Program-made: the position numbers and the translations under genes | Part shown: positions 1 to 64,000 of the stretch, in pieces | How the letters are laid out: the number at the start of each line of letters is the position of its first letter | How positions within the stretch are numbered: the first letter of the stretch is position 1 | Assembly (NCBI GenBank): GCA_964410585.1 | Contig: CAYPFW010000001.1 | Span: 68,781-132,780 of the forward strand | Length of the DNA: 64,000 nt | Source of the DNA: an uncultured archaeon | Lineage (GTDB): Archaea; Aenigmatarchaeota; Aenigmatarchaeia; QMZP01; JACQNV01 | Direction: 5' to 3' | Notes under the pieces: generated by a model | Databases searched by the model: none | Told to the model about the DNA's origin: nothing | The model's input: only the letters and a program-made list of their open reading frames with translations

Positions 1-229
1 TCACTTCTATCTGAAAATTTATTCCTCTCCCTAGAGGATATTCAAGTTTATCTGTTTTCCATTTTGTGCCTTCATCAATCATAATCTGCGATTTTCCCAA
101 AGATAGAAATGCAAAACCTTCCTCTATTCTGGAATATTCAACTTTAAATCCAAGAATTTTTGTGTAAAAATTTAGACTTTTTTCCAGCTTAGAAACAGTT
201 AATTCAGGAATTAGTTTATTGAATTTCAT
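1..229 (-). CDS. VOC/glyoxalase-family protein, N-terminal fragment (gene runs off window start)
   Basis: Unlisted reverse-strand ORF from ATG near 229; translation MKFNKLIPELTVSKLEKSLNFYTKILGFKVEY... resembles glyoxalase/bleomycin-resistance fold N-terminus; no stop before window edge. Confidence 0.45.
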   Translation of the reverse strand, partial: MKFNKLIPELTVSKLEKSLNFYTKILGFKVEYSRIEEGFAFLSLGKSQIMIDEGTKWKTDKLEYPLGRGINFQIEV

Positions 230-231
230 AG

Positions 232-753
232 CTAGCCAATATAAGAAACTGCCTTCTTTATCTCTGTTTGATGCTGCTCTACAAGCTCTTCGGACAAATA
301 ATAGGCAAGCATAAGGCCTGTTTCTATGGCCAATCGAGATAAATCCAGACAATAGAAAACAATTTCAGAGACCCCAAGTTTTGCCTTTGGTAAATTTTCC
401 AAAATTGGAGCGTATTCAAACTGGTCAGCTATTATATCTACCAATTCAGGCCCATCCTCTCCTGGCATATAAAATGTTCCTATGTCATATCCATGTTTTA
501 AGTGTAAGCCAATAAATTCTCTTATTCCTTTTTCAACCTCTTTATCATGCTTCTTCGATTCTTTTAATGAGTTTATAAGACCGTTTGTTTGAGAAAACAG
601 AACCTCAATTGCTTCTAAAACTTTGTCTTTTGAGTCCTCATCTAGACAATATCCAAATATGTTAATCAAAATATTTTTTGTATTTTCGTCTACGTAATCA
701 GGAATTTTGATGTTGAAAGAGCATGTTTTTCCCTTAATGTTATACTTAGACAT
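232..753 (-). CDS. hypothetical protein (173 aa)
   Basis: ORF track; protein-like composition, no recognised motif. Confidence 0.5.
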   Translation of the reverse strand: MSKYNIKGKTCSFNIKIPDYVDENTKNILINIFGYCLDEDSKDKVLEAIEVLFSQTNGLINSLKESKKHDKEVEKGIREFIGLHLKHGYDIGTFYMPGEDGPELVDIIADQFEYAPILENLPKAKLGVSEIVFYCLDLSRLAIETGLMLAYYLSEELVEQHQTEIKKAVSYIG

Positions 754-759
754 AAAAAA

Positions 760-888
760 TTATCCCGCTGATTTCTTTAACACACCATCGCAATCTGGAC
801 ACATTCCAGGATCCTTAAACATGCCTTTGCAGACCATGCATGCATATAGTGCTTTTTGTTTATCTACTTGTGGTTTTGACTGTTTCAT
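760..888 (-). CDS. small zinc-ribbon-like protein (47 aa)
   Basis: Unlisted short ORF MKQSKPQVDKQKALYACMVCKGMFKDPGMCPDCDGVLKKSAG with two CxxC pairs; hand-counted coordinates. Confidence 0.3.
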   Translation of the reverse strand: MKQSKPQVDKQKALYACMVCKGMFKDPGMCPDCDGVLKKSAG

Positions 889-924
889 ACATTAAATGGT
901 CTTTGACAATTATATATTTTTATA

Positions 925-2022
925 ATGGTTGGGCCAATAATTAAGATGAAATTTGCACTTTTGGTTTTCTTGGTTGCCATACTCCCATTTGTTTCGGCAC
1001 ATGAAGGTGGCGATGAACCCCTAGATGATCTTTCCCTTTCATTCAAAACAATACCCAAACCATATGTCAATTCAGAGGCCTTTCTCGAATTGCATGTAGA
1101 CGAGGAAGGTTTAGCAGTTGAAAACCTGAATATAACATTCACCGTTGACAGGCACGATATAGGTGTGTCTGACAAAACAGCAACAGTGGAGAGGGAACCT
1201 GGAACATATTTTGCAAAGTATGTCTTCCCTAAAGCCGGCTTATGGGAAGTTCATGTTGAGTTCGAGTCTGATGGAAAGGAAATAAGGAAAACTTTTACCT
1301 TTGACGTAGAAGAGTCTTCAAACTATTTTTTTGGGGTTGATTCCAGAATGCTTATAATTGCAACTGTTGTTGTTTTACTTGCTTTCATATGGCTAACAGG
1401 TTTAAGAGGAAAGCAAAAACATTTTAGAAGGTCTTCTATAGCCACAATTGTTGTTTTGGCTTTGGTTGGCTTAGGTTATTCGCTTTCAATTTACTTTTCA
1501 ACTGGTGCTGCATCTGAAGGCGTGGTGACATGCCCAGATTCTTCAAAACCAAATGAGTGTTTTTGGCAAGCTCATTGGCATGCGTTCATTGTCCCTGAAT
1601 TGTGTGGCGAGGAGCAGAGGCTTGAGGTAGAAAAAGGAGCGCTCACAGGACCCCATACACACGAAGAGAAAAATCTAATCCATTGGCACGATAGGATACC
1701 AATAGACAAATCAACAGGAGCCCTGAAAGATGCAACACCTCTTTCTTTGGGAGCATTTTTTGATGCAATTAAAATAGACTTCACATCTGAAAATTTCTTG
1801 GGAAAGAAAAATGGCGATCTTTGTTCAGGAAAGCAAGGCACCTTCAAACTCTTCCACAAAAAGAAAGGCGAACAGTTCAAAAAATTCGAAGGTGATCCAA
1901 GAGAACTTGTTTGGAGAGATCGGAGTATTGTTGCAATTGTTTTTGACGAAAAAACAGAACAAGAAGCCTTGGAAGAATTGAACAGAAAGAGTATTGAATT
2001 TCCTGTGTTGGGGACTGGCTAG
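925..2022 (+). CDS. membrane protein with signal peptide, two central TM helices and Cys/His-rich C-terminal domain; function unknown
   Basis: N-terminal hydrophobic leader (likely start at MKFALL, +21 nt), TM pair around residues 140-190, CPDSSKPNECFWQAHWH and HTHEE/HWHD motifs suggest metal binding. Confidence 0.55.
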   Translation: MVGPIIKMKFALLVFLVAILPFVSAHEGGDEPLDDLSLSFKTIPKPYVNSEAFLELHVDEEGLAVENLNITFTVDRHDIGVSDKTATVEREPGTYFAKYVFPKAGLWEVHVEFESDGKEIRKTFTFDVEESSNYFFGVDSRMLIIATVVVLLAFIWLTGLRGKQKHFRRSSIATIVVLALVGLGYSLSIYFSTGAASEGVVTCPDSSKPNECFWQAHWHAFIVPELCGEEQRLEVEKGALTGPHTHEEKNLIHWHDRIPIDKSTGALKDATPLSLGAFFDAIKIDFTSENFLGKKNGDLCSGKQGTFKLFHKKKGEQFKKFEGDPRELVWRDRSIVAIVFDEKTEQEALEELNRKSIEFPVLGTG

Positions 2023-2040
2023 GCTTTTCAGGAAAACGGT

Positions 2041-2616
2041 TTACATGTATCGATAAAGTATATACTTCTTTGCAACTCCAGGCAATTTGTTTTTGACAAA
2101 AACAAACTCAATGACTTCTTTTATATCCCAAACAGGCACAGGTTTCTTGGATTTTCCAAATCTTTTGTCTAAAATTAAAATTACTTCCTTTGTCATTTTC
2201 TCTGCAAAATTTCCATCTTTTATATGGGATTGGTGCAAGCTTTTTTGGATTGATTTGAAAATTTTCTCTGAGTTGAAATCTTCTGTTGTTCCGTCCCTTT
2301 TTTCAACTTTTTTAATTTTTGATTTTTTTGAATGGAGCCAAACAAACATGTATGTGTCACAAACCCTGATCATATTGTTTTCTTTGAAAACAGAGCAAAC
2401 AGATGATCTCACATCTTCTACAGAGACCAAATCTTTCTTCTTTTTCTCCAGAGCCTTCAAAACATCGTCTGCCAAAACTTCTGGCGGGCAAAGTTTGAAA
2501 TTCGCTTGATGGCACGCCTTAGCTATGCTTTTGGTTAGTTTTTTCTTCTCAAATTTCTCAATTGTTCCGTCTCTTTTTCTTATCTTTTTTATCATACTAA
2601 TCACGATGATAGCCAA
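2041..2616 (-). CDS. tandem ATP-cone domain protein
   Basis: Two repeats of the ATP-cone signature (IKKIRKRDGTIEKFEKKKLTKSI... and IKKVEKRDGTTEDFNSEKIFKSI...) with no attached catalytic domain. Confidence 0.65.
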   Translation of the reverse strand: MAIIVISMIKKIRKRDGTIEKFEKKKLTKSIAKACHQANFKLCPPEVLADDVLKALEKKKKDLVSVEDVRSSVCSVFKENNMIRVCDTYMFVWLHSKKSKIKKVEKRDGTTEDFNSEKIFKSIQKSLHQSHIKDGNFAEKMTKEVILILDKRFGKSKKPVPVWDIKEVIEFVFVKNKLPGVAKKYILYRYM

Positions 2617-3409
2617 CCAAATACTTCAGTGTAGCCATTATAATTATTACTAGAGCTATTCCTCCTATTAAATGTAGAAGCAAATATGAAGCAACTGTTG
2701 AAATTATCCACACACCTAAGCCAGCCAAGAATAGGCCAACGAGCAACCTCATTAATCCTCTATTCTCCTTTCTCCACTTCTCCAAGTTTTTCAAACCAAC
2801 ACCAGAGTACGCCATGTAGATTATAGCTAACAAAGGTGCAATGAAAACCAGGTTATACAAAAGCAAAAGCGGCATAGCAGTTAAATATGACATACCGCTC
2901 TGTGACATGTAACTAAGGACAGCCAAGTATGGAGCGCCTGTGCAAGGAAGTTCAATTAGAGTGACAATAACTCCAAACATGAACGCAGAGATCAGGCTTC
3001 TGTGCGTTCCGCGCGCCCTTGTTTCAACAGTTGATACAAACCTTTTTGGCATTGCCAAAGAAAATCCGTGACCATACCAAAAGAAATCTTTAATTTCCAA
3101 AAAACCTGCAAGGATAACAAAACTTCCAATTACCATGTAGAACATTTGGCTCACCAAGGCAACTTCTCTCACAGCATTGAAAACTCCTAGAAGTGTGATT
3201 CCACCAAGCAAATAAGTGACATAGACACCGAGTGTATATACAAACCCATTAACCAAGATCCCCTTTCTATTTTTCGATTTAACCAAAACACTCAAAAGAA
3301 GAATCAAAACACCAATCACACACGGATTTATAGAATCAATGAGGGCGCCTCCGAGAACAACAGGGATTGTAGCCTCTGGAGCCGCAACTATAACTTGTTC
3401 CAGTACCAT
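2597..3409 (-). CDS. DsbD/CcdA-superfamily-like polytopic membrane protein
   Basis: Multiple TM helices with membrane-embedded Cys motifs (INPCVIG and ELPCTGAPYLAVLSYM). Confidence 0.45.
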   Translation of the reverse strand: MVLEQVIVAAPEATIPVVLGGALIDSINPCVIGVLILLLSVLVKSKNRKGILVNGFVYTLGVYVTYLLGGITLLGVFNAVREVALVSQMFYMVIGSFVILAGFLEIKDFFWYGHGFSLAMPKRFVSTVETRARGTHRSLISAFMFGVIVTLIELPCTGAPYLAVLSYMSQSGMSYLTAMPLLLLYNLVFIAPLLAIIYMAYSGVGLKNLEKWRKENRGLMRLLVGLFLAGLGVWIISTVASYLLLHLIGGIALVIIIMATLKYLVGYHRD

Positions 3410-3611
3410 ATTTGATATCTATTCTTGCATCTATATATGTTTTGAAAAAATAGAAAATTGGAAAAAATTAACAATATTCACAAACGTTTTTTGAGCTCTT
3501 TTTTGCTGGTTTTTTAGAGCTCTTCTTAGCTTTCTTTTTAGTTGCCATAAAATACGCCTCAAAGCGGCTTTATCCCCCTATATATTATTATTTCACCGAC
3601 TAATAAATCAT

Positions 3612-4802
3612 ATGGAATTGCAAAACGCATACGGATTTATTTTGGGGAAAAACCAGGAGCTTTCAATAGCTGAAATTGTCTCCTATCTTTCTTCAAGAAG
3701 GGTAAATTTCGAGATCCTCAATTTCACAAAAGATTTTCTGATTGTAAAGATAGATGATATTTCAAAAATCAAAATCCAGGACTTTGGCGGGACCTTGAAA
3801 ATAGCTTCTATATCCTATTTTGAACAATATGAAAATTTTGACAACCTAAATTTTTCCAAATTTTTCCCTAAAAAAGAAACAACACTGGACTTTGGTGTGA
3901 GCCTTTATGGGGATTCCTACAAGAAATTCAAGGCAATTTCCCTTGGAGTCAAAAAAGCTTTGAAGGAAATGGGAATAAAATCCAGTTATTTCCATTTAGA
4001 ACCTCCGAGAACATCAACAACACATGTTGAAGTCATAAACAAAAACCTTTTGCAAACAGCTGACTTGGTTTTCTGTAGGTTTGGGGACAAATACTATGTA
4101 GGAAAAACTTTGCAAATACACAATCCATTTGAATTCCAGAAAAGGGATGTTTTCAAAGCTTCGCAAAGGGCAATGTATTCAATTCCGCCAAGGCTTGCAA
4201 AAATAATGATAAATTTTTTGGGAATTGAAAAGGGAACAGTACTTGATCCGTTTTGTGGTTTTGGTGCAATCCTCCAAGAAGCTGTGCTTTCTGGTTTTGA
4301 TGTTCGCGGTTTGGATATAGAAAAAAATTGTGTCGATGCGTCTGTTGAAAATTTGCAGTGGATGGAAAAAGAATACAAAATCCAAATTCCAGGAATTTCG
4401 AGGAAGGTGATTCAGGGAAATGCAAAAAGGCTTTCAAATTATTTTGAAAAAGAATCAATAGATGGAATTGCAGCAGAACCATATTTGGGCCCAGCCCTGA
4501 AAGCAAAACCAGATGCCTATTTGTCCAAAAAAATTCTCCAAGAGTTGAGTCCGATGTACGAAGCTTTTTTCAGAGAGGCTTCTCAAATTTTGAAGCAGGG
4601 AGGAAGAATTTGCATTGTGTCCCCGCGCTTCCAAACACAAGTCGGGACATTCAAACTAGATATAGAAAGGCTTGGCGCAAAGTTTGGTTTGAGAACAGTA
4701 GATATTTTGAAACCATACAAAATCCAGCATACTGTGCCTATGTTAGACTTCGAAGAAAGACACAAGTTAATTAGGGAAATAAATGTGTTGGAGAAATTTT
4801 AG
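3612..4802 (+). CDS. class I SAM-dependent RNA methyltransferase (Trm11/Trm-G10-like, N2-guanine or N6-adenine type)
   Basis: Motif I LDPFCGFGAILQEA and motif IV-like IAAEPYLGP. Confidence 0.6.
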   Translation: MELQNAYGFILGKNQELSIAEIVSYLSSRRVNFEILNFTKDFLIVKIDDISKIKIQDFGGTLKIASISYFEQYENFDNLNFSKFFPKKETTLDFGVSLYGDSYKKFKAISLGVKKALKEMGIKSSYFHLEPPRTSTTHVEVINKNLLQTADLVFCRFGDKYYVGKTLQIHNPFEFQKRDVFKASQRAMYSIPPRLAKIMINFLGIEKGTVLDPFCGFGAILQEAVLSGFDVRGLDIEKNCVDASVENLQWMEKEYKIQIPGISRKVIQGNAKRLSNYFEKESIDGIAAEPYLGPALKAKPDAYLSKKILQELSPMYEAFFREASQILKQGGRICIVSPRFQTQVGTFKLDIERLGAKFGLRTVDILKPYKIQHTVPMLDFEERHKLIREINVLEKF

Positions 4803-5479
4803 TTAGTCTTAGTCGGCTCAAGTTTTGTCCAGCCAACTATTTTTAAATATTTAGTTTCTCTTTTTAATACTTGAATAACATTAGTACCCACTTCAAATGG
4901 TTGTTCTACCTCTCGTCTTCCAGCAACCTCGTTGATAAAATCAAATCTTGCAAGATCACCTTCACCCAAAAGGCTTGTGTGGGTTCCAACACCAAGTCTA
5001 TGTATAAAACCCTTTGGATCTCTCACATCATATAATGTCAGACTTTGACCTATACCATTGAATGTATGCTCAACTTCTACAATGACACCTTCAACTTGTT
5101 GTGTTTTTATTGGGGTTTTGCTCCCTTGATCTACAAAAACTTCATTGTAAACTTTTAGCAATCTTTTTTCTATAGGAGAAAAAACTTGATCCAAAATTGA
5201 GTCTGGAAGAATTATATCACTGTTTGCAAAATCGCCAACTATATCTTCTCTATATCCTGAATCTCTGGAGTTTCTTACTTCGCCGCGCATTATAATTGTT
5301 TCTGGGTATTCAGATCTTGATCTAACAAGTGGTTTTTTAGGATCGCCGCGATAAAGAGACAGACCAGTTAATCCACGAATGTCTGATCCCTCAAATCGTA
5401 TCGCTGTGACCCAGCCTACATATTTAGATCCGTCTTCAGCATATCTGTTTATTAGTCTTTGTGGAAGTAATTTACTCAT
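4799..5479 (-). CDS. hypothetical protein (226 aa)
   Basis: ORF track; 4-nt overlap with upstream gene; no recognised motif. Confidence 0.5.
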   Translation of the reverse strand: MSKLLPQRLINRYAEDGSKYVGWVTAIRFEGSDIRGLTGLSLYRGDPKKPLVRSRSEYPETIIMRGEVRNSRDSGYREDIVGDFANSDIILPDSILDQVFSPIEKRLLKVYNEVFVDQGSKTPIKTQQVEGVIVEVEHTFNGIGQSLTLYDVRDPKGFIHRLGVGTHTSLLGEGDLARFDFINEVAGRREVEQPFEVGTNVIQVLKRETKYLKIVGWTKLEPTKTN

Positions 5480-5507
5480 CTCAGAAATTGAATATAGGTT
5501 TTAAATG

Positions 5508-6935
5508 TTAAACTGACCCCAGTTTCTTCTCCAATCCCTTCCTTATTTCAACAGCATCAACTTGTCCTCTTGTTTCTCTCATTACTTGGCCGACCAAAAA
5601 CTCCAAGGATTTTTTCTCGCCGTTTTTGAAATCGGTGACAGCCTTCTTGTTTGCATCCAAAACTTTTTTCAAAACACTTTCCAAATCTATTTCAGTTTTC
5701 CCCAAATTGTATTTTTTGATTATCTCCTTTGCTGATTTTTTCTCCTCAACCATTTTTCTAATTGTCTGCTCAGCATTCCTGTCTGTGATCTTTCCTTTCT
5801 CAAATTCTTCTAGAAGTTCAAAAATCCACTCATCTTTCAAACCAGAATTTTTGTATTTTAAGTTGTTCCAATTCAATGTCTTTTTCAAATCGCCTGCCAA
5901 AAATCCTGCTGCTATATCTGGTTTTAGTTTTTTTGAAATTTTCTCAAAAAGGTCAGCAACGTCTTTTTCAGAAATCAAAGACTCTGCGAGCTTTTGGTGA
6001 ATTTTGTATTGTTTGACAAACCTGTCAAATTTCTCATCTGGAAGTTCTGGGATTTCTTTTTTTATTGAATCTAAAAATTGTTTTGTCAGTTCTATTTTTG
6101 TCAAATCTGGCTCGAAAATATATCCATACTCAGCTTCTTCTTCTTTTCCTCTCATCTCATGTGTTGTCCCAATATCGGGGTTCCATGTCCTTGTTTCCCT
6201 TTTTATCTGCGCGTCTTTTGTTAGCAAATTTTTTTGCCTGATGATTTCAAATTTCAAAGCATCCTCAACTTCCTTTGTCCCTGTGATATTTTTTATTTCA
6301 ACTCTTGTGCCTTCCATACCTTCTGGATTCAAAGAAATGTTTGCATCGGATTTTAGAACAGCTTGTGTAGTTGAATCATACATTCCCATATATTCGAGTA
6401 TCATTGTAAGCTTTGTCAAGTAAAGTCTTGCTTCTTCTGGGCTTTCAAAATCAGGCTCTGTAACTATTTCCACAAGTGGTGTGCCTGCTCTGTTGTAATC
6501 TACTAAAACATATTTTCCGCCAATTCCACCAACGTGTATGACCTGAGCAGGATCTTCCTCTATATGTATTCTTTTTATCCTGATTGTTTTCTTTTTCCCA
6601 TTCAAATCAAAACTAATTTTTCCTTCCAATCCAAGAGGGACTTCGTATTGTGTGATTTGATAGTCTTTTGACATGTCTGGATAAAAATAAGTTTTCCTTG
6701 AGAAGAACATTTCTTTAGGAATTTTGCATCCAAGAGCCAATGCAGCTTTTGTTGCCAACTCAACAACTCTTTTGTTTAATACTGGTTTTGATCCTGGAAA
6801 ACCCAAACAAATTTCGCAAGTTAAAGAGTTTGGTTCAGCATCTTCTTTCAAATTCACAGGATTTTTACAACTGCAAAAAAGTTTGCTCTTCGAGTTCAGT
6901 TGGACATGTGTTTCCAGACCAATTTTTATCTTCAT
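5508..6935 (-). CDS. gatB: aspartyl/glutamyl-tRNA amidotransferase subunit B
   Basis: KIGLETHVQLNSKSKLFCSC N-terminal GatB signature; start moved from ORF-track 6992 to the in-frame ATG at 6935, which is preceded by GGAGGT; the 19-codon extension overlaps GC-rich hairpins. Confidence 0.9.
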   Translation of the reverse strand: MKIKIGLETHVQLNSKSKLFCSCKNPVNLKEDAEPNSLTCEICLGFPGSKPVLNKRVVELATKAALALGCKIPKEMFFSRKTYFYPDMSKDYQITQYEVPLGLEGKISFDLNGKKKTIRIKRIHIEEDPAQVIHVGGIGGKYVLVDYNRAGTPLVEIVTEPDFESPEEARLYLTKLTMILEYMGMYDSTTQAVLKSDANISLNPEGMEGTRVEIKNITGTKEVEDALKFEIIRQKNLLTKDAQIKRETRTWNPDIGTTHEMRGKEEEAEYGYIFEPDLTKIELTKQFLDSIKKEIPELPDEKFDRFVKQYKIHQKLAESLISEKDVADLFEKISKKLKPDIAAGFLAGDLKKTLNWNNLKYKNSGLKDEWIFELLEEFEKGKITDRNAEQTIRKMVEEKKSAKEIIKKYNLGKTEIDLESVLKKVLDANKKAVTDFKNGEKKSLEFLVGQVMRETRGQVDAVEIRKGLEKKLGSV

Positions 6936-6954
6936 CTTAAAACCTCCAGCGGGT

Positions 6955-7011
6955 CGTGTCTCCTGTGAAGGAGACGCGAGACATCTCTGCATCCATTTTT
7001 AGAGATGCAGA
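6955..7011 (-). promoter_or_regulatory. twin GC-rich hairpins in the gatB 5' leader
   Basis: CGTGTCTCC-tgtgaa-GGAGACGCG (9 bp, one G-U) and TCTGCATC-cattttta ga-GATGCAGA (8 bp), immediately 5' of the GGAGGT and ATG at 6935. Confidence 0.5.
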
Positions 7012-7099
7012 TTTTAAGGAATCCAGCAATCACTGTATCTGATTTCATCTAATTAATTGAAAAATCTAAAATATATAAGCAGTTGAGCCAATTATCCAT

Positions 7100-8128
7100 A
7101 TGTACAAACTAATCCCTATTCTGCTTTTAGTCGCGATAGTTATTGTTTCTGGTTGTATTTCTGTTCCCCCTACAGTTCCTCCGACACCCCCAGAAAATTC
7201 ATGCAATTGGGATGCTGGACCATGTGATGCAATTATTGGCAAAGGATATTTTTTCAATTCTGAAACAGGCAACTGTGAGCCCTCTCCGAGAAGTGGATGC
7301 AGCGGTCCCCCATTCCAAGACTTATATGAGTGCCAATCGTCTTGTACAGGAAAAATAGATCCTAAAGACAAATGTTTACCCTTGACTCAATCTGAGTGTG
7401 AATCAACTGTAGGATGTGAACCATACTTTGAAAAAGTTTGCGGTTTTGCTGGAGATTGTAATGATCTATATTATAGCTGCGTGCCTGCAGAAGTAGATCC
7501 AGCAACACTCTGTGATGACGTCAAATGCCCTGAAGGACAAGCATGTTTTGAAGGTGGGTGTGTATCAACTACATCAGAAACAATTGTCTTGAATTTTGAT
7601 GGATATAGAGAGTCTTGTACAGATGAGCCAAAACTGCTTGTTGAAAAGAATGGAAAAAGAACAGAAGTCAAAAACTATCTCTGGGATACAGCTCCGATTT
7701 ATCTAAATGGAGAATATAGAGAATATCCTACAATGTGTGATTATGCTGTGTGTCAAAGTGTTTCAGAATATCCGATTGATGTTGAGCTTGTATCGTATGA
7801 ACAAATTGGCACAAAAGAAGGAGTACCAGAATACACTACATTGCCAATAAAACAGCCTGTTACAGTAGAATTGAATTATTACAAAACAGAAGATGATTGT
7901 AACAAAAAAATAAATACACAGAAATTTTCGCAAACTTATAATTCTAATGATGTCGAGTTATCAGAAGAAAAACTGTGCCAACAAGCAGGCGGCGAGTGGA
8001 AAACTTTCAACAATGGATGTGTAGATTCATGCCGCAGATATGAAATGTGTACACAGGCTCTTACAGATGGCTGCGACTGTGGGCCAGATAAATGCTGGGG
8101 TGGAGAAAGATGTTTAAATAATTCCTAA
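7100..8128 (+). CDS. Cys-rich secreted lipoprotein with Kunitz/BPTI-like domain
   Basis: Signal peptide plus lipobox-like VSGC; residues 35-82 give C-x6-C-x16-C-x7-C-x10-C-x3-C with GPC, YFFN, SGC landmarks of the Kunitz fold. Confidence 0.65.
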   Translation: MYKLIPILLLVAIVIVSGCISVPPTVPPTPPENSCNWDAGPCDAIIGKGYFFNSETGNCEPSPRSGCSGPPFQDLYECQSSCTGKIDPKDKCLPLTQSECESTVGCEPYFEKVCGFAGDCNDLYYSCVPAEVDPATLCDDVKCPEGQACFEGGCVSTTSETIVLNFDGYRESCTDEPKLLVEKNGKRTEVKNYLWDTAPIYLNGEYREYPTMCDYAVCQSVSEYPIDVELVSYEQIGTKEGVPEYTTLPIKQPVTVELNYYKTEDDCNKKINTQKFSQTYNSNDVELSEEKLCQQAGGEWKTFNNGCVDSCRRYEMCTQALTDGCDCGPDKCWGGERCLNNS

Positions 8129-8139
8129 AATTGTTGATT

Positions 8140-8427
8140 CTAAACCTTCCCTTTCTTCAAGAAAAATCCCCTAGAAACCATTTCTTTGTGAACTTCCAAA
8201 GCAGCATCAGTAAGCTCAGCTTCTATAGCCAAACCCTTTTCAGAAATTTTCACCAAACCCAAATTTTCTAAATTCCTCAGCGCCTTTATCTCAGAAGCAA
8301 TTGCTGTCTCATATTTTTTTTCGAATTTTAGTTTGTCTATCCAGTGAGAAATTCTGTCCATTGTTCTGTGAGCATCTGATGGTTGGAGCATCTCCTTCAA
8401 AACATTGTCTAGTTGTCTAAGATCCAT
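8140..8427 (-). CDS. small hypothetical protein, possibly winged-helix
   Basis: ORF track; weak wHTH-like segment IKALRNLENLGLVKI. Confidence 0.4.
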   Translation of the reverse strand: MDLRQLDNVLKEMLQPSDAHRTMDRISHWIDKLKFEKKYETAIASEIKALRNLENLGLVKISEKGLAIEAELTDAALEVHKEMVSRGFFLKKGKV

Positions 8428-8550
8428 ATCAACAAATATTGAAATTCTAAATATAAAACGTTTTCTGTTCTACATTTGTCAAAAAGTCAACTTATTATAG
8501 AATTAGGCCTCAAATAGATAAGGTTAAAAAGCTAACTCTTTGATTATTTT

Positions 8551-9228
8551 ATGGCAGTTGAATTTGTTACAGTAGATAGATTATCAGATGCAAATTTTGA
8601 GGAAGTTGTGAGAATACATGCTTTTTCTTGGCTTCCTATTCTTCAAAGGGAGCTACAAACAGAAGACCAGGACGCAATTTTATCAGCGGTTAGAAATCAA
8701 TACAATTCTAGAAGAGAAGTTTTTCCAGAAGGCCAAATAGCTGCTATTTCAGGTGTTTTGGTAGGTTCAATAAGCTCCCTTGTTGTTAGAACACAAACAG
8801 TTGCCGATCTCCCGCCAACATATTGTGAGATGACAGATAGAGGATATTTGAGAAATCATGTTCCAGATGGAAATACTTTAGTCTGTCCAACTGTCACAGT
8901 TGATAAAAATTTTAGAGGTTTTGGAATAGCGAAAGATTTGGTAAAGGCACAGGCTAGACTCGCTGCTCAAAGAGGCTCTGAATTTTTGTATGCTTATTCT
9001 AGACCAGCTGGTTTCAGAAAATTTATTGGAAAAAGCGGAGATATGCCAGTAGAGACGTATGTTGGTTTGAAAAGAAATGGTTCACTTCAAGATCCTGTTT
9101 TAGGTATGCACTATGATAACGGTGCCTGTGTAGCAAGAATAATTCCAGACGCAAGGCCAGCTGATGTGGATGCCCGTGGCCACATTGTTGTGATGCAATA
9201 TCCGAGGGAAGCTTGGAGAAGAGGCTGA
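8551..9228 (+). CDS. GNAT-fold acyltransferase-like protein
   Basis: RGFGIAKDLV motif A-like; Ala/Arg/Val-richer composition than neighbours. Confidence 0.5.
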   Translation: MAVEFVTVDRLSDANFEEVVRIHAFSWLPILQRELQTEDQDAILSAVRNQYNSRREVFPEGQIAAISGVLVGSISSLVVRTQTVADLPPTYCEMTDRGYLRNHVPDGNTLVCPTVTVDKNFRGFGIAKDLVKAQARLAAQRGSEFLYAYSRPAGFRKFIGKSGDMPVETYVGLKRNGSLQDPVLGMHYDNGACVARIIPDARPADVDARGHIVVMQYPREAWRRG

Positions 9229-9303
9229 TTTTACAAAATTGTCGAATCCCCAAACGTTGGTTTAAATATTCAACATTCGTATTAGTTAGATACTTTTATT
9301 TAT

Positions 9304-10494
9304 TTGGCTATGAAACTCTATGAGTTTGAAGGTAAAGAACTTTTTAAAAAGTCAGGGATAGCTGTGCCAAAATCTATACTTGTTGGAAGCCCTGAAAACT
9401 TACCAAAGAACCTTCTGGTTGTAAAATCCCAACTTCTGTCAGGAAAAAGAGGAAAGGCTGGTGTGATAAAAGTTTGCTCTTCGCAAGAGGACGTAGAAAA
9501 ATCTGTAAAAGAATTTTTGGGGAAAAAAGTCAACAATGAAGAAATTAAAAAAATTCTGCTCGAAGAAAAACTCGATGTCAAAAAAGAATATTACTTGTCA
9601 ATCACATATGACACGCGTGCGCGGTCACCTGTTTTCATTCTCTGTGCATCTGGTGGAATGGATATAGAAGAGTACAAAGAAAAAAATCCAGGAAAAGTTT
9701 TAATTGAGCCAGTTGATTTGACAGAGGAATTTGATCTGAAAAAAGCGCAGGCGCTTGCTAAAAAAGCGGGCTTCCCAGAAAAATCAGCTGAAATAATTTT
9801 GAACCTTTTCAATTGTTTCAAAAAATTCGATTGCAGGATTGCAGAAATAAACCCTTTAGTTGAAACATCGTCTGGTTTTTTCGCAGCTGACTCAAAAATT
9901 GTTTTAGATGATGATGCTTTGTTTAGGCACACTGATCTTGTTTTCCCACCAAGAACAGCAGGGGGAAGACAGCTCACAAAATTAGAAGAAGAAGCAAAAC
10001 AAGTTGATAAAGAAGATTATCGTGGTACAGCAGGCTCGTCTTTCATAGAATTGGATGGCGACATAGCAATTCTTGCTTCAGGTGGAGGGGCTTCAATAAC
10101 ATGTGTAGATGCTTTGATTGCATATGGCGGTCGCCCAGCAAACTATGTTGAATATTCTGGAAATCCGCCAAAAGCAAAGGTGAAAAGGCTCACAGAAGTC
10201 ACTTTGTCTAAACCAAATTTGAAAGGCTGTTGGATAGTTGGTGGCAGAGCCAATTTCACAGATATATATGAAACCCTGAAAGGTATTGTAGAGGCTTTGG
10301 AAGAACTAAATCCAAAATATCCTATAATTGTCAGAAGAGCAGGACCAAGAGACAAAGAAGCATTTGAAATGCTAAAAGAAAAAGCAAAAAAGCATGGATG
10401 GAATTTGCTTGCTTTCGGTGATGAAACACCAATGACAGAAACTGCGAAAATTTTGTTGGATGAAATTCGCAAAGTGAATGGGGGAAAGTACTAG
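9304..10494 (+). CDS. sucC: succinyl-CoA synthetase beta-subunit family (ATP-grasp); alternatively citryl-CoA synthetase large subunit
   Basis: MKLYEFEGKELFKKSGIAVP ATP-grasp N-terminus; ASGGGASITCVDALIAYGGRPANYVEYSG CoA-ligase motif. Confidence 0.85.
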   Translation: MAMKLYEFEGKELFKKSGIAVPKSILVGSPENLPKNLLVVKSQLLSGKRGKAGVIKVCSSQEDVEKSVKEFLGKKVNNEEIKKILLEEKLDVKKEYYLSITYDTRARSPVFILCASGGMDIEEYKEKNPGKVLIEPVDLTEEFDLKKAQALAKKAGFPEKSAEIILNLFNCFKKFDCRIAEINPLVETSSGFFAADSKIVLDDDALFRHTDLVFPPRTAGGRQLTKLEEEAKQVDKEDYRGTAGSSFIELDGDIAILASGGGASITCVDALIAYGGRPANYVEYSGNPPKAKVKRLTEVTLSKPNLKGCWIVGGRANFTDIYETLKGIVEALEELNPKYPIIVRRAGPRDKEAFEMLKEKAKKHGWNLLAFGDETPMTETAKILLDEIRKVNGGKY

Positions 10495-10495
10495 T

Positions 10496-11389
10496 ATGTC
10501 AATCCTAATCGACAAAAATACAAAAGTATTGGTTCAGGGAATCACAGGAAAAGAAGGTTCAAAATCAACAAAAGAAATGATAGAATACGGGACAAAAGTT
10601 GTTGCAGGTGTCACTCCAGGAAAAGGTGGCCAACAAGTTGAGGGGCTTCCTGTTTACAACACAGTAAAAGATGCTGTGCAAAAACATCCAGAAATAAATG
10701 CAACTGTTTTATATGTGCCACCTGCTGGTTTGAAAGCAGCGGCCATCGAGGCCATAGATGCTGGCATTCCTCTTTTGAACATAATTACAGAGCATGTACC
10801 TATCCAAGATTCAGCATACATCTATGCATATGCAAAAAAGAAAAAAGCAAGTATTGTTGGCCCGTCTTCTGTTGGAATAATTTCTCCTGGAAAATGTAGG
10901 CTTGGTTCAATTGGCGGAATAGATCCTTCAATTCAGTTTGTCCCAGGAAATATTGGAGTAATTTCAAAATCAGGTGGAATGTCTTCTGAAATTTCTTTGA
11001 TAATAAAAAAAGCAGGTTTGGGCCAATCTACTGTGGTTGGTATGGGTGGTGATGTTGTCGCAGGTTCAACATTCCACGAGTTCCTAGAACTTTTTGAAAA
11101 AGATTCAGAGACAAAAGGAGTTGTTGTTTTTGGCGAGCTTGGTGGAACATATGAAGAGCAGCTTGCAGAATTTATCAAAGCGAAAAAATTCACAAAACCT
11201 GTTGCTGCTTTCATTGGTGGTGAATTTGCAGTCAATTTGCCAGAAGGACAATCTTTAGGACATGCTGGTGCTTTGATAGAAGGAAAAACGGGCTTGCCTC
11301 AAAACAAGAAAAAGGCGCTCCAAGAAGCTGGTGTAAAAGTTGCAAAAGTTCCAGGCGAACTCGGGGAATTGATCAAAGGATTAATTTGA
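10496..11389 (+). CDS. sucD: succinyl-CoA synthetase alpha-subunit family; alternatively citryl-CoA synthetase small subunit
   Basis: [37 protein letters not shown], phosphohistidine loop [11 protein letters not shown]; start set to the ATG 18 nt into the ORF-track frame, abutting the sucC stop. Confidence 0.9.
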
Positions 11390-11422
11390 TACCTTTTTAT
11401 ATATCGGTCAACAATTAATTTT

Positions 11423-12031
11423 ATGCAGCTGAAAACTATTTTTGTGCTCATGCTTATTTCGATTGTTTTAATCTCTGGATGTACAGTGCCCCAAGATCAA
11501 CAAAAACTAAAAATTGAAAAAACAACAGACACTGATTTAACATCACAAGTGGAAAGTGATCAGCAGAAAACAGAAACCCCTTCTGAGCAAACTAAAACAG
11601 TTCCCTCTGACAAAGAAACAAAAAGCTCAGAAGATTTGTCAACAAGTGAGCCTCTAAAATTTTCAGGAAATGTTTTAGCTGGAACATCGTCTCCTTTTAT
11701 CGAATTCAATAGTCCAGACTTTCAGCTTGCTTTGGAATCAGACAAACTAATTATCCTTTCATTCTATGCAAATTGGTGTCCTATATGTAAAGCAGAAGAG
11801 CCTGAGCTTTTCGCAGGTTTTAATGAGTTAGAAACAGACAATGTTGTTGGCTTTAGGGTTAATTTCAATGACGATCAAACTGATTTTGAAGAACAGAAGC
11901 TAGCAGAGGATTATCAAGTTCCATACCAGCACACAAGAGTTTTTATAAAAAATAAAGAAATTGTTTTAAAAACCCCAGAGTCTTGGACAAAAGAGAGATT
12001 GTTGGAAGAAATAAACAAGTATTTAGAATAA
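11423..12031 (+). CDS. thioredoxin-fold lipoprotein (TlpA/ResA-like thiol-disulfide oxidoreductase)
   Basis: Signal peptide with LISGC lipobox; WCPIC active-site motif. Confidence 0.75.
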   Translation: MQLKTIFVLMLISIVLISGCTVPQDQQKLKIEKTTDTDLTSQVESDQQKTETPSEQTKTVPSDKETKSSEDLSTSEPLKFSGNVLAGTSSPFIEFNSPDFQLALESDKLIILSFYANWCPICKAEEPELFAGFNELETDNVVGFRVNFNDDQTDFEEQKLAEDYQVPYQHTRVFIKNKEIVLKTPESWTKERLLEEINKYLE

Positions 12032-12032
12032 T

Positions 12033-12752
12033 ATGAATAGGCAAACTGTAATTTTCCTGAACTCAGTTGCTTTTGTTCTAGGTTTTTCTTTTATTTTTTC
12101 TTTAGTTGGTGTTTTAGTGAACTCTATTCTTTCAAATGTTGCATACACAACTGTAAATCTGCTTCGATTGGTTGGTGGAACAGTGATCATACTTTTTGGG
12201 ATTTTTCTGATAGCTTCACTGAAATATAAAATCCCTTTCCTGCAATCAGAGCATAAGATAAAAATTAAAAAATTCAAAATAAGTTATATTTCTTCTTTTT
12301 TGTTTGGTGTTGCCTTTGCAGTTGGTTGGACTCCATGTGTCGGTGCTATCTTAGGTTCAATATACGCCCTAGCTGCTACCTCTCCTGGTTCTAGCTTCCT
12401 TCTTTTGTTCACATATTCATTGGGAATTGGTATACCGTTTTTGATTGCAGGCGCATTCACATCAAAAGTCTCAAAGTTTGTTGAAAAATCCCAAAAAGTT
12501 TTAAAGTATTTCAATATAATTGGTGGCCTGCTTTTGATTTTAATTGGACTCTTTGTTTTATTCAATTATTTAGGAATTGTGGCTGCATTTTTTGTTGGAG
12601 GGGAAGGTATTGTAGTTTCAGGGCAATTGAATTTTTTAATTGCGTTTTTAGCAGGCGTTGTAACTTTTATTTCTCCATGTATTCTTCCTCTGCTTCCTGC
12701 TTTCTTCTCCTATATGGCTGGAACAGCTGCAACCACTTTAAAAGAAAATTAG
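12033..12752 (+). CDS. CcdA/DsbD-family membrane thiol-disulfide transporter, apparently circularly permuted
   Basis: GWTPCVGAILGS near residue 100 and FISPCILPLLPAFFSYMAG at the extreme C-terminus, i.e. the two canonical CcdA Cys helices in reversed order. Confidence 0.7.
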   Translation: MNRQTVIFLNSVAFVLGFSFIFSLVGVLVNSILSNVAYTTVNLLRLVGGTVIILFGIFLIASLKYKIPFLQSEHKIKIKKFKISYISSFLFGVAFAVGWTPCVGAILGSIYALAATSPGSSFLLLFTYSLGIGIPFLIAGAFTSKVSKFVEKSQKVLKYFNIIGGLLLILIGLFVLFNYLGIVAAFFVGGEGIVVSGQLNFLIAFLAGVVTFISPCILPLLPAFFSYMAGTAATTLKEN

Positions 12753-12810
12753 CGATTGCCGTATATTCTGAGAATATGCTTTTAAAACCGTCAGATCTAA
12801 TTAGTGTGAT

Positions 12811-13557
12811 ATGACAGACAAGAAATGGAAGACTAGGATTGCAGATTCGTCTGATGAAAGGACAGTTGTAAGAGGATACAATTTGATGGATTTGATTGGT
12901 CGCCTTTCATTTTCAGAAATGATTTTTTTAGAATTGAGAGGAAAACTTCCAAATGAAAAAGAGAGGAAAATGATGGACGCAATTCTTGTCTCAACTGTAG
13001 AGCATGGTATAGCGCCTCCATCTATCACAGCAGCTAGGACAGCCTTTTCTGGAGGAAATCCGATTTCAGCAGGCGTCGCAGCAGGTGTTTTGGCAATTGG
13101 TGAACATCATGGTGGAGCAATTGAACAAGCCGCAAAAGTTTACCAAGAGAACCTTTTGAAATCAGCAGATGAAGTTGTCAAAGATTATAGAACAAAGAGA
13201 ATGAGACTTCCTGGATATGGTCACAAAATTTACACAATTGATCCAAGAACAGTGAAAATGTTCCAAGTGGCTGAAGAGCTGGGAATTTTCGGCCACCACT
13301 GCAGGTTTGCACAAGAGGTCGAAAAATCTTTGGAAAAAGATTTGGGCAGAAAACTTTGTTTGAATGTTGACGGTGCCATTGCTGCAATTATGTCTGACAT
13401 GGGTTTTGATTGGAGATTGGGGAAAGGATTTTTCATCATTGGGAGAACAGTTGGGATAATTGCACACTTGCACGAAGAATGGACAACAGAACCTCCTTTC
13501 AGAAGATTGGACAGGTCAGAATATGACTATCTGGGCGAAGAAGGGAAGAAGTTGTAG
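12811..13557 (+). CDS. short citrate-synthase-family protein (citryl-CoA lyase-like, 248 aa)
   Basis: RGYNL, HGGAIE, LPGYGHKIYTIDPR and NVDGAIAAI motifs in citrate-synthase order but lacking the large central segment. Confidence 0.7.
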   Translation: MTDKKWKTRIADSSDERTVVRGYNLMDLIGRLSFSEMIFLELRGKLPNEKERKMMDAILVSTVEHGIAPPSITAARTAFSGGNPISAGVAAGVLAIGEHHGGAIEQAAKVYQENLLKSADEVVKDYRTKRMRLPGYGHKIYTIDPRTVKMFQVAEELGIFGHHCRFAQEVEKSLEKDLGRKLCLNVDGAIAAIMSDMGFDWRLGKGFFIIGRTVGIIAHLHEEWTTEPPFRRLDRSEYDYLGEEGKKL

Positions 13558-13580
13558 GCGGTTTTGGATACGGTAGCCTT

Positions 13581-13889
13581 TTGCAAAAGGCGGGAGCCTT
13601 TAAAAGGCTAGCAGGGGAAGAAGTTGTAATGTTTAATTTCCTGAAAAAGAAAAAAGAAGAAAAGTGTGCCAAGTGTGATAAGGCAGTCCACAAAATAGAA
13701 GGCTGGTATGGAGATACAGACCTCCAGAATGAAAAGCCTTTGAAATCTAATTTTTGCATAGATCATTTGGTTCAAGAAAGTCCTAAAGATTTCAATAAAC
13801 ACATAATCAACTACGCAAAAAATGTCAATGAATACGACGAAAAGATGAGAAAGAAATACGAAAAGAGCAAAACTGAAACACACAACTAG
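13581..13889 (+). CDS. small hypothetical protein with CxxC motif
   Basis: ORF track; CAKCDK and CIDH motifs; start may be the internal MFNF. Confidence 0.35.
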   Translation: MQKAGAFKRLAGEEVVMFNFLKKKKEEKCAKCDKAVHKIEGWYGDTDLQNEKPLKSNFCIDHLVQESPKDFNKHIINYAKNVNEYDEKMRKKYEKSKTETHN

Positions 13890-13918
13890 TTTTTAATTGG
13901 ATCCAAACAAATATAATA

Positions 13919-14461
13919 ATGGAAATAGTAACAAAAGATTTTAAGGAGATTTTTTCTGCAGAAATTATTTCAATAACAGGCGGCCTGTTAGCTGGTTTAC
14001 TTTTGGCTTTTTATGTTGACAAAATATATCTTGTTCCAGGAATTTTCATCCTCCTCCCAGGATTTTTGGAAATGAGAGGAAACATAAGTGGAACAATTTC
14101 AGCAAGGCTGAGTTCAGGACTTTTCCTCAATGTGGTTAAGCCTTCTATAAAAAATAACAGAGTACTAAAAGGCAATGTCCTTGCTTCAATTGTTTTGGTT
14201 GTTCTTGTCTCTCTTCTACTTGGGGCAGTAAGCTACCTTGTTACTTATTTTATTTTTGGCTTAAATTTCCCTCAAATAATTTTGATTTCCTTTATTGCAG
14301 CTGTTTTATCAAGTGTTATTCAGATACCGCTTTCAATTGCTACAACTTTTTGGATTTTCAAAAAAGGGCATGATCCAAACAATATAATGGGACCTTACAT
14401 AACAACAACAGGCGACATAATTAGTATAGCTTCCCTTTTGGTAGCAATATTTTTGGTATGA
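13919..14461 (+). CDS. MgtE-like divalent-cation transporter membrane domain protein
   Basis: Polytopic; GNISGTISARLSSGLFL resembles the MgtE TM-domain signature. Confidence 0.55.
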   Translation: MEIVTKDFKEIFSAEIISITGGLLAGLLLAFYVDKIYLVPGIFILLPGFLEMRGNISGTISARLSSGLFLNVVKPSIKNNRVLKGNVLASIVLVVLVSLLLGAVSYLVTYFIFGLNFPQIILISFIAAVLSSVIQIPLSIATTFWIFKKGHDPNNIMGPYITTTGDIISIASLLVAIFLV

Positions 14462-15165
14462 AAAAATTCCCTAAAATTTCAGATAAAATAAGGAAGAAAA
14501 TTGTAGGTTTGGAAAGAAAAAAGCACCACCCACTGACACACCATGTTCATAGAAAGCACGGGATCTCCCATAAAACACTTTTGTACATGAAAGAGTACGG
14601 GCCAAAATCACATGTCTACCATGTAATTGTTAAAGAAAGCCTGAGAGTGCTTATCTTGGCATCCTTGATATCATCTATAGGCGGATTTTCCCTTCAATTA
14701 ATTGGATCAAAAATTGTTTCAATTATTCCTCTCCTAATCTTGCTACCAGCCCTAAACAACATGATAGGAAGCTACGGTACAATAATTTCTTCAAAATTTA
14801 CTATAGGTCTCTATACAGGAAAAGTAGGGACAAATTGGTGGAGGTCTGAATACACGCATAAACTTTTTGTTTCAATTTTTTTAATTTCTATATTTTCCAC
14901 AATTTACATAAGCCTACTGTCATCTGGAATTGCATATATTAAAGGATTTGGATTGACATTTGATTTGGTTTTCAATATCCTGAAAATATCTTTTGTAGCA
15001 ACCATGCTATTGGTTGGAATTATTTTTTTGGTTTCTGTTGCTTTGGGTTGGCATTTCTACAAAAAACAAGAAGACCCAAATAACTTTTTGATCCCAATAA
15101 CCACATCTATAGCAGATTTTGGAAGCATGATTGTTTTCATGCTCATGGTAAGCTTTTTATTCTAG
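14458..15165 (+). CDS. MgtE-like divalent-cation transporter membrane domain protein (paralogue of upstream gene)
   Basis: ATGA start/stop overlap with upstream ORF; NNMIGSYGTIISSKFTIGLY motif. Confidence 0.55.
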   Translation: MKKFPKISDKIRKKIVGLERKKHHPLTHHVHRKHGISHKTLLYMKEYGPKSHVYHVIVKESLRVLILASLISSIGGFSLQLIGSKIVSIIPLLILLPALNNMIGSYGTIISSKFTIGLYTGKVGTNWWRSEYTHKLFVSIFLISIFSTIYISLLSSGIAYIKGFGLTFDLVFNILKISFVATMLLVGIIFLVSVALGWHFYKKQEDPNNFLIPITTSIADFGSMIVFMLMVSFLF

Positions 15166-15235
15166 AAACAAAATTTATAGCGTCAAAGGCTAACGAATGC
15201 ACCTTGCAAAAGGAACTGCAAGGCTGTTTGTTGGC

Positions 15236-15796
15236 CTAAGACATTTCTTTGTAAACCAAAATCTCATCCAAATATAGATCACCAAACTTTCCTCCATTTG
15301 GTATTTTGCCGCAATTTTTAAAGCCAAGTTTTTCATGTAATTTAGCAGAAGCTAGGTTATCTGAAAAATAAGATGAGCGGATAATTTTTGCGTCCATTTC
15401 TTTTGCCAAACCAAAAAGGGTTTCTGCCATTTGCGTTCCCAATCCAAGTTCCCTGTACTCTTTTTTCAAAATTATTCCAAATGTGACAACATGGTCTATT
15501 GGGCTCGGTGGCTCTAAATTTTTAGCAACTGAACAATTTCCAACAACCTTTCCATCAATTTCAACAAACAAATTTATCTCCAATCCTTGTTTCATTCTTT
15601 TCAAAGTTGTTTTGAGCCATTTTATTTCTTGTTTGTGGTCTGCTTTTTTGACAGAGCTCACCCTCGCGCCTTCATCAACAAGAGAATTTATCAGAACTTG
15701 AAGGTCTTTTAGATCTTCCATTTTCGGATATCTAAATTTGACCTTCTTTCCTTCTACCTGAAACTCTCGAATGACTTCTCCTTGTTTAAATTTCAT
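15236..15796 (-). CDS. GNAT family N-acetyltransferase
   Basis: RELGLGTQMAETL motif A and C-terminal GNAT core. Confidence 0.75.
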   Translation of the reverse strand: MKFKQGEVIREFQVEGKKVKFRYPKMEDLKDLQVLINSLVDEGARVSSVKKADHKQEIKWLKTTLKRMKQGLEINLFVEIDGKVVGNCSVAKNLEPPSPIDHVVTFGIILKKEYRELGLGTQMAETLFGLAKEMDAKIIRSSYFSDNLASAKLHEKLGFKNCGKIPNGGKFGDLYLDEILVYKEMS

Positions 15797-17187
15797 TTTA
15801 ATTTCTCACTTGCACTCCCCAACGCAACCAGTTTCCTCTCTTGCAAATGATCTCCTAAAATATGCATGCCGACAGGCATCCCATCAACTTTTCCGCAAGG
15901 AACAGAGAGCATTGGTATGCCTGCTAAATTTGGCGCAACAGTAAGTATGTCCATCATGTAATTTTCCAATGGAGAAAGCTTTTCAATTTCAGAAAATTTT
16001 GGCGCAATGTTTGGCATTGTTGGTGAAATCAAAACATCAAATTTTTTGAAAGCTTTTTTGAAATCTTCGATGATTAAAGTCCTCAACTTCATTGCTTTCA
16101 AATAGTATTGGTCTCTATAGCCAGCCATTCTTGCAAATGTGCCTAAAAGTATCCTTCTCTTAGCTTCTTCGCCAAAATATTTTGTCCTGACTTTTGAAAA
16201 ATATTCATTCATATTCCCTTGCACATCAGCAGAAGCACCATACCTCATTCCACAATATTTTGCTAAGTTTGTAGAAGCCTCTGATGTTGCGATTATGTAG
16301 TATGCAGAAAGAGCATATTTTGTGTGTGGGAGTGATATTTCCTCGTATTTGCATCCTAAACTTTCTAATTTTTTTATCCTTTCCCAAATTTGTTTCTCAA
16401 CTTTCTTGTTCACACCTTCTGAAAAATACTCTTTAGGTATTCCGATTTTGTATTTAGAAATATCCTCACCTAAGTATTTTGTGTAAATTTCCTGTTTGCG
16501 ATTGATGCTTGTTGAATCTTTTGGATCGTGTGAAGCAATTGTTGAAAGTGAAAGCGCGATGTCATACATTGATTTTCCAATTGGTCCAATTTTGTCCAAA
16601 CTGTTTGCATAATCTATCAGACCATATCTGGAGACCAGACCATATGTTGGTGTTAGGCCATACACACCACAGTAAGCAGCTGGACATGAAATACTTCCTC
16701 CAGTTGATTCTGCAATTGCTATATGAGGATATTCCAATGCCGCTGTCAAACCAGCAGCTCCGCCTGAAGAGCCCCCACAAGTTCTTGTTGGATCTAAAGG
16801 ATTTTTTGGAATTTGAAAACCAGAGTTTGTAGAAAATGTGCCAAAACCAAATTCGTCTTGGTTTGTTTTTCCGATAATGGCGCCACCATTTTTTTTAATC
16901 GAACCAATGCAAGTCGCATCAAAGGGGGGTTTGTATCCTTCCAAAATCTTTGAGCCTGCTGCTGACTGGATATCTTTTACACAGATGCAGTCTTTCACAG
17001 AAAATGGCAAGCCAAAAAAGCCTGTCTCTGGTTGCTTATTTTCGAGTGAGCAAATTGTGTTGAGGAAGCCAAATTTTTTGTTCAGTTTTTCAACTTCGTC
17101 TGAAAAATTTTTGCAAAAATCCGCGTAATCCAATTTTCGAGACTGCGACAATTCTAGATAATCTTTAACACTTATTTTATAATTCAT
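15793..17187 (-). CDS. gatA: glutamyl-tRNA(Gln) amidotransferase subunit A (amidase signature family)
   Basis: GGSSGGAAGLTAA amidase signature; length 464 aa. Confidence 0.9.
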   Translation of the reverse strand: MNYKISVKDYLELSQSRKLDYADFCKNFSDEVEKLNKKFGFLNTICSLENKQPETGFFGLPFSVKDCICVKDIQSAAGSKILEGYKPPFDATCIGSIKKNGGAIIGKTNQDEFGFGTFSTNSGFQIPKNPLDPTRTCGGSSGGAAGLTAALEYPHIAIAESTGGSISCPAAYCGVYGLTPTYGLVSRYGLIDYANSLDKIGPIGKSMYDIALSLSTIASHDPKDSTSINRKQEIYTKYLGEDISKYKIGIPKEYFSEGVNKKVEKQIWERIKKLESLGCKYEEISLPHTKYALSAYYIIATSEASTNLAKYCGMRYGASADVQGNMNEYFSKVRTKYFGEEAKRRILLGTFARMAGYRDQYYLKAMKLRTLIIEDFKKAFKKFDVLISPTMPNIAPKFSEIEKLSPLENYMMDILTVAPNLAGIPMLSVPCGKVDGMPVGMHILGDHLQERKLVALGSASEKLK

Positions 17188-17221
17188 AGAATATCTAAGT
17201 TATTAGAAATAAATAGTAGCT

Positions 17222-18091
17222 TTAATTGTCTTCCTTTGCTTCTTTCTTGTGTTTTGGTTTTCGGCCCTGTTGTTTTTTAATTTTTATTATTTTGTTTATT
17301 TCTGTATCCCATTTTTTCCCAAATTCACCATATGTGGGTATCCATTCATCTGAGAATTTTCTCTCAAGTAAATCAAGTTCAAACTTTAGACTTCTTATAA
17401 CACCATCATTGACCATTTTTGCTTTCTTGAATTTGTCCAAAAGTCTTTTGGCCTTTCTGTTAACTGGTTCTAAATTTTTCTTTATTGTTTTTTCAGCACT
17501 TAAAATCTGCACAACCTTATCTAAAGTTTCTTTTGGCGGGCTATGTAAATTGTCAACAACTTCATTGATGTATGTATGTGGATAGACAACACTTCTCAGT
17601 GTTTGGATTGTTTCTTTTAGAATTCCTGATTTGTCTTTTTTGCCCTTTGATTTTCGTGCAGCGGATTGTAAAATTTTTGTCACCTCGTCTTCTGCGCTTT
17701 TTTCAAGTGTGTTAAAATATTTTGACTGCATCTGTTCAACTAGTTCAGCCATCTCGTGTTCTGTTCTTTTTTCATCCCATGCAGTTTTTGCGAGCTTGAG
17801 CTTTCTCTGTAATTCCAAATATTTTGGAGGCAGCTTTCCTAGAACAATTCCCTCACTGCTGACAGAATAAACATTGCCAAGTCTCTTCCTTTTGGCAGCT
17901 GAAAGCAAAGTTTCTGGATAATAAATCTTTGTTGGCTTCAACATGAACTCGCAAATATCTTTCCACTTTTTAGCTTCCCGGTTTAGAGGTTCTAGGGCTA
18001 AAATTTGATTTATTTCATCCAAAGCTAATTGGTATTCGTATTGTTCAGCTAATCTTTCAATATTTTTGAGCTTTTCGCGAGTAGTTGGCAT
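17222..18091 (-). CDS. hypothetical lysine-rich coiled-coil protein
   Basis: ORF track; no recognised motif. Confidence 0.5.
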   Translation of the reverse strand: MPTTREKLKNIERLAEQYEYQLALDEINQILALEPLNREAKKWKDICEFMLKPTKIYYPETLLSAAKRKRLGNVYSVSSEGIVLGKLPPKYLELQRKLKLAKTAWDEKRTEHEMAELVEQMQSKYFNTLEKSAEDEVTKILQSAARKSKGKKDKSGILKETIQTLRSVVYPHTYINEVVDNLHSPPKETLDKVVQILSAEKTIKKNLEPVNRKAKRLLDKFKKAKMVNDGVIRSLKFELDLLERKFSDEWIPTYGEFGKKWDTEINKIIKIKKQQGRKPKHKKEAKEDN

Positions 18092-18272
18092 ATTGGATTC
18101 TTTTTAACAAAAAAAGTCTGTTTTTGCTTTTTTGAGTTTGCCTCCCTAAGTTTACTATATTATTGGATGTTTGTATTTAAACAGGTTATGTTCAAAAGTC
18201 ATATAACAGTGTTATATCTACTCACATTCTATTTATTCTTCATAAGATAATATACAATATTCAAGGAGCGCC

Positions 18273-21200
18273 ATGAGAAAAATACTTTTCCTTCCAGTAT
18301 TTTTGCTAATTATCAGTTTTATTGCTCTTCCTAGCCAATCGCAGACAACTTTTAGGATAATGAACGTTAGCTTTTTGTTTGGTGATCCCTATACCGGCGA
18401 CCCATCAACAGGTGTTGATCCAACAAATTTTATAGGTGAGTGTGGTGGTGATTTACCCAAAGTCTGTACAGATCTTGGTTTTACTCTTCCTGAAGGTCCT
18501 GGAAAACAATCTGGTCTAGGTGTCGACAGGACACTTTGTACAAAGTCAGATGGCACTCAAAGTTATCAATACAGTTGCGATATATCTGGAATCAACTCAG
18601 ATAAATTCATCGATAAGATAGATCCGATTAGCAGGGTTCTCACATACAAAAGTGACCAACTCAAAGGTCCGATCCAATACATTCTCCATGATATTCTAAG
18701 CACAGGTTTCCCAAACAATTTAGATCCTTTTGTTTTCACAAAATCTATTCCTCCATTATATTCAACTGTTCAAGTGTTGGCAGAGCCAAATGGTTTAGTA
18801 GTGATAAAACCAGAAGAGGCAGTCAGAAAATACGACAATACAATTGCTTGGAATGATTCTTGCGTTGGCGATCTCAGCGAGCAATTTACAAATGATTTTT
18901 ACAGAATGGACAAGCAGACAGCAGCAAAAAATGGTTTTGAAATAGTTGAAAATTCCTGCACAGGTTTAGTTGGACAAAAACTAAAATATCATGTGCAAGT
19001 TCACCAACGCGGTTTTAACTACGAGAAGCAAAACGTAGAATGCAAACAAGGTGGCTCGCACTACAATCAGTTTTATGCATCAACTGGTCCAGAGCCAATT
19101 CCTTTTCCATACATTGCTATGTGTGAACCAGATTCGGGATACAGACCCTTGCTTTCAAGAGATTATGAACAAACAGGCCAATGGGGTTGGCCAACTTATT
19201 TCCCTCAAAGGCCTCGGCCAGGATCAACATACAGCGCCACAAACCAGTATTCCTTCTGCGAGGCCTTTGACATGGAGTATGAAGATGTCCATGATTCGGC
19301 CGGAAACTTAGTGAGCTACATATTTGGCGCAAGCGATTCTCCAAGATGTTTCCTTTGGCCAGGACCAGGAGACTCTGTAAGCATAAAACAACTTTCAAAA
19401 ATCCTTGTTTGGAATTTCCCATATATTTTCAATCCAGGTAGCTGCGGGGTTTTCGATTCTCTGAGACAGCGACAACAAGGTGGTGGTAAAGCAGGCTTCA
19501 ATGATCCTGCTTCATACAGAAGAGATGCAGCAGACATCATGTGCAAGAAGCCAATTTTGTTCAATAACCCAGATTATGAAGATGCTGAAAGGAGTGGTTC
19601 ATATATTTTCGAGCCAAGCAAAACAAAAACAGATCCCGGTGTCCAATTTTTGAACAATACAGTCAGGCCTTTTTTCGAACAAACAGATCGGTTGAACCAG
19701 GAATATTTTTCTGGCCCAAGCAAATATAGGAAAATTCAGTTCCATCTACCTGTTTTAACTTCAATTGAAGTCACAGATCTTCAAGGAAACATCTTAGCTC
19801 CAAAGCAACAACAGCTCCAAAACACAACAGTGACTTTGTATGGTGTTGAGGTTGGCCAAAAAATAAAAATAAAAGCTAAAGTAAAAGAATTAGACAGTCA
19901 CAATACATCTATCTTTGTTTTCCAGTCAACAAACTTTGGATGGGGAATGTTTGGACCAACGCAAGGCGGACAAGTCCCTATTTTTGGATGCGATTTCATT
20001 GACTCTTCAACATGTTTGCAAGGTGATGTGAATTTCAACAATGTAACCTTGACAGGCCCTCTCCACCAAAACCTAGGAGGCGTAACACAAGAAAAAGAAA
20101 TAGAATTTGTCTATGAAATTCCTTTAACATATCGTGCACCTCTTGTTGGAACAACATCTCTAAATCCAGGTGATCCATATCCTCTGTTTATTGGTTTTGC
20201 AGATGAGTTTAGCAATTTCGATTCTGTAAAAATCCTTTTCGAAATAGTTCCACCAATTTGTGCAAACCAAAAACACGATGCATCTTCAGGTGAAACAGAT
20301 TTGGACTGTGGTGGCCAAACTTGCCCTACTTGCTTAGATGGCCAAAGATGCAACCTAGATTCAGACTGCCAATCTGGCTGGTGCTACTCAGGATCAAATC
20401 TTCCGCCAAAACCACAACCAACATACGGCGACGGCATTTGCCGCACACCAACATGTTCTGATGGAATTCAGAATCAGGGTGAAACAGCTGTAGATTGTGG
20501 CGGTACAAACTGTGCACCTTGTGGTGGTTGTCAAGAAAATTGGATAACCTCGCCTTGGTCTGCATGCAAAGGCGGACAGCAAACACGAATTGTCAGAGAT
20601 ACAAATAGCTGCAATAACCCAACACCTGTGAACCCGCGTCCAGCAACACAAAGGTCTTGTGTTAACTTAGCTGCATGTGTGCCAACACCAAACCAGTGCG
20701 GTGGTTCAAATGGTTGTCAAATCCTTCCTTATTTGAACGGAGTATCTTGTGGATCAAACCAGGCAGGTGTCTGTTTTGCTGGAAGCTGCTATTTGCCAAC
20801 AACTAAAAAACAACCGCCTGTGGGCCAGTGTTTGCAAACAGACTGGTCACCATGCGAAAAACACAGTATCAATAATAAAGTAGGTTTCTACCAAATCAGA
20901 AATGTAGTTAAAGGAAATCTCAATGTTGCATGCACCCAGCTTCCACCAGATCAAAGGCCAGGCGCTGTAAGATCATGTTCGCCTCAGGCAGGTCCTGGTC
21001 CAAGAGATTTGTGTCAACAGTCTTTGATAGCCTCAGGTTTTGACACACGTTTATCAACTGATTTCACATCTCTAGCAAACTTAAACAGTGTTGAAGGATT
21101 CAAAATAGGGAACCAATTCGGTCAAATTGAGTTTTTAGGAAAATCTGACTTGTCTTCAATAGATTGTTCAAAACTAAATAATGTATTCAAAATAGAAAGA

Positions 21201-21578
21201 AACAAAGTTTTCGTTGATACAAAAACCTATCCAACATTTAACCAACAGGCTGTAGTTAGCTTGTTCACAAAAGACATCAAAGACCCAATTGTAAAAACAT
21301 GGGACAACCAGTGCATACAAGTCCAGGTTATACGATGGAATCCAGACACAGGTCTTCTAACTTTCAAGGCGCCGAAGTTTAGTGGTTATCAAGCAGTTGA
21401 AAAAGCAACAAGCGGTTGCACACCGCAAACGCCGCTAGCTTTATTACTGATGCTGATCTTAATACCAATAGGTGCAGTTGGTTTTTTGTTGTTTTACATG
21501 TACTACAGAAACAAAAAACTGCTGGGGCATGAGTTCCTATGGGAGAAGTACGTACAAAGCAAAGGAGACGCTAAATGA
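18273..21578 (+). CDS. large Cys-rich cell-surface protein (1101 aa) with signal peptide and C-terminal TM anchor
   Basis: N-terminal hydrophobic leader; repeated DCGG-x2-C-x2-C modules (DLDCGGQTCPTC, VDCGGTNCAPCGG); C-terminal LALLLMLILIPIGAVGFLLFYMYY followed by basic tail. Confidence 0.8.
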   Translation: MRKILFLPVFLLIISFIALPSQSQTTFRIMNVSFLFGDPYTGDPSTGVDPTNFIGECGGDLPKVCTDLGFTLPEGPGKQSGLGVDRTLCTKSDGTQSYQYSCDISGINSDKFIDKIDPISRVLTYKSDQLKGPIQYILHDILSTGFPNNLDPFVFTKSIPPLYSTVQVLAEPNGLVVIKPEEAVRKYDNTIAWNDSCVGDLSEQFTNDFYRMDKQTAAKNGFEIVENSCTGLVGQKLKYHVQVHQRGFNYEKQNVECKQGGSHYNQFYASTGPEPIPFPYIAMCEPDSGYRPLLSRDYEQTGQWGWPTYFPQRPRPGSTYSATNQYSFCEAFDMEYEDVHDSAGNLVSYIFGASDSPRCFLWPGPGDSVSIKQLSKILVWNFPYIFNPGSCGVFDSLRQRQQGGGKAGFNDPASYRRDAADIMCKKPILFNNPDYEDAERSGSYIFEPSKTKTDPGVQFLNNTVRPFFEQTDRLNQEYFSGPSKYRKIQFHLPVLTSIEVTDLQGNILAPKQQQLQNTTVTLYGVEVGQKIKIKAKVKELDSHNTSIFVFQSTNFGWGMFGPTQGGQVPIFGCDFIDSSTCLQGDVNFNNVTLTGPLHQNLGGVTQEKEIEFVYEIPLTYRAPLVGTTSLNPGDPYPLFIGFADEFSNFDSVKILFEIVPPICANQKHDASSGETDLDCGGQTCPTCLDGQRCNLDSDCQSGWCYSGSNLPPKPQPTYGDGICRTPTCSDGIQNQGETAVDCGGTNCAPCGGCQENWITSPWSACKGGQQTRIVRDTNSCNNPTPVNPRPATQRSCVNLAACVPTPNQCGGSNGCQILPYLNGVSCGSNQAGVCFAGSCYLPTTKKQPPVGQCLQTDWSPCEKHSINNKVGFYQIRNVVKGNLNVACTQLPPDQRPGAVRSCSPQAGPGPRDLCQQSLIASGFDTRLSTDFTSLANLNSVEGFKIGNQFGQIEFLGKSDLSSIDCSKLNNVFKIERNKVFVDTKTYPTFNQQAVVSLFTKDIKDPIVKTWDNQCIQVQVIRWNPDTGLLTFKAPKFSGYQAVEKATSGCTPQTPLALLLMLILIPIGAVGFLLFYMYYRNKKLLGHEFLWEKYVQSKGDAK

Positions 21579-22474
21579 AAAAAATATTTTTAATTTCAAT
21601 AATTGCAGTTTTGTTCCTTGTCCAAATTTCAGTAGCTCAAGAGACAGCCCTTTGTTCAGATTCAGATGGTGCAGATATTTATTCCAAGGGTAGAACAGCT
21701 GGACAGGAGGCCTATATTTTCGAAGATGTGTGTCTTTCTAATTTTTTAGCCGAATCTGTTTGTGCAAACAACAAACAAACCTACCTTCTTTTTGAATGTC
21801 AAAATGGCTGTTCAGATGGGGCTTGTAAATTTTCTCCCCAAACCCAAACATGTAAACAGCAAGGCCCTCAAGTCTCCGTAGATGGAAAAATATATACAAG
21901 TAAATGTATTAAGTCAGAAAAAGATTCCACGTTCCCAGACTCAGCTTTGAAATATTCATGTGAACAAAATTCAGCTGGTTCTAAAATAGAATCGTGTGGC
22001 GACAAAATTTGTTCTGATGCATCTGGCGAGCCTCAATGTATTTCTCCGGGGGCTGGTGAGTTTGCTTCAGTAGGATTGGATGAATCTATTTTTGATGATA
22101 ATCTATTTTGCCAAAAGGTTGGTTCAGTAACCTTGTTTAACAAAAATTTATACACAGACACATGTGAAAACTTTAATCCAGAACTTGGATATTTAACGTC
22201 AGCTCTTCAGTATGGATGCACAGAGGATAATCAATTAGCAACAATGACCCTCGACTGCAAACAAACAAATGAGAAATGTTTGGCAGGAAAATGTGTCCAA
22301 CTAAACAATGAGAATGAAAAAACAAACTTCCCTTTAGGCGAGGATATGCCTTTAGCTCTTTTAGCATTTTTAGGTTTAGTTGGTTTGGTTGTTTTGTGTG
22401 TAGTGATTTTTGTAGTACACCATATGCATTCCAAATTAAAAGAAGATCTGAAAAAGATGACAAAAAAGAAATAA
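21575..22474 (+). CDS. Cys-rich secreted protein with C-terminal TM anchor
   Basis: Start overlaps upstream stop; signal peptide; C-terminal TM helix and KK-rich tail. Confidence 0.7.
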   Translation: MKKIFLISIIAVLFLVQISVAQETALCSDSDGADIYSKGRTAGQEAYIFEDVCLSNFLAESVCANNKQTYLLFECQNGCSDGACKFSPQTQTCKQQGPQVSVDGKIYTSKCIKSEKDSTFPDSALKYSCEQNSAGSKIESCGDKICSDASGEPQCISPGAGEFASVGLDESIFDDNLFCQKVGSVTLFNKNLYTDTCENFNPELGYLTSALQYGCTEDNQLATMTLDCKQTNEKCLAGKCVQLNNENEKTNFPLGEDMPLALLAFLGLVGLVVLCVVIFVVHHMHSKLKEDLKKMTKKK

Positions 22475-22510
22475 CATCCAAAATTTGATGCTAAAAACCA
22501 ATTTAACAAA

Positions 22511-22792
22511 CTAAACAACCTTGGGGCCCTTGAAGTGTTTTCCTTCTTTGTTTTTTGTTTGGCTCAAAGCTTTTTCTGAAGAAAAGCTTTCCCCAGTTTG
22601 GTCTTCCCGTATAACATTTTTTACTTCAACTGGCTGGAAAGTTGGCTCAATATTTTTCGTATCAACTTTTTTCAAATCCTCAAAGGCACCTAAAATATTT
22701 GTTAAGTCTTTTGAAAACTTATCAACTTCTTTTTCTTCCAAATTTAGCCTTGCAATATCTGCAACTTTTTTCACAGTTTCTTTATTTATCAT
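22511..22792 (-). CDS. gatC: glutamyl-tRNA(Gln) amidotransferase subunit C
   Basis: 93 aa; ETVKKVADIARLNLEEKEV start and C-terminal FKGPKVV typical of GatC. Confidence 0.75.
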   Translation of the reverse strand: MINKETVKKVADIARLNLEEKEVDKFSKDLTNILGAFEDLKKVDTKNIEPTFQPVEVKNVIREDQTGESFSSEKALSQTKNKEGKHFKGPKVV

Positions 22793-22881
22793 ATTACAAC
22801 TATAGTTCTTTTGGGTACTGTAGACTTTTCTCAGATTTCGGCCTTATAACATAAGGTCCTTTCATTTTAAGAAAAGGCTAG

Positions 22882-24042
22882 CTACTCCTCAAATATTTCT
22901 ACAACCTTATCTTGTTTTTTGTTTATTAAAAGCTCGAAAACGTTCTCATATTTTTGCACATCTAGGCCTTCTTTCTCCAAGTTTTCCCTAAGAAGTTTTT
23001 TTCCAAGTTCTTGGACAGATAATTCTTGTTCCTGTATACTAACTCCACTTAGCTTTTCATCTTGTTTTTCAAAACCGAAATAAAGGAGGCCCTTGTCTCC
23101 ATATTTTATTTTCAACTCATCTGCAAACTTTCCGTCCCTAAGTTTTATTTTCACAAGCGGCGGCTTCAAAAAATTCTCTGAAAAAATTTCTTTTAACTTG
23201 CTTTCAATTTCCTCCTGAGAAGAGTTTTCAAAATTCAAATAAAAAACCTTTCTCTGAGTTTTGAGTTCCTCGAATTTTATTTCATTTGATAAAATACCTT
23301 CAATGCTTCTCTGTATATCGATTTTGTAAACTCTAATAGGTTTTGTTTGACTTGTGATTTGTGTGACAACTAGAGAGCCAGGATGTATGAATGGTTTGTT
23401 GTCGTACATACTTTCTTTCGGTTCATGTATATGACCATTTATGTACAAATCAAAGCCTTTTGGTATTGATTCCTGAGGAAGCAAATGCTCAGCGAAAACA
23501 AAGCCTGAAATTGATTGATGCAACATCAAAATATTATATGTTCCGTCTATTGTTTTTGGATTCCACTGTTTCAAAATATTTTCTGCAAATTGGTCTGGTA
23601 CACCACCCATTCCTTGGACAGCAATTTTCTCCCCATTTTTTTCCAGCACAATTCCGTTACAGTGAAGTTGGACCAAAAAGCCAGCGCGCTCCAAAGCCTC
23701 TACTGGATTTAACAGGCCTTTACTTCTCCTTTCGTGGTTTCCAAAAATTGAAATCACAGGAATCCCATATCCAAATTTTAGATTTTTTGATAAGTCCTTG
23801 TTTATCCCCTCAACAATTTTTGTCTCAGATTTTTTCCCAAAAGCAGACAACAGGTTCTCCATTGTTTTTGTAAAAATTTCTGTGTTTGGTGTCTTGTAAT
23901 CAAAAATATCACCAGCAATCAAAATCAGATCACAGTCTTTGCAAATCTCCATTGCTTCTTCTAAGTTTTCAAAAGCATCTTTTTCCCTTTCTGTACCCTG
24001 ACCAAAACCCAAGTGTATATCTGAGAACAAGCCGATTTTCAT
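22882..24042 (-). CDS. mre11: Mre11/SbcD-family metallophosphoesterase nuclease
   Basis: Phosphoesterase motifs DIHLG, GDIFD, GNHE, LHQ, GHIH in canonical order. Confidence 0.8.
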   Translation of the reverse strand: MKIGLFSDIHLGFGQGTEREKDAFENLEEAMEICKDCDLILIAGDIFDYKTPNTEIFTKTMENLLSAFGKKSETKIVEGINKDLSKNLKFGYGIPVISIFGNHERRSKGLLNPVEALERAGFLVQLHCNGIVLEKNGEKIAVQGMGGVPDQFAENILKQWNPKTIDGTYNILMLHQSISGFVFAEHLLPQESIPKGFDLYINGHIHEPKESMYDNKPFIHPGSLVVTQITSQTKPIRVYKIDIQRSIEGILSNEIKFEELKTQRKVFYLNFENSSQEEIESKLKEIFSENFLKPPLVKIKLRDGKFADELKIKYGDKGLLYFGFEKQDEKLSGVSIQEQELSVQELGKKLLRENLEKEGLDVQKYENVFELLINKKQDKVVEIFEE

Positions 24043-24095
24043 ATGAATCTAAATTCAATCTAAACTTTATATATTCTGTAAATATAATATCCTAT

Positions 24096-24632
24096 ATGAT
24101 ATCAAAATCAGCCAAACTTGTTTTTGTTCTTCTATTAGTTTCAGTTGTTTTAATTTCTGGCTGCACAGAACAGTCTGTGGCAAATGGCTCAAGTCCATCT
24201 GATTCAGTCAATTCAAATCAGCTAACAGAATGCCCTCAAGGACAGGTAAAAACAGATTCAGGCTGTATGCCTGAAAACAAAGAAGAAACGCCTAATACAA
24301 TTCCAGATGAATCTTCAAAACCAGCAAATAACGAGCCTACCGAGCAATCACAAACTATCAAAGAATTTTCAATGACAGCCAAGCAATGGTCTTTTGACCC
24401 TGAAACAATTACAGTCAAGAAAGGAGATCATGTCAAACTAACAATAAAAAGCATAGATGTAACACACGGATTTGCTATCCCTGATTTTGGAGTGAGCGAA
24501 AACTTGGAGCCGAATAAAGAAATAGTTGTAGAATTTGATGCAGATAAGACAGGCACATTCACATTTTTCTGTTCTGTGTTCTGTGGTTCTGGTCATGCAT
24601 CGATGAAAGGCACACTTGTTGTTGAAGAATAG
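24096..24632 (+). CDS. CuA-type cupredoxin lipoprotein (cytochrome oxidase subunit II-like domain)
   Basis: Start set to the internal ATG (ORF-track frame +210) to avoid overlap with mre11; lipobox LISGC; DVTHGFAIPDFG and FFCSVFCGSGHASM (H...C-x3-C-x3-H-x2-M) CuA ligand pattern. Confidence 0.7.
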   Translation: MISKSAKLVFVLLLVSVVLISGCTEQSVANGSSPSDSVNSNQLTECPQGQVKTDSGCMPENKEETPNTIPDESSKPANNEPTEQSQTIKEFSMTAKQWSFDPETITVKKGDHVKLTIKSIDVTHGFAIPDFGVSENLEPNKEIVVEFDADKTGTFTFFCSVFCGSGHASMKGTLVVEE

Positions 24633-24745
24633 TTCAAATGCTAAACTGTTATTTCTGCATACAAAACTCTTTTAAACTACTTATGTATATAATATACATT
24701 CAAATTTCAATATCCAGTATAGAAATTGTAGTTTAATCTAAAAAT

Positions 24746-25456
24746 ATGAGCGACGAAAAACCAAACTCTGAATCTGGGGAGCAGAAAGCTCAGTCATCTG
24801 AAGATGAAAAGCTGACAAAGCACGAGCTCAGAGAATTGAGAAGGAAAGAGTCTAAGGAAGAAAGAGAAAAGCAGAATTCTGAGTCGCAAAAATTCTCAAT
24901 TGGTAAATACAGCAAATATCTAAAATATGTTGCAGTGTTTATTGTTGTTTTTGCCATAGTTTATGTTTGGTCTACTTCTTCTCCACAAGGACCAATGCCT
25001 TCAATAGGTCCTGTTGGATCAACACATATACATGCTGATTTAGGCCTGTTTTTAGATGGAAAAGAAATCACACCACTTCCAGAAAAATATTTTGTCAGAA
25101 TTAGCGAAGTTCACATGGAAGGGGGTCCTGGAGTAGGTACAGTAATGCACATGCACTCAACTGGTGTGCCTTTGAAAATGTTTTTCAATAGTTTAGGAAT
25201 GAGTTTTGATTCAAAGTGTTTCCAATTTGAGGGCCAAAGATACTGTTCAGATGAAACAAAGAACCTAAAAATGCTTGTTAAACATGAGGGTGGCCAGTGG
25301 GAACAAAACACAGATTTCGAGAGCTATGTTTTCAAAGACTTAGACAAAATTTTGATCACATATGGAAATGAAACACCAGAACAAATAGCCGAACAACAGA
25401 AACAAGTCACAGATGCTTCAAGGCTAAACTCAGAAAGAAAAATGACGGGATTTTAG
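24746..25456 (+). CDS. membrane-anchored protein with His-rich motifs (possible metal binding)
   Basis: Acidic/Ser-rich N-terminus, single TM, THIHADL and HMEGG...VMHMH motifs. Confidence 0.5.
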   Translation: MSDEKPNSESGEQKAQSSEDEKLTKHELRELRRKESKEEREKQNSESQKFSIGKYSKYLKYVAVFIVVFAIVYVWSTSSPQGPMPSIGPVGSTHIHADLGLFLDGKEITPLPEKYFVRISEVHMEGGPGVGTVMHMHSTGVPLKMFFNSLGMSFDSKCFQFEGQRYCSDETKNLKMLVKHEGGQWEQNTDFESYVFKDLDKILITYGNETPEQIAEQQKQVTDASRLNSERKMTGF

Positions 25457-25555
25457 TTCTTGTTTTTCGCGTGTAGTGTATTAGGTCACTTGAAAAGTAT
25501 ATAACTTATTCTGTGCTAATTCTAAGTATAATCTGTATTTTAGAGTGAGGCATAA

Positions 25556-26332
25556 ATGAAAGATCCATTTAAAAAATATCCAGTGAAAACATACGTCCTT
25601 ATAGCAGTTCTAATAATGTCAATCCCGGGGATCCTACAGTTTGGATACCAAAACACAGTTCCCCAAATGGTTTTGGCAGTCCTTGTGGCTGCTGGTTTAG
25701 ATCTCCTAGTTAACAAACTGAAAAAAGGCCCGACATATTTTGTCCCAACTTCCGGAATAATTTCAGGTTTAATTGTCTCAACAATACTTGCTCCTGGCTC
25801 TGTTTGGTATGTCCCTGTGGCTGGTGCAGCAATTGCAATCTTGTCCAAACATGTTTTCAAAGTTAAGCTAAACAATTTCTGGAACCATGTTTTTAACCCA
25901 GCAAACTTCGCGCTGCTTGTATTGGTTGGTTTTGGAATAGGAAAAGATGCTTGGTGGATTGGTACAAATTCTATTCTTGTTGCTATCCTCGGTTTGTTCA
26001 TCTTATGGAGGCTTAGGAAAATTTCAATAGTTGTCCCATTCTTTTTGTTTTTCCTCCTTTCAACTTCAATTACATCAGTCTTCATCCAAAGGCAACTGAC
26101 AACTGACATACTTTTAGCAGAAGCAACAGGAGGCTCCACACTATTCTTCATGTTCATCATGCTCCAAGAACCAATGACAACACCAAGGAAAAAATATGGT
26201 AGGATAGTTTTTGGTTCAGTTGTTGGTGTTTTGGTTCCACTTCTTTTGGCTTTCCCTGCTACTGGTTTTATCAGCATATATTTTGCCTTGGCTATAGGAA
26301 ACATTCTCGTGCCAATTTTAAATAGAGTATGA
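25556..26332 (+). CDS. NqrB/RnfD-family-like integral membrane protein (258 aa)
   Basis: Polytopic; SKHVFKVKLNNFWNHVFNPANFALLVL resembles the RnfD/NqrB conserved FNPA segment. Confidence 0.55.
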   Translation: MKDPFKKYPVKTYVLIAVLIMSIPGILQFGYQNTVPQMVLAVLVAAGLDLLVNKLKKGPTYFVPTSGIISGLIVSTILAPGSVWYVPVAGAAIAILSKHVFKVKLNNFWNHVFNPANFALLVLVGFGIGKDAWWIGTNSILVAILGLFILWRLRKISIVVPFFLFFLLSTSITSVFIQRQLTTDILLAEATGGSTLFFMFIMLQEPMTTPRKKYGRIVFGSVVGVLVPLLLAFPATGFISIYFALAIGNILVPILNRV

Positions 26333-26473
26333 ACCAAACAACTTTAATCGGTCTGATAGCCCTTATCGGCTTTTTAGTTATCCTAGGTTTAGTCATCTAC
26401 AAAACAGACCAAAAAATGAAGGAGTATTTGTTGCAGCATCCCGAGAAGGCAGGTTCAAATATAAATACTTCAC

Positions 26474-29400
26474 TTGATAAATAATGTTATGCTTCAATGT
26501 TTTCTGCAGAAGAAAATAGTTTTTTCATTCTTATTTACAATTATTGTAGTTTCTTCAGTTCTTATTGTTAGAGCTGATGCACAGGGAACGTATACATATT
26601 ATGGCATAACTTTCCAAGAACCGTTGGGCTGGGAAAAGACATTTCCTTTTATAGGAACATTTATTGGTGGGGAAATTTCGCATTCTCAAGAGGTTATGTA
26701 TGAGAAGGATGGTGCTATTATATTTGTTACAAATGGTGGAAATGTACTGCTTTTAGATAAAAGCCCTAGAACATTATCTATAGGCAAAATTGAAGGTTTA
26801 AAGTTTGTATATAGTGATCCAGAGGAAAAAATTGAAGCGGAAGGTTTTGTATTTGATTATAAAGAAAAAGAATATTTTATAACAATTATAAGTAGTACAG
26901 GTATAAAAGAAGCCGATAGAACTGTTTGGAAATCTCTAATAGAAAGCATTAATTTTGGGGATGTTGGTTTATCGCTGCTTTTAGCAGAAGATAGTATAGA
27001 AACCAAAAATGCTATACAATTTTCTCCAGAGATCGACACAGACACAAATAATGAATTTATTCAAAATCTTCAAAAAGACATAAAAACTGTGACAATTGGC
27101 GGTGCCAAAGGAAAATCAAATTTTGATGCTAATTTAGAAAGAACACTTAATCTTGAGAAACTAAATGCCCGTGTATTTGAGAACGGTAAACCCATAGAAT
27201 TTGATGAAAAGGGTGAGCGCAAGGATGTACCTGGTTTGGAAAGAAGCAAAAATGCCAAAGGCCTGGCTCTTGATGTGGTAAAATCAATATATAATAGCCC
27301 TAATTCGGCCCTTAGTTATATTTCCTGGGCCTTTACTAGTTCTGATATTTACAAGATTGGTGAAAAAAATGAAAGAGTTACAAAATTCCTTCAAGAATTA
27401 GACGCAATTGAAGCAGATACACAATTAGAAACAATAAAACAGGTTCATAATCTTGTGGGTAAATATGTTCCTGGATATCTCCCACAGGAAGATAAAGAAG
27501 ATATAGCTACAAATAGTATAGGCGCCGCTATTAAGGATGGAAAAGGAATTTGTCGTGAACAAGCAGCCTTGCTCAAATGGGCATTGGATAAAAAATTAGG
27601 AGGAAAAGCTAATTATAATGCAGAGGTAGTAGGTCAGGACACTACTCATGTTTGGGTTCGTGTAACATTTGATGGTGGACAATTTGATTTAGATACAACC
27701 TGGTTCAAAACTTTTTTCCCACTTGTCCCAAGAGACACTGATAATTGGATGAAATTGTTTTTTTATACAGATGGTTATCTATTTCCATCACGTAACAATG
27801 AAGCAAAATCAATAGATTCAGTCACAGTCAAAGAAGGAGAAATTGAAGAGCAAACAGTCGATCAAGAGACAACAATAGACCAACAAGAAACAAAAAGCGA
27901 CTTTGTACGTACACAATCTCCAATTGACTCATTTTTCAAATTTATTAGTGGTTTATTCACCAGTTTGCTTGGTGGATCACCAACTACACAAACCCAAACA
28001 TCTGAGCCAACAATGAAAGAACCTGGTGATAGTACAGGAATATTTTCTTTCCTTACAGATTGGTTTAAATCAAGACCTCCACAAACAGCTCCTCATGATG
28101 AACAAGGTGATAAGAAAGCGGATTTGGAGAATAAAGATGATAAGAAATCATCAGATAAAGTGATTAAATCTTATTTCACATCAACTTGCCCTAATCCGAC
28201 AACAGATCAAGTAGCCAATGAAGCAGACTACGCAGAAGGTTTCTCTACACCTAAAATACTTGATTTACTTAGAATTTCTGATGATGCCAAAATAGCTTCT
28301 GACTCTACACTTGAAATAGATACATCTTCTTCAACAACTACATTTAGCCTTGCTTCTGGAAGTAGTCTTGTGAATATAAAGAAAATAGATGTGACTGTAG
28401 ATGGAATTAATGTAGATTTGGCTGATATAAGACTTACAGACAAAAGCGGAAAGCTTTTAGGTTCATCAAAACTAGATTCTAGTGGTAAAACAACAATTTC
28501 AACTGACTTCACAATTGGCTCTGATTCTACTAGTAGCAAAATTGATGTGATAGTGGACACAGTTGAGGACTCTACAAGTACGCCTACTGTAACTCTGACA
28601 GGGAAAACATCCACAGATTCCACAATAAAGGGTACGGCAGTCGAAAGCCTTGTACAATACAAAATTAAAGCCGATAATGAAGATGTTTCAGTAAAAGATA
28701 TAACTGTATCCACAGATTCTTCTACTACTCTTGACATTTCCAATATAATACTTATAGATAAGGATGGAAATAGTATAGGATCCTCGGTACCAGATTCTTC
28801 TGATCAAACACCAATTTCAACAACCCTCAACATACCATCTGGTACAGAAGAATTAATAAAAGTAAAGGTTGTTTACAAACAATCAGAATCATCTTCGGCA
28901 CCAGTAGAACCAATGCAAGTCCAGGGTACGTGGAATATTTATAATCTTCCTAATTGGGATGTTATATCAACCACGACACAAAATAGTCAACAGTCAGCTT
29001 CCCTAAGTTCATCCGCAGAAGGCAATCACTTCCACATAAGCTTTGGAAATAACAAATACCCACCGGGCTACTTTGTATTCTATAAGGATGGTGGTGAGAT
29101 TCTAGTTTACGATGCAAATGATCCAACATTGTTTTGCAAACAACAAACTAGAAGCGGGGATAATTGTGGTGATACATCAACTGATACAAATGGTGTCTCG
29201 GGGGATGGATGGTTATATTGGGCTTCTAAAGACGGAAAGCAGGTTAGTAATTCATTAAAGGTTGGAACCCCTGGAAAAAGCCCTCCTTCTCTGATTACAA
29301 TTTCAGCCCAAATAGGCCTGATAACTGCAAAACAAATTTTCAAATTTAAACAATCTCAATCTGGCAGCGAATATACATATCAACTAGAAAGTTTATCTAA

Positions 29401-30895
29401 TTTACCTCTTGTGACTCAGGCACCAAACCCATCAACCGGCTTATCAACAATGTATCTTAATCCTGTAAGAGCAGTATCTCAAGGCGAACAAAGTCCAACT
29501 CTCGCTCCGCTAAGTCTTGGTATATTGAATCTTGATGGAAGCCAGTTTTTCACAGCAACATATGATGATTCATCTAAATCTTTTGTTTTAACAAACAAAC
29601 TAACAGGCCAAACAACAAGCTCTACTAGTCTTAGTGCTTCTGGAAATTGGAGAGTTGGAACAATACAAGTAGGTGGTGCCAGCTATTCTGTAATGGTTTA
29701 TCCATCATCGAGTGCATTCACAATTTTGACACAAAATCCCCAAAACAATATTAATTTGGCTGATGGTTATGTATTGTCTTTTGCCAACACATTTGTAACA
29801 GATCCAGCTACACCAATCACAGCAGAATTGAAAAATAGTGGTGGTACAGTTGTCGCAACAGTGAAATTCTTCATGGGATCAACACCAAGAGTAACAATTA
29901 CACCAACTCCTGGATATTCTTCATCAAATCCATATACTGGGGCAGTTAGTGTATCTTCTGTAACATTGGGTACACCCCAATCAACAACTACAACAACTGG
30001 TCCAACTACATCTGCTGGATTTTCTTTATCCATTGATACTGGGGAACAGCCAACAGAAGCAGAAGAAAATTTAGTTGACAATCTTGCAGATCTTTCCAAA
30101 GCAGCAGAAATGGGCAGGCTTTTGAAAATTTCCTCAAAATCTGATTTAGCTGAAAAATTGAGAACAGTTTGTGGAGATCCTCCTATTGGTGGTTTAACAG
30201 CAGCTATAGTTGGTTCAAATGAAAACAAATGGGCAGGCTGGGCTGTATATGATCCAGAAAAAATGTCTCAGTTTATATTGAACTCTAAAAAAGAATCTTC
30301 TGGTTTGGTTGGTAACTTGATTTCAAAAACACCAATTTCAGGATTTTTGACTGGGATGCAGATAGATTGGTCAACAAATCAAAAACCAAAAGACGATGTT
30401 GGATATTATAGTTGCGGGCATCCTAACAAAGCCACTCAAGACTCAACAAAGCCATGCACTATGGTGCGCAGAGGAGCGTTTTTATCTAATGCATACTCTG
30501 GTGATTCTTGCTCACCCCCTGAAAATGGTGTATGTGTAGGGAACGGTGAACCTATTGAAGCAGACGAAAGACCTCAAGGAAAATTTAAATACTATCAAAG
30601 CTGCAGTTGTGTACCAAAAGATCAGGCTCAGTGCCCTCTAGTACCTTTTATTGATTTAGAAGAAGGTAATTTGAATATAAATAGGGATTCGGATAACGAT
30701 GGCTTAAAGGATTTTGAAGAACGTATTTTCAATACTAACCCAAATGATCCAACTGATCCTATAGAAAACCCAAACAGAAATTTGGCCTTTATAATTTTGG
30801 TTGACGACGAAAACTTCGATGAAGTAAAAGAGTGTTTGATGGCATCCCTAGCACCTGGCGGAACAGTAGGTAGTGGTGGAACTGCCGTTGGTTAA
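26474..30895 (+). CDS. giant Ser/Thr-rich surface protein (1473 aa) with transglutaminase-like core and conserved C-terminal tail
   Basis: Signal peptide; GKGICREQAALLKW ... DTTHVWVRV ... DLDTTW gives a Cys-His-Asp arrangement; long S/T-rich repeats; DSDNDGLKD acidic motif; ends APGGTVGSGGTAVG. Confidence 0.8.
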   Translation: MINNVMLQCFLQKKIVFSFLFTIIVVSSVLIVRADAQGTYTYYGITFQEPLGWEKTFPFIGTFIGGEISHSQEVMYEKDGAIIFVTNGGNVLLLDKSPRTLSIGKIEGLKFVYSDPEEKIEAEGFVFDYKEKEYFITIISSTGIKEADRTVWKSLIESINFGDVGLSLLLAEDSIETKNAIQFSPEIDTDTNNEFIQNLQKDIKTVTIGGAKGKSNFDANLERTLNLEKLNARVFENGKPIEFDEKGERKDVPGLERSKNAKGLALDVVKSIYNSPNSALSYISWAFTSSDIYKIGEKNERVTKFLQELDAIEADTQLETIKQVHNLVGKYVPGYLPQEDKEDIATNSIGAAIKDGKGICREQAALLKWALDKKLGGKANYNAEVVGQDTTHVWVRVTFDGGQFDLDTTWFKTFFPLVPRDTDNWMKLFFYTDGYLFPSRNNEAKSIDSVTVKEGEIEEQTVDQETTIDQQETKSDFVRTQSPIDSFFKFISGLFTSLLGGSPTTQTQTSEPTMKEPGDSTGIFSFLTDWFKSRPPQTAPHDEQGDKKADLENKDDKKSSDKVIKSYFTSTCPNPTTDQVANEADYAEGFSTPKILDLLRISDDAKIASDSTLEIDTSSSTTTFSLASGSSLVNIKKIDVTVDGINVDLADIRLTDKSGKLLGSSKLDSSGKTTISTDFTIGSDSTSSKIDVIVDTVEDSTSTPTVTLTGKTSTDSTIKGTAVESLVQYKIKADNEDVSVKDITVSTDSSTTLDISNIILIDKDGNSIGSSVPDSSDQTPISTTLNIPSGTEELIKVKVVYKQSESSSAPVEPMQVQGTWNIYNLPNWDVISTTTQNSQQSASLSSSAEGNHFHISFGNNKYPPGYFVFYKDGGEILVYDANDPTLFCKQQTRSGDNCGDTSTDTNGVSGDGWLYWASKDGKQVSNSLKVGTPGKSPPSLITISAQIGLITAKQIFKFKQSQSGSEYTYQLESLSNLPLVTQAPNPSTGLSTMYLNPVRAVSQGEQSPTLAPLSLGILNLDGSQFFTATYDDSSKSFVLTNKLTGQTTSSTSLSASGNWRVGTIQVGGASYSVMVYPSSSAFTILTQNPQNNINLADGYVLSFANTFVTDPATPITAELKNSGGTVVATVKFFMGSTPRVTITPTPGYSSSNPYTGAVSVSSVTLGTPQSTTTTTGPTTSAGFSLSIDTGEQPTEAEENLVDNLADLSKAAEMGRLLKISSKSDLAEKLRTVCGDPPIGGLTAAIVGSNENKWAGWAVYDPEKMSQFILNSKKESSGLVGNLISKTPISGFLTGMQIDWSTNQKPKDDVGYYSCGHPNKATQDSTKPCTMVRRGAFLSNAYSGDSCSPPENGVCVGNGEPIEADERPQGKFKYYQSCSCVPKDQAQCPLVPFIDLEEGNLNINRDSDNDGLKDFEERIFNTNPNDPTDPIENPNRNLAFIILVDDENFDEVKECLMASLAPGGTVGSGGTAVG

Positions 30896-30924
30896 TATAT
30901 ATTCTAGTTTAAACAAATTATAGT

Positions 30925-31575
30925 ATGATCACCAAAAAATATCTCCCAATAATAATTCTTGTCATGGGAATAGTTTTAGTCTCAGGTTGCTCTCAACCCC
31001 CAACTAATCAAACAACAGATCAACCACAAAACACAGCTGAACCTCTAACACAACCTTCTGATGAATCGAATCCAGTAGATGAGAATCCTCCTGAAATAAC
31101 TCAACCAGAAATCAAAGAAGAACCAAAGGTTGAGCCGAAAAAAGTTGTTCCAAAGGGACATTTTGATTTTGTCAATGGAGATACATGGGAGCCAACTGCT
31201 TTTGCTTTTGGAGTCAAACTTCATCTAATAGTTGCAGGCGATGGGAAAAATTTCAATGTCCCTAAATTTTTGCCTATAAATGTCAGAATACTTCTTAGAA
31301 ATGCGATTGTCTGGTCTTATTTAATTCAAGGATCTGCTGAACAAACGTGCAGGGATGAAACAGGATGCAGCCCAGAAAACGGTGAAACTTTTGAGGCAAC
31401 AGATGATTGGAAAGTAGGTTCTTTGAAATTTATAGCAACAGACGAAGAGGGTAATCTTTTAGCATACGAAGAATATCAAGACGGAGAGTTTGTAACCAAT
31501 GGAGAAGAGGGTGTTGAGGTTGCTTCAACTGCACCGGGTGGAACTATTGGGGGAAGTGGAACAGGAGTAGGGTAG
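30925..31575 (+). CDS. Pro-rich lipoprotein sharing the C-terminal domain of the upstream giant protein
   Basis: Lipobox LVSGC; CSPENG motif; ends APGGTIGGSGTGVG. Confidence 0.65.
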   Translation: MITKKYLPIIILVMGIVLVSGCSQPPTNQTTDQPQNTAEPLTQPSDESNPVDENPPEITQPEIKEEPKVEPKKVVPKGHFDFVNGDTWEPTAFAFGVKLHLIVAGDGKNFNVPKFLPINVRILLRNAIVWSYLIQGSAEQTCRDETGCSPENGETFEATDDWKVGSLKFIATDEEGNLLAYEEYQDGEFVTNGEEGVEVASTAPGGTIGGSGTGVG

Positions 31576-31585
31576 TAGTTTATTA

Positions 31586-34228
31586 CTAAGTTAGGACTTT
31601 TGGTTTTCCTATCTGTTCTTCTATATATCTTCCTCCGGATGTTTGTTTTAATGATGGTCTTCTAAAGGCCAGCTGATGTCCTTCATCTAGATACGTTCTA
31701 GCTAAATCTATTTCTCCTCTTTCTAGATGCACGTATGCTATGTTAGCAAGAGCTGCTATCTGAACTTCTTCTGTTCCAGACTCTCTAGAAAACCGAAGAG
31801 CGTCTTGGGAATGTTCTAATAAACCGTTCAAGTTACCCCTTTGAGATTCTAAAAATGCCCAGTCGTTTTTGATAATTGCCATGACTACTCTCTTTTCTAA
31901 ACGTTCTGCTATAGAAAATGCTAGTTGATAATGTTTCTCTGCTTGTTCATAATTAGTCTCATTACTATATGTCAATGCTGTTCTATGTTGAGCATTGGCA
32001 AGATGAACAGAATCGATTGCTGGAACTCTGTTGATAATATTATTATAAAAACTTCTAGCCTTTTCATATTCTGATTTATTTAAATAACACGTTCCTAATC
32101 CGACTAGCGCATGCAAAACAAAATCCTCGTCTCCAACTTGTTCTGCTAATAGCTTACCCTTTTCAAACATTTGAATGGCTTCATCTGGATTTGTTCTCAT
32201 TACTGCTGCACCAAATCCAATCAAAGCCTGATACTCGTTTATTTGGGTCAATTCCCTCAAATCAGCGACAATTCCCAATCTTTCCTCTTGCGAACTTCGC
32301 CTCTCCTCGTGTAAGCCCATATCCCTGTATGTGTTTCCAAGTTCTCTGAGAACTTCGAGTCTTTGTCCTTTTGTGTTTAGATCATCCTTTCCGATTTTTA
32401 ATATCTCCAACGCCGTCCTCAAATGTTCTTCGCTCGTCTCAGTCTTTCCATCCTCTCTTTCCATCTTTCCAAGCTCAACCAAATAAGCGACAGCCCTTTC
32501 AGGTGAATCTGAAAGCACATACTGGTTTGCTGTGTTCAAAAGCAAGGCCTTTGTTTTTCTTTCCTTCCACTTCCTTTCAAACAGTTCTCCAAGCTCTCTG
32601 TGTATTTTTTTCTTCTCATCTGGTGGAGTTGTTTCATACAAAATGTCAAAAATCTTTTCATCAACTGCTTGTATTGTTTCCTCTTTTCCCTTTTCTTTTG
32701 GTGGTTTGGTTATCAGTCCGGCCTTACTCATTTTTTCAATTGTTTCTGGGTCCAAACTCTCGCCTGAAACTTCCTCTATATCACTCAAATAGACCCACTG
32801 TCTTCTCACATGCGAACCGACCCTCAAAAACCTGAAAGCAGAAGGCCCATATTCCTGTATTCTTCCAACTATAAGCGAGCCGAGCTCATTTGGTATTTCA
32901 GTCAATGCTGCCCTATAATCTGCTCCTGTTTCAATCTTCTGCCTTAAAGCAATTCCAATTTGTTTTGTATAAAATGGGTTTCCTTTTGTCCTTTCAACAA
33001 TCTCGCAAACTGTTTCCCCATCTAGTTTTGAAAAATGGTCTCCAAGAATTTCTTTCAAAATGCTTTCAAGGTCTTTTCTCTCAAGTGGACCAATTTCTAT
33101 TTTTTCAACTGGAAAATCAGGCTCAAATTCAGGCCTTGCTGTCAAAACATTGACTATACCAGTTGGTGAAGACCGCACAAGGTCAAGCCAGAAAGGTGGA
33201 GCCCATTGAACATCGTCTGAAAGGACAGTATTGATAATTCCTCTAACCTTGTAATAAGCTTCCATTGTTTTCATTCTTCTTACATCGGGATCAGTAGGTA
33301 TATCATATCCAGAAACACTTATCCCAAGCGGCAAAGCGATAAATGGATATTCTTCTTTCAGTCCAAGCCTTGTAAGCTTTTCTACAGTTAGGTCGTCTCC
33401 GAAAACTGTCCTATAGAAATTCCTCAAACCAGAATTTGGATCTGTCCTGTCCGGTGGACTAAATTTCAAAAGAGTATGTGGTCCAAGTGCCTTTTTCGCA
33501 GTTGCTGTTTTTCCAATTCCAGGCTCTCCAATTAGAACAACAGGCAGATCTTTGCTTGTTTTCAAATATTGTCTTATCCTGCTTATTGTTTCTGCTCTTC
33601 CAAAAAAACTATCCTTTAAAGACTGGACATCAAAAGCTGTGTGTATTTCCCTTACTGGTCTGTAAACATGAATAGGATGTGTTAATCCTTTTACTGGAAC
33701 CTCACCAAGATCCTCCCACTCAAAAAGCCTGTCTGCAAGTTCCCTTGTTCTTTGATCGACTCTAACTGTCCCCAATTCAGCCGAGCTTTCCAATCTTGTG
33801 GCAACAGACATAGGGAAGCCGTTTATGTCTGGAAGAAACCTATCTCCTTCATAGTATCCACCAAATTCTACGCGTCCTGTTGATATACCTATCCTAGCTC
33901 TCAATGTATCGCCCCCTAATCCTAGTTCCTTTCTCTTTTCCTCTATTTTTTCCTGCATCTTCAGGCTTGATCGTGTAGCAGCAACTGCTCCTTCTTTCAG
34001 ATCTTTGAGAGGCTGTTCGACATTAAATGACACAGTTGTTGCATCCCCGTCCCTTTTCAATGCAACTCCGCCATGTCTCATAGCAACTGCATTTGCTGCC
34101 CCTAAAATTTGATAAGGAACTTCCCTCATTTGATGCGTTTCTGCACCTTCAGAAAAAGTGGAGAATCCACTCATGTCTAACTTTAGTACTGTTCCTTCCT
34201 TTTGATAAATATCTAGCCTGGAGTCCAT
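31586..34228 (-). CDS. class III nucleotidyl cyclase domain - P-loop NTPase - TPR repeat signalling protein (880 aa)
   Basis: N-terminal cyclase-homology features (LDMSGFSTFSE ... ARIGISTGRVEFGG), Walker A VLIGEPGIGKT, C-terminal TPR-like repeats. Confidence 0.8.
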   Translation of the reverse strand: MDSRLDIYQKEGTVLKLDMSGFSTFSEGAETHQMREVPYQILGAANAVAMRHGGVALKRDGDATTVSFNVEQPLKDLKEGAVAATRSSLKMQEKIEEKRKELGLGGDTLRARIGISTGRVEFGGYYEGDRFLPDINGFPMSVATRLESSAELGTVRVDQRTRELADRLFEWEDLGEVPVKGLTHPIHVYRPVREIHTAFDVQSLKDSFFGRAETISRIRQYLKTSKDLPVVLIGEPGIGKTATAKKALGPHTLLKFSPPDRTDPNSGLRNFYRTVFGDDLTVEKLTRLGLKEEYPFIALPLGISVSGYDIPTDPDVRRMKTMEAYYKVRGIINTVLSDDVQWAPPFWLDLVRSSPTGIVNVLTARPEFEPDFPVEKIEIGPLERKDLESILKEILGDHFSKLDGETVCEIVERTKGNPFYTKQIGIALRQKIETGADYRAALTEIPNELGSLIVGRIQEYGPSAFRFLRVGSHVRRQWVYLSDIEEVSGESLDPETIEKMSKAGLITKPPKEKGKEETIQAVDEKIFDILYETTPPDEKKKIHRELGELFERKWKERKTKALLLNTANQYVLSDSPERAVAYLVELGKMEREDGKTETSEEHLRTALEILKIGKDDLNTKGQRLEVLRELGNTYRDMGLHEERRSSQEERLGIVADLRELTQINEYQALIGFGAAVMRTNPDEAIQMFEKGKLLAEQVGDEDFVLHALVGLGTCYLNKSEYEKARSFYNNIINRVPAIDSVHLANAQHRTALTYSNETNYEQAEKHYQLAFSIAERLEKRVVMAIIKNDWAFLESQRGNLNGLLEHSQDALRFSRESGTEEVQIAALANIAYVHLERGEIDLARTYLDEGHQLAFRRPSLKQTSGGRYIEEQIGKPKVLT

Positions 34229-34335
34229 AGCTTCCTCTAAATGTATATACTAAAAGGTAGTGTACGAAAGCTTAAATGTTTTGAAAGGAACCTAAAGTGT
34301 AAACATTTATATAGAAGTGTGTACAATAATGAAAT

Positions 34336-34647
34336 ATGAAGACAAAATTGCTTACAACCAGGATGTCAGAAGAAATGGAAAAGGATATAGATAGGCTAGC
34401 CAAGGAAGAAAATGTCCAGAAAACAGTTTTGATGAGGGAGCTTTTGACAAGAGGTTTGCAGGATTTGAAAGAAGAACACGCACTTAAACTTTATTCGCAG
34501 GGAAGGGTAACTTTGTGGAAAGCCGCAGGATTGGCTGGTCTGTCTCTCTGGGAAATTTTGGAAAAAGTGAAAGAAAAGAAAATCCCTCTTATTTATGATA
34601 TAGAAGATGCCAAACACGATATTAAAATCGTTCTGGACAATTTATGA
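34336..34647 (+). CDS. UPF0175-family antitoxin-like protein
   Basis: Small protein, 4-nt overlap with downstream DUF3368-like gene; real start may be the internal MSEEME. Confidence 0.55.
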   Translation: MKTKLLTTRMSEEMEKDIDRLAKEENVQKTVLMRELLTRGLQDLKEEHALKLYSQGRVTLWKAAGLAGLSLWEILEKVKEKKIPLIYDIEDAKHDIKIVLDNL

Positions 34648-35141
34648 ATGCTGTTAGCAATTCAACTCCCCTGATATATTTGTCAAAGTTGAACAAACTA
34701 GAAGAATTGCAAAAATTTTTTGAGAAAATTTATATTCCAGAAGCAGTGTATAGGGAAGTTGTCATAAAAGGAAAGGAGTTGAACAAACTAGAAGTTATTG
34801 TGATTGAAAAATTAATGAGCGAAAAATTTATAATTGTTGAAAAAACAAATCCAAAACTCGAAATAAAAACTTTGCATATTGGAGAATTGGAAGCTATAAG
34901 TTTGGCACAAGAGAAAAAAATACAAAACATACTTATTGACGACAAAGAAGGTGTTGAAGTCTCAAAAATTGTTGGGCTGAATCCATGGAGAACAACTGCA
35001 ATTTTATTGGGTTTATTAAAACTAAAAGTCATCAAACCAGATGAGTTCAAATCCTTGTTAATTGATCTCAGTAAATCAGGATATTTCATTTCGGCTGAGA
35101 TATTTGATTATTTAATAAGGGAATCCAAAAAGCTATTATGA
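34644..35141 (+). CDS. DUF3368 / PIN-like toxin-like protein
   Basis: N-terminal NSTPLIYLSKLNKLEEL motif typical of the DUF3368 partner of UPF0175. Confidence 0.55.
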   Translation: MNAVSNSTPLIYLSKLNKLEELQKFFEKIYIPEAVYREVVIKGKELNKLEVIVIEKLMSEKFIIVEKTNPKLEIKTLHIGELEAISLAQEKKIQNILIDDKEGVEVSKIVGLNPWRTTAILLGLLKLKVIKPDEFKSLLIDLSKSGYFISAEIFDYLIRESKKLL

Positions 35142-36571
35142 AAAATAAAAAAACAAACTTCTCTGAATGGTTTACTGAAATTTTGCAAGATGGGGAACTG
35201 TCAGACATCAGATACAATGTAAAAGGTTTTATTGTCTATAGGCCTTGGGCTACAATAGCAATCAAAAAAATGTATGCTTTGTATGAAAAAGAATTGGAGA
35301 AAAAAGGACATAAACCAGTGATCTTCCCTTCTGTTATTCCTGAAGAGAACTTCCATTTAGAGGCTTCGCATGTTGCTGGTTTCACGCCAGAGGTTTTGTG
35401 GATCACACATGGAGGCGACTCTCCACTAGAGGAAAAAATCGCATTGAGACCAACATCAGAAACAGCAATGTACAAAATGTATTCTTTGTGGATTCGTTCT
35501 TGGAAAGACCTTCCTTTGAAACTTTACCAATCTTGTCAAGTTTGGCGACATGAAACAAAGGCAACTAGACCATTTATCCGAGGCAGGGAATTCCATTGGA
35601 TAGAAACACATGATGTTTTTGCAACAAAAGAAGAAGCTGAAAACCAAGTGAAGGAGGACATGGAAACAACAGAATCTGTAATGCACAAAATATTTGGCAT
35701 CCCTTTCCTGTTTATGAAGCGCCCAGAGTGGGACAAATTTCCAGGAGCTGTCCATACATTTGCAGCAGACACAATTATGCCAGACGGGAAAATTTTGCAG
35801 CAGCCTTCCACACATTTGTTGGGCCAAAATTTCTCAAAACCATTTGGAATAAAATTCAAAACTCAAAAAGAAGAAGACGAGTTTGGATGGCAAACATGCT
35901 ACGGTCCTGCGATTTCCAGGATTTTTGCATCTGTTGTAGCTTTACATGGGGATGACAAAGGTTTGGTTTTTCCATTTGACATTGCCCCTGTGCAAATAAT
36001 TGTTGTGCCAATTTCAAGAGAAGGTGATGAAAAAGTTTTGAAAACAGCCAAAGAACTCGCTTGCAATCTTGCTGAAAAGTATAGAACAGAAATTGACCTT
36101 TCAGAAAATACTCCAGGATGGAAATTCAATCAATGGGAAATGAAAGGTGTTCCAATAAGGATAGAATTGGGGTCAAAAGAAGTAGACGCGGGCACACTAA
36201 CTCTAGCTTTCAGACATTCTGGAAAAAAGGTCCAAGTAAAAGAATCAGAAATTTTTGGCGAAATAGAAAAATTTGGAAAAGAAATCACGAAAGAGCTTGT
36301 TGAAAAGGCAGACAAATTTTTCAAGGAAAATTTGAGGGATGCCTATGAAATGGAGGACCTGGAAAAAGAGCTTGCAAAGGGTGGTCTTGTACGAGTGCCT
36401 TTTTGTTCAACTCAAAAATCAGGCCAAAAATGTGGAGAAGCAATTAAGGAAAAGCTCCACGCAGATATCAGAGGAGAGTGGATAGTTGAAAAGGCAAGGC
36501 CAGAAGCGAATAAATGTGTGGTCTGTGGCTCAAAAGCAGCGCATATGGTCTATATAGGAAAAGCATATTAA
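35138..36571 (+). CDS. proS: prolyl-tRNA synthetase, archaeal/eukaryotic type
   Basis: NFSEWFTEILQDGEL N-terminus, class II core, C-terminal zinc-binding CVVCGSKAAHMVYIGKAY. Confidence 0.9.
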   Translation: MKNKKTNFSEWFTEILQDGELSDIRYNVKGFIVYRPWATIAIKKMYALYEKELEKKGHKPVIFPSVIPEENFHLEASHVAGFTPEVLWITHGGDSPLEEKIALRPTSETAMYKMYSLWIRSWKDLPLKLYQSCQVWRHETKATRPFIRGREFHWIETHDVFATKEEAENQVKEDMETTESVMHKIFGIPFLFMKRPEWDKFPGAVHTFAADTIMPDGKILQQPSTHLLGQNFSKPFGIKFKTQKEEDEFGWQTCYGPAISRIFASVVALHGDDKGLVFPFDIAPVQIIVVPISREGDEKVLKTAKELACNLAEKYRTEIDLSENTPGWKFNQWEMKGVPIRIELGSKEVDAGTLTLAFRHSGKKVQVKESEIFGEIEKFGKEITKELVEKADKFFKENLRDAYEMEDLEKELAKGGLVRVPFCSTQKSGQKCGEAIKEKLHADIRGEWIVEKARPEANKCVVCGSKAAHMVYIGKAY

Positions 36572-36631
36572 TAGGAAGCTTATATATTAGCAATTAAACA
36601 TATTCTATAATGTTTCTAATGGAGGTTTTTA

Positions 36632-37234
36632 ATGTATAAGGTTCTAGACGTTGAGGATAAAATCCGTGTTCCTCCTGCTAAGTTTAATTTGGAATTAAAA
36701 GAAGCTATACGAGCAGCTCTTGAGGAAAAGTTAGAAGGAACAGTAAATAAGAGAATGGGAATTGTTTTATCTGTTATCTCAGTTGAAGATGTTGGCGAGG
36801 GAAAAATTTTCCCAGAGGATGGAGCAATCCACTATCCAGCCAAATTTAAAGTTGTTGTTTACCAGCCAGAAATGCATGAGCTTGTACAAGGTGAAATAAT
36901 TGAGGTCACTGAGTTTGGTGCGTTTTTGAGATTTGGACCAGTTGATGGTATGGTTCATGTGAGCCAACTAATGAACGATTTCGTGAGCTTTGACAACAAA
37001 AGCAATGTTTTCCTTGGAAGGGATTCTAAAAGAAAAGTCAAAGAAGGCGACAAGTTCAAGGCAAGGGTCATTTCAGTTTCAATGGAAGGCGACCAATATA
37101 AAATTGGTTTGACAGCAAGGCAGCCTGGTTTAGGAAACTTAGAATGGGCTGGCGAAGACAAGAAGAAAGGCGATGTAAAAGAAAAGAAAGAGGCTCCTAA
37201 GAAGGAAGAGAAAAAAGAAGCCAAGAAAAAGTAG
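36632..37234 (+). CDS. rpo7: DNA-directed RNA polymerase subunit Rpo7 (E')
   Basis: N-terminal Rpo7 fold followed by S1 domain and Lys-rich tail; GGAGGT 8 nt upstream of ATG. Confidence 0.85.
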   Translation: MYKVLDVEDKIRVPPAKFNLELKEAIRAALEEKLEGTVNKRMGIVLSVISVEDVGEGKIFPEDGAIHYPAKFKVVVYQPEMHELVQGEIIEVTEFGAFLRFGPVDGMVHVSQLMNDFVSFDNKSNVFLGRDSKRKVKEGDKFKARVISVSMEGDQYKIGLTARQPGLGNLEWAGEDKKKGDVKEKKEAPKKEEKKEAKKK

Positions 37235-37244
37235 GGTTAATCGT

Positions 37245-37323
37245 GGAAGCCGTAATTTTTTCGAGCTTGCAGGCGAAGAAAAAATAGGCTCCGTTTTTGA
37301 TTAACCTTTTGGACTAAAAGGTT
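37245..37323 (+). promoter_or_regulatory. conserved leader element, copy A (upstream of spt4)
   Basis: GGAAGCCGTAATTTTTTCGAGC...GCGAAGAAAAAATAGGCTCCGTTTTTGATTAACCTTTTGGACTAAAAGGTT then ATG; carries compensatory changes relative to copies B-E. Confidence 0.6.
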
Positions 37324-37509
37324 ATGAAAAGCGAAAAGGTTTGTAAAATTTGCAAAAGGTTTGTACAGGGCGATGAGTGCCCAATTTGCAGAGACAAAGC
37401 TTTCTCAAGATCATGGAAAGGCGTCGTCATAGTCAATGATATAAACTCAGAAATTGGCCAAACAGTTGGAGCCAAATCACCTGGGAAATATTGCATCTGG
37501 GTAAGATGA
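37324..37509 (+). CDS. spt4: transcription elongation factor Spt4 / RNAP subunit E''
   Basis: 61 aa zinc ribbon CKICK...CPICR, C-terminal GKYCIWVR. Confidence 0.7.
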   Translation: MKSEKVCKICKRFVQGDECPICRDKAFSRSWKGVVIVNDINSEIGQTVGAKSPGKYCIWVR

Positions 37510-37510
37510 G

Positions 37511-37550
37511 CCCCTTTTCTTAGAAAGAAAAGGCCCTCGGGTTCAAAAGA
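37511..37550 (+). terminator. conserved 3' hairpin element, copy 1 (after spt4)
   Basis: CCTTTTCTT-aga-AAGAAAAGG stem then CCCTCGGGTTCAAAAGAAC. Confidence 0.4.
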
Positions 37551-37591
37551 ACTACTTTACAAACATATAAACTATCAAAACATGATATTGT

Positions 37592-37673
37592 GGAAGGCGT
37601 TTAAAATTTTTTCGAACAGCAGTGAGAAAAAATTTAGCCTCCTGTTTTGGTTAAGCTTTTAGGATAAAAGGTT
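37592..37673 (+). promoter_or_regulatory. conserved leader element, copy B (upstream of rps24e)
   Basis: GGAAGGCGTTTAAAATTTTTTCGAAC...AGAAAAAATTTAGCCTCCTGTTTTGGTTAAGCTTTTAGGATAAAAGGTT then ATG. Confidence 0.6.
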
Positions 37674-37994
37674 ATGAATATAGAAATTGTACACACAAAG
37701 GAAAACCCTTTGCTAGAAAGGCAGGAAGTTGAAGTTTTAGTTAAACATGACTCTGCTTCTACTCCTAAGAGAGCAGATCTTCTAGTCGAATTAGCAAGCA
37801 AACTAAAAACAGAACAAGAACTTCTGATTTTGGAAACAATAAAAACCAACAAAGGTCAGGCTCAAACAATAGGCAGAGTTTTGGTATACCAGAAAAAAGA
37901 ATCTGTTCCAAAAGACAAGCTCGAAAAAATGCAAAACAGGATTTCTGGCAAAAAGAAAGAAGCAGCTGCACCTGCACCAAAGAAAAAAGAATAA
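37674..37994 (+). CDS. rps24e: ribosomal protein S24e
   Basis: MNIEIVHTKENPLLERQEVEVLVKH... S24e N-terminus. Confidence 0.8.
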   Translation: MNIEIVHTKENPLLERQEVEVLVKHDSASTPKRADLLVELASKLKTEQELLILETIKTNKGQAQTIGRVLVYQKKESVPKDKLEKMQNRISGKKKEAAAPAPKKKE

Positions 37995-37995
37995 A

Positions 37996-38124
37996 ATGAC
38001 TAATTCTATAGAATGTATCCAATGCGGAAAGAAAATGATTCACTACCAATGCAAAGATGTCTGCCCATATTGTGGAGCAAAACTAGATTGTTCTGATTTT
38101 GATCAGCCAGGACAAACTAAATAG
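37996..38124 (+). CDS. small zinc-ribbon protein, possibly ribosomal protein S27ae
   Basis: Unlisted 42-aa ORF MTNSIECIQCGKKMIHYQCKDVCPYCGAKLDCSDFDQPGQTK directly after rps24e (conserved archaeal synteny). Confidence 0.45.
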   Translation: MTNSIECIQCGKKMIHYQCKDVCPYCGAKLDCSDFDQPGQTK

Positions 38125-38301
38125 ATTTTCCTAAACAATTAGAGCAAACTTTCCCAGAAAAATGTTTCTGACAAACTAAAGACCCACAGAGAGAGCAGGA
38201 TAAATTTGCCCTCTTTCCACAGACCGAACACAGTCCTGATATCATACATTATTTTTTGTTCTTTTTCTTCCTATATCTTTTGATGTTTCTGTCGCTTGTT
38301 C

Positions 38302-38496
38302 TCATAAAACAGTTCCACCTCTCTTATCGTATTGTTTACCTAAACAGTTTTTGCAAAGTCTCAATGTATGGTGAAAGCAGCTCACGCAAACATTTGCATC
38401 GCACACATTGCACGAATTAAACTTCTCAGTTACCCTATTGCAAGCTGCGCAAAGTTTTGCTTTTTGTGAGCCAAATAACTCTTTGCCTTGGGCCAT
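38302..38496 (-). CDS. small Cys-rich zinc-finger-like protein
   Basis: 64 aa with 8 Cys in C-x2-C spacing. Confidence 0.4.
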   Translation of the reverse strand: MAQGKELFGSQKAKLCAACNRVTEKFNSCNVCDANVCVSCFHHTLRLCKNCLGKQYDKRGGTVL

Positions 38497-38600
38497 ATTA
38501 TTATTAATGTTTTGATATTAATAACTTAGATAAGCTGAGATGGCGGAGTACTTAATTGAGTTTCAGTTTTGTACGTATTGGTAACGCGCACGCCTGGAAA

Positions 38601-38650
38601 GCTAGCCTTTTCTTTTCAAAAAGAAAGGTCTACCGTATCCAAAAGAAAAC
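38601..38650 (+). terminator. conserved 3' hairpin element, copy 2 (inside tRNA locus)
   Basis: GCTAGCC-TTTTCTTTTC-AAAAAGAAAGG-TCTACCGTATCCAAAAGAAAAC. Confidence 0.4.
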
Positions 38651-38663
38651 GATTTACAAACAT

Positions 38664-38745
38664 GGAAGGCGTAAAAATTTTCGAGTTGAGACGAAGAAAA
38701 TTTTAGCCTCCTTTTTGGATTAACCCTTTTCTCAAAAAGGGTTAT
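38664..38745 (+). promoter_or_regulatory. conserved leader element, copy C (upstream of the tRNA 3' segment)
   Basis: GGAAGGCGTAAAAATTTTCGAG...GAAGAAAATTTTAGCCTCCTTTTTGGATTAACCCTTTTCTCAAAAAGGGTTAT. Confidence 0.55.
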
Positions 38746-38800
38746 AGAAAGCGTGTGCCCTTGTGGCTCCAGAGTTCGAATCTCTGTCTCAGCGTGCTAC

Positions 38801-38840
38801 TCTTTCTTTAGAAAAGAAAGAGCACCGTCCAGAAAGAAAC
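38801..38840 (+). terminator. conserved 3' hairpin element, copy 3 (after tRNA 3' end)
   Basis: CTCTTTCTTT-aga-AAAGAAAGAG then CACCGTCCAGAAAGAAAC. Confidence 0.4.
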
Positions 38841-38949
38841 TACAATACAAACACACATCAAACAAAATTGTAATATACCAAAGAGAAACAATATACAATA
38901 AACCAAAGAAGGCTAGAGTACCCAAAAAACTAATTTACAAAAACAATCT

Positions 38950-41010
38950 CTATGATTTTCTGCCTTCCCTTTCCTGCTTTTTTATTGACTCTCCGATCCT
39001 CTTTCTATCTCCTTCATATCCAAGATTTCTTAAAGATGAATGCAAGCCCAAGTCGTAAAGAATTCTAGCTATCTGATATCCTGTTAATCTGTCTTCTGGC
39101 ATCCTAGACAAAACATATTTGCTATCCCCATTGACTAATCTTAGTTTGCTAATCTGGTCCCTTGTGTAAGTATCAGATGCAGAAAATGGAACATATCCAT
39201 TTGTGCTTGGTCTTGTTGCCAGATATCTTCCCAATTCTATTTTTGCTTTCTCAGGATCTGTTGGCAGACCAAGTCCAGATAAAATAGCATCCCTGATTTT
39301 GGGGTTTTGACTTCCAAGCGCAAACTGTGCAAGATCTGTTTTTCTAGCTCTGCCATTATTGATAAGAGGTTTTATTCCGGCCATAGCAGGCAGTGACCTG
39401 TAAAGCCTGTTCATACCATTATGATCTAAGGTTCCACCCAAATCAACAATCTTCGGTTCTGCCGCTTGTTTTACAGCTTCTTCGTGTGCATAGTGAAGTC
39501 CTAAAACATAATCTGAATCATATCCAAAATGGCCCAAAACTTTCTCAGCTCTGTTTAAGTCCATCTTTTCAATAACTCTTTGTTCAAGTAGATCCTTTGG
39601 TACACCGTTTTCGCCTAATGTAATGCCAATTGCAGCTAATTCTTTTCTAAGTGCTCCATCATCTTCCACACCAAAAGCTTGTCTGAGTCTGTCATTTCCA
39701 TATCTGCTTGAATCAACTACTTGAGCCTGCGGAACAGCAACTTTGACAGCCGGAGGAGCAGGCGTTTGTACTACAGGTTTTCCGTCCTTGACTTCTGCTG
39801 GTTTTTGTTCTACAGCCAAAACTTTTGGATCAACTCCTTTTTTCCTAGCAAATTCAATTAGCCATGTATCTGCTTTATCTTGAATATACAACCCTCTGCC
39901 AGTTCTAGGTGTTTTAGAGCCCCTAAATATGGAGTATGCATCATGATATGATAAGTCTGGATCAATTCTTTTCATTCCTTCGTATATATCTGAGAACCTT
40001 ACTGTCTTAGAATCTGAGTCAGAAACCGATTTTGCCGGAGTCTTTGGTTTTGCATATTTATCAATCTCTGCTAAAAATTTCCTTCTCTTTGCATCTGATA
40101 TACCTCTCATTGATGTAACATAATTTTTTGCATGTTCTACAGTCAGATTGCCTGCTTTTACTCCTCTTTTACTTAGAACTTGATATATGCATCCATATTC
40201 TCTTCCTGTTATTTCAGACAAAGCTGTAATTGTTATTCTTTGTGGTTCAATTTTTGGTTCTTCCACTATGGCGCTAGCTACAGCGCTTTTTGGTGATCTA
40301 GGTGTGTATTGATTAAGTCTACCCAATATAGCCTCTCTTTGAGTGGGAGAAACTCTCCTCATGTCATTTAAAACATAATCTCTTGCATCACCTACTGTTA
40401 TTTCCGACGACTCTATTCCTTTGTTTTCAAAAACACCTAAAATCGTATTAATGTTCCTTCCTGTAATTTCAGCTAAATCTCTTGCAGTTATTCTCTGTTT
40501 AGGATCAGTTTTAGGATGCTCTTTTGTTGCCACATGTGCTGTGTCTGCTGGTTTTCTTGGTTCTACAGCTCCAACACTTTCTTCATACAAAAAGTCAACC
40601 AATCCTTCAGAAGAAGAGATTCCTCTGACTCTTTCTGGAGACAAACTAAAAACAACTCTCAAATCTTTTCCCTTAATGACTTTTTCTATTTCCTTCTGTC
40701 CAGAAAAACTTGCAGGCTCATCTGAATATCTTCCATCAACAACTTTGGCTAACAGTGGTTTTTTCGAGTTGAAATCCAAAATCAGATGAGTTGGTCTGTA
40801 TTCAATTCCAACAACTTCACCTTTTTCATTTCCAAATCTCACAGGATATTCAGATACAGAAATTCTAAGAGGTTCTCCACCAACAACAGATGCCCCACTT
40901 GAAAAATTATTTCCAACAGGTTCTCCTGTAATTATGCTATTGCTCAAGCTATCCATGAATGTCGGCGGTGTGCCTTCGGGCTTCGCTTTTACTTCTACTT
41001 TTAGTACCAT
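38950..41010 (-). CDS. hypothetical 686-aa protein with internal ~65-aa repeats
   Basis: Paired segments QRITARDLAEITGRNINTILGVFENKG... and QRITITALSEITGREYGCIYQVLSKRG...; Ala/Arg/Gly-richer than neighbours. Confidence 0.6.
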   Translation of the reverse strand: MVLKVEVKAKPEGTPPTFMDSLSNSIITGEPVGNNFSSGASVVGGEPLRISVSEYPVRFGNEKGEVVGIEYRPTHLILDFNSKKPLLAKVVDGRYSDEPASFSGQKEIEKVIKGKDLRVVFSLSPERVRGISSSEGLVDFLYEESVGAVEPRKPADTAHVATKEHPKTDPKQRITARDLAEITGRNINTILGVFENKGIESSEITVGDARDYVLNDMRRVSPTQREAILGRLNQYTPRSPKSAVASAIVEEPKIEPQRITITALSEITGREYGCIYQVLSKRGVKAGNLTVEHAKNYVTSMRGISDAKRRKFLAEIDKYAKPKTPAKSVSDSDSKTVRFSDIYEGMKRIDPDLSYHDAYSIFRGSKTPRTGRGLYIQDKADTWLIEFARKKGVDPKVLAVEQKPAEVKDGKPVVQTPAPPAVKVAVPQAQVVDSSRYGNDRLRQAFGVEDDGALRKELAAIGITLGENGVPKDLLEQRVIEKMDLNRAEKVLGHFGYDSDYVLGLHYAHEEAVKQAAEPKIVDLGGTLDHNGMNRLYRSLPAMAGIKPLINNGRARKTDLAQFALGSQNPKIRDAILSGLGLPTDPEKAKIELGRYLATRPSTNGYVPFSASDTYTRDQISKLRLVNGDSKYVLSRMPEDRLTGYQIARILYDLGLHSSLRNLGYEGDRKRIGESIKKQEREGRKS

Positions 41011-41041
41011 ACAATAGGAAATCTATACAAATAGTACAGCC

Positions 41042-41725
41042 ATGGTTTATAAATCTTTCTCCTCCCACTATTGTATGGAAATTAGGATAAAATCCTGCAA
41101 ACCAGAAGAAGCAGAAGGTTTGACAGTCCTTATAGATGTGATACATTCCAGTTCAACAATTGTCCAATTGCTTGATTCGGGGATAGAAAAGCTTATACCC
41201 CTCGCAGAAAACCAAGATATACAACCCTTCAAAGAACAAGGCTACTTGGTTTTTGGTGAAAGGTTTTCCACAGCTTTCAAAAAATCAGAATACCTAAACT
41301 CGCCTCTTGTCGCAGAAACTTTGGATTTGAAAGGCAAAAAAGCTGTGATAAAAACAGATAATGGGACAAAAGCAGTTTTGGCAGCAAAGAATGCGTCTGA
41401 AATTTTGATAGGTTGTTTTCTAAATGCAAGAGCGCTTTTGGAATATGTAAAATCCAAAAATCCAAAATCAGTTGACCTGATTCCAGTTGGCAGACACAGA
41501 AAACAGGCAATAGAGGACGAGCTTTTTGCAGAATATTTCAAAAACTTTTTGGAAGGAAAAGAAATGGATTTCGATGGTTGCAAAAATAAAATATTCAAAA
41601 ATTGGAGAAACATAATTCGACTAATTTTCTTAGGGCAACACACAAATTCTTGTTTCAAGCTAAACACATGCACCACGGTTCCTTTGTTCAAAGGTGGCGA
41701 ATTGGTTCCAATAAAAACAAGATGA
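41042..41725 (+). CDS. 2-phosphosulfolactate phosphatase (ComB)-family-like protein
   Basis: LTVLIDVIHSSSTIV resembles the ComB VIDVLRATTT motif. Confidence 0.45.
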   Translation: MVYKSFSSHYCMEIRIKSCKPEEAEGLTVLIDVIHSSSTIVQLLDSGIEKLIPLAENQDIQPFKEQGYLVFGERFSTAFKKSEYLNSPLVAETLDLKGKKAVIKTDNGTKAVLAAKNASEILIGCFLNARALLEYVKSKNPKSVDLIPVGRHRKQAIEDELFAEYFKNFLEGKEMDFDGCKNKIFKNWRNIIRLIFLGQHTNSCFKLNTCTTVPLFKGGELVPIKTR

Positions 41726-41834
41726 GCCGGCTCAAAAGGTTTATATACTCTAATGCACACTTATTTAGATAATTATGGTTACCCAACCGAGAACTGGGAT
41801 TAGTTTTTATTCTAGTTCTCTGTTGTTTATCTTT

Positions 41835-42623
41835 ATGTCAAAGGCTCAAGTTTTAGATCTTAGCGGAAAGCCAAAGGGAGAAACAAACCTAGGCACAGCT
41901 TTCAAAACCGCTGTAAGGAAAGACATAATTCAAAGAGTTTTTGTTTCTGAGCAAGCTGCCAAAAGACAACCATATGGCACAGATCCGCTTGCTGGAGATC
42001 GTTCATCTGCACACTACCATGGAAGCAGACATGTCAAATGGACAATGATGAACAGGGAAATGGCAAGGATGAAAAGAATCCACAACCAAGGTTATTTGAA
42101 TTATACAGCAAGGGTTGTCCCTTATGCAGCAAAAGGAAGGACAGCTCATCCACCAAAAATCGAGAGAGTTTGGACGCAAAAGGTGAATAAGAAAGAAAGA
42201 GTTTTGGCTTTGAAATCAGCGCTTTCAGCTTCTGTTTTGAAAGATTTGGTACTTCTTAGAGGACACAAAGTTGAAAACATCCATGTACCTTTGATTCTTG
42301 AAAATAAATTTGAGGAATTAAAATCAACAAAAACAGTTGTTGAGGCTTTGATTGCTATTGGTTTAGGACACGAGCTTGACAGAACATCTGAAGTTAAAAT
42401 AAGGGCAGGGAGAGGAAAAATGAGAGGAAGGAGATACAAAGTAAAAAAAGGCCCGCTTTTAGTTGTCACAAAGCCTGCCTTGAAACAAGCTGCAAAAAAC
42501 ATTTTAGGCGTTGATGTTGCAACAACAAAAGAACTCACAATGACTTTGCTTGCTCCAGGTGGACAAGCTGGAAGATTAACAATATTTTCAGAAGCTGCGA
42601 TAGAAGAGTTGAACAAGTTGTGA
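41835..42623 (+). CDS. rpl4: ribosomal protein L4 (uL4)
   Basis: Start set to MSKAQVLDLSGK (ORF-track frame +60); archaeal L4 length; followed by L23-L2. Confidence 0.85.
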   Translation: MSKAQVLDLSGKPKGETNLGTAFKTAVRKDIIQRVFVSEQAAKRQPYGTDPLAGDRSSAHYHGSRHVKWTMMNREMARMKRIHNQGYLNYTARVVPYAAKGRTAHPPKIERVWTQKVNKKERVLALKSALSASVLKDLVLLRGHKVENIHVPLILENKFEELKSTKTVVEALIAIGLGHELDRTSEVKIRAGRGKMRGRRYKVKKGPLLVVTKPALKQAAKNILGVDVATTKELTMTLLAPGGQAGRLTIFSEAAIEELNKL

Positions 42624-42636
42624 TTGGAGGATAAAT

Positions 42637-43008
42637 ATGGTTGAAAAAAAACCTAAAAAAGAAACAAAAAAACCAAAGGCTGAAAAACCAGCAAAAAAAG
42701 AAAAGCCTAAATTAGAAAAGAAAACCAATAAACAGAAGGCCCAGAATTTTGATCCTTTCAAAGTTTTATTGTATCCTCATCTTGCAGAAAAATCAGCAGC
42801 TCTTGTTGACACACAAAACAAAATTGTGTTTGTCGTAAATCCAAATTCAACAAAAGAAGATGTCAAGAAAGCAGTTGAATCAGCATTCGGCGTAAAAGTC
42901 GTCGATGTAAACATAGAAAACACAACATACGGCGAGAAAAAAGCATACATCAGACTTCATTCATCAACACCAGCAACAGAAGTTGCAACAAAATTAGGTA
43001 CATTGTAG
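42637..43008 (+). CDS. rpl23: ribosomal protein L23 (uL23)
   Basis: Lys-rich N-terminus then conserved L23 core; synteny. Confidence 0.85.
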   Translation: MVEKKPKKETKKPKAEKPAKKEKPKLEKKTNKQKAQNFDPFKVLLYPHLAEKSAALVDTQNKIVFVVNPNSTKEDVKKAVESAFGVKVVDVNIENTTYGEKKAYIRLHSSTPATEVATKLGTL

Positions 43009-43026
43009 AAACCATGAGTTTAGGTT

Positions 43027-43695
43027 ATGGGTAAGAATTTGATCCAACAAAGAAGGGGAAGAGGTTCATTCACATACTTAGTCCCAAGAAGCGGGAAAAG
43101 ATACAACCCTCTATATAGCGGTAAGAAAGGAGTTGTTAAAGATATTTTACATGATAGAGGAAGAGATGCTCCAATAATTGAAATCCAAAACGAGGATGGA
43201 ACTGTAAATTATATGATAGCTCCAAAGGGAATAAAAGTAGGCGATATTGCTGAAAATTTAGGCGTTCCGCTTTCATCTGTCCAAGAAGGATCACAGATTT
43301 TCGGTTTGGAAACCTATCCAAATTCAGGCCCAAAGCTTTGCATGTCTCCAGGATCATTTGCAACAGTTGTCTCAAAAACAGCAAACGCATGTTTAGTGAA
43401 AATGCCTTCAAGAAAAGAAAAAACATTTAGTTTATCTTGTAGGGCTAGTTTAGGTGTCCCTGCAGGCGATGGTAGAAAAGACCAGCCATTTACAAAAGCA
43501 GGTGTCAAACATTATTTCATGAGAGCAAGAGGAAAACTATATCCTCGTACATCTCCAGTGAAGATGAATGCTATAGACCATCCTTTTGGTGGTGCAACAT
43601 CTGTTGGTACACCAATGACAATCAGCAGGCATGCTCCTCCTGGTGCAAAAGTTGGATCTGTTGCAGCTAGAAGGACGGGTAGGAAGAATAAGTAA
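43027..43695 (+). CDS. rpl2: ribosomal protein L2 (uL2)
   Basis: LIQQRRGRGS N-terminus and HPFGGATSVGTPMT C-terminal motif. Confidence 0.9.
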   Translation: MGKNLIQQRRGRGSFTYLVPRSGKRYNPLYSGKKGVVKDILHDRGRDAPIIEIQNEDGTVNYMIAPKGIKVGDIAENLGVPLSSVQEGSQIFGLETYPNSGPKLCMSPGSFATVVSKTANACLVKMPSRKEKTFSLSCRASLGVPAGDGRKDQPFTKAGVKHYFMRARGKLYPRTSPVKMNAIDHPFGGATSVGTPMTISRHAPPGAKVGSVAARRTGRKNK

Positions 43696-43721
43696 ATAAA
43701 GGAGAAAGTTAAGATATCGCT

Positions 43722-44102
43722 ATGAATGAAATAAAATTTCGTGGACTGGAATTTGAGCAAGTAAAAAAGCTTTCATTAGAAGAATTTAGCAACCTTCTTC
43801 CATCAAGGGACAGAAGAGCTCTTAGAAGAGGTTTCACAGACGCTGAGAAAAAACTTCTAAAAAGCGTCAGAAAAAACCCTAAAAAATTCCACAAAACACA
43901 AGCAAGGGAAATGATAATCATACCAGAATTTGTAGGACAAAGAATAGGAATCCACAACGGCAAAGAATTTGTTGCTGTGGATATAAGACCAGAAATGATT
44001 GGACACAGGCTCGGCGAGTTTGCCCTAACAAGAAAATCAGTCAAGCACTCAGCTCCTGGTTTCGGTGCTACAAAATCATCAAAGTTCGTGCCATTGAAAT
44101 AG
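43722..44102 (+). CDS. rps19: ribosomal protein S19 (uS19)
   Basis: MIGHRLGEFALTRK motif; synteny. Confidence 0.85.
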   Translation: MNEIKFRGLEFEQVKKLSLEEFSNLLPSRDRRALRRGFTDAEKKLLKSVRKNPKKFHKTQAREMIIIPEFVGQRIGIHNGKEFVAVDIRPEMIGHRLGEFALTRKSVKHSAPGFGATKSSKFVPLK

Positions 44103-44149
44103 CTAGCCTTTCTTTTCAGAAAAGAAAGTCTACCGTACCCAAAGAAAAC
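44101..44149 (+). terminator. conserved 3' hairpin element, copy 4 (after rps19)
   Basis: AGCTAGCC-TTTCTTTT-caga-AAAGAAAG-TCTACCGTACCCAAAGAAAAC; overlaps the rps19 stop codon. Confidence 0.45.
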
Positions 44150-44168
44150 GGTATACAGGTTGATAAAT

Positions 44169-44552
44169 ATGTTAAAGTATTCCTTGAATCTAAAGCCAGA
44201 GAAGTCGGCAAAAGTTTACGGTTCAGGCTTGAGAATCTCAACAAAAAATTCAGCAATTGTTTGCAGATCAATAAACGGCATGCAACTTCAAAAAGCAAAA
44301 AAATTTTTGTTGAGAGTTTTGGAAGAAAAAAGTGAAATAAACGGCCGATACTACACAAAAACAACATCAACTGTCCTGGATATGATCTTGTCAGCAGAAA
44401 AAAACGCAGAATTCAAGGGTTTGGACACAGACAGACTTTTTGTCCACGCAGCTGCACAAGCAGGTTACAGGTTTTACAGACCTAGGAGAATGAAAATGCG
44501 AGGACAGCAAAGAAAGGTCTCAAATTTACAAATAGTATTGGAGCAGAGGTAA
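44169..44552 (+). CDS. rpl22: ribosomal protein L22 (uL22)
   Basis: Start set to the ATG 9 nt into the ORF-track frame; synteny between S19 and S3. Confidence 0.8.
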   Translation: MLKYSLNLKPEKSAKVYGSGLRISTKNSAIVCRSINGMQLQKAKKFLLRVLEEKSEINGRYYTKTTSTVLDMILSAEKNAEFKGLDTDRLFVHAAAQAGYRFYRPRRMKMRGQQRKVSNLQIVLEQR

Positions 44553-44553
44553 A

Positions 44554-45363
44554 ATGCTAAACGATTACTTTGTTAAACAATCAATAAGGGAAGTAGAACT
44601 TGAAGATTACATTAAAACAAACTTTCCTTCAGGCGATTATTCAGATATACTCATCCAAAGGACACCGCTTGGTTTGAAAATAATCATCTACACAAACAAA
44701 CCAGGAAGGATAATTGGAAAAAGTGGGAAAAACATAGAAAAAATCGGTGAGTCTTTGAAAGAAAAATTCGGCCTTGAAAACCCGCAAATAGACATTAAGT
44801 CTGTTAGGCACCCGGACCTTGATCCAAAAATTGTCGCAAAACAAATTGCCTCTGCTCTTGAAAGAGGATACAATTACAAAAAAATTGGTAATGTTTTCTT
44901 GAAAAGAATAATAGACGCAGGCGCAATTGGATGTGAAATAATAATCAAAGGAAGCTTGGGCGGAAACATGGCAAGAATGGGTAAATTTATCTCAGGATAT
45001 TTCAAACATTGTGGACAGCCAGCAAAAGAACTTGTTCACACAGCACGATTCCAGGCCCAAACAAAAAGAGGAATAATAGGAATTACAGTTAAAATCCTAG
45101 AAGAATTTCAGGATATCACAGGTGTCAGAAAAACAAAAGCCCAACTTCAGGAAGAAAAGGAAAAGCTCAAGGAAATGCTCCAAAGAAGGTTTATAGAATC
45201 TGAAGCAACAAAAGAATCTATTGAAAACGAAGAGAGAATGGGGAAGACAGAAATTCCACCCGCAACAGAAAAAATAAAGCCTGTAAAAGAAAAAAAACCA
45301 AGAAAACCGAGGGTTCCTAAAAAGAAAGATGAGGTCCTAAAAGAGGAAAAACCTAAGGAATAG
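44554..45363 (+). CDS. rps3: ribosomal protein S3 (uS3)
   Basis: KH domain IGKSGKNIEKIGESLKEKFG; Lys/Glu-rich C-terminal extension. Confidence 0.85.
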   Translation: MLNDYFVKQSIREVELEDYIKTNFPSGDYSDILIQRTPLGLKIIIYTNKPGRIIGKSGKNIEKIGESLKEKFGLENPQIDIKSVRHPDLDPKIVAKQIASALERGYNYKKIGNVFLKRIIDAGAIGCEIIIKGSLGGNMARMGKFISGYFKHCGQPAKELVHTARFQAQTKRGIIGITVKILEEFQDITGVRKTKAQLQEEKEKLKEMLQRRFIESEATKESIENEERMGKTEIPPATEKIKPVKEKKPRKPRVPKKKDEVLKEEKPKE

Positions 45364-45365
45364 AT

Positions 45366-45623
45366 ATGGCAATTTTAAGATTGGATGAAATGAGAAAAAT
45401 GGAAGAAAAAGACCTAAATTCAAAAATAACAGAGTTGAGAATTGAGCTTGCTAAGGAAAAAGCCAATATAAGAATAGGCGCTTCTGTGTCTTCTCCTGGA
45501 AGACTAAAACAGATAAAGAAGACAATAGCAAGAGTTGAGACACTCAAAAAGGAAAAGCTATTAAAGGCTAAGAATCAAGAAATAAGTAAGTCAGCTCCAA
45601 AGGCTGATAAAGAGGGGAAATAA
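45366..45623 (+). CDS. rpl29: ribosomal protein L29 (uL29)
   Basis: MAILRLDEMRKMEEKDLNSKITELRIELAKEKA helical L29 pattern; synteny. Confidence 0.75.
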   Translation: MAILRLDEMRKMEEKDLNSKITELRIELAKEKANIRIGASVSSPGRLKQIKKTIARVETLKKEKLLKAKNQEISKSAPKADKEGK

Positions 45624-45627
45624 GTAA

Positions 45628-45930
45628 ATGGCAGTTTGTCCTAATTGTGGCTTACCAAAAGAAATTTGTGCATGTGAAAGCATAGCACGCGAAGAGGAAA
45701 AGATAAAAGTTTTTTCTGAAAAAAGAAGATACTCACGTCCTATCACAATAATCCATGGTTTGAGCAAGAGTGCTGATAGCAAAGGTATTTTGAAAGAGTT
45801 AAAAACCCGCTTGGCTTGTGGTGGAACAATAAAAAACAATGAAATCGAGCTGCAAGGCGAGCATGTTGAAAAAGTCAAACAACTTTTGCTCAAACTCGGT
45901 TTCCAAAAGGAACAGATAGAAGACTTTTAG
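45628..45930 (+). CDS. sui1: translation initiation factor aSUI1 (eIF1 homologue)
   Basis: N-terminal CPNCG...CAC zinc ribbon and SUI1 core RPITIIHGL ... LACGGTIKNNEIELQG. Confidence 0.8.
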   Translation: MAVCPNCGLPKEICACESIAREEEKIKVFSEKRRYSRPITIIHGLSKSADSKGILKELKTRLACGGTIKNNEIELQGEHVEKVKQLLLKLGFQKEQIEDF

Positions 45931-45966
45931 CACTTTTCTTTTTCTGCTCAGTTTTGAAAAAAGAAA

Positions 45967-46088
45967 TCGTGTCTCTTTGGTTATATTGTGACACGAGATT
46001 GAGTGAGCTTGTCTCACTCAAGATGTGCTCACTGCTCATGTGCTGTTGCACATGACATCTCAGCATCTATTTCACAGTGAGATGCTGA
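45967..46088. other. cluster of four consecutive stem-loops between convergent sui1 and the ArsR-like gene
   Basis: TCGTGTC/GACACGA; TTGAGTGAG/CTCACTCAA; CATGTGC/GCACATG; TCAGCATCT/AGATGCTGA, GC-richer than surroundings. Confidence 0.5.
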
Positions 46089-46145
46089 CCTGCACTAAAG
46101 AAAACAAGCGATTGACTTCAAAAAAATATACAACTAGATACTCTA

Positions 46146-46757
46146 TTAATTTATTTCCATCCTATACTTCTTCGGCAAACCAAATGACGCCACCATCATG
46201 ACTGCACCGATCACAAGAAAAACTATTGTATACAAGCTGAATTCAGGTTCTTGTTCAGTTTCAACTGTTTGTATAATAGAAGTATCTTCTCTTTCTTTAT
46301 TTTCAGTCTCATTAAAGGAACTAGCTGCTTTGAGAGCTCCTGTGACTTTTTCTTGACTGATAACTGAAGGACTTGTTAAAGCAGCATCTGCCAAACTATT
46401 TATTTCATATTGACTAGAAAACTGAGATGAATAAGGCTGAAAAAATGTTGCAAAGGCTCCCAAAAATATCAATCCACCTAAAACCAAAATAACAACAAAT
46501 TGCGGTGTGTATTGCGGTTTCACTAAAGTATTTCCTTTTTCAGTTAGTTCATAGTAAATCCATTTATGTCCAGTTTCCTTTCTTTGAATTAGTCTAGAGT
46601 CTTCTAAATTTTTCAAGTGTTCAGAAATTGTGGAGGCTGCCATTCCAAATTCTTTGGCTAACTCAGTCGGCATTTTCCTTCTCCTGGCTAAACTTTTCAG
46701 TATATCTATTCTTGTCTCTGATGAGAGCGATTTTATCGTAGTCCTATCAAGCTCCAT
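46146..46757 (-). CDS. ArsR-family winged-helix regulator fused to transmembrane segments
   Basis: HTH region MPTELAKEFGMAASTISEHLKNLEDSRLIQRK followed by two predicted TM helices. Confidence 0.65.
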   Translation of the reverse strand: MELDRTTIKSLSSETRIDILKSLARRRKMPTELAKEFGMAASTISEHLKNLEDSRLIQRKETGHKWIYYELTEKGNTLVKPQYTPQFVVILVLGGLIFLGAFATFFQPYSSQFSSQYEINSLADAALTSPSVISQEKVTGALKAASSFNETENKEREDTSIIQTVETEQEPEFSLYTIVFLVIGAVMMVASFGLPKKYRMEIN

Positions 46758-46798
46758 ATTTAGTGTTTATTTTGTCTTGTTTAAATATGACCTGATAT

Positions 46799-46818
46799 TA
46801 TTCGGTTTCTGCCGAATA
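46799..46818. promoter_or_regulatory. perfect palindrome upstream of the ArsR-like gene (candidate operator)
   Basis: TATTCGG-tttctg-CCGAATA about 40-60 nt upstream of the start codon at 46757. Confidence 0.4.
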
Positions 46819-46929
46819 GTTTGCATAGTCATTTGTTCTTACAAAAAAAGATAAAATATGAATAGATATGTGATAATAATTTCGTTTCTAACAGGTTTTT
46901 CGATAGTGGTTTCTACAATTTTTTTATAG

Positions 46930-47250
46930 TTAAGGGAAAATAATGTGTCTTGATTTGTCAACCCTTGTCCAATCACCCTCACTTGTTTCATATGCCACTA
47001 ATCTTCTATTGAAAAAAGTTAGCTTTTTCGGATCGTGTTCTAATGGAATAGGTCCACCATACTCTATCCTATGTGGACCAAACTTTTCCTCAACCCAAGC
47101 ACCTATGCCGTTTATTGTAAATCTCCATAGGGTGTATTCATAATTTCCAAAAAATCTTCTACACCTTTTTTGTTCAGTTGGTTCTCTGATATGAAAACCA
47201 AGTGCTCTCATCTGCTGTACGAATCCGGGTATCATATATAGGTCTGTCAT
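46930..47250 (-). CDS. hypothetical protein (106 aa)
   Basis: ORF track only. Confidence 0.4.
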   Translation of the reverse strand: MTDLYMIPGFVQQMRALGFHIREPTEQKRCRRFFGNYEYTLWRFTINGIGAWVEEKFGPHRIEYGGPIPLEHDPKKLTFFNRRLVAYETSEGDWTRVDKSRHIIFP

Positions 47251-47279
47251 TCAAAAAGTATATAAGATAGTTTTAAATT

Positions 47280-47558
47280 ATGATCACTCCTGAAAATTTA
47301 GTCAGACACGAACTAATAGGCCTGAAAGTCCTAGTTGAAAAATCAACAAACAAGTTGCAGCAAGGCCTGTCTGGAACAATAGTTGACGAAACAAGGCAAA
47401 CGCTTACCCTCAGAGATTCTGCCGGAGAAAAACAGGTTTTGAAGGATCAGTGTGTTTTTGTTTTTTCTCTTCCTTCTGAAAAAAAAGTCCGGGTTGATGG
47501 AAAAGTACTTGTTTCTAGACCAGAAGATAGGATAAAGAAAAAACTGAGAGTGTGGTAG
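47280..47558 (+). CDS. rnp1: RNase P protein component 1 (Rpp29/Pop4 family)
   Basis: LIGLKVLVEKSTNKLQQGLSGTIVDETRQTLTL matches the p29 barrel motif. Confidence 0.7.
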   Translation: MITPENLVRHELIGLKVLVEKSTNKLQQGLSGTIVDETRQTLTLRDSAGEKQVLKDQCVFVFSLPSEKKVRVDGKVLVSRPEDRIKKKLRVW

Positions 47559-47559
47559 T

Positions 47560-47784
47560 ATGGAAGTGAAAAAGGGAAAATACTTGCATTACAAGGGAAA
47601 AGAATACAAAGTCCTTGGAGTAGCAAAACACAGCGAGACAATGGAAGATCTAGTTGTCTATCAAGCGCTTTATGATTCAAAAGAGTTTGGCAAAAATGCG
47701 CTTTGGGTAAGGCCAAAGAAAATGTTTCTGGAAAATGTTGTTGTGGATGGAAAAGAAGTGCCTAGGTTCAAGATGATCACGTGA
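47560..47784 (+). CDS. DUF1653-like small protein
   Basis: GKYLHYKGKEYKVLGVAKHSETMEDLVVYQALY pattern. Confidence 0.5.
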   Translation: MEVKKGKYLHYKGKEYKVLGVAKHSETMEDLVVYQALYDSKEFGKNALWVRPKKMFLENVVVDGKEVPRFKMIT

Positions 47785-48104
47785 AGAGATTTAAATCTAA
47801 TCATGCTATTCTGCTTATGGGTTACATAGATCAAATTTTTAGACGTCCAGAGGACGATGTATTTGTCGTAGCAGAACCAAGACATGGAATAGCTGGTCTA
47901 CAATATATTGGATCAGTGCCCTATAGACTCGATTTCCCGAATAGAGCTGTAGATAGTGCTCACTATGTTTCTAGAGCTGAATTAAGAAGAGCTCTTGCAG
48001 ATAAACAAATAGAGCTTGAAAGAAGTTTAGCTATAACAGGTGATATACTTGAAAGCCTTGATCCGAGGAAGATGAAAAAGCAAACTGATAGAGCAGAATC
48101 CTAA
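47781..48104 (+). CDS. hypothetical protein (107 aa)
   Basis: ORF track; start overlaps upstream stop. Confidence 0.4.
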   Translation: MKRFKSNHAILLMGYIDQIFRRPEDDVFVVAEPRHGIAGLQYIGSVPYRLDFPNRAVDSAHYVSRAELRRALADKQIELERSLAITGDILESLDPRKMKKQTDRAES

Positions 48105-48150
48105 TTATATTTGAATTATTTATATACTCGGGAGTACCAATTTAGGTATT

Positions 48151-48363
48151 ATGGCAGAACATTCAAAAGGTTGTAGGGCTGCTTTGGCTGTATTTGGCCT
48201 GCTATTTTTGTTAGTGGGTTTGTATGCAGTCATGGGTGACCTTGGATCAGCAACAAAAATGGTTGACAAATGGTCTTTGGTCATCGTCCTTGGAGGCTTA
48301 ATGCTTCTCCTTAAAGGAGCATTTGGCGGAAAATGTGCAGCATGTGGTGGTCAATCAAAATAA
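48151..48363 (+). CDS. small membrane protein (70 aa)
   Basis: Two hydrophobic helices; C-terminal CAACGG. Confidence 0.4.
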   Translation: MAEHSKGCRAALAVFGLLFLLVGLYAVMGDLGSATKMVDKWSLVIVLGGLMLLLKGAFGGKCAACGGQSK

Positions 48364-48391
48364 TTTTGGGCCACTTAATTTTTTCTATTTC

Positions 48392-48844
48392 TTATTTTTC
48401 TTTGTTTAGAATATTCAGAAGATCGACTAAATATCTTATTGTGTATGTTGGTTCCTCCTCCTTTGTTTGAGGAAGAATTTTAGAGTATTTCCCAAATTTG
48501 AACCAAACAGTTTTCATGCCAGCCTTATTTCCAGCTTTTATTTCAGCCTGAATTTTGTCACCAACAACCAACACCTCTTCTGGTTTCAATCCCATTTCAG
48601 CTGCACATTCCAAAAAATGTTTTTTATCCTTGTGCTCGCCTTCAACAACGATTATTTTTGTGAATTTTTTATCCAACCCCTTTTCTTCCAAACTTTCCAA
48701 TCTATGCCCCTCGCCTGTTGTGATTAGGCAAAGTTTGTATTTCTTAGAAAGTTCCTCTAAAAGTCCTGGAACTTCGTCTATTAAGTCCCATTTTTCTGGG
48801 TCAAACAGAGTCCTATTATAATCAAAAATTATTCCTTTAATCAT
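48392..48844 (-). CDS. HAD-superfamily hydrolase
   Basis: N-terminal IIFDYNRTL (DxD-type motif I) and downstream HAD motifs. Confidence 0.7.
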   Translation of the reverse strand: MIKGIIFDYNRTLFDPEKWDLIDEVPGLLEELSKKYKLCLITTGEGHRLESLEEKGLDKKFTKIIVVEGEHKDKKHFLECAAEMGLKPEEVLVVGDKIQAEIKAGNKAGMKTVWFKFGKYSKILPQTKEEEPTYTIRYLVDLLNILNKEK

Positions 48845-48892
48845 GTTCTATGATTGAAACTGCACATTTAAAAACAAAATCCAATTAGAACC

Positions 48893-49183
48893 ATGCCAAC
48901 AAAAGAAGAAGTGATAGAGGTCCTGAAGAAAATAGAAGATCCTGAAATTCATATTGATATCTGGACACTGGAATTGGTGAGGGATATTGTAATTGAAAAT
49001 GAAAGGGTAAAAATTAAAATGACCCTGACAACACCTGCTTGTCCATATGGGCCTGCTTTAATACAAGAAGTTGAAAGCACACTCAAAACCCTTCCAGGTA
49101 TAAATTCAGTTGAAATAGAACTTGTTTTCTCTCCCCCTTGGCAGCCTTCAGATGAAGTAAAGGAAATGTTGGGGCTCACTTAA
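48893..49183 (+). CDS. DUF59/MIP18-family Fe-S cluster assembly protein
   Basis: EEVIEVLKKIEDPEIHIDIWTLELV and TTPACPYG motifs. Confidence 0.65.
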   Translation: MPTKEEVIEVLKKIEDPEIHIDIWTLELVRDIVIENERVKIKMTLTTPACPYGPALIQEVESTLKTLPGINSVEIELVFSPPWQPSDEVKEMLGLT

Positions 49184-49196
49184 GCCTTTATAAACA

Positions 49197-49244
49197 CCAG
49201 CTAGCCTTCTTTTAGAAAAAGAAGGCTACCGTACCCAAGAAAAC
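49197..49244 (+). terminator. conserved 3' hairpin element, copy 5 (after DUF59 gene)
   Basis: AGCTAGCCTTCTTTT-aga-AAAAGAAGGCTA-CCGTACCCAAGAAAAC; followed by TTTATAAATA TATA-like box before rps17. Confidence 0.45.
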
Positions 49245-49290
49245 TATAATTCACATTTATAAATACCTCATTTCTATATACTAAGATAAT

Positions 49291-49611
49291 ATGAAAACAA
49301 ACATAGGCGTTGAAGCCAACCCACCAAAAGAAAAGTGCGAAGATAAGAAATGCCCATGGCATGGCCAGCTTTCTGTTAGAGGCAGGGTCTTCGATGTAGT
49401 GATAAAAAGCACAAAACCAAACAAAACAGCAATTGTCGGCTGGGATTACAATCTATATTTGCAAAAATACGAAAGGTTTGAAAGAAGAAAAAGCAGGTTA
49501 TCTGCATACAATCCTTCTTGTTTGAGGGCAAAGGAAGGCGACAAAGTAAGGATAGCAGAGTGCAAGCCTCTTTCAAAAACAAAAAGCTTCGTAGTTGTTG
49601 GAAAGCTTTGA
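49291..49611 (+). CDS. rps17: ribosomal protein S17 (uS17), archaeal type
   Basis: CEDKKCPWHGQLSVRGRVF N-terminal extension and ECKPLSKTKSFVV core. Confidence 0.85.
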   Translation: MKTNIGVEANPPKEKCEDKKCPWHGQLSVRGRVFDVVIKSTKPNKTAIVGWDYNLYLQKYERFERRKSRLSAYNPSCLRAKEGDKVRIAECKPLSKTKSFVVVGKL

Positions 49612-49716
49612 TAGGAAACTTTTTGCCTTCCTATCAACAAGTTCGTCTGATGTGGAGATGACGAACATTTATAAGATCGGTGATCAATATACCTATTCAA
49701 AAGGTTTAAGCGTCGC

Positions 49717-49798
49717 GGAAGGCGTAAAATTTTTCCGAGCAACAGCGAAGAAAAATTTAGCCTCCTGTTTTGCTTAAGCTTTTGGGACAAAAGCTTAT
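49717..49798 (+). promoter_or_regulatory. conserved leader element, copy D (upstream of rpl14)
   Basis: GGAAGGCGTAAAATTTTTCCGAGC...GCGAAGAAAAATTTAGCCTCCTGTTTTGCTTAAGCTTTTGGGACAAAAGCTTAT then ATG. Confidence 0.6.
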
Positions 49799-50197
49799 AT
49801 GAAGGGACTTTCAGCTAACATCACAAAAGGACTTGGAACAAAATCCATACTCACATGTATAGACAATACAGGTGCAAAAGAATTGGAAATAATATCTGTC
49901 CGAGGATTCAAGGGTAAAAGAAGGACAAAACCAAGAGCAGGCGTCGGTGACCAAGTCACATGCAGAGTGAAAAGGGGAGTTGAAAAAGTCAGGCACGAAA
50001 TGTTCAAAGTTGTGATTGTTAGGCAAACAAAAGAATACAGAAGGTTTGATGGAACAAGAATAAGCTTTGAAGACAATGCAGGTGTAATAATCAATGAAAT
50101 GGGTGAGCCAACAGGAACCCTTTTGAAAGGCCCAATTGCAAAAGAAGCTGTGGAAAGATTCCCAACAGTTGGAAAGTTGGCATCAATAATAATTTGA
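49799..50197 (+). CDS. rpl14: ribosomal protein L14 (uL14)
   Basis: CIDNTGAKELEIISV ... AGVGDQVTCRVK ... GPIAKE motifs. Confidence 0.9.
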   Translation: MKGLSANITKGLGTKSILTCIDNTGAKELEIISVRGFKGKRRTKPRAGVGDQVTCRVKRGVEKVRHEMFKVVIVRQTKEYRRFDGTRISFEDNAGVIINEMGEPTGTLLKGPIAKEAVERFPTVGKLASIII

Positions 50198-50198
50198 T

Positions 50199-50411
50199 AT
50201 GGTCAACGTAACAAGAATAGGTGGATACACAGTAAGAGAAGATAGTGAAGAGATTCATGTTGTGATGCCTTCGGGAAGAGTTGCAGAGATTGATGGTGAT
50301 GATTATCACGCTTTCCGTAACCAAGTATATGCGGCCATGCGATCAGGTGCAACTGTTGCAGTTGATGTGCTTAGTAATTTTTTGAAGGATAGAGGAATTA
50401 GAAATTTATGA
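50199..50411 (+). CDS. small hypothetical protein inserted between rpl14 and rpl24
   Basis: 70-aa ORF, compositionally unlike flanking ribosomal proteins. Confidence 0.4.
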   Translation: MVNVTRIGGYTVREDSEEIHVVMPSGRVAEIDGDDYHAFRNQVYAAMRSGATVAVDVLSNFLKDRGIRNL

Positions 50412-50809
50412 AAACACAGTGGTCAACAAGCTGGATAAGCAGCAAGCAGCCAAGGAAGCAAAGAAAATATAGATACAATGCTCCTCTTCATGTCAGAAGA
50501 AAATTTGTTTCAGCACACTTATCAAAAGTTCTTAGAAAAAGATTCAACAGAAGGGCAGTCCCTTTGAGAAAAGGTGATGAAGTCGAGGTCATGAGAGGAA
50601 ATTTCAGTGGCCAAAAAGGCAAGGTTGAAAGAGTAGATCTTAAACACTCCAAAGTTTATGTTGAAAACATAAAAGTAAAAAAAGTCAACGGCACAGAAGT
50701 TTTAAAACCTTTAGAGCCTTCAAATCTCCTAATAACAAACCTGGTCCTCGAAGACAAAATGAGGAAAAAAGTCTTGGAAAAGAAAATGATCAAAGAGGAG
50801 GCTAAATAA
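50408..50809 (+). CDS. rpl24: ribosomal protein L24 (uL24)
   Basis: KOW motif LRKGDEVEVMRGNFSGQKGKV. Confidence 0.8.
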   Translation: MKTQWSTSWISSKQPRKQRKYRYNAPLHVRRKFVSAHLSKVLRKRFNRRAVPLRKGDEVEVMRGNFSGQKGKVERVDLKHSKVYVENIKVKKVNGTEVLKPLEPSNLLITNLVLEDKMRKKVLEKKMIKEEAK

Positions 50810-51525
50810 TGTACCTAAAAAGATATTCAGCTCCAGAGCAATGGAAGATTGGAAAAAAAGCATACACATGGGTAGTTAAACCATCTCCTGGACCTCATCC
50901 GCTGAAAAAATCTATTCCCCTTCAAATTCTTGTTAGGGACGTTTTCAAATTCGCAGACACGGCAGCAGAAGCAAAAAAAATAATCCATTCTGGAAAAATT
51001 TTAGTTGACAAAAAAGAAAGGAAAGATCCAAAATATCCTGTCGGTTTAATGGATTTGATAGATATACCATCTATCCAAAAATCATATAGAGTTTTCCCAT
51101 CCAAAAAAGGACTTGAGGTTCTCGAAGCTAGCCAAAGTGAAAACGCAAAACTTTGCAGAATAAACGACAAAAGAACATTGAAGAAAAATGTTTTCCAATT
51201 AAATCTTCATGACGGAAGAAATCTTATCACAAGTGAAAACACATACAAGCCAGGCGATTCTATTCTGATTAGTTTACCAGGACAGGAAATTGTAAAACAT
51301 TATTCACTAAAACAGGGCGAACATGCTTATGTTATTTCAGGAAAAAATATTGGATTCAAAGGCTCAATAAAAGAAATAAAACAAAGAAAGTATATGAGAG
51401 AAAGTAGTAAAGTTGTTTTGGAAAAAGACAAAGACAGGATAGAAACTCTGAAAGATTACATTTTGGTTGGTGAGTTAACAGGCGAACAAAAAGTTGAAAA
51501 GAAAAAGAAAAAAGAAAGTGAATAG
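50809..51525 (+). CDS. rps4e: ribosomal protein S4e
   Basis: MYLKRYSAPEQWKIGKKAYTWVVKPSPGPH N-terminus. Confidence 0.85.
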   Translation: MYLKRYSAPEQWKIGKKAYTWVVKPSPGPHPLKKSIPLQILVRDVFKFADTAAEAKKIIHSGKILVDKKERKDPKYPVGLMDLIDIPSIQKSYRVFPSKKGLEVLEASQSENAKLCRINDKRTLKKNVFQLNLHDGRNLITSENTYKPGDSILISLPGQEIVKHYSLKQGEHAYVISGKNIGFKGSIKEIKQRKYMRESSKVVLEKDKDRIETLKDYILVGELTGEQKVEKKKKKESE

Positions 51526-51527
51526 AT

Positions 51528-52043
51528 ATGTTGAGCATGCGAGATGTTAAATTGGAAAAGGTTACGATTAATGTAGGCACAGGAGAACCTGGACCTAAAT
51601 TAGAAAAAGCAAGAAAAATAGTTGAAAAAATAAGTCAAAGAAAGGCAGTTATTACAAAGGCTAAAAAGAGAACAACTTTCGGAACAGTCAAAGGAAAGCA
51701 AATAGGTGTTAAAGTCACATTGAGAGGAAAGCCTGCAGCAGAATTTTTAAAAAGTGCTTTCAAGTCTGTTGGAAACAAGCTAAAGGCTTCACAGTTTGAT
51801 GCTTCAGGAAACTTTTCATTTGGAATAGAGGAATACATAAACATCCCCGGTATAAAATATGATCCGGAAGTTGGTATGATGGGAATGGATGTATGTGTTA
51901 CACTCCAAAGACCTGGATATAGGGTTAAGAAAAGGATGATAAGGCCGGCAAAAATAGGTAAAAATCATTTGCTAAAAAAAGAAGATTCAATTGAATTTGT
52001 AAAAAAACAATTTGGAATACAAATATCTGAGGATCAAAAATAA
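51528..52043 (+). CDS. rpl5: ribosomal protein L5 (uL5)
   Basis: LEKVTINVGTGEPG and conserved L5 core; synteny. Confidence 0.85.
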   Translation: MLSMRDVKLEKVTINVGTGEPGPKLEKARKIVEKISQRKAVITKAKKRTTFGTVKGKQIGVKVTLRGKPAAEFLKSAFKSVGNKLKASQFDASGNFSFGIEEYINIPGIKYDPEVGMMGMDVCVTLQRPGYRVKKRMIRPAKIGKNHLLKKEDSIEFVKKQFGIQISEDQK

Positions 52044-52083
52044 AATCATGGAGGGTCTAGAAATATAAAAAAAGTTTAAGCGT

Positions 52084-52161
52084 GGAAGGCGTAATTTTTT
52101 GCAAGCAACAGCGAAGCAAAAAATAGCCTCCGTTTTTGCTTAAGCTTTTGACTAAAAGCTT
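52084..52161 (+). promoter_or_regulatory. conserved leader element, copy E (upstream of rps14)
   Basis: GGAAGGCGTAATTTTTTGCAAGC...GCGAAGCAAAAAATAGCCTCCGTTTTTGCTTAAGCTTTTGACTAAAAGCTT then ATG. Confidence 0.6.
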
Positions 52162-52383
52162 ATGAGCTTTGAAAATTCATTGAAACAGGTGAAGAATAAA
52201 CCAGAAAAAATGAAAAGGGTACTTAAATTTAGTTCACCCAAAAAAAGAAAATTTGGAAAAAATTCTCATCCCTGCAGAAGATGTGGTAGGACAAGGGGAG
52301 TAATAATGAAGTATGGCTTGCAATATTGCAGGCAATGTTTCAGAGAGCAAGCACAGAGGCTTGGTTTCAACAAATTTTCCTGA
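52162..52383 (+). CDS. rps14: ribosomal protein S14 (uS14, zinc-binding type)
   Basis: CRRCGRTRGVIMKYGLQYCRQCFRE zinc motif. Confidence 0.8.
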   Translation: MSFENSLKQVKNKPEKMKRVLKFSSPKKRKFGKNSHPCRRCGRTRGVIMKYGLQYCRQCFREQAQRLGFNKFS

Positions 52384-52387
52384 TCCT

Positions 52388-52458
52388 AACCTTTTAGGAA
52401 AAGGTTAAGGTTCACCCAAAGAAACTACAGCTGAGTTCAACAAAGCTACCGTACCCAA
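52388..52458 (+). terminator. conserved 3' hairpin element, copy 6 (after rps14), bipartite
   Basis: AACCTTTT-agg-AAAAGGTT then AAGGTTCACCCAAAGAAAC ... AGCTACCGTACCCAAAAATC. Confidence 0.4.
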
Positions 52459-52524
52459 AAATCAAAAATATACAAATTTGGGAACCCAGAGAAACAGTAT
52501 ACAAAATCAATTGACGAGGAAAAT

Positions 52525-52911
52525 ATGCGACATGACCTAATATCAGACGTCTTCACAATATTGAAGAACGCAGAGAATGTTGGAAAGAAAGAATGTGTAG
52601 TCAAAGCTTCAAACTTGACAAAGGACATATTAAAAACAGCACAAAAACACAAATATATAGGTGATTTCGAGTTCATAGATGATGGTAAGGGCGGCCAGTT
52701 CAAAATCCAACTTTTAGGTAGAATAAACAACTGCAATTCGGTTAAGCCAAGATTTTCTGTGAAAAAAGATGAATTCATAAAATATGAGAAAAGATATTTG
52801 CCTGCAGATAAAGTTGGGTTACTTTTTGTAACAACTTCAAAAGGAGTTTTTGATCATCACACAGCTAAAAAAGAAAAAGTTGGCGGCAAACTTTTAGGGT
52901 TTATCTATTAA
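52525..52911 (+). CDS. rps8: ribosomal protein S8 (uS8)
   Basis: MRHDLISDVFTILKNAENVGKKECVV N-terminus. Confidence 0.85.
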   Translation: MRHDLISDVFTILKNAENVGKKECVVKASNLTKDILKTAQKHKYIGDFEFIDDGKGGQFKIQLLGRINNCNSVKPRFSVKKDEFIKYEKRYLPADKVGLLFVTTSKGVFDHHTAKKEKVGGKLLGFIY

Positions 52912-52912
52912 T

Positions 52913-53179
52913 ATGGTATCAGCAAAAAAAGACATAGAAAAAGCGAAGAAGGAGAATAAATTACTTTTAGGAACAAACATAGTTCTGAAAAAACTAAAAG
53001 GCGGCGAGCTGAAAACAGTGATTTACAGTTCAAACTGCCCTGGAGAAACAAAAAAAGATTTAGAGTATTATCACAAATTAAGCAACATAGAGATCCAAGA
53101 ATTTGAGGGGACATCAAAACAACTTGGCGAGGTTTGTGGTAAACCGTTCAATACACTAGTTATTGGCATAAAGAAATAG
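52913..53179 (+). CDS. rpl30e: ribosomal protein L30e
   Basis: LLGTNIVLKKLKGGELKTVIYSSNCPGETKKDLEYY pattern of the L30e/L7Ae fold. Confidence 0.75.
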   Translation: MVSAKKDIEKAKKENKLLLGTNIVLKKLKGGELKTVIYSSNCPGETKKDLEYYHKLSNIEIQEFEGTSKQLGEVCGKPFNTLVIGIKK

Positions 53180-53222
53180 GTATTAATCTCTAAACAGAAA
53201 CCTATATACAGAGAAACAAATT

Positions 53223-53627
53223 ATGACTATTAAGATTTCAACAGAGGACTTTAGAGTTATAAGCACATTTGAAAGAATAACCAAAGTCTATCCAAAAGAC
53301 TGCTTGATAACAGATGATGTGATCTATTTTTTGGTTGAAGGCAAAAAAATAAGCCTAGCTATTGGAAAAGGTGGTTCCACAATAAAGGATGTCAGCAAAC
53401 ATTTGGGCAAGCCTGTGAAACTTTTTGAATATTCTGAAGATCCACAAACATTTATCAAAAATATGATCCCTTCTGCAGAAGAAGTGAAAATAGACAACGG
53501 CAATGTTGACATTTCTGTGCCTTCAAAAGAAAGGTCTGCTGTGATTGGAAGAGAAGGAAAAAACATCAAGGCAATAAAAGAATTTGCAATCCGGCATTTG
53601 GGTGTTTCTAATTTGAGGTTGAAGTAA
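53223..53627 (+). CDS. nusA: archaeal NusA-like KH-domain protein
   Basis: Two KH GXXG motifs (IGKGGSTIKD, IGREGKNIKA); position after rpl30e. Confidence 0.7.
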   Translation: MTIKISTEDFRVISTFERITKVYPKDCLITDDVIYFLVEGKKISLAIGKGGSTIKDVSKHLGKPVKLFEYSEDPQTFIKNMIPSAEEVKIDNGNVDISVPSKERSAVIGREGKNIKAIKEFAIRHLGVSNLRLK

Positions 53628-53664
53628 AAATTCAGTAATATAAGCTCCTTTTTCTAACTATAAT

Positions 53665-56172
53665 ATGGTATTTATAGGTTCTGATAGAGATGTTGACCTA
53701 TACATGCGAGAGGCAAGATCAATACCTCTTCTAACAAAAGAACAGGAGTACAATTTAGCTTGTGTATATAGAGGCGTTGGACCTCTTATAGGATCTAGCA
53801 TTTACCAAAACAAAAATCATCCATTCAGTACCTATAGAAATGGAAAAGCTTATTCTGAAATGTCACCTACAGAAGCAGCTGATTTGATGAGTAGGGGAAA
53901 TAGAAGACTTGTTATTAGTATAGCAAAAAGATATAGAAACCGAGGTTTGGATTTCCTCGATCTTCTTGCAGAAGGTGAAGTTGGCCTTGTTAAAGCTGTG
54001 CAAAAATACGAGCCTCAAAAAGGATTCAAGTTTTCAACATATGCAACTTGGTGGATAAAACAATCGGTAAAAAGAGCACTTGAAAAAACGCGGCAAATTC
54101 ATATACCGATTCATATTTTTGAAATTCTTCCACGTTTTAATGAAGTATATAGAACTCTCCAAAGCGAGTTACAGAGGCCTCCTAGCACAGAAGAGATTGC
54201 ACAAAAAATGGGCTTGAAACCCTCCCAGGTTATTTTGATACAGGATGCAAAGGTAACCAAATCTAGAAAACTTTTAAGTCTAGATAGAATGAAGGGCGAT
54301 GATGAAGATGAAAGCATGTATAAAAGTATAGAGGACAGAACAGCAGATAGACCAGATGATCAAATGAGTCAATTAGACTCGGCAGTTCTGCTCAATACAC
54401 TAATGGACCGCCTAACAGTAAGAGAAAGATATGTTATAGAAAGCCGAAAAGGATTGAACGGAAAAAGTCAAAAAACACTTGAGGAACTTGGATTGGAATT
54501 AGATGTGACAAGGGAAAGAGTAAGACAAATAGAAATCAAGTCAATGGAGAAGCTTAAACAGGCAGCTAAAAGTATTCGTGCTACTAGTGTCATCAAAAGT
54601 AATATTGAAAGCGATAAACAGGTAGCTCAACAAAGCAAAAGACTGAATCGCCCAAATTATCCAGCAGAGAGAACAGAAGTATCTGATTCAAGCTCCTATT
54701 CTGTCTCAGAAATACATGGAATGTGGGGATTTGGATCACATAGTGCAACATCAAGACACATAAGATTAAGCGCTGCAAGAAAGGTGGGTTGGGGAAGATA
54801 CTCAAAAGAAGACATAGATAAGTACACTGCAAGCTTTGGTCTTTTTGGTGAAGAACCGGTTATTAAACAGCAATCTATTTTAGATGAAACAATACCAGTT
54901 GAAGAAAGGGATTGGCTTACATTTGCTGAAATAAAAGAACTGTTTGGCTATCCAAACGCAGAGTCAAACTACAGACACATAAGATTGAGTGGCTCAAGAA
55001 AAGTAGATCACGACAAATACACAAAAGCAGAAATCCTTGCGTACATAGATTGGCACATGAAAGACCTTCTAAATATGCCATTGAAACACGCTGAAACAAT
55101 GACAGATGTGAGACAAGGAATAACTATAGATGAAGTACTTTCTGACCCTCAAATAGCTGATCTTTCTTTTAAAGATATTAGGAAAATTTCAGGGAAATCT
55201 GAAGCAGCTGTATACAATGCAATTAAAGCCAATAATATCCAAAATACAGCAAGAGGCAGATATCCAAAAGAAATTCTTGCAACAATAAGAGAGAGAGATG
55301 AAAGAAGAGTGAAAACCCACACACTACATGACGGCACAAATCACAAAGCAAGAATAGTTTTCGAAAACACAGAAACAGATGACACAACTCCACATGAAAG
55401 AGCAAAAGTGAATAGAAGATCTTATTCTGCGTCAGACGTTTCTAATCTTTTAGATATATCAGTACATGAAGTTCGCCCATTTTCTGTCGCTGTAGGCATA
55501 TCAATATCTGGGCACAGCAAATATTCTAAAAAAGATGTAGATGAATACCTAGCCAAAAGGGAAGAAATACTTGCAATCCCAATGAGAGAAAGAGATGTTT
55601 TGGATATATCTGAAATTTGTGATATGTTTGGTTTTGATACATGGCGATCCACACAAAACCACCTTTATGCAAGCAGGTCTCAGAGGCTCGGAGTTGGCTT
55701 GTTTTCCAAAAGAGAAATTTTAGAATATATAGACATGCACATGCAAGACCTTTTGAACATGCCATTTGTAAAAGCAATGTCACCGGAGACAAAAACTCCT
55801 GAAACGGTTCAACAAATAGAAAGGAAACCTTACAAAAGCCCAGGAATAGAATTAGAATTTAATCCAGGAGAAAATGTACTTCTTCCTAGTTCTGTTAGAG
55901 AATTAACTGGGAGAGATCCTAGCCAACTTCTTAAATATTTGAGATCCCGTGGATTAAGATCAAGAGAATTTAGAATAGGTTGTGTTGCTGAATATTTGGA
56001 TTATATGAGAAAGAAAAAAGAAGTAAAGGAAGAAGCCAAAGACAAATTTTATGGCGGACTTAAAGAGCTTGTCCAAAGGGAAGGCAGAAGACCAGAAAGG
56101 AAGCTTGTAATAAATGTGCAAATAAAAGTTCAGGACATTCACCAAAATTCTGTTGTCGAAGAAGCAGTCTAA
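53665..56172 (+). CDS. sigma-70-family sigma factor domain fused to six tandem HTH-like repeats (835 aa)
   Basis: Region 1.2 [18 protein letters not shown]; region 2 [53 protein letters not shown]; region 4.2 [28 protein letters not shown]; then repeats such as [43 protein letters not shown]. Confidence 0.8.
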
Positions 56173-56588
56173 ATATCCAAAATAACCCTAGCAAACCATC
56201 CTGTTTTTGTTTTTTTCACTTCAAATCGATGCAGAGTGACAGCTTTTACATCAACTTTAAGTTCGTGTTTTTTTGGATCTATTTTTTCCCCTTCCAAAAC
56301 AGCTTTTAGTCTGTTTGGCTTTCCTTCAGAAATAGAAACTTTGATTTTTGAAAACAGAAGTAATTCAGCGTCTTTCAAAAAAATCAACTCTTGGAGAAAA
56401 TCAAAAAACAGCATTTCTATATTGTCTTTTTCCAAAACAATTTCCTTTTTCACTTTTGTTTTTATCCCCTTCAAATCAACTTGCGTCTCTTCTGTAGCCA
56501 GTCCTGCTGCTTCAAAAAGTTCATCTAAACTTTTCCCCTTTGCTTCAAACAAAACATCTGCTGTGTGGTCGAAAAACTTATAACCCAT
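56169..56588 (-). CDS. archease
   Basis: [29 protein letters not shown] archease N-terminal signature. Confidence 0.8.
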
Positions 56589-56619
56589 CTTATTAATTGA
56601 CAGAGTAGAATATATCTCT

Positions 56620-57423
56620 ATGAGAAGAGGAATACGGCTTAGGGCCTATTTGATGCTGACAGGAGAATTCAAAAAATCTTTTGATGTGATTAGGCTAGTA
56701 GAGTCTGGAAAAATTTTGGTTAATGGAAAGATTGTCACAAACCCAGAATTCCACATAAACAAAAAAGATTTAATCGAGATGAAAGACGGTCAAGGTTTGA
56801 AAACATTTAAAACAAAATCTTTTGTTTACCTTATTTTGAACAAGCCTACAGGATATGTATCCCAAAAACTACCCCTTTCTTTAGAAAAGAAAGGTGTAAG
56901 GTATCCCAAAGAAACTAATATAGAAAATAATAATGAAAAGTCTGTGTACGAATTGATCTACAAAATACCTGAGCTAGATATTGAGACAAAAAAAACTTTA
57001 TTTGCTGTTGGTCGTTTAGACAAAGACACAGAAGGCCTGCTAATTTTCACAAATGATGGAAAATTATCCAATGAATTGATGAGGCCAGAAAAACACATAC
57101 AAAAAACTTATTTTGTTGAAACCCAAAAATCAATTTCTGAATTAGATTTGAAAAAATTGGAGTCTGGAGTAAAAATAAGAACAGAAGAAGGAGAAGCTTT
57201 TGTCAAGGCAGTCAAAACACAAAAATTTTCAGATAGAACAGCTGAATTGATTATAGACGAGGGAAAGAAAAGACAAGTGAAGCTCATGTTTTTGTCGATT
57301 GGAAACAATGTTGTTCGTTTGAAAAGAGTTGGTATTGGAAAACTAAGAATAGAAAACCTAGATTTCAAAGGAAAAAATTATTTGATAACCAACAAACAGG
57401 AGTTGGAAAAATTACTATTCTAG
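56620..57423 (+). CDS. RsuA/RluB-family pseudouridine synthase with S4 domain
   Basis: Catalytic motif GRLDKDTEGLLIFTNDG; S4-like N-terminus. Confidence 0.8.
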   Translation: MRRGIRLRAYLMLTGEFKKSFDVIRLVESGKILVNGKIVTNPEFHINKKDLIEMKDGQGLKTFKTKSFVYLILNKPTGYVSQKLPLSLEKKGVRYPKETNIENNNEKSVYELIYKIPELDIETKKTLFAVGRLDKDTEGLLIFTNDGKLSNELMRPEKHIQKTYFVETQKSISELDLKKLESGVKIRTEEGEAFVKAVKTQKFSDRTAELIIDEGKKRQVKLMFLSIGNNVVRLKRVGIGKLRIENLDFKGKNYLITNKQELEKLLF

Positions 57424-58275
57424 CTTTATTTTGTTTTTTATTCTATCTATTCCTTCCCCAATAAAAACCAATTTTTTATCTCCTTGCTTTTCTTCTAGAT
57501 CCCATCTACCAGCAACAAAATTTATCAGTGTGGATTTCCCATCTAAATTTACAAACCCTTTCAATCTGTACACTTCTTTTGGGATGTTTTTGAGGAAGCT
57601 TTCCAATTCGATTTTGGTAAACCTCTTTTTTGATTCTAAAACAAAACTTTCCATTTTGGTGTGTTCTGATTTTTTGTGCAATTTCCTTTCTCTATGTTCA
57701 ACTTCTAAAGAAAACAACAAGTCAACATCAACCTCACAGTGTTTTGTTTTGAAAACATGTGCACGCGGGTTTAGGTTTTTTATTTTGTTTTCAATATTTT
57801 TTATCTGATCCGCTTTTACCAAATCAATCTTGTTCAGTAAAACAACATCTGCAACTTCTATCTGTGCTTCACCAACTTTCCCTATGTTAGGGAACCGAAC
57901 AAAAGAATCTGCATCTACGACGATTACCACAGTATCCAGCTTTACCTCCTTCAAATTTTCTTCGACATCAAAAACAATTGCATCTGGTTCAGCCACTCCA
58001 GTTGTTTCAACAATAATTATTTCAGGTGAATATTTTTGTATGATCTCTTTTATTGCAAATTCAAATTCTCCTGTAAGAGAACAGCATACACAACCGCCGG
58101 AAAGTTCTTGTATATCCACATTTTTTCCTTTGATGATTTGTGTATCTATAGAAACTTCCCCAAACTCGTTCATCAAAATAGCAAATTTTCTGTCTAAATT
58201 TTCAATTACTCTTTTGAGTAGAGTTGTCTTCCCTGCTCCCAAATATCCAGAAATTATTGTTATTGGAGTTTTCAT
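57415..58275 (-). CDS. COG0523 (CobW/ZigA-like) metallochaperone GTPase
   Basis: Walker A GYLGAGKTTLL, GGCVCCS metal motif, NKIDL; start set to MKTPIT (ORF-track frame -27). Confidence 0.8.
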   Translation of the reverse strand: MKTPITIISGYLGAGKTTLLKRVIENLDRKFAILMNEFGEVSIDTQIIKGKNVDIQELSGGCVCCSLTGEFEFAIKEIIQKYSPEIIIVETTGVAEPDAIVFDVEENLKEVKLDTVVIVVDADSFVRFPNIGKVGEAQIEVADVVLLNKIDLVKADQIKNIENKIKNLNPRAHVFKTKHCEVDVDLLFSLEVEHRERKLHKKSEHTKMESFVLESKKRFTKIELESFLKNIPKEVYRLKGFVNLDGKSTLINFVAGRWDLEEKQGDKKLVFIGEGIDRIKNKIKLE

Positions 58276-58341
58276 ATTAGTATATATGACAAATAGAAAC
58301 ATAAGGAAATAGTCTCTTCTTCTTGTGATCTATTAAAAGTT

Positions 58342-59271
58342 TCATACTTTCCTCCCAACAATCAGATGATGTGGAGCATATGGGCCCTCGTCGCCATCTG
58401 TATATCTCCAAAGTTCTGTTTTAAATCCTCTTTCCTCTAAAAACAAACATCTATCCAAACAAATCAATTGTTTAGCAACAATAGAAACAATCATATTGTG
58501 TTCATCTCGGTGTGTTTCTGGAACAAATCTGTCTCCTTCTTTCCTTCTTGTGTGTGGAGCATTTATCAATTTATGTAAAAGTTGAGTGTCAATACCAAAC
58601 TTTTTGGCATAGTCAGATAGTGGAAATTTGTATGGGTATCTTCTTCCATTTTTTCCGGCTTCTAAATCTTTTCCACTTCTATCCACTAATTCTGGAAGGT
58701 TTATTGGTGTGCTCAAAACAATATCAACACCTGTCGCAGCTGCCTGTTGAACCAAATCTGCTCCAACAATGCCAGGAGATCTAAATCCAGTTAGAATCCG
58801 TTGTCCACCATTGTAGTGTGCACTAAGCGGATATCTTGGTTCAAATCTTGCTTCCTCTAATCTTAGATTTCCAACTGCTGCGTGGAGATCTTTCAAATAT
58901 CTTAGAACTTCTTCCCTTGTTCTGAATGTTCTGTATCCCAAATTTGCATCATTGTTAAAATTTTCAGGGGAAAAGGAAACATCTATACCAACAACTGCTA
59001 TTTTTGGTTTTTCTCTTGCAAAATCCGCTGTGAATCTTATGCCTGAATGGCAACCAACATCGACAAGTACTGTGCTTGGCTCGTCTCTTATTTCAGGTGA
59101 AAACCTATCAACAACATATTCTCTGTCTAAGACCCCTTCTGGTTCTAAACCATCTGTTCTAGGAAGACTTCTTTCTTGATATCCAAAATCTTCTCTATAG
59201 CTTCCTGTTCTGAGACCTCCAAACCTGTCTAAAAAGTGTACAGTATAAAAAAACCTTTCTCTAGTGTTCAT
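58342..59271 (-). CDS. hypothetical protein, possibly methyltransferase-fold
   Basis: VLVDVGCHSGIRF weakly resembles SAM-binding motif I; Arg/Gly-richer composition. Confidence 0.45.
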   Translation of the reverse strand: MNTRERFFYTVHFLDRFGGLRTGSYREDFGYQERSLPRTDGLEPEGVLDREYVVDRFSPEIRDEPSTVLVDVGCHSGIRFTADFAREKPKIAVVGIDVSFSPENFNNDANLGYRTFRTREEVLRYLKDLHAAVGNLRLEEARFEPRYPLSAHYNGGQRILTGFRSPGIVGADLVQQAAATGVDIVLSTPINLPELVDRSGKDLEAGKNGRRYPYKFPLSDYAKKFGIDTQLLHKLINAPHTRRKEGDRFVPETHRDEHNMIVSIVAKQLICLDRCLFLEERGFKTELWRYTDGDEGPYAPHHLIVGRKV

Positions 59272-59364
59272 TGGAGAAGTAGGCTAGAATGATTTATATA
59301 TTTTAAAAAGATGTTTTGGATCAAAGAGGTTAACATAAGTTTATGTATTAGCTGTGGTATATAA

Positions 59365-60339
59365 TTAACCCTTAACATTCCCAACGGGAACCAACTTGAC
59401 AACTTTTTGAGAAATATCTTCATCAAGTCTATTTTTCTTTGATTCTATATATTTATCGAGAGCTACCTTTTTGATAAACCAGTTCCTTCCTATCTTGTGT
59501 GCTTCTATTTTTCCCTTTCTTGCAAGCAGGCTAAGATATTCTTGTGAATATGGTGTGCCTTTTGATGCTTGCTCCAGGCTTATAAATTCCGGTCCCTTTT
59601 TGAAAGCATCCAAATAAAAGTCTAGGCTTCTTTCCACATTGCGAGCAATAAAATTTGCAAATGGTTTAATGTCTCCTGAATCTGCTTTTCTAAGTTTGTC
59701 ATAGTATTTATTCCTATCAACTTTTAGTACCATCGTTATTGGATATCCATGTTTCATCAAAAAGAGGTTCATGATCAATCTTGATGTTCTCCCATTACCA
59801 TCTGTGAATGGGTGTATTTCAACTAGTTTATAGTGTATAATTGCCGCGAGTTCTATAACATTCAAATTTTCTGGGTTGTTAGAGACATATTCTATAAACT
59901 CTTTCATTTTGTCAGGGACTTTTTCAAACCTTGGCGGACTTTTTACAGCTCCCAAAATTCTTACATTTACATCTCTGTATCTGCCTGCATATTCATCATC
60001 AATACCTGTCAAAATTATCTTGTGAACTCCCTTTATTGTATCCTCTGTTATTTGAGATGTTTTGTTTACAATGTCTTCCAAAAATTCAAAAGCTTTTTGG
60101 TGGTTTATAGCCTCAAAGTGTTCCCTTAAAGGTTTTCCTTTTATTGTAATGCCTTCCTCTATAACAAGTTTTGTTTCTCTTAATGTAAGCGTGTTGCCCT
60201 CTATAGCATTTGAATTGTATGCCAATTCTATTGCAAACTGTTTTCTCAAATTCTCCAATGCAGATTTCGGCAATGGTCTTAGCGCGTCCAATTCCTTCTT
60301 CTTTTTAACTATTCTTTGGTATAATTCTTGATCTATCAT
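59365..60339 (-). CDS. fic: Fic/DOC-family protein with C-terminal winged-helix domain
   Basis: Fic motif HPFTDGNGRTSR; last 16 codons copy the rtcB C-terminus. Confidence 0.8.
   Translation of the reverse strand: MIDQELYQRIVKKKKELDALRPLPKSALENLRKQFAIELAYNSNAIEGNTLTLRETKLVIEEGITIKGKPLREHFEAINHQKAFEFLEDIVNKTSQITEDTIKGVHKIILTGIDDEYAGRYRDVNVRILGAVKSPPRFEKVPDKMKEFIEYVSNNPENLNVIELAAIIHYKLVEIHPFTDGNGRTSRLIMNLFLMKHGYPITMVLKVDRNKYYDKLRKADSGDIKPFANFIARNVERSLDFYLDAFKKGPEFISLEQASKGTPYSQEYLSLLARKGKIEAHKIGRNWFIKKVALDKYIESKKNRLDEDISQKVVKLVPVGNVKG
59368..59415. repeat. 48-bp direct repeat, copy 1 (3' end of fic)
   Basis: ACCCTTAACATTCCCAACGGGAACCAACTTGACAACTTTTTGAGAAAT; 45/48 identical to copy 2. Confidence 0.85.
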
Positions 60340-60443
60340 ATCTATATATTGTATCGGATATCTTATAAATCTATCTATCCGATATATTAGAATACAGTAT
60401 CGGATGCAACTGATTTTAATCTATCCGATATTGGAAGAAACAG

Positions 60444-61928
60444 CTAACCCTTAACATTCCCAATTGGAACCAACTTGACAACTTTCTGAGAAATGCCAGC
60501 GTTGTGTGCTGATTCGATGACTTCGTCAATATCCTTGTACGCGCCACCAGCTTCTTCAGCTAAACCAGAGAACGAAACCGTTTTAACTAGAATTCCTCTC
60601 TTCTCCATATCTTTTTGTAGTTGCTCGCCTCTCCACTGCCTTTTCGCTGCGTTTCTTGACATTGTCCTTCCAGAACCGTGGCATGTTGATCCAAAAGTCT
60701 CTTCTTCTGCTTTTTTTGTGCCGACCAAGAGATATGAGCCAGTTTCCATTGAGCCACCGATGATCACAGGTTGTCCATCATCCCTGTAAATTTTAGGAAC
60801 CTCCTCCCTTCCAGGACCAAGGCTTCTGGTTGCGCCTTTTCTATGTACGATGACTTTTTTCTTTTTTCCATCAACTACATATTCTTCAATTTTAGCGGTA
60901 TTGTGCGCCACATCATACACTTGTTTCATTCCTAAACTTTCCGGTGACTGTTTGAAAACATCTGAGAATACCTCTCTGATTCTGTGCAAAATAACTTGCC
61001 TATTTGCAAAGCTCATGTTTATTCCAGTTTGCATTGCTTTGAAATAATCTTGTCCTTCAGGTGATTGGAAAGGAGCACAAGCAAGCTCCCTGTCCAAAAT
61101 TTTTATTTTGTATTTAGATTCCATCACAGACAAAAATTTGGTCAAATAATCTGTTGCAACTTGGTGGCCATATCCTCTTGAACCACAATGGAACATCAAA
61201 ACAATTTGATCTGGGAAAATCCCCCATTTTTTTGCAAGTTCTTTGTTGATTATGTTTTCTGGCAGAACTCTTTGGATTTCTAAATAGTGGTTTCCAGAAC
61301 CTAAAGTTCCTATCTGATCTTTACCTCTTTGGATAGCTTTGTCAGAAACTTTGGAAACATCTGCTGCTTTCATCCTTCCATTTTCTTCTGTCCTTTCCAA
61401 ATCCTCTTCCCAACCATATCCTTGCTTCACACACCACTCTGCACCAAGTTCAACAACTTCTTTGAATTGTTGTGCATTTAGTTTCACAAAACCAGAAGAT
61501 CCAACACCTGCAGGAACTCTATCGTATAGTTTATTTACTAAGTTTCTTAGTTGAGGTTGGACATCTTTGAAAGTGAGATTTGTCAACACAAGACGCATGC
61601 CGCAGTTAATATCAAACCCTATTCCACCTGGAGAAATCACACCTTCTTCTAAATCAAACGCAGCGACACCGCCAATCGGAAAACCGTATCCCCAGTGTCC
61701 ATCTGGCATACAGTATGCAAATTTCTGAATTCCGGGCAAGTTTGCGACATTGGTTATTTGGTCGTAGACTCCTGGGTCCATTTCGTTGACCAATTTCTTT
61801 GACGCGACAATTCTTGCCGGCACATTCATGCCAGTTTTGTGGGTTTTAGGGATTTCCCAGATGTATGGTGTGATCTGCTTGATTTCTTTTGGCTTCTCTA
61901 TTCTGATCTGAGATCCTTCTTCGTTCAT
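60444..61928 (-). CDS. rtcB: tRNA-splicing ligase RtcB
   Basis: GGSMETGSYLLVGT and GSTCHGSGR motifs, 494 aa, C-terminus KLVPIGNVKG. Confidence 0.9.
   Translation of the reverse strand: MNEEGSQIRIEKPKEIKQITPYIWEIPKTHKTGMNVPARIVASKKLVNEMDPGVYDQITNVANLPGIQKFAYCMPDGHWGYGFPIGGVAAFDLEEGVISPGGIGFDINCGMRLVLTNLTFKDVQPQLRNLVNKLYDRVPAGVGSSGFVKLNAQQFKEVVELGAEWCVKQGYGWEEDLERTEENGRMKAADVSKVSDKAIQRGKDQIGTLGSGNHYLEIQRVLPENIINKELAKKWGIFPDQIVLMFHCGSRGYGHQVATDYLTKFLSVMESKYKIKILDRELACAPFQSPEGQDYFKAMQTGINMSFANRQVILHRIREVFSDVFKQSPESLGMKQVYDVAHNTAKIEEYVVDGKKKKVIVHRKGATRSLGPGREEVPKIYRDDGQPVIIGGSMETGSYLLVGTKKAEEETFGSTCHGSGRTMSRNAAKRQWRGEQLQKDMEKRGILVKTVSFSGLAEEAGGAYKDIDEVIESAHNAGISQKVVKLVPIGNVKG
60447..60494. repeat. 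48-bp direct repeat, copy 2 (3' end of rtcB)
   Basis: ACCCTTAACATTCCCAATTGGAACCAACTTGACAACTTTCTGAGAAAT. Confidence 0.85.
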
Positions 61929-61965
61929 AGGCTATAATAGAAATAGATCAATATAAATATCTAAA

Positions 61966-63048
61966 TCATCTTTTCCCTCTAACAGCTTCCTCTACTTCGT
62001 GAATATCATTAGAAATTTCATCAAAACTACTAAGGGCTTTCACACGCTCTTCTTCTGTCATGTACATACCGTTATAAACTAGATATGTTGGTACTCCAGT
62101 TTCGCCTCCTCTGCCTTTAGATATAAAACCACCTTTGAGAACAACCCAGGGAGCCAGTGGATGGCCAGAAAAGCTAAACCTCGACGCTCTGATCGAAGAT
62201 TCTATTGCAGCTCTAGGATCTTCTACACCTGTTTTTTGGTAGAAGAAGTCTCTAATTGTTTCGTTTTCATCTAACCACATCAAACCAGAATTTCTAGATG
62301 GGTTTTCTTGATCTAAATACCAATCCATGAAATTATCAAAAAATCTTCCAGCGTCTTGTATAGCTGCACCAAAGTCGCGTTGACCTCTAACAGTTCTCTT
62401 GAACACATAAGCATCTATAGAAAATCCTCCAACTTCTACACCAACAACACTATCAAATCCTAAGGTTCCTCTTTTAACATCTCTCAGTATTCCTTCTGCT
62501 CCTTGTTTTAATTCTTTCTCGAATTTTGGATTGAAAGAACCGACCATATGTATTTCAACTTGATAAACTGGTTTATCTTGGTTTTCAAACAAAGCATAAC
62601 CTTTCAAAGCTCTGTGCACTGCCAAAGGATTCTTAAAAATAGGATCGTGAACTGGAATAACTATTCTTGTTGGATCTCTGTCAAAATGAGTAAAGTCTGT
62701 ACCAACTGTCCTCTGCAATCTTTCTATATCGCCCATAGCTGTTTGCAGAAAAGTTGGAGATTCAATATAGCCTTTCTCTCTTTTACCTGAATAAAATCTA
62801 TAAAATACTTGTGCTTCTAAACATCCACCAGTATCTAAACTTGGTTTTATATCTCTGTGTGACCAAACAGAACCGTGCCTACCCTCGAATGTATATTCGG
62901 GTGTTTTCGGTCTCCCGTCTACCTTCTCCATTGTTCTAAAAAAGGGTTCTAAGACACCACGATTTTTAAAAAGCCAGTTTGCATCTGACTCATAATCTTC
63001 TCCCCTTGTAGGATATGTTCTCGCTGATACCGCTTTTACTTTTATCAT
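61966..63048 (-). CDS. hypothetical protein (360 aa)
   Basis: ORF track; Arg/Gly/Asp-richer than typical for the window; no recognised motif. Confidence 0.5.
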   Translation of the reverse strand: MIKVKAVSARTYPTRGEDYESDANWLFKNRGVLEPFFRTMEKVDGRPKTPEYTFEGRHGSVWSHRDIKPSLDTGGCLEAQVFYRFYSGKREKGYIESPTFLQTAMGDIERLQRTVGTDFTHFDRDPTRIVIPVHDPIFKNPLAVHRALKGYALFENQDKPVYQVEIHMVGSFNPKFEKELKQGAEGILRDVKRGTLGFDSVVGVEVGGFSIDAYVFKRTVRGQRDFGAAIQDAGRFFDNFMDWYLDQENPSRNSGLMWLDENETIRDFFYQKTGVEDPRAAIESSIRASRFSFSGHPLAPWVVLKGGFISKGRGGETGVPTYLVYNGMYMTEEERVKALSSFDEISNDIHEVEEAVRGKR

Positions 63049-63257
63049 GCTATTACTTGAGGTAGTAAGCTTTAAATTACTACTGGAGAGTTAAACGCTT
63101 AAAAAGCTTTGCCTATAGAAATTCGCCCTAATTTAGATCCATTAAACAACATGCCACAAAAATTATCCAAATTTAAAACTTTCTGCCAACTTATAGAATT
63201 GGATACATCTGATTGAACAGTGTTCAAAGGCCAAAAAGATGTATTGGGCATTATATT

Positions 63258-64000
63258 ATGGAAGCAGAAGCACAAAATGTCATTGCAATAATGAGTGATT
63301 TTGATAGGACACTTTCACCTAGTTGCTTGACTCCACTTTTCAAGGAAAGAGGAATCACAGAAGACGAGTTCTTGAAACTAGCAAATGATAGATATAATTT
63401 AGAAAGAGCGGATTTTCTAAGAAGAGTTGAATTAGAAGAAGCACAGCTTCCAGAACACCTTAGGATCAATCCCAGAATGCAGGAGAGGTCGCACCCTTCA
63501 CCTGAAGTTGCTTATTTCAATGTTCTTCTGGATTTGGTGAGAGAGAATGAAAAGTTTAGAGGTTTATCAAGAGCCGAGCTTAGAGAATTGGGAAGAGAGG
63601 TTAAGTTCTATGATGGTGCCCCAGATTTTGTAAGAGAAATGAAAGAAGAGGTACAGAGAGATCAAAATTGGTCAAAGCACAAAATCACTTTAGAATTTCA
63701 CATTGTAAGTTCAGGTCCTGCAGAAATAATTAGAGGAACAAGTATATCCAGTTTTTGCAACGGGATTTTTGGATTGGAAACATATGCAGTAGACCCAACA
63801 TCAATGACAGATCCTATCCATGAAGTTGTTTCTCCAATGACATTCACAGACAAAACAGGCGTTGTTCACAAAGTGCACAAAGGTCCTGATGTTCATGTGA
63901 ATGATTATGTTCCACCACACTTGAGAAGAGTAAGCGGTTCTTGTCTAATCTACATGGGCGATGGATCAACAGATGTGCCTCCAATGTCTGCAACAAGAAC
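63258..64000 (+). CDS. HAD-like hydrolase, partial (runs off window end)
   Basis: Unlisted ORF MEAEAQNVIAIMSDFDRTL... with DxDxT-like motif I and IYMGDGSTD near the end; no stop before edge. Confidence 0.45.
   Translation, partial: MEAEAQNVIAIMSDFDRTLSPSCLTPLFKERGITEDEFLKLANDRYNLERADFLRRVELEEAQLPEHLRINPRMQERSHPSPEVAYFNVLLDLVRENEKFRGLSRAELRELGREVKFYDGAPDFVREMKEEVQRDQNWSKHKITLEFHIVSSGPAEIIRGTSISSFCNGIFGLETYAVDPTSMTDPIHEVVSPMTFTDKTGVVHKVHKGPDVHVNDYVPPHLRRVSGSCLIYMGDGSTDVPPMSATR

Follow-up and report, generated by a model that had tools for sequence, protein, structure and literature searches.

A likely citryl-CoA synthetase/citryl-CoA lyase system in an uncultured archaeon, with relatives linked to amino-sugar N-acetylation genes

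Citrate cleavage by two enzymes has been described in Hydrogenobacter thermophilus, where citryl-CoA synthetase (CCS, consisting of CcsA and CcsB) and citryl-CoA lyase (CCL, or Ccl) are structurally characterised (PDB 6HXQ and 6HXP; EC 6.2.1.18 and 4.1.3.34), the lyase also biochemically, and where the alpha-like subunit is not fused to the lyase. In ATP-citrate lyase (ACL), represented by AclAB of Chlorobium limicola (6HXJ) and Methanothrix/Methanosaeta concilii (6HXI) and by human ACLY, the alpha-like and CCL-like modules are fused (AclA). Succinyl-CoA synthetase (SCS, SucCD) belongs to the same superfamily and has the same fold, subunit organisation and phosphohistidine mechanism. CCS/CCL homologues were also listed in DPANN archaea and CPR bacteria, some of them mis-annotated as SCS or citrate synthase, and were considered there with regard to the evolution of the rTCA cycle and to syntrophic sharing of the TCA cycle (bioRxiv 10.1101/2022.10.25.513756). 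The genes described here belonged to the same clade as those homologues. Since the latter had been published in 2022, neither the presence of the system in DPANN nor the kind of enzyme was new. What is new is the gene-neighbourhood link of the trio to amino-sugar N-acetylation, and the literature that we searched did not mention an operon-level link to the GlmU acetyltransferase or to envelope-sugar genes.

The DNA that we analysed was a 64-kb stretch (the window) from a reduced-genome DPANN archaeon, probably of the Aenigmatarchaeota. A preliminary description had placed five ORFs at this locus and proposed that three of them formed a split ATP-citrate lyase of the CcsAB and Ccl type. All five were found at those coordinates on the plus strand, with their domains borne out by Pfam and NCBIfam (Table 1). 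Mechanical translation gave a ccsA ORF at 9304-10494 (396 aa, TTG start); the public gene call and the N-termini of homologues made the ATG at 9310 the likely start, and exactly this 394-aa product was present in NCBI on a 600-kb contig. The ccsA and ccsB genes overlapped by 17 nt. As in H. thermophilus, and in contrast to ACL, the alpha-like subunit and the lyase were separate genes, here separated by 1.4 kb that contained two unrelated genes. Since ccsB stopped at 11389 and ccl started at 12811 as a separate ORF, the locus did not encode an AclA-type fusion. The list of three proteins and their domain architecture were the same as in H. thermophilus. We consider it probable, judging from sequence, that the trio is a two-enzyme ATP-dependent citrate-cleavage system whose likely role would be to make acetyl-CoA (and oxaloacetate) from citrate for biosynthesis. 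Homology and diagnostic residues support its identity, as do its place in the phylogeny and the conserved order of the genes; from these we infer its substrate, direction and physiological role.

Table 1. Genes of the putative citrate-cleavage locus and the two genes inserted into it (window coordinates)
Gene	Predicted product	Position	Strand	Features
ccsA	Citryl-CoA synthetase large (SucC/AclB-like) subunit	9310..10494	+	ATP-grasp and citrate-binding domains
ccsB	Citryl-CoA synthetase small (SucD-like) subunit	10478..11389	+	303 aa; CoA-binding domain, phosphohistidine loop
Thioredoxin-fold gene, inserted	Secreted or lipid-anchored thioredoxin-fold protein	11423..12031	+	202 aa; WCPIC; N-terminal signal/lipobox-like LISGC; Pfam Thioredoxin 1.9e-09
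CcdA/DsbD-type gene, inserted	CcdA/DsbD-type membrane thiol-disulfide electron conduit	12033..12752	+	239 aa; Pfam DsbD_TM 1.9e-11
ccl	Citryl-CoA lyase, short citrate-synthase homologue	12811..13557	+	248 aa

CcsA matched the Pfam families ATP-grasp_2 (3e-44) and Citrate_bind (PF16114, 90.4 bits with a cutoff of 26.8) and missed the cutoffs of both NCBIfam SucC models (245 bits versus 375.55 and 239 versus 370). Its top PDB match was the large subunit of the H. thermophilus CCS (6hxq_B, 1e-61), to which it was 35% identical, followed by Chlorobium AclB (6hxj_A). With the C-terminal half alone, CCS, AclB and M. concilii ACLY-A ranked first, and Thermus SCS-beta was fourth, marginally above human ACLY. 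CcsA carried the motifs GGGAS, EYSG, ANFT and VRRxGP in common with AclB and ACLY and lacked the SCS motifs GAGLAM, DVGGG, GGIVRC and VRLxG; with EYSG and ANFT it was ACL-like, whereas the Aquificae-type CCS has DIGG and ANNT/ASNT. When ACLY residue numbers were placed by alignment of CcsA with ACLY, the equivalents of G281-283, S308, N346, T348 and R379 were all kept, while all five SCS copies differed. In the ACLY structures, N346, T348 and R379 have a citrate-binding role. Residues G281-283, S308 and S663-G665 were reported as the ACLY catalytic centre (PMC11365397).

In NJ trees with limited reference sampling, CcsA and the ccl-linked copies were split from SCS in 200/200 bootstraps. The clade of CcsA, which comprised DPANN, CPR and Anaerolineae sequences, was also separated from the Aquificae/Leptospirillum CCS clade (200/200, NJ), being sister to the Aquificae CCS and not inside it. 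Chlorobium AclB, the single ACL sequence in the tree, fell within the DPANN/CPR clade in 148 of 200 NJ bootstraps. The DPANN/CPR-type CCS may have an AclB-like beta subunit, with the alpha subunit and lyase still separate, and may be more closely related to ATP-citrate lyase than any other unfused system.

CcsB contained the Pfam domains CoA_binding and Ligase_CoA, and the GHAGA phosphohistidine loop of the preliminary description was present at His262. Its highest-scoring PDB match was Aeropyrum SCS-alpha, and its identity to Aeropyrum SucD (49%, within a range of 44-49% for SucD proteins overall) was slightly higher than that to H. thermophilus CcsB (48%; 6hxq_A, 5.5e-77). It scored 326.6 bits versus a cutoff of 336 and 320.9 versus 353.2 with the NCBIfam SucD models, thus missing both. 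An IGxIGGxDP loop insertion and a 3-residue insertion before GHAGA, both CCS-specific, were common to CcsB and all ccl-linked copies. These copies also shared with CcsB the sequence SKSGGM, which includes the SGG motif of ACLY (S663-G664-G665), where SucD has SRSGTL. A C-terminal extension of about 50 residues in H. thermophilus CcsB was missing here (303 versus 353 aa). In the NJ tree CcsB stood apart from the SucD proteins of E. coli, Aeropyrum, M. jannaschii, Thermus and Leptospirillum in 200/200 bootstraps. The two subunits had been called canonical succinyl-CoA-synthetase-type, and this did not hold: they were under the SucC/SucD cutoffs and had ACL/CCS-specific motifs and indels. An assignment of CcsAB as SucCD was contradicted by the missed cutoffs, the absence of SCS motifs and the separate clade. 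Leptospirillum genomes carried both types, with a separate SucCD pair beside the CCS-type genes.

Ccl exceeded the cutoffs of the NCBIfam citryl-CoA lyase model NF004869 (322.3 bits, cutoff 212) and of NF004866 (280.2 bits, cutoff 245). It matched H. thermophilus CCL (6hxp_A) with an E-value of 6e-83, the next match being a citrate synthase at 4e-21, and the identity of 54% extended nearly end to end (query residues 4-244 by phmmer and 6-234 by BLASTP). Since the trio matched solved structures at 1e-61 to 6e-83, chance similarity was excluded. Ccl aligned to E. coli GltA residues 49-100 and 217-421, so that the loss of the central citrate-synthase segment, described previously, was real (about 101-216, or some 116 residues). 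The RGY, HGGA, GYGHxxYxxxDPR and catalytic Asp regions said to be kept were all present, as RGY (R21-G22-Y23), HGGA (H100), GYGHKIYTIDPR (H138, R146) and NVDG (D187), and these motifs were invariant in 24 relatives. In the same relatives H100, H138, R146, D187, R212 and R232 were invariant, and they matched the active-site motifs of GltA. A full-length citrate synthase was rejected as the identity of Ccl, since the best such model gave 82.6 bits (cutoff 421) and GltA 101-216 was missing. A phylogeny that would refute the proposal had been named beforehand, and it was not obtained: CcsA and CcsB were split from SucC and SucD (200/200) and fell with ccl-linked CCS/AclB sequences, and Ccl grouped with the characterised CCL, far from GltA. 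PDB matches, the NCBIfam lyase cutoff, motifs and phylogeny agreed with the CcsAB and Ccl proposal.

The thioredoxin/CcdA pair was indeed located before the lyase gene, as described earlier, but it is a recent insertion unrelated to the citrate system. In the closest relative (L168/L169), whose Ccl was 90% identical, ccsB and ccl had no such pair between them. Among all other loci examined, only L001/L002 of the same species contained it, and it was not part of the conserved system. No flanking repeats were found around the pair. In many relatives the ccsB-ccl junction carried unrelated insertions.

By homology to SCS, ACL and the H. thermophilus CCS, CcsAB would transfer a phosphoryl group from ATP to His262 of CcsB and onward to citrate, which would occupy the C-terminal domain of CcsA; displacement of the phosphate by CoA would then yield citryl-CoA. 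Ccl would cleave citryl-CoA to acetyl-CoA and oxaloacetate through a citrate-synthase His/His/Asp active site. The overall reaction predicted is the same as that of ACLY.

The ccsA-ccsB-ccl order was conserved in more than 40 related loci from DPANN, CPR, Anaerolineae, Leptospirillum and Acidulodesulfobacterium-like genomes, and ccsB and ccl were unfused in all relatives examined. Amino-sugar genes (GlmS, GlmM, MurE, dcw or acetamido-sugar genes, often with the GlmU acetyltransferase) were beside the trio in about 13 of 33 DPANN/CPR loci. At five loci (L003, L020, L021, L027 and L045) an archaeal-type GlmU, or its acetyltransferase half only, adjoined the trio, with -4 to +4 nt between them. 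A tblastn search found no GlmU, GlmS or GlmM in the window, and the linkage was also missing at the relatives L178, L175, L007 and L009. Apart from the trio, no TCA enzymes, PFOR or ACS were found in the 64-kb window. Compared with H. thermophilus, the host was a reduced-genome archaeon, its window did not point to a complete rTCA cycle, and the relatives tied these genes to amino-sugar acetylation and not to carbon fixation. The position of the trio beside amino-sugar N-acetylation genes in relatives suggests that acetyl-CoA is provided for envelope sugars, with N-acetylation as one major consumer; the role of the system is likely biosynthetic acetyl-CoA supply, rather than autotrophic rTCA.

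Since the ACL-type reaction is near equilibrium, the sequence did not fix its direction. In a fermenter, Ccl might condense acetyl-CoA and oxaloacetate to citryl-CoA, which CcsAB would convert to citrate and ATP, an energy-conserving substitute for citrate synthase. The chemistry would be the same, no citrate synthase was seen in the window, and at the relative L176 ccl was beside the TCA-branch enzymes fumarase and SdhA/FrdA. However, neither aconitase nor isocitrate dehydrogenase, which could consume the citrate, was found in the window or in the flanks of relatives, and the recurrent, translationally coupled neighbour was the GlmU acetyltransferase domain. Because the latter consumes acetyl-CoA, production of acetyl-CoA fits better than its consumption, and we regard the reverse direction as unlikely. 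Slightly less likely still is another substrate, a hydroxy- or dicarboxylic acid (e.g., malate, citramalate, 2-methylcitrate or itaconate) that would be converted to another acyl-CoA and split by the lyase. Specificity can shift within the SCS/ACL superfamily, at 35% identity the clade stood apart from the one CCS that has been characterised, and its members had only generic names in NCBI. Against this, the equivalents of the ACLY citrate/citryl-phosphate site (GGG, S308-G309, N346, T348 and R379) were identical to AclB/ACLY, and Ccl, 54% identical to a genuine CCL, kept every His, Asp and Arg of the oxaloacetate/citryl-CoA site of citrate synthase.

It is very improbable that the genes are remnants of an oxidative TCA cycle, namely an ordinary SCS and a short but complete citrate synthase, even though SucC and SucD were the top NCBIfam names of the first two proteins and an SCS-alpha was the best-scoring structure for CcsB. 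Both subunits were under the curated cutoffs and split from SCS in 200/200 bootstraps, the GAGLAM/DVGGG/GGIVRC/VRLxG and SRSGTL motifs were all replaced by ACL/CCS-type ones, and Ccl, without its 116 or so residues, reached 322 bits with the lyase model and at most 83 with any citrate synthase model.

In many members of the clade the trio was translationally coupled to the acetyl-CoA-consuming GlmU half within UDP-GlcNAc, murein or acetamido-sugar clusters. The DPANN/CPR-type trio appears to have moved between archaea (DPANN) and bacteria (CPR) as a block. A broader and more tentative proposal is that the DPANN/CPR-type CCS/CCL is a dedicated module from citrate to acetyl-CoA for envelope-sugar N-acetylation in ultra-small episymbionts, exchanged as a block between the two groups and perhaps the closest unfused relative of ACL; the copy in the window would then be an orthologue that lost this linkage or never had it.

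Most DPANN and CPR organisms are believed to rely on metabolites from their hosts. The large subunit of this clade was named in NCBI 'acetate--CoA ligase family protein' or 'ATP-grasp domain-containing protein', so that the system can be overlooked, or taken for SCS, when pathways are reconstructed. A clade of CCS that combines unfused subunits with active-site motifs of the ACL type bears on the origin of ATP-citrate lyase from CCS and CCL. The recurrent operon link to GlmU acetyltransferase genes offers a specific, testable use for the acetyl-CoA, in UDP-GlcNAc and other acetamido envelope sugars. If the CCS/CCL system works as proposed, such a cell could convert one scavenged metabolite, citrate, to acetyl-CoA and oxaloacetate and would spend one ATP.

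The five open reading frames (ORFs) that the preliminary description had reported at this locus were all recovered on the + strand at the same coordinates. The ccsA frame could be opened at a TTG codon, and a start at ATG 9310 gave a product of 394 aa (MKLYEFEGK...) that was identical to the NCBI protein and agreed with the N-termini of homologues. Of the three citrate-related proteins, Ccl was the clearest assignment by sequence. It scored 322.3 bits on the NCBIfam model NF004869 for citryl-CoA lyase, whose cutoff is 212, and no citrate synthase model of NCBIfam gave it more than 82.6 bits. Its best solved-structure match was the Hydrogenobacter thermophilus citryl-CoA lyase 6HXP (E 6e-83, 54% identity), and the next matches were citrate synthases at 4e-21. 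The loss of the central citrate synthase segment noted earlier was confirmed, as Ccl covered residues 49-100 and 217-421 of Escherichia coli GltA without about 101-216. Moreover, H100 (HGGA), H138 (GYGH), R146 (DPR), D187 (NVDG), R212, and R232 were invariant in 24 relatives and lined up with the corresponding GltA motifs. In a neighbour-joining tree Ccl was placed amid DPANN proteins, far from the outgroup E. coli GltA, and NCBI already named the lyase of the DPANN relatives 'citryl-CoA lyase'.

Coordinates of the features discussed (window positions unless a homologous locus, L, is named)
Feature	Position	Strand	Description
CcdA/DsbD-type gene	2597-3409
Cysteine-rich protein	7100-8128	+	342 aa, secreted
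GNAT-like ORF	8551-9228	+	225 aa, directly upstream of ccsA
ccsA ORF	9304-10494	+	396 aa from TTG 9304; Pfam ATP-grasp_2 and Citrate_bind
ccsB	10478-11389	+	303 aa; 17-nt overlap with ccsA; Pfam CoA_binding and Ligase_CoA
Thioredoxin-like gene	11423-12031	+	202 aa; Pfam Thioredoxin
CcdA-type gene	12033-12752	+	239 aa; Pfam DsbD_TM
ccl	12811-13557	+	248 aa; Pfam Citrate_synt
MgtE-domain proteins	13919-15165	+	two adjacent membrane proteins just downstream of ccl
Downstream GNAT	15236-15796
Autopeptidase S59-like ORF	18273-21578	+	1101 aa
Copper protein	23886-24632	+	cupredoxin/CoxB- or NosZ-C-terminal-like
RnfD/NqrB-like fragment	25556-26332	+	overlaps antisense ORF of similar length
Cyclase-AAA-TPR protein	31586-34228	-	880 aa, adenylate/guanylate cyclase
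Sigma-70-like ORF	53665-56172	+	835 aa
GlmU acetyltransferase half, L179	8292-8936		abuts ccsA
GlmU acetyltransferase half, L021	7171-7842		abuts ccsA
GlmU acetyltransferase half, L045	6849-7511		abuts ccsA
ccl region, L176	8766-12867		class II fumarase, SdhA/FrdA-type flavoprotein
Orphan Ccl-like loci			L028, L031-L033, L038, L042, L050, L054, L056-L058, L060-L086, many of L112-L167

The large subunit CcsA matched the Pfam family PF16114 (Citrate_bind) with 90.4 bits against a cutoff of 26.8, and it fell far under the cutoffs of both NCBIfam SucC models (245 vs 375.55 and 239 vs 370 bits). Its best PDB match was the large subunit of the H. thermophilus citryl-CoA synthetase (CCS; 6HXQ_B, 1e-61), followed by the ATP-citrate lyase (ACL) subunit AclB of Chlorobium (1e-52) and the beta subunit of Thermus succinyl-CoA synthetase (SCS; 1e-51). 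When the C-terminal substrate-binding half was searched alone, CCS, AclB, and M. concilii ACLY-A took the first three ranks, and Thermus SCS-beta was fourth, with an E-value (2.2e-14) slightly better than that of human ACLY (2.4e-13). In the crystal structures of ACLY, the citrate ligands are N346, T348, and R379. The catalytic centre of ACLY has been described as G281-283, S308, E599, S663, G664-665, and H760 (PMC11365397). At the sites in human ACLY numbering, counted from the C-terminal-half alignment as printed, CcsA had LASGGGASIT, NYVEYSGNPP, GGRANFTDIY, and IIVRRAGPRD. These substrate-site motifs were of the same type as in Chlorobium AclB and human ACLY, and five SucC sequences (one from E. 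coli, four from Leptospirillum/Nitrospirae) had GAGLAM, DVGGG, GGIVRC, and VRLxG at those sites. In two CcsA homologues of 561-566 aa (P0274 and P0370), the ATP-grasp/Citrate_bind protein was extended at its N-terminus by a fused HAD-phosphatase domain.

The small subunit CcsB was overall about equally like archaeal SucD and the H. thermophilus CcsB. Namely, it matched the Aeropyrum SucD 2YV2 at 4e-86 with 49% identity and H. thermophilus 6HXQ_A at 5.5e-77 with 48%, and it scored just under the cutoff of the NCBIfam SucD model (326.6 vs 336). However, in CcsB and every ccl-linked copy, but in no SucD, the IGxIGGxDP loop was longer by an insertion of 4-6 residues, and three extra residues preceded the phosphohistidine loop GHAGA (His262). 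All of these copies also had SKSGGM (S663-G664-G665 of ACLY) where SucD had SRSGTL. Neighbour-joining trees (Kimura distances, 200 bootstraps) were built with references rebuilt from PDB alignments, E. coli SucC, SucD, and GltA, and, from Leptospirillum loci, the CCS copies together with their SCS counterparts. Both CcsA and CcsB were apart from all SCS references in 200/200 bootstraps. The preliminary description had named phylogenetic placement as the check on its CcsAB plus Ccl reading; with the subunits outside the bona fide SCS and Ccl far from GltA, that reading was borne out by models, motifs, and trees. An ordinary SucCD pair with a short citrate synthase was rejected, since the scores against the model cutoffs, the motifs and indels, and the trees with their bootstraps all spoke against it.

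Within the CCS side of the trees, the sequences of the Aquificae/Leptospirillum/Acidulodesulfobacterium type formed a separate clade (200/200). The window sequence belonged to a second clade with DPANN, CPR, and Anaerolineae sequences and Chlorobium AclB (148/200); the grouping of AclB is tentative since it was the single ACL sequence in the tree. The motifs agreed with this two-clade split, as the DPANN/CPR-type CCS had the ACL-like EYSG and ANFT, whereas the Aquificae type had DIGG and ANNT or ASNT.

Gene order was compared in one genome per species and a metagenome collection, using tblastn, flanking-ORF clustering, and contigs of homologues. The order ccsA-ccsB-ccl was found in archaea (Woese-, Aenigmat-, Micr-, and Nanoarchaeota, Diapherotrites), in CPR (Daviesbacteria, Microgenomates, Curtissbacteria, Woykebacteria), and in other bacteria (Anaerolineae, Leptospirillum/Nitrospirae, Acidulodesulfobacterium-like). 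In the Leptospirillum loci a second, SCS-type pair adjoined the CCS pair, and therefore both types are present side by side there, as different enzymes. Ccl-like proteins of Thermoplasmatota, Zixibacteria, and Ignavibacteria were 42-49% identical and kept the catalytic residues, with the Thermoplasmatota/Zixibacteria clade at 173/200; no ccsAB was found within 8-10 kb of these genes.

The thioredoxin/CcdA pair between ccsB and ccl was present only in the window and in L001 and L002, which are short contigs from the window's own species. In the closest relative (L088/L168-L170), whose Ccl was 90% identical, a 110-nt spacer alone separated ccsB and ccl. The same junction held two or four small ORFs in the Aenigmarchaeota loci L175 and L022, a 3.3-kb insertion with TspO, PIN, serpin, and GDT1 genes in the Diapherotrites metagenome-assembled genome L176, and single ORFs in several CPR loci. 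A functional role of the pair in the citrate system, for example in redox regulation, was rejected because it was missing from the closest relative and all other loci and the junction held unrelated insertions elsewhere. A recognisable mobile cassette was also rejected, since no flanking direct or inverted repeats were found around the pair and its GC content was only slightly lower. The thioredoxin-like protein had a signal/lipobox-like N-terminus and a WCPIC motif. The pair is an extracytoplasmic thiol-disulfide module that was inserted recently and is no part of the citrate system. Moreover, the tolerance of this junction for insertions argues that ccl would be expressed on its own, as expected if synthetase and lyase are separate enzymes and not fused as in ACL. 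The secreted cysteine-rich protein was encoded near the two CcdA/DsbD-type genes and the secreted thioredoxin; it had no Pfam or NCBIfam match, and the cysteine spacing of its N-terminal part was Kunitz/BPTI-like by eye (CNWDAGPC...C...C...C..SC).

The window contained an archaeal gene set, including a cluster of ribosomal proteins S4e, L5, L2, L4, and S3, an Rpb7-like RpoE, archaeal ProRS, GatB, RtcB, and archease. An exact copy of its S3 was present in NCBI on a 600,453-bp contig that also carried CcsA, CcsB, and Ccl, and the nearest named relatives of this S3 were all Aenigmarchaeota/Aenigmatarchaeota (59-64% identity). Therefore, the host is a DPANN archaeon and probably a member of the Aenigmatarchaeota; the closest relatives of the trio locus came from records labelled as groundwater metagenomes. 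No tRNA or Rfam matches were found in the 64 kb. The first ~300 residues of the sigma-70-like ORF made up a complete bacterial RpoD-type sigma-70 (regions 1.2, 2, 3, and 4; 248 bits on NCBIfam RpoD, under the cutoff), and its C-terminal ~530 residues had internal repeats and no family match. It was flanked by archaeal S14/S8/L7Ae-like/NusA-KH genes and by archease/RtcB, and sigma-70 genes in DPANN have been reported before (PMC8204110). The 1101-aa ORF had a marginal match to the eukaryotic Nup98-96 autopeptidase S59 (PF04096, residues 935-999, 29.1 bits vs a cutoff of 28.4) and was otherwise unannotated. A copper protein, an RnfD/NqrB-like fragment, and a cyclase-AAA-TPR protein are listed in the table.

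No genes for TCA enzymes, PFOR, or acetyl-CoA synthetase were found within the 64-kb window, and tblastn at E <1e-8 found no GlmS, GlmM, or GlmU there. The GNAT-like ORF upstream of ccsA was rejected as a conserved acetyl-CoA-using partner, as it had a borderline Pfam score (20.6 bits vs 20.7), no NCBIfam match, and no conserved counterpart upstream of ccsA in the closest relative L168. Likewise, the downstream GNAT resembled the GNATs adjoining the trio in L180 and L175 at the family level only. Unbiased clustering of the ORFs that flank the trio in relatives showed that, apart from the trio itself, a single family recurred widely, namely TIGR03992 (Arch_glmU), the archaeal-type bifunctional sugar-1-phosphate nucleotidylyltransferase/acetyltransferase. 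It ended 1-4 nt before ccsA in L003, L020, and L027. Where an archaeal-type GlmU abutted ccsA in CPR and DPANN relatives, the spacing ranged from -4 to +4 nt, and L005, L095, and L108 also belonged to the linked loci. In the CPR loci L021, L045, and L179 only the acetyl-CoA-consuming LbH acetyltransferase half abutted ccsA (with a 4-nt overlap in two of the three), and in L179 the uridylyltransferase half lay apart inside a dcw/mur cluster. GlmS and a phosphoglucosamine-mutase-type gene flanked the trio in L003, L005, and L095, as did MurE-type ligases and GlmS in L021. In the marine archaeon L180, the trio was enclosed by an acetamido-sugar cluster, which encoded a PseC-like aminotransferase, a PseH-like GNAT, a UDP-GlcNAc 3-dehydrogenase-like protein, and a CMP-sugar synthetase. 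By our tally, the amino-sugar link occurred in about 13 of the 33 DPANN/CPR-type loci with usable flanks, although the independent events were fewer since many CPR loci were closely related; it was not seen in the window, L007, L009, L168, L175, or L178. The archaeal-type GlmU beside the trio in CPR bacteria hints that the whole block may have been transferred between domains. In L176, the fumarase and flavoprotein genes after ccl could form an oxaloacetate-to-succinate reductive branch, a possible sink for oxaloacetate.

Four CPR loci (L016, L018, L020, and L027) shared a gene for an NRAMP-family divalent-metal transporter next to the trio; this ORF cluster (c5) had been guessed to be GlmM. 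Any tie of these genes or of the MgtE-domain neighbours to metal-citrate uptake would be pure speculation.

The trio is thus a real finding of a kind already known. The CCS/CCL system has been described in Hydrogenobacter and Leptospirillum and is established as an alternative that replaces ATP-citrate lyase by two enzymes, and homologues in DPANN and CPR, with their mis-annotation as SCS or citrate synthase, have been reported (bioRxiv 10.1101/2022.10.25.513756). In a Woesearchaeota study, aclA/aclB and sucCD were named only in the legend of a figure, and a limited literature search found no paper tying CCS/CCL to GlmU or amino-sugar synthesis. What this analysis adds is that the thioredoxin/CcdA pair does not belong to the citrate system, that the clade combines ACL-like active-site features with unfused enzymes, and that its CcsA is poorly named in public annotation. 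Across the clade, NCBI names were 'acetate--CoA ligase family protein', 'ATP-grasp domain-containing protein', or 'hypothetical protein', and JGI mostly used 'citryl-CoA synthetase large subunit', with 'succinyl-CoA synthetase beta subunit' in one case. A further point is the connection to amino-sugar N-acetylation in operons of DPANN and CPR, a testable lead that the window itself does not share. By homology to SCS, ACL, and CCS, ATP would phosphorylate His262 of CcsB, and the phosphoryl group would move to citrate on the C-terminal domain of CcsA to form citryl phosphate. Attack by CoA would then yield citryl-CoA, which the His/His/Asp site of Ccl would split into acetyl-CoA and oxaloacetate. 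The gene context of the relatives suggests that the system may run in this cleavage direction and supply acetyl-CoA for biosynthetic acetylations, notably of amino sugars.

What the first reader, a model, noticed from the sequence alone, without database searches (positions are those of the whole stretch)
12033..12752. Apparently circularly permuted CcdA-type thiol-disulfide transporter
In canonical CcdA the helix carrying SPC-LPL-P-FLSY is first and the GWTPC helix is in the middle. Here GWTPCVGAILGS is near residue 100 and FISPCILPLLPAFFSYMAG is at the extreme C-terminus, 12 residues before the stop, and the gene begins right after the upstream thioredoxin-like gene with no room for a missing N-terminal exon. 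Given the internal inverted-repeat topology of the DsbD superfamily, a permutation is structurally plausible.
Basis: seen in the sequence. Interest (0 to 1): 0.5.

Follow-up and report, generated by a model that had tools for sequence, protein, structure and literature searches.

The report
Circularly permuted CcdA membrane reductase
This archaeal gene encodes a CcdA-type membrane protein that carries reducing power across the membrane, but its first membrane helix has moved to the end of the chain; the rearrangement is real, conserved in hundreds of relatives, arose at least twice, and appears in no paper I could find.

Summary
The observation and the interpretation both hold. ORF 12033..12752 (+) encodes 239 aa with only two cysteines: C102 (GWTPC) and C216 (SPCILPLLP). 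A family profile matches solved CcdA (5VKV) in permuted order. Profile positions 9-188 match chain residues 41-211 (TM2-TM6), and positions 200-232 match chain residues 3-35 (TM1).

Moving the C-terminal helix to the front in silico gives one colinear 230-aa alignment (51% identity) to a canonical relative. It is not an artefact: 119 of the 120 best homologues share the order, and three independent assemblies give the identical protein.

Charge distribution fits an N-in/C-in six-helix topology that keeps every helix in its canonical orientation. An exported thioredoxin-like lipoprotein gene (WCPIC) ends 1 nt upstream, and relatives keep Trx/redoxin neighbours.

The permuted class is broad: DPANN archaea, Saccharibacteria and Chloroflexota, with 304 distinct sequences retrieved. 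It arose more than once. One bacterial permuted form is 75% identical to a canonical form at a syntenic locus, yet about 36% identical to the window protein. The cut always lies in the TM1/TM2 cytoplasmic loop.

No paper describing this was found. Verdict: a real, new variant of a known family. Function (electron transfer to the exported Trx) is inferred.

The parts
12033..12752 (+). Permuted ccdA gene (239 aa plus TAG stop). Helix order is TM2-TM3-TM4-TM5-TM6-linker-TM1.
   Evidence: ORF. Pfam DsbD_TM 1.9e-11. Identical protein P0001 in public data. Three independent assemblies.
12051..12590 (+). Colinear core, residues 7-186, equivalent to TM2-TM6 of canonical CcdA.
   Evidence: tblastn of canonical P0122 residues 52-229 (53% identity, 1e-46). 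Profile 9-188 matches 5VKV 41-211, i-E 6.3e-27.
12324..12338 (+). GWTPC motif with redox cysteine C102 (the TM4-equivalent helix).
   Evidence: Read from the sequence. Invariant in 31 close sequences and 98 diverse permuted sequences.
12576..12632 (+). Linker, residues 182-200 (IVAAFFVGGEGIVVSGQLN). It joins the outside end of TM6 to the outside end of the relocated TM1.
   Evidence: Lowest-confidence, non-helical stretch of the model (189-196). Few K/R. Cys-to-Cys spacing, which spans the linker, varies from 88 to 166 residues among permuted proteins.
12621..12749 (+). Relocated TM1 plus the proximal half of the old TM1/TM2 cytoplasmic loop (residues 197-239).
   Evidence: BLAST to residues 2-44 of canonical P0122, 53% identity, E 4e-14. 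Profile 200-232 matches 5VKV 3-35, i-E 3.5e-7.
12672..12698 (+). SPCILPLLP motif with redox cysteine C216.
   Evidence: Read from the sequence. S214, P215, C216, P219 and P222 are invariant in 98 permuted sequences. The model shows a helix break at 214-219.
11423..12031 (+). Thioredoxin-like partner gene (202 aa). It has a signal peptide with a lipobox (LISGC, Cys20 at 11480..11482), a roughly 70-aa T/S/Q/E/K-rich stalk, and a Trx domain. Its stop lies 1 nt before the ccdA ATG.
   Evidence: Pfam Thioredoxin 1.9e-09, residues 94-198. Sequence. The same Trx-CcdA pairing is seen in L009, L026, L092 and L094.
11774..11788 (+). WCPIC active-site motif of the exported thioredoxin-like protein.
   Evidence: It is the only WCxxC motif found in ORFs of 80 aa or more anywhere in the window.
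11396..11403 (+). TTTATATA, a possible archaeal TATA box 20-27 nt upstream of the trx ATG. This would give the trx-ccdA pair its own promoter (inference only).
   Evidence: Read from the sequence. The sigma-70 and terminator scans are uninformative for an archaeon.

Best explanation
The gene encodes a real, functional circular permutant of CcdA, the six-helix thiol-disulfide electron transporter of the DsbD superfamily. Canonical CcdA is TM1(Cys)-TM2-TM3-TM4(Cys)-TM5-TM6 with both termini outside the cell.

Here the chain is cut in the cytoplasmic TM1/TM2 loop, and the old termini are joined by a roughly 19-residue external linker. The order becomes TM2-TM3-TM4(C102)-TM5-TM6-linker-TM1(C216). 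Both new termini lie in the cytoplasm, and every helix keeps its original orientation.

Inferred mechanism, as in CcdA:
1. The C102/C216 pair inside the membrane accepts two electrons from a cytoplasmic thioredoxin.
2. By alternating access, the pair then reduces the exported, lipid-anchored thioredoxin-like protein (WCPIC) encoded 1 nt upstream.
3. That protein reduces envelope substrates. In relatives, a roughly 350-aa membrane-anchored redoxin is encoded next door.

In a DPANN (Aenigmarchaeota-like) archaeon the likely role is envelope thiol repair or disulfide isomerisation rather than cytochrome c maturation.

Shown here: the permuted homology, its conservation, the charge-based topology, the fold match, the gene linkage, and at least two permutation or reversion events. 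Inferred: electron transfer, the direction of flow, the partners, and a tandem-duplication-plus-truncation origin.
For: Permuted homology:
- The profile of 31 family members hits 5VKV CcdA as TM2-6 (i-E 6.3e-27) and TM1 (i-E 3.5e-7) in swapped order.
- BLAST to canonical P0122, P0126 and P0124 gives two HSPs in swapped order. An in-silico un-permuted sequence gives one colinear HSP of 230 aa, 51% identity, E 7e-81.

Not an artefact:
- 119 of 120 homologues share the order.
- The identical protein appears in 3 independent assemblies.

Selection on both redox motifs:
- W99, T100, P101, C102 and S214, P215, C216, P219, P222 are invariant in 98 sequences with 33-79% identity to the window protein.

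Topology:
- Mean K+R is 13.6 in the N-tail, loop 3-4, loop 5-6 and C-tail together, against 1.6 in loop 2-3, loop 4-5 and the linker.

Fold:
- The AlphaFold2 model has pLDDT 72.6 and pTM 0.69.

Partner genes:
- The Trx lipoprotein gene sits 1 nt upstream.
- Trx and/or redoxin genes flank permuted ccdA in L009, L010, L026, L006, L019, L092, L093 and L094.

Recurrence and cut site:
- Permuted P0284 and canonical P0353 are 75% identical over TM2-6 and 69% over TM1.
- Both sit between the same genes (PepA M17, then CcdA, then Lactamase_B_2 and DHH), and the flanking DNA aligns.
- The canonical protein reads ...SGVSLDALKGETSEIGST|RKVIINT... The permuted one starts MRKVVTNT and ends ...SGVSIDDLKGEAQT.

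Family definition: a two-fold repeat of 3 TM helices with redox cysteines in PCxxP motifs on TM1 and TM4 (PMC10319644).
Against: - There is no experimental evidence for activity, topology or partners.
- Model confidence is only moderate. I could not read coordinates, so the closeness of C102 and C216 in the model is unverified.
- No cytoplasmic thioredoxin gene lies in the window.
- Some permuted genes, such as the P0177-like ones in L004/L005, have no Trx neighbour.
- No duplication intermediate was found, so the route of origin is inferred.
Confidence: 0.85

Rival explanations
1. Sequencing or assembly artefact. A frameshift, a mis-join or a wrongly called start makes an ordinary CcdA look permuted.
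For: None found. The only real chimera seen was elsewhere: P0294, on a single 1,162-bp contig.
Against: 119 of 120 homologues have the same order and the same termini. The identical protein with the same neighbours comes from three separate read sets. The upstream gene ends 1 nt before the ATG. No CcdA-like coding sequence lies outside 12033..12752 in that region.
Confidence: 0.01
2. The C-terminal Cys helix is an unrelated hydrophobic motif. The protein is an N-terminally truncated CcdA with a chance SPC tail.
For: Hydrophobic, Pro-rich helices can match each other weakly.
Against: The 43-residue C-terminal segment is 53% identical to residues 2-44 of canonical P0122, E 4e-14. It matches TM1 of 5VKV at i-E 3.5e-7. 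In the bacterial pair, the tail even keeps the loop residues SGVSIDDLKGE, matching SGVSLDALKGE. The motif residues are invariant in 98 sequences.
Confidence: 0.01
3. It is a different transporter of the wider LysE/DsbD clan, as some database names suggest ('sulfite exporter TauE/SafE family protein', or ArsG-like). On this view it moves a solute, not electrons.
For: NCBI names several close relatives TauE/SafE. The best NCBIfam hit is ArsG, at 48.9 bits.
Against: The ArsG score is far below its cut-off of 200. No TauE family appears in the Pfam scan at E up to 1; only DsbD_TM and DsbD_2 do. Both CcdA redox cysteines are invariant. There is tight linkage to exported Trx and redoxin genes. The closest solved protein is CcdA.
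Confidence: 0.03
4. The relocated TM1 works in trans. The protein forms a domain-swapped dimer in which the C-terminal helix of one chain completes the TM2-TM6 bundle of another.
For: The permutation frees TM1 from TM2, and the external linker is flexible and variable in length. Nothing tested here distinguishes cis from trans packing.
Against: The monomer model folds as one bundle with pTM 0.69. A linker of about 19 residues or more is long enough for an intramolecular return. Canonical CcdA was solved as a single chain (5VKV).
Confidence: 0.07
5. It is a decaying or neofunctionalised paralogue that no longer transfers electrons. The canonical-order DsbD_TM gene at 2597..3409 would then do the real job.
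For: A second DsbD_TM-superfamily gene in canonical order exists in the window.
Against: The permuted protein is highly conserved: 69% mean column identity in the close family, with both Cys motifs invariant. It is the one linked to the Trx gene. The other gene scores better as SfLAP/GAP family (2.4e-14) than as DsbD_TM, and it shares only 31% identity over 110 residues with the permuted protein.
Confidence: 0.03

Closest known systems
CcdA of Thermus thermophilus (PDB 5VKV) and Archaeoglobus fulgidus (NMR structures)
   Different: The helix order is circularly permuted: TM1 follows TM6 instead of preceding TM2. The termini are predicted to be cytoplasmic rather than outside. The first 3-helix repeat is split between the two ends of the chain. 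TM1 is tied to TM6 by an external linker instead of to TM2 by a cytoplasmic loop.
Canonical-order CcdA of related small-cell archaea and bacteria (e.g. P0122, P0124, P0126; Micrarchaeota L011/L012, Undinarchaeales L014, Woesearchaeota L016, Nitrosopumilus L013/L015)
   Same: 48-56% identity over TM2-TM6 and about 53% over TM1. Tail motifs are similar, for example PAFLSYL.G.
   Different: They start with TM1 and end after TM6. The window protein is the same sequence cut in the TM1/TM2 loop and rejoined.
DsbD beta domain and ScsB (E. coli-type membrane reductases)
   Same: Same superfamily and the same presumed chemistry: a Cys pair in the membrane relays electrons from cytoplasmic thioredoxin to an exported Trx-fold domain.
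   Different: DsbD has two extra helices and fused periplasmic alpha and gamma domains (and established knowledge). The NCBIfam DsbD model scores only 18.6 bits against a cut-off of 330. Here the Trx partner is a separate gene and the helix order is permuted.
Natural circular permutants of other proteins (e.g. cpRAS and YlqF GTPases, permuted NlpC/P60 enzymes; PMC2430557 and PMC3142127, listed)
   Same: Same kind of event: new termini appear inside the fold, the old termini are joined, and the catalytic residue moves towards the other end of the chain.
   Different: Those are soluble domains. This is a polytopic inverted-repeat membrane protein, so the cut must respect membrane sidedness. It also recurs at the same loop in separate lineages.

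Membership tests
CcdA / DsbD_TM (Pfam PF02683) | Significant match to the family profile above the curated threshold. | tested here: met
   44.2 bits against a cut-off of 27.1, E 1.9e-11. DsbD_2 also passes: 30.6 against 24.9.
CcdA / DsbD_TM (Pfam PF02683) | Two conserved redox cysteines in membrane-embedded PC-type motifs, on the TM1-type and TM4-type helices. | tested here: met
   C216 lies in SPCILPLLP and C102 in GWTPC. They are the only two cysteines, and both are invariant in 98 permuted sequences. Motif definition from PMC10319644.
CcdA / DsbD_TM (Pfam PF02683) | Six TM helices in the linear order TM1 to TM6 (3+3 inverted repeat) with the Cys helix first. | tested here: not met
   All six helices are present, but the order is TM2-3-4-5-6-1. 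The two matching stretches are swapped against 5VKV and against P0122.
CcdA / DsbD_TM (Pfam PF02683) | Three-dimensional fold like solved CcdA. | tested here: inconclusive
CcdA / DsbD_TM (Pfam PF02683) | Orientation of the helices and loops in the membrane as in CcdA, with the loop after TM3 and the loop after TM5 cytoplasmic. | tested here: met
   By the positive-inside rule only: K+R is 5.6 in loop 3-4, 3.5 in loop 5-6, and 2.1 and 2.4 in the tails, against 0.2-1.1 in the predicted outside segments.
CcdA / DsbD_TM (Pfam PF02683) | Works with an extracytoplasmic thioredoxin-fold acceptor, usually encoded nearby. | tested here: met
   A Trx-like lipoprotein gene with WCPIC lies 1 nt upstream. 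Trx or redoxin neighbours are seen in 8 other permuted loci. This is gene linkage only.
CcdA / DsbD_TM (Pfam PF02683) | Transfers electrons from cytoplasmic thioredoxin across the membrane. | not testable with these tools
   This needs complementation, thiol trapping or a reconstituted assay.
ArsG efflux permease (NCBIfam NF040495) | Score at or above the equivalog cut-off. | tested here: not met
   48.9 bits against a cut-off of 200.
TauE/SafE sulfite exporter (the name NCBI gives to close relatives) | Match to the TauE family profile. | tested here: not met
   No TauE family appears in the Pfam scan at E up to 1; only DsbD_TM and DsbD_2 do.
DsbD proper (NCBIfam NF001419) | Full-length DsbD with fused periplasmic domains; score at or above the cut-off. 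| tested here: not met
   18.6 bits against a cut-off of 330. The protein is 239 aa with no soluble domain.

The most novel reading that the evidence does not exclude
CcdA may be an unusually permutation-prone membrane protein. On this reading, the cut in the TM1/TM2 cytoplasmic loop arose many times independently. At least two events are shown here, and roughly 13-18 state changes are suggested on a rough tree. The cut became the dominant form in ultra-small-cell lineages (DPANN archaea and the CPR bacteria Saccharibacteria) and occurs in Chloroflexota.

A possible reason is that the permuted chain starts N-in with an ordinary signal-anchor helix and inserts the catalytic TM1 last. That removes the need to translocate an N-terminal tail. 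If so, nature has already run the connectivity experiment for the proposed elevator mechanism: TM1 does not need to be tied to TM2.
Probability: 0.35. Interest if true: 0.75.

Novelty: new variant of a known kind. Interest (0 to 1): 0.6.

Why it matters
**Rarity.** As far as I know, natural circular permutation of a polytopic membrane protein is rarely documented. Here it hits a well-studied redox transporter and splits one of its two inverted repeats between the chain ends.

**Folding and mechanism.** It shows that the catalytic first helix can be made and inserted last. The TM1-TM2 covalent link is therefore dispensable. This constrains models of how CcdA/DsbD folds and how its cysteines alternate between the two sides of the membrane.

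**A ready experimental pair.** The syntenic pair at 75% identity, one canonical and one permuted, is a natural matched set for experiments.

**Annotation.** The permutation lowers profile scores. Close relatives are inconsistently named: some 'CcdA', others 'sulfite exporter TauE/SafE'. Annotation pipelines therefore misfile a common envelope-redox component of DPANN, CPR and Chloroflexota genomes.

Tried and rejected
1. **A seven-helix 'duplication intermediate', P0294.** It has an N-terminal TM1, then TM2-6, then a C-terminal TM1 copy with Cys replaced by Ser. It looked like the missing link. A dedicated search showed it is a chimera. Residues 1 to about 157 equal canonical P0402 (a CPR type) and the rest equals permuted P0399. 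The crossover sits at the conserved AFAVGWTPCVG motif, on a single 1,162-bp contig, and no other seven-helix relatives appear among the 120 best hits. Rejected.

2. **Single origin of all permuted forms.** A neighbour-joining tree of the TM2-6 core (251 sequences, 181 columns) needs 15 state changes, with 13-18 across 50 bootstraps and 81 for shuffled labels. The tree is too weak to count events. I claim only two or more, and that claim rests on the syntenic 75%-identical pair, not on the tree.

3. **Structure searches.** Foldseek of the model against the PDB gave no significant hit. The afdb50 library was unavailable. The first AlphaFold run, on 31 close sequences, was too poor to use.

4. 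**Literature.** Searches for CcdA or DsbD with 'circular permutation' or 'permuted', and for permuted polytopic membrane proteins, found nothing relevant. The LysE/DsbD superfamily survey has no occurrence of 'permut' or 'rearrang'. The two CcdA structure papers and the Bushweller review are not in the held library. The outside location of the canonical CcdA termini therefore rests on established knowledge, not on a paper read here.

5. **Taxon names.** Look-ups for the closest canonical relatives returned almost no names.

6. **Other scans.** The Rfam scan of the window found nothing. The sigma-70 and terminator scan is uninformative for an archaeon.

Full report
**What is in the sequence**

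The ORF at 12033..12752 (+) runs from ATG to TAG and encodes 239 aa. It has exactly two cysteines: C102 in GWTPC (12324..12338) and C216 in SPCILPLLP (12672..12698). The upstream gene, 11423..12031, ends in TAA one base before the ATG.

Nine residues, not twelve, follow FISPCILPLLPAFFSYMAG.

**Is the order really permuted?**

- Pfam DsbD_TM is matched above threshold (44.2 bits against 27.1). Residues 8-175 fall on profile positions 46-214 of 219, and there is a second stretch.
- A profile of 31 family members was searched against all PDB sequences. It hits T. thermophilus CcdA (5VKV) as two stretches in swapped order. Profile 9-188 matches chain 41-211 (TM2-TM6, i-E 6.3e-27). Profile 200-232 matches chain 3-35 (TM1, i-E 3.5e-7).
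- Against the close canonical relative P0122, BLAST gives q7-186 to s52-229 (53%, 7e-64) and q197-239 to s2-44 (53%, 4e-14).
- When residues 194-232 are moved in silico to the front, a single colinear alignment of 230 residues results (51% identity, E 7e-81).

The C-terminal Cys helix is therefore homologous to TM1 of CcdA. This is a true circular permutation.

**Is it an artefact?**

No.
- Of the 120 best homologues (58-100% identity, full length), 119 have GWTPC near residue 100 and SPC near residue 216, followed by a short K-rich tail.
- The identical protein, with the same neighbours, was assembled from three different read sets.
- Nothing CcdA-like lies just outside the ORF.
- Both Cys motifs are invariant in 31 close sequences and in 98 diverse permuted sequences.

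**Topology and fold**

Across the 98 permuted sequences, K+R averages 2.1 in the N-tail, 5.6 in loop 3-4, 3.5 in loop 5-6 and 2.4 in the C-tail. It averages 0.4, 0.2 and 1.1 in loop 2-3, loop 4-5 and the TM6-TM1 linker.

This fits an N-in/C-in six-helix topology. Every helix keeps the orientation it has in canonical CcdA, whose termini both lie outside. That last point is established knowledge from DsbD/CcdA topology studies, not from a paper read here.

**Context and likely function**

The upstream 202-aa protein has three parts: a signal peptide with a lipobox (LISGC), a low-complexity stalk, and a thioredoxin domain with WCPIC. The 1-nt spacing suggests co-expression.

In relatives, permuted ccdA is flanked in these ways:
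- by the same kind of Trx gene: L009, L026, L092, L094;
- by a roughly 350-aa membrane-anchored redoxin with CINC: L009, L010, L026, L006, L092, L093;
- by a DUF3179 CPLC protein: L006, L026;
- by a TlpA-like CPPC protein: L019.

The most likely mechanism is the CcdA one. Electrons pass from cytoplasmic thioredoxin to the C102/C216 pair, and from there to the exported Trx-like protein. This is inferred, not shown.

Names given to relatives (Aenigmarchaeota, Micrarchaeota) and 37% GC suggest a DPANN archaeon. An envelope repair or isomerisation role seems more likely than cytochrome c maturation; this too is inference.

**How widespread, and how often did it arise?**

- In an exhaustive search of 50%-identity cluster representatives, about 15 of the best 150 are permuted, at 35-56% identity.
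- A profile of divergent permuted sequences recovered 70 more, including Nanoarchaeota and Woesearchaeota.
- Altogether, 304 of the 500 distinct proteins retrieved are permuted.
- Among GTDB species genomes, permuted genes occur in an uncultured archaeon, Woesearchaeota, Saccharibacteria (with the same Trx-CcdA-DUF3179-redoxin cassette), Chloroflexota including Dehalococcoidia, and unnamed bacteria.
- Micrarchaeota, Undinarchaeales, Nitrosopumilus and some Woesearchaeota carry canonical forms at about 50% identity.

A rough neighbour-joining tree scatters the permuted state, needing 13-18 changes, but it is weak.

The decisive evidence is one bacterial pair. Permuted P0284 and canonical P0353 are 75% identical over TM2-6 and 69% over TM1. 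Both sit between the same genes (Sua5, PLD, bactofilin, a hypothetical gene, then PepA-CcdA-Lactamase_B_2-DHH). Their flanking DNA aligns, while the two gene segments align in swapped order.

That clade is only about 36% identical to the window protein. So at least two permutation or reversion events occurred.

In both cases the cut lies in the TM1/TM2 cytoplasmic loop. The permuted C-tail keeps the proximal half of the loop (SGVSIDDLKGE) and the new N-terminus starts with the distal half (RKV...). This is what tandem duplication followed by truncation at both ends would leave. No intermediate was found, and the one candidate (P0294) proved to be a chimera.

**Comparison with what is known**

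The protein works like CcdA and belongs to its family by profile, motifs, helix content and partner linkage. It fails one defining feature, the linear TM1-to-TM6 order.

It is not ArsG (48.9 bits against a cut-off of 200), not DsbD proper (18.6 against 330), and shows no TauE match. The 'TauE/SafE' names on close relatives look like mis-annotation.

Full-text searches for permuted CcdA, DsbD or polytopic membrane proteins found nothing relevant, and the LysE/DsbD superfamily survey does not mention permutation. The held library lacks most subscription journals, so prior description cannot be excluded.

**Verdict**

It is a new variant of a known kind. Function remains inferred. Interest: 0.6.

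Noticed in passing
window 2597..3409 (-): A second DsbD_TM-superfamily membrane protein (270 aa) in canonical order: NPC near residue 29 and ELPC near residue 164. It matches Pfam SfLAP (2.4e-14) and DsbD_TM (6.1e-11) as one colinear stretch, residues 15-238 on profile 5-217/219. It serves as an internal control for the permuted gene. Its function is unknown.
   Followed up: partly
window 10478..11389 and 12811..13557 (+): The trx-ccdA pair sits between two carbon-metabolism-like genes. One is a succinyl-CoA-synthetase-alpha-like gene (CoA_binding + Ligase_CoA). The other is a short citrate-synthase-like gene (C-terminal domain only, 248 aa), reminiscent of citryl-CoA synthetase/lyase genes. 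Relatives have different neighbours (L092-L094), so the redox pair behaves as a movable cassette.
   Followed up: partly
window 13919..14461 and 14458..15165 (+): Two adjacent, overlapping genes each carry a precomputed MgtE-family Pfam hit in the identical locus L001. This may be a split Mg2+ transporter membrane domain.
   Followed up: no
L008 37..921 (protein P0294): An apparent seven-helix CcdA with TM1 at both ends is a chimera of a canonical CPR-type gene (P0402) and a permuted gene (P0399). The two are joined at the conserved GWTPCVG motif, on a single 1,162-bp metagenome contig.
   Followed up: yes
protein P0323 (386 aa, JGI contig of 2,713 bp): A canonical CcdA with an internal tandem duplication of the TM2-TM4 segment. 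The two copies differ slightly. If real, it shows that intragenic tandem duplication happens in this family.
   Followed up: no
proteins P0399 vs P0317: Two permuted proteins differ at the TM1 cysteine: SPS in P0399, SPC in P0317. By eye they are otherwise near-identical. This could be a sequencing error or a variant that has lost its redox cysteine.
   Followed up: no
L026 3348..6881 (Saccharibacteria MAG): A CPR bacterium carries a permuted CcdA 46% identical to the window protein and 66-68% identical to Nano/Woesearchaeota-type proteins. It sits in a Trx(CPIC)-CcdA-CPLC-CINC cassette. The downstream CPLC and CINC proteins resemble, by size and motif, the DUF3179 and redoxin proteins that flank ccdA in Woesearchaeota L006. 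This suggests gene transfer between CPR bacteria and DPANN archaea.
   Followed up: partly
relatives P0019, P0055, P0064, P0075, P0087, P0103, P0113, P0423: NCBI names these CcdA homologues 'sulfite exporter TauE/SafE family protein', while near-identical relatives are named CcdA. All but P0423 (a canonical form from Wolfebacteria) are permuted. For the permuted ones the inconsistency is probably a side effect of the permutation lowering profile scores.
   Followed up: partly
window 1..64000: No Rfam family, not even tRNA, reaches its gathering score anywhere in the 64 kb.
   Followed up: no
window 18273..21578 (+): A 1,101-aa ORF whose only precomputed Pfam hit is a faint Nucleoporin2 match (locus L001). 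It was not examined.
   Followed up: no

Follow-up and report, generated by a model that had tools for sequence, protein, structure and literature searches.

Electron-transport chains are usually said to be missing from DPANN archaea and CPR bacteria. In bacteria, copper stress and disulfide chemistry are served by Scs, Dsb and CopA clusters and by DsbA-partner fusions such as VKOR-thioredoxin; CuA centres are known as sites of electron transfer, not of transport or storage, and the CuZ site comprises seven histidines on a beta-propeller. A CuA-only protein type is already reported in DPANN, namely the 'nosZ-like' cupredoxins of marine oxygen-deficient zones (ODZ), for which the survey found no other oxidase or chain components (Zhang et al., mBio 2024, PMC10936187). 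These proteins are short and secreted, have only the CuA C-x3-C-x3-H site and lie between Cox2 and NosZ in similarity, and their neighbours are acyl carrier protein genes or a five-histidine protein that is itself cupredoxin-like. N2O reduction was raised for such genes, some of which stand beside the five-histidine protein, and in the same study a Pseudomonas nosZ mutant complemented with DPANN genes showed no N2O consumption (PMC10936187). The second relevant system is Rnf, in which RnfD is described as the Na+-translocating subunit; its five-helix linker covers and binds a covalent FMN, and the Rnf structure assigned Asn124 and Asp248 of RnfD to Na+ passage and riboflavin binding (PMC9588780). 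NqrB/RnfD-like domains without the flavinylation Thr, as in Nqr/Rnf-like two-subunit systems that have a fused NAD-binding domain, an FMN-binding partner and ApbE, have been proposed to act as one-way electron conduits to an outside partner (Meheust et al. 2021, PMC8238504; Huang et al. 2024, PMC11334425).

Here we describe a locus from an Aenigmarchaeota (DPANN) genome, contained in an analysed stretch of 64,000 nucleotides (the window), in which genes for a CuA-type cupredoxin (gene 1), a five-histidine membrane protein (gene 2) and a stand-alone RnfD/NqrB-fold protein (gene 3) follow one another. RnfD-like proteins and the gene-2 family go unmentioned in the ODZ study, and our literature search returned no paper linking cupredoxins with stand-alone RnfD-like proteins and none pairing the CuA-only type with the gene-2 and gene-3 families; nothing of relevance emerged for clade III NosZ.

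Layout of the locus and content of the window

An earlier note on this DNA had described the three genes as a compact, co-oriented cluster. Their common orientation and exact positions were confirmed (Table 1), and three further assemblies of the locus, with independently called genes, place the boundaries identically. The packing is not tight, with intergenic gaps of 113 bp between genes 1 and 2 and 99 bp between genes 2 and 3. The intergenic regions were read by eye, sigma-70 promoter scanning being left aside because archaeal promoters are beyond its scope. Each gap contains a TATA-like box, and a T-rich stretch follows the stop codons of genes 1 and 2. Given these gaps, boxes and T-rich stretches, we do not call the trio an operon; the three genes probably have separate promoters and may be transcribed separately. 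The short gene 4 downstream is called as a gene in other assemblies and matches no Pfam or NCBIfam family. It is a possible small partner of the trio, although its membership is uncertain: a homologue is present in a related locus (L006), where it is not adjacent to the RnfD-like gene.

Table 1. Features of the locus (positions are those of the window)
Feature	Positions	Strand	Basis or detail
Gene 1, 178-aa secreted lipobox-bearing CuA-type cupredoxin, orphan 'Cox2/NosZ-like'	24096..24632	+	Pfam, alignment, homologues
Gene 1 signal peptide with lipobox-like ISGC (Cys23)	24096..24164	+	Read from sequence
Gene 1 CuA ligand set: H124 codon (24465-24467), C159-x3-C163-x3-H167-x2-M170 loop (24570-24605)	24465..24605	+	Motif positions and alignment
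Gene 2, 236-aa single-pass membrane protein, undescribed family	24746..25456	+	Charged cytoplasmic N-terminus, TM helix 59-77, beta-grasp-like outer domain
Gene 2 predicted metal site and Cys pair	25025..25246	+	H94, H96, H123, E125, H135, H137 (25025-25156); C158 (25217-25219); C167 (25244-25246)
Gene 3, 258-aa stand-alone RnfD/NqrB-fold membrane protein without FMN-bearing linker	25556..26332	+	PF03116, Foldseek
Gene 3 core motifs: F113-N-P-A116 (25892-25903), E205-P-M-T-T-P210 (26168-26185)	25892..26185	+	Conservation and RnfD alignment
Gene 4, 51-aa single-TM protein	26329..26484	+	Start overlaps gene 3 stop by 4 bp (ATGA)

A Pfam scan of 45 window ORFs (most ORFs of at least 110 aa, plus gene 4) found none of COX1, RnfA/B/C/E/G or the Nqr partners, in line with the earlier statement that the window holds neither an oxidase subunit I nor a complete Rnf or Nqr complex. 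An FMN-binding partner, ApbE and the PF00175 NAD-binding domain were likewise absent among the scanned ORFs. Gene 3 has no cytoplasmic electron donor beside it in the window, whether ferredoxin, FNR-like domain or flavoprotein, no nosDFYL-type maturation genes were seen there, and the base composition at the locus is not unusual.

The three protein families

The hydrophobic stretch of gene 1 spans residues 6-24. The protein matched Cupredoxin_1 (PF13473; E 4.9e-16, 59.1 bits, cutoff 27) and COX2 (PF00116; E 2e-9, 37.8 bits, cutoff 22), and it aligned end-to-end with Thermus CuA and the NosZ CuA domain, with H124, C159, C163, H167 and M170 in register with the CuA ligands of the Thermus ba3 oxidase (6ptt, 2cua) and of P. 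stutzeri NosZ (3sbp). The proposed lipoprotein with a CuA-type ligand set is thus borne out by the lipobox-like ISGC, by both profile matches and by the alignment of its ligands with solved CuA sites. Homologues numbered 400, mostly of 130-180 aa and from DPANN and CPR; the cupredoxin domain of gene 1 shares 60-74% identity with those of DPANN and CPR, and the complete CuA ligand set is strictly conserved in the family. Like the ODZ proteins, gene 1 scores between Cox2 and NosZ. Its best NCBIfam matches are the C-terminal CuA domains of NosZ models, and we rejected a whole NosZ, since this 178-aa protein matches those models over their last ~90-145 positions only (57-71 bits versus cutoffs of 625-700). 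Cytochrome c oxidase subunit II was rejected as well: a signal and lipobox stand in place of two N-terminal TM helices, the CoxB model TIGR02866 scored 55.7 bits versus a cutoff of 147.7, and COX1 is absent among the scanned window ORFs. Gene 1 is also detectably related to the copper chaperone CupA of streptococci (E 7e-5). Fusions in the gene-1 family involve DUF7282 and DUF6799 only and were uninformative.

Gene 3 matched NQR2_RnfD_RnfE (PF03116; E 4.4e-21, 76 bits, cutoff 27.7) and carries H111-V-F-N-P-A116, and its AlphaFold model (pLDDT 89.7) gave Foldseek TM values of 0.74 to RnfD chains and about 0.66 to NqrB, which upholds the claim of a 258-aa polytopic RnfD/NqrB-like protein with an H-x-FNPA segment. 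Both profile checks named beforehand, COX2 cupredoxin and NQR2_RnfD_RnfE, therefore supported their assignments, and the failure of profile support that the earlier note had named as its refutation did not occur. The two core motifs of gene 3 are invariant or nearly so in 36 stand-alone homologues and match the RnfD motifs N-P-A and D-x-x-T-S-P in alignment, N114 and E205 being the counterparts of RnfD Asn124 and Asp248. With RnfD and NqrB of Rnf and Na+-NQR, gene 3 hence shares Pfam family, fold and the FNPA and (D/E)PxT(S/T)P motifs, whereas it lacks the FMN linker, the long terminal and cytoplasmic arms and, in the window, the partner subunits. About 44-73 residues of RnfD have no counterpart at the five-helix FMN linker: residues 134-137 of gene 3 span what is residues 143-217 in RnfD, the family profile skips residues 145-189 of C. 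tetanomorphum RnfD, and no conserved column among the 36 homologues corresponds to the FMN-bearing Thr. The NCBIfam RnfD equivalogs returned 48-51 bits versus cutoffs of 207-415, and the protein ends after its last helix, with no fused C-terminal NAD-binding domain (PF00175). Gene 3 is a member of a separate stand-alone subfamily and no leftover Rnf subunit.

The NqrB/RnfD-like proteins of the two-subunit systems also lack the flavinylated Thr; they are related to gene 3 and share its core motifs. Among the relatives recovered were RnfD-FNR fusions whose neighbours are ApbE-like and FMN-binding proteins (for example L147). Gene 3 differs from these systems in having none of their three accompaniments (fused NAD-binding domain, FMN-binding partner, ApbE) in the window, and the neighbours on the outside are copper or His-rich proteins for the gene-3 type versus a flavinylated subunit in the Nqr/Rnf-like systems. 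Amt/Rh and urea channels have the same fold, so gene 3 could simply be a channel. Many stand-alone homologues of 270-300 aa are named 'Enediyne biosynthesis protein E5' by JGI, which for PF03116 proteins of this kind is an annotation name only: no enediyne genes lie near gene 3, and a literature search on 'enediyne E5' and UnbU identified no study of function.

Gene 2 has one predicted TM helix (residues 59-77), beyond which lie H94-I-H96, H123 and H135-M-H137, in agreement with the membrane-anchored HIH/HMH protein described before. It has no significant Pfam or NCBIfam family and no close solved fold, and no sequence or fold match points to a particular metal. Across 83 family members, every one of the five His is kept in 80-82, and where one is missing the alignment has a gap; residue 125 varies among E, D and H, and the two Cys are found in 77-78 of the 83. 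The His are alternating residues at or flanking three predicted strands. The motif HxH...Hx(E/D/H)...HxH with two Cys after a single TM helix occurs in gene 2 and in 125 of the best 148 representatives of a family of about 2,700 cluster representatives. We infer that this histidine site binds a metal. A cytoplasmic N-terminal C2H2 zinc finger, carried by 28 of 83 gene-2 locus members, is absent in gene 2 itself, where a Lys/Glu-rich helix takes its place, as it does in L006, L175 and P0054. The gene-2 domain shows no relation to DsbB, VKOR or the Scs proteins, whether by sequence or by fold, and neither gene 2 nor gene 3 showed sequence or fold similarity to CopC, CopD, PCuAC or Sco.

Gene neighbourhoods in relatives

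The order of genes 1 and 2 recurs in L175 and that of genes 2 and 3 in L006, with relatives 62-75% identical. Four Woesearchaeota loci have a CuA-type cupredoxin at most about 1 kb from a gene-2 relative. Among 80 metagenome loci with stand-alone RnfD-like genes, a cupredoxin stands within two genes in 12, including lineages whose RnfD-like proteins are 28-38% identical; a CuA-type cupredoxin is directly adjacent in 4, a His-rich cupredoxin is within two genes in 8, and a 116-aa secreted His/Cys protein is directly downstream in 20. The same 80 loci have a ferredoxin upstream, within two genes, in 10, a 2-oxoacid:ferredoxin oxidoreductase in 7-8 and a P-type ATPase in 8. These neighbour sets place putative cytoplasmic electron donors on one side of the RnfD-like protein and secreted metalloproteins on the other. 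Fused YHS-like CxxG...CCPMC modules occur in CuA cupredoxins encoded beside RnfD-like genes. The 116-aa secreted protein has no PDB sequence match and matches the desulfoferrodoxin iron domain weakly (E 0.009, 16 bits versus a cutoff of 62); we suspect, as a lead only, that it may be superoxide-reductase-like. In other contexts, relatives of the CuA cupredoxin lie beside superoxide dismutase in CPR and beside DoxX and DsbA in marine DPANN, where the cupredoxin is followed by a secreted protein whose mature N-terminus (HAHL...) is CopC-like. A 162-aa protein beside the marine cupredoxin was considered as a gene-2 relative and rejected.

None of the 80 metagenome RnfD-like loci contained a gene-2 relative, and the link between genes 2 and 3 is therefore limited to a few Aenigmarchaeota. 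An RnfD-like gene with a gene-2 relative is also present in L047, and in another Aenigmarchaeote (L055) a pair of His-cupredoxin and RnfD-like genes lies 3.5 kb from a pair of DsbA and gene-2-like genes. The usual neighbours of the gene-2 family are DsbA, thioredoxin-like, DsbD and copper-ATPase genes. By raw matches, which include duplicate assemblies and query-source loci (78 distinct loci returned), DsbA is near gene-2 relatives in 21 loci, a two-CxxC thioredoxin-like protein in 36 and a copper-type ATPase in 18; some proteins combine the gene-2 outer domain with DsbA or Redoxin in one chain. The family in this respect resembles the bacterial Scs, Dsb and CopA clusters and DsbA-partner fusions, whereas in the window gene 2 adjoins a cupredoxin and an RnfD-like gene, not DsbA. 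Partners of 432, 63 and 168 aa encoded near gene-2 relatives matched no Pfam or NCBIfam family. The recurrent cupredoxin and RnfD-like neighbours of gene 2 lend comparative support to the idea of a linked module; its strongest links run to the genes of the DsbA, thioredoxin-like, DsbD and copper-ATPase group, not to genes 1 and 3. Only this clade showed the full trio, and each of its pairwise adjacencies recurs outside the clade; the links among the three families are loose but recurrent.

Readings of the trio

Tentatively, and with somewhat less than even confidence, we read the trio as a small, loosely linked set for extracytoplasmic electron transfer and copper redox chemistry rather than respiration. 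Its setting would be redox and copper chemistry on the outer face of a DPANN archaeon's membrane. Gene 3 would be the membrane component, a predicted ten-helix RnfD/NqrB core that keeps the conserved Asn and acidic pair and has lost the covalent-FMN linker; it resembles the NqrB/RnfD-like domain of the two-subunit systems, for which one-way transmembrane electron transfer via a non-covalent flavin is proposed. Gene 1 would serve as the one-electron carrier on the outside, its lipid-anchored binuclear CuA replacing the flavinylated NqrC/RnfG-like subunit. Gene 2 would bind a metal, probably copper, through its five His and acidic residue, would likely contain a disulfide, and, in the role of acceptor, donor or metal-handling partner, may tie this route to the DsbA, thioredoxin and copper-ATPase network. 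Such a set would do surface redox work (disulfide chemistry, removal of oxygen or reactive oxygen, copper reduction) and no energy-conserving respiration. A bolder version, which we consider improbable, is that DPANN and CPR, lacking quinones and hemes, possess an unrecognised surface redox system in which the RnfD-like protein would carry electrons, the CuA lipoprotein would relay them, and gene 2 would be a new metalloenzyme, either a DsbA-recycling partner or a terminal reductase of O2 or reactive oxygen.

Alternatively, genes 1 and 2 might bind, buffer or chaperone extracellular copper without electron transfer, with gene 3 moving copper or another ion as a cation channel or transporter; periplasmic CopC paired with membrane CopD would be the model. 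This is rather unlikely. In its favour, copper-type P-type ATPases occur near both gene-2 relatives and RnfD-like genes, the YHS-like modules and the CopC-like secreted protein accompany cupredoxins of this kind, CupA is related to gene 1, and the RnfD fold resembles transporters and belongs to a subunit described as Na+-translocating. The strict retention of a full set of ligands for an electron-transfer centre speaks against it, as do the pairing of RnfD-like genes with genes for ferredoxin and 2-oxoacid oxidoreductase, for which a metal transporter has no use, and the absence of CopC, CopD, PCuAC or Sco similarity in genes 2 and 3.

We also regard as rather unlikely that no direct module exists and that three independently transcribed envelope genes with a common theme (surface metalloproteins of a small anaerobe) stay together by descent in one Aenigmarchaeota subclade. 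Each gene's own TATA-like box and T-rich stretch fit this account, and so do the restriction of the full trio to this clade, the lack of gene-2 relatives in the RnfD-like loci and the different commonest partners: DsbA, thioredoxin and CopA for gene 2, ferredoxin, the oxidoreductase and the 116-aa protein for RnfD-like genes, superoxide dismutase and DoxX for the cupredoxin. It explains less well that all pairwise adjacencies recur outside the clade (in the 12 of 80 metagenome loci, in Woesearchaeota, and in L047 and L055) and that gene order is kept at the identities given above.

Classical respiratory parts, with gene 1 as heme-copper oxidase subunit II, gene 3 as the Rnf D subunit and the other subunits elsewhere in the genome, are very unlikely: some homologues are named 'cytochrome c oxidase subunit 2' and 'RnfD' by their sources, but the architecture and sub-cutoff CoxB score of gene 1, the low RnfD scores of gene 3 with its missing linker and arms, the lack of partner subunits among the scanned window ORFs and the ODZ DPANN with CuA-only proteins and no other chain components all argue against them. 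Least probable of all is a split minimal nitrous-oxide reductase in which the CuA protein would feed a His-rich catalytic copper site in gene 2, since the NosZ-type CuA matches of gene 1, the invariant His of gene 2 and the N2O reduction raised for DPANN genes beside a five-histidine protein are outweighed by a small beta-grasp-like domain without NosZ similarity in place of the seven-histidine propeller, by the cupredoxin-like nature of that protein, which is no gene-2 relative, by the negative complementation and by the lack of maturation genes in the window.

The electron-transfer and copper-redox reading retains part of the minimal membrane redox or copper module suggested in the earlier note: recurrent neighbourhoods and kept gene order lend it comparative support, whereas the promoters are probably separate, gene 2 is tied more to DsbA and copper-ATPase genes, and gene 3 falls outside classical RnfD. 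Without a true link the locus would just be an ordinary series of envelope genes. That such genes also lie near each other in other tiny microbes suggests a small surface redox or copper system. A strictly conserved CuA protein is widespread in DPANN and CPR, and the present locus, together with related ones, suggests two candidates for its partner, the stand-alone RnfD-like protein and the DsbA-tied five-histidine family. Should the link be true, these would provide testable components for electron movement to the DPANN and CPR cell surface, and for the management of disulfides, oxygen stress or copper without quinones.

Layout of the locus and its surroundings

The earlier note had described three co-oriented genes for a CuA-type lipoprotein, a His-rich membrane protein and an RnfD/NqrB-like protein (genes 1-3), and all three ORFs were recovered in that orientation; gene predictions for three further assemblies of the locus agree on their boundaries and also include the 51-aa gene overlapping the end of gene 3. 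The window is archaeal DNA, AT-rich (GC ~0.36), with base composition at the trio that is not unusual; source-named close homologues of the trio proteins belong to Aenigmarchaeota, a DPANN lineage, and S4e, an Rpb7-like protein and RtcB are also encoded. Evidence within the window for the trio as a unit was mixed. Gaps of 113 bp and 99 bp separate the genes, a TATA-like box (TTTATATA) lies 23 bp upstream of the gene-1 start, similar boxes lie ~50 bp upstream of genes 2 and 3, and T-rich stretches lie past the stop codons of genes 1 and 2. Tight coupling is limited to gene 3, gene 4 (51 aa) and the next gene, encoding a 1468-aa surface protein, and is not conserved at L006, a related locus from our scans.

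Coordinates of the genes discussed, in the window and at loci from the genome and metagenome scans (L-numbers)
Feature	Sequence	Coordinates	Strand	Length
YtkA-like protein	window	925-2022		
Second DsbD/SfLAP-type gene	window	2597-3409	-	
ATP-citrate-lyase-like genes	window	9304-11389		
Membrane-anchored thioredoxin and CcdA/DsbD-type protein	window	11423-12752	+	
Citrate-synthase-like gene	window	12811-13557		
Cys-rich secreted protein	window	18273-21578	+	1101 aa
Gene 1	window	24096-24632	+	178 aa
Gene 2	window	24746-25456	+	236 aa
Gene 3	window	25556-26332	+	258 aa
Gene 4, single-TM ORF	window	26329-26484	+	51 aa
Secreted (surface) protein	window	26489-30895	+	1468 aa
Protein next after it	window	30925-31575	+	216 aa
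Sigma-70-containing protein	window	53665-56172	+	835 aa
Conserved Aenigmarchaeota cluster	L004	4990-11869		
~116-aa family member	L008	8732-9076		
CuA cupredoxin with CPxxG...CCPMC module	L130	3-587		
CuA cupredoxin with CPxxG...CCPMC module	L131	4375-4893		
CuA cupredoxin relatives with SOD or CopC-like/DoxX/DsbA neighbours	L168, L170	5001-6086		
CuA cupredoxin relative with such neighbours	L172	5001-7245		

The 1468-aa protein, starting 4 bp after gene 4, contains by eye a transglutaminase-like C...H...D stretch and shares with the 216-aa protein a Gly-rich tail, APGGT(V/I)G(S/G)(G/S)GT(A/G)VG, which may be a common C-terminal sorting or anchoring signal. The window also holds a membrane thioredoxin paired with CcdA/DsbD, between the ATP-citrate-lyase-like and citrate-synthase-like genes, and, further upstream, a second DsbD-type gene and the YtkA-like gene. 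The 835-aa protein, adjoining an archaeal ribosomal-protein cluster, begins with a full bacterial RpoD-type sigma-70 factor (first ~300 residues; Pfam regions 1.2, 2, 3 and 4; NCBIfam RpoD 3.6e-73, anti-phage MzaA sigma 1e-64), odd in an archaeon, and continues for ~530 residues that carry no domain assignment. The 1101-aa protein ends in a TM helix and weakly matches the Nup98-type autopeptidase S59 domain (E 1.2e-6).

The three protein families

In the gene-1 product, a low-complexity linker joins the signal peptide, which carries a lipobox-like ISGC, to a C-terminal cupredoxin domain (Pfam Cupredoxin_1 4.9e-16, COX2 2e-9). Over its full length this domain aligns with two CuA domains, the soluble one of Thermus ba3 oxidase and that of P. 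stutzeri NosZ. The CuA-type ligand set proposed earlier held in these alignments, with H124, C159, C163, H167 and M170 at CuA ligand positions. In NCBIfam only the C-terminal ends of NosZ models matched (57-71 bits vs cutoffs of 625-700), and CoxB scored 55.7 bits vs a cutoff of 147.7, so gene 1 was rejected as NosZ or as subunit II of an oxidase. Its relatives form a large family (400 matches in an indexed search, mostly 130-180 aa), and most homologues, with cupredoxin domains 60-74% identical, come from Woesearchaeota, Nanoarchaeota and CPR bacteria. The CuA-only protein type is already published, gene 1 being of the same type as the 'nosZ-like' proteins that Zhang et al. (mBio 2024, PMC10936187) reported from 21 of 33 oxygen-deficient-zone DPANN genomes, without CuZ and without any other respiratory genes; their complementation test of N2O reduction with DPANN genes was negative.

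Gene 2 has a single TM helix (residues 59-77) between a charged N-terminal region and an outer domain, and searches of Pfam and NCBIfam with it returned no family match. An exhaustive profile search retrieved 2668 cluster representatives at E<=1e-3 (944 at E<=1e-10), and a genome scan yielded 78 loci from Aenigmarchaeota, Woesearchaeota, Iainarchaeota, Micrarchaeota, Nanoarchaeia, ammonia-oxidising Thaumarchaeota and CPR bacteria. The histidines of the HIH/HMH motifs noted earlier are kept across the family: H94, H96, H123, H135 and H137 each occur in 80-82 of 83 members, the exceptions being alignment gaps only, position 125 holds E, D or H, C158 and C167 are kept in 77-78 members, and D200, K201, Y206 and G207 are likewise near-invariant. 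Since the His pairs fall on alternating residues at or beside three strands of the predicted model (outer-domain pLDDT above 90), we infer that they probably lie on the same face, where they would form a metal site. A cytoplasmic N-terminal C2H2 zinc finger is present in 28 of the 83 members; in gene 2 itself and its closest relatives a Lys/Glu-rich helix takes its place.

The RnfD/NqrB-like reading of gene 3 was borne out by PF03116 (NQR2_RnfD_RnfE, 4.4e-21) and by a predicted model (pLDDT 89.7) that matches RnfD (TM 0.74) and NqrB (~0.66), with Amt/Rh channels as more distant matches. Its alignment with A. vinelandii RnfD skips RnfD residues 143-217, and the profile built from 36 family sequences passes over residues 145-189 of C. 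tetanomorphum RnfD; the skipped segment is the 'five-helix linker', which in the Rnf structure (PMC9588780) covers the covalently bound FMN. No counterpart of the FMN-bearing Thr was found among the conserved columns of the 36 sequences, which include K98, H111, F113-N-P115, M202, an acidic residue at 205, P206 and T208; N114 and E205 correspond to Asn124 and Asp248, tied in that structure paper to Na+ passage and riboflavin binding. Because the linker is skipped, the Thr column is missing and the core residues are kept, the sequence assigns gene 3 to a stand-alone, linker-less RnfD-like subfamily, whose database names vary (RnfD, NqrB, 'enediyne biosynthesis protein E5'). The scan that recovered stand-alone loci also returned 505-522-aa RnfD-like proteins, which are the published 'Nqr/Rnf-like' systems, with proposed one-way electron transfer to the outside (PMC8238504, PMC11334425). 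The sole one examined for it (L147) carries an FNR-type reductase domain fused to the RnfD-like part, and four of these proteins have genes for ApbE-like and FMN-binding proteins as neighbours. Their membrane domain (PMC11334425), like gene 3, lacks the flavinylation Thr, and RnfD-like domains without a flavin site are already known, in another architecture.

Gene neighbourhoods across genomes

Across genomes, the association of the trio families is recurrent but flexible. At L175 a gene-2 relative comes 29 bp after a gene-1 relative (62% identity), and at L006 a gene-2 relative precedes a gene-3 relative 75% identical. Four Woesearchaeota loci have CuA-type cupredoxins with the same CS(V/Y)FCG(S/P)GH motif within ~1 kb of gene-2 relatives, in co-oriented clusters that include a distant gene-2 paralogue and a DsbD-type protein and have a VIT1 transporter upstream. 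At L047 and L055, 1-3.5 kb separates RnfD-like genes from gene-2 relatives, and at L055 a His-rich cupredoxin is immediately upstream of the RnfD-like gene; among 80 metagenome loci of stand-alone RnfD-like genes, no gene-2 relatives were found. The recurring neighbourhoods lend comparative support to the redox or copper-handling module suggested by the earlier note. The gaps, TATA-like boxes and T-rich stretches point to possible separate transcription of the genes.

Over these 80 loci, a 116-aa secreted protein (mature N-terminus HPPSDI, His and Cys conserved) is encoded directly downstream of the RnfD-like gene, often overlapping, in 20, and a small 4Fe-4S ferredoxin lies upstream within two genes in 10, these ferredoxin-linked genes being those most closely related to gene 3. 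Further neighbours are a His-rich, Cys-free cupredoxin no more than two genes away (8/80), P-type ATPases (8/80) and 2-oxoacid:ferredoxin oxidoreductase (7-8/80), and other loci have flavoprotein, DoxX or thioredoxin-reductase-like genes. Directly adjacent CuA-type cupredoxins number four, two of them fused to a YHS-like metal module; this CPxxG...CCPMC module, N-terminal in the L130 and L131 proteins, is YHS/TRASH-like by eye and adds a second metal site to the CuA domain. The Cys-free family (HWP...HPTH...YHDHL; L103, L116, L148, L150, L153, L154, L162, L166) also occurs within ~4 kb of gene-2 relatives (L024, L052, L055, L087) and may be the 'five-histidine cupredoxin-like protein' beside DPANN nosZ-like genes (PMC10936187). 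The ~116-aa family (HYIKKVD and GYCSISGKL; L115, L117, L118, L122, L125, 15 more metagenome loci and L008) often lies within oxidative-stress islands (OFOR, WrbA-like, rubredoxin, rubrerythrin), and its sole family match is a weak one to the desulfoferrodoxin iron domain (E 0.009).

Gene-2 neighbours differ from these. In raw hit counts, which include duplicate assemblies and query-source loci, they are a protein that has a membrane anchor and two CxxC thioredoxin-like domains (36 loci), a polytopic protein of 432 aa whose predicted membrane region contains CxxC pairs (27), a protein of 63 aa (25), DsbA (21) and a YHS-bearing P-type ATPase (18); some gene-2 proteins are fused to DsbA, a Redoxin/AhpC domain or a beta-propeller. 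A conserved Aenigmarchaeota cluster (L004; same layout in L012, L021, L010, L019, L020, L023, L025) runs DsbA, gene-2 relative, 432-aa polytopic protein (with a CCGNPTGHPDCSH motif), 63-aa protein, two-CxxC thioredoxin-like protein, distant 168-aa gene-2 paralogue and YHS-bearing P-type ATPase, and appears to be a so far undescribed system for disulfides and copper. In CPR bacteria the gene immediately downstream of close CuA cupredoxin relatives encodes Fe/Mn superoxide dismutase; in marine DPANN the downstream genes encode a secreted protein whose N-terminus is CopC-like, DoxX and DsbA. These neighbours hint at an oxidative-stress role for the family.

Possible roles of the trio

Drawn wholly from gene context, our preferred model is a tentative one, in which gene 3 would provide a membrane link, possibly via non-covalent flavin as proposed for 'Nqr/Rnf-like' systems, the CuA lipoprotein would act as a one-electron carrier outside, and five-His gene 2 would be a metal-binding partner connecting this path with the network of DsbA, thioredoxin and copper export. 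CuA potentials are high, so electrons are more readily imagined to flow outward, from cytoplasmic donors to oxygen, reactive oxygen, Cu(II) or disulfides, than inward. A set purely for copper handling, in which gene 3 would be an ion channel, seems doubtful to us; links to ATPases and YHS modules and the resemblance of the gene-3 fold to transporters speak for it. We regard as similarly unlikely that these are neighbouring genes without coupling, to which the probable separate promoters and the differing commonest partners of the families point. Membership tests disfavour fragments of classical oxidase or Rnf complexes, a very improbable reading, and a split N2O reductase, the least credible. 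In the literature searched, we found no description of stand-alone RnfD-like proteins pairing with cupredoxins and other secreted metalloproteins, nor of the gene-2 family or the trio. The common thread of the trio is extracytoplasmic redox and copper chemistry in host organisms without a visible respiratory chain.
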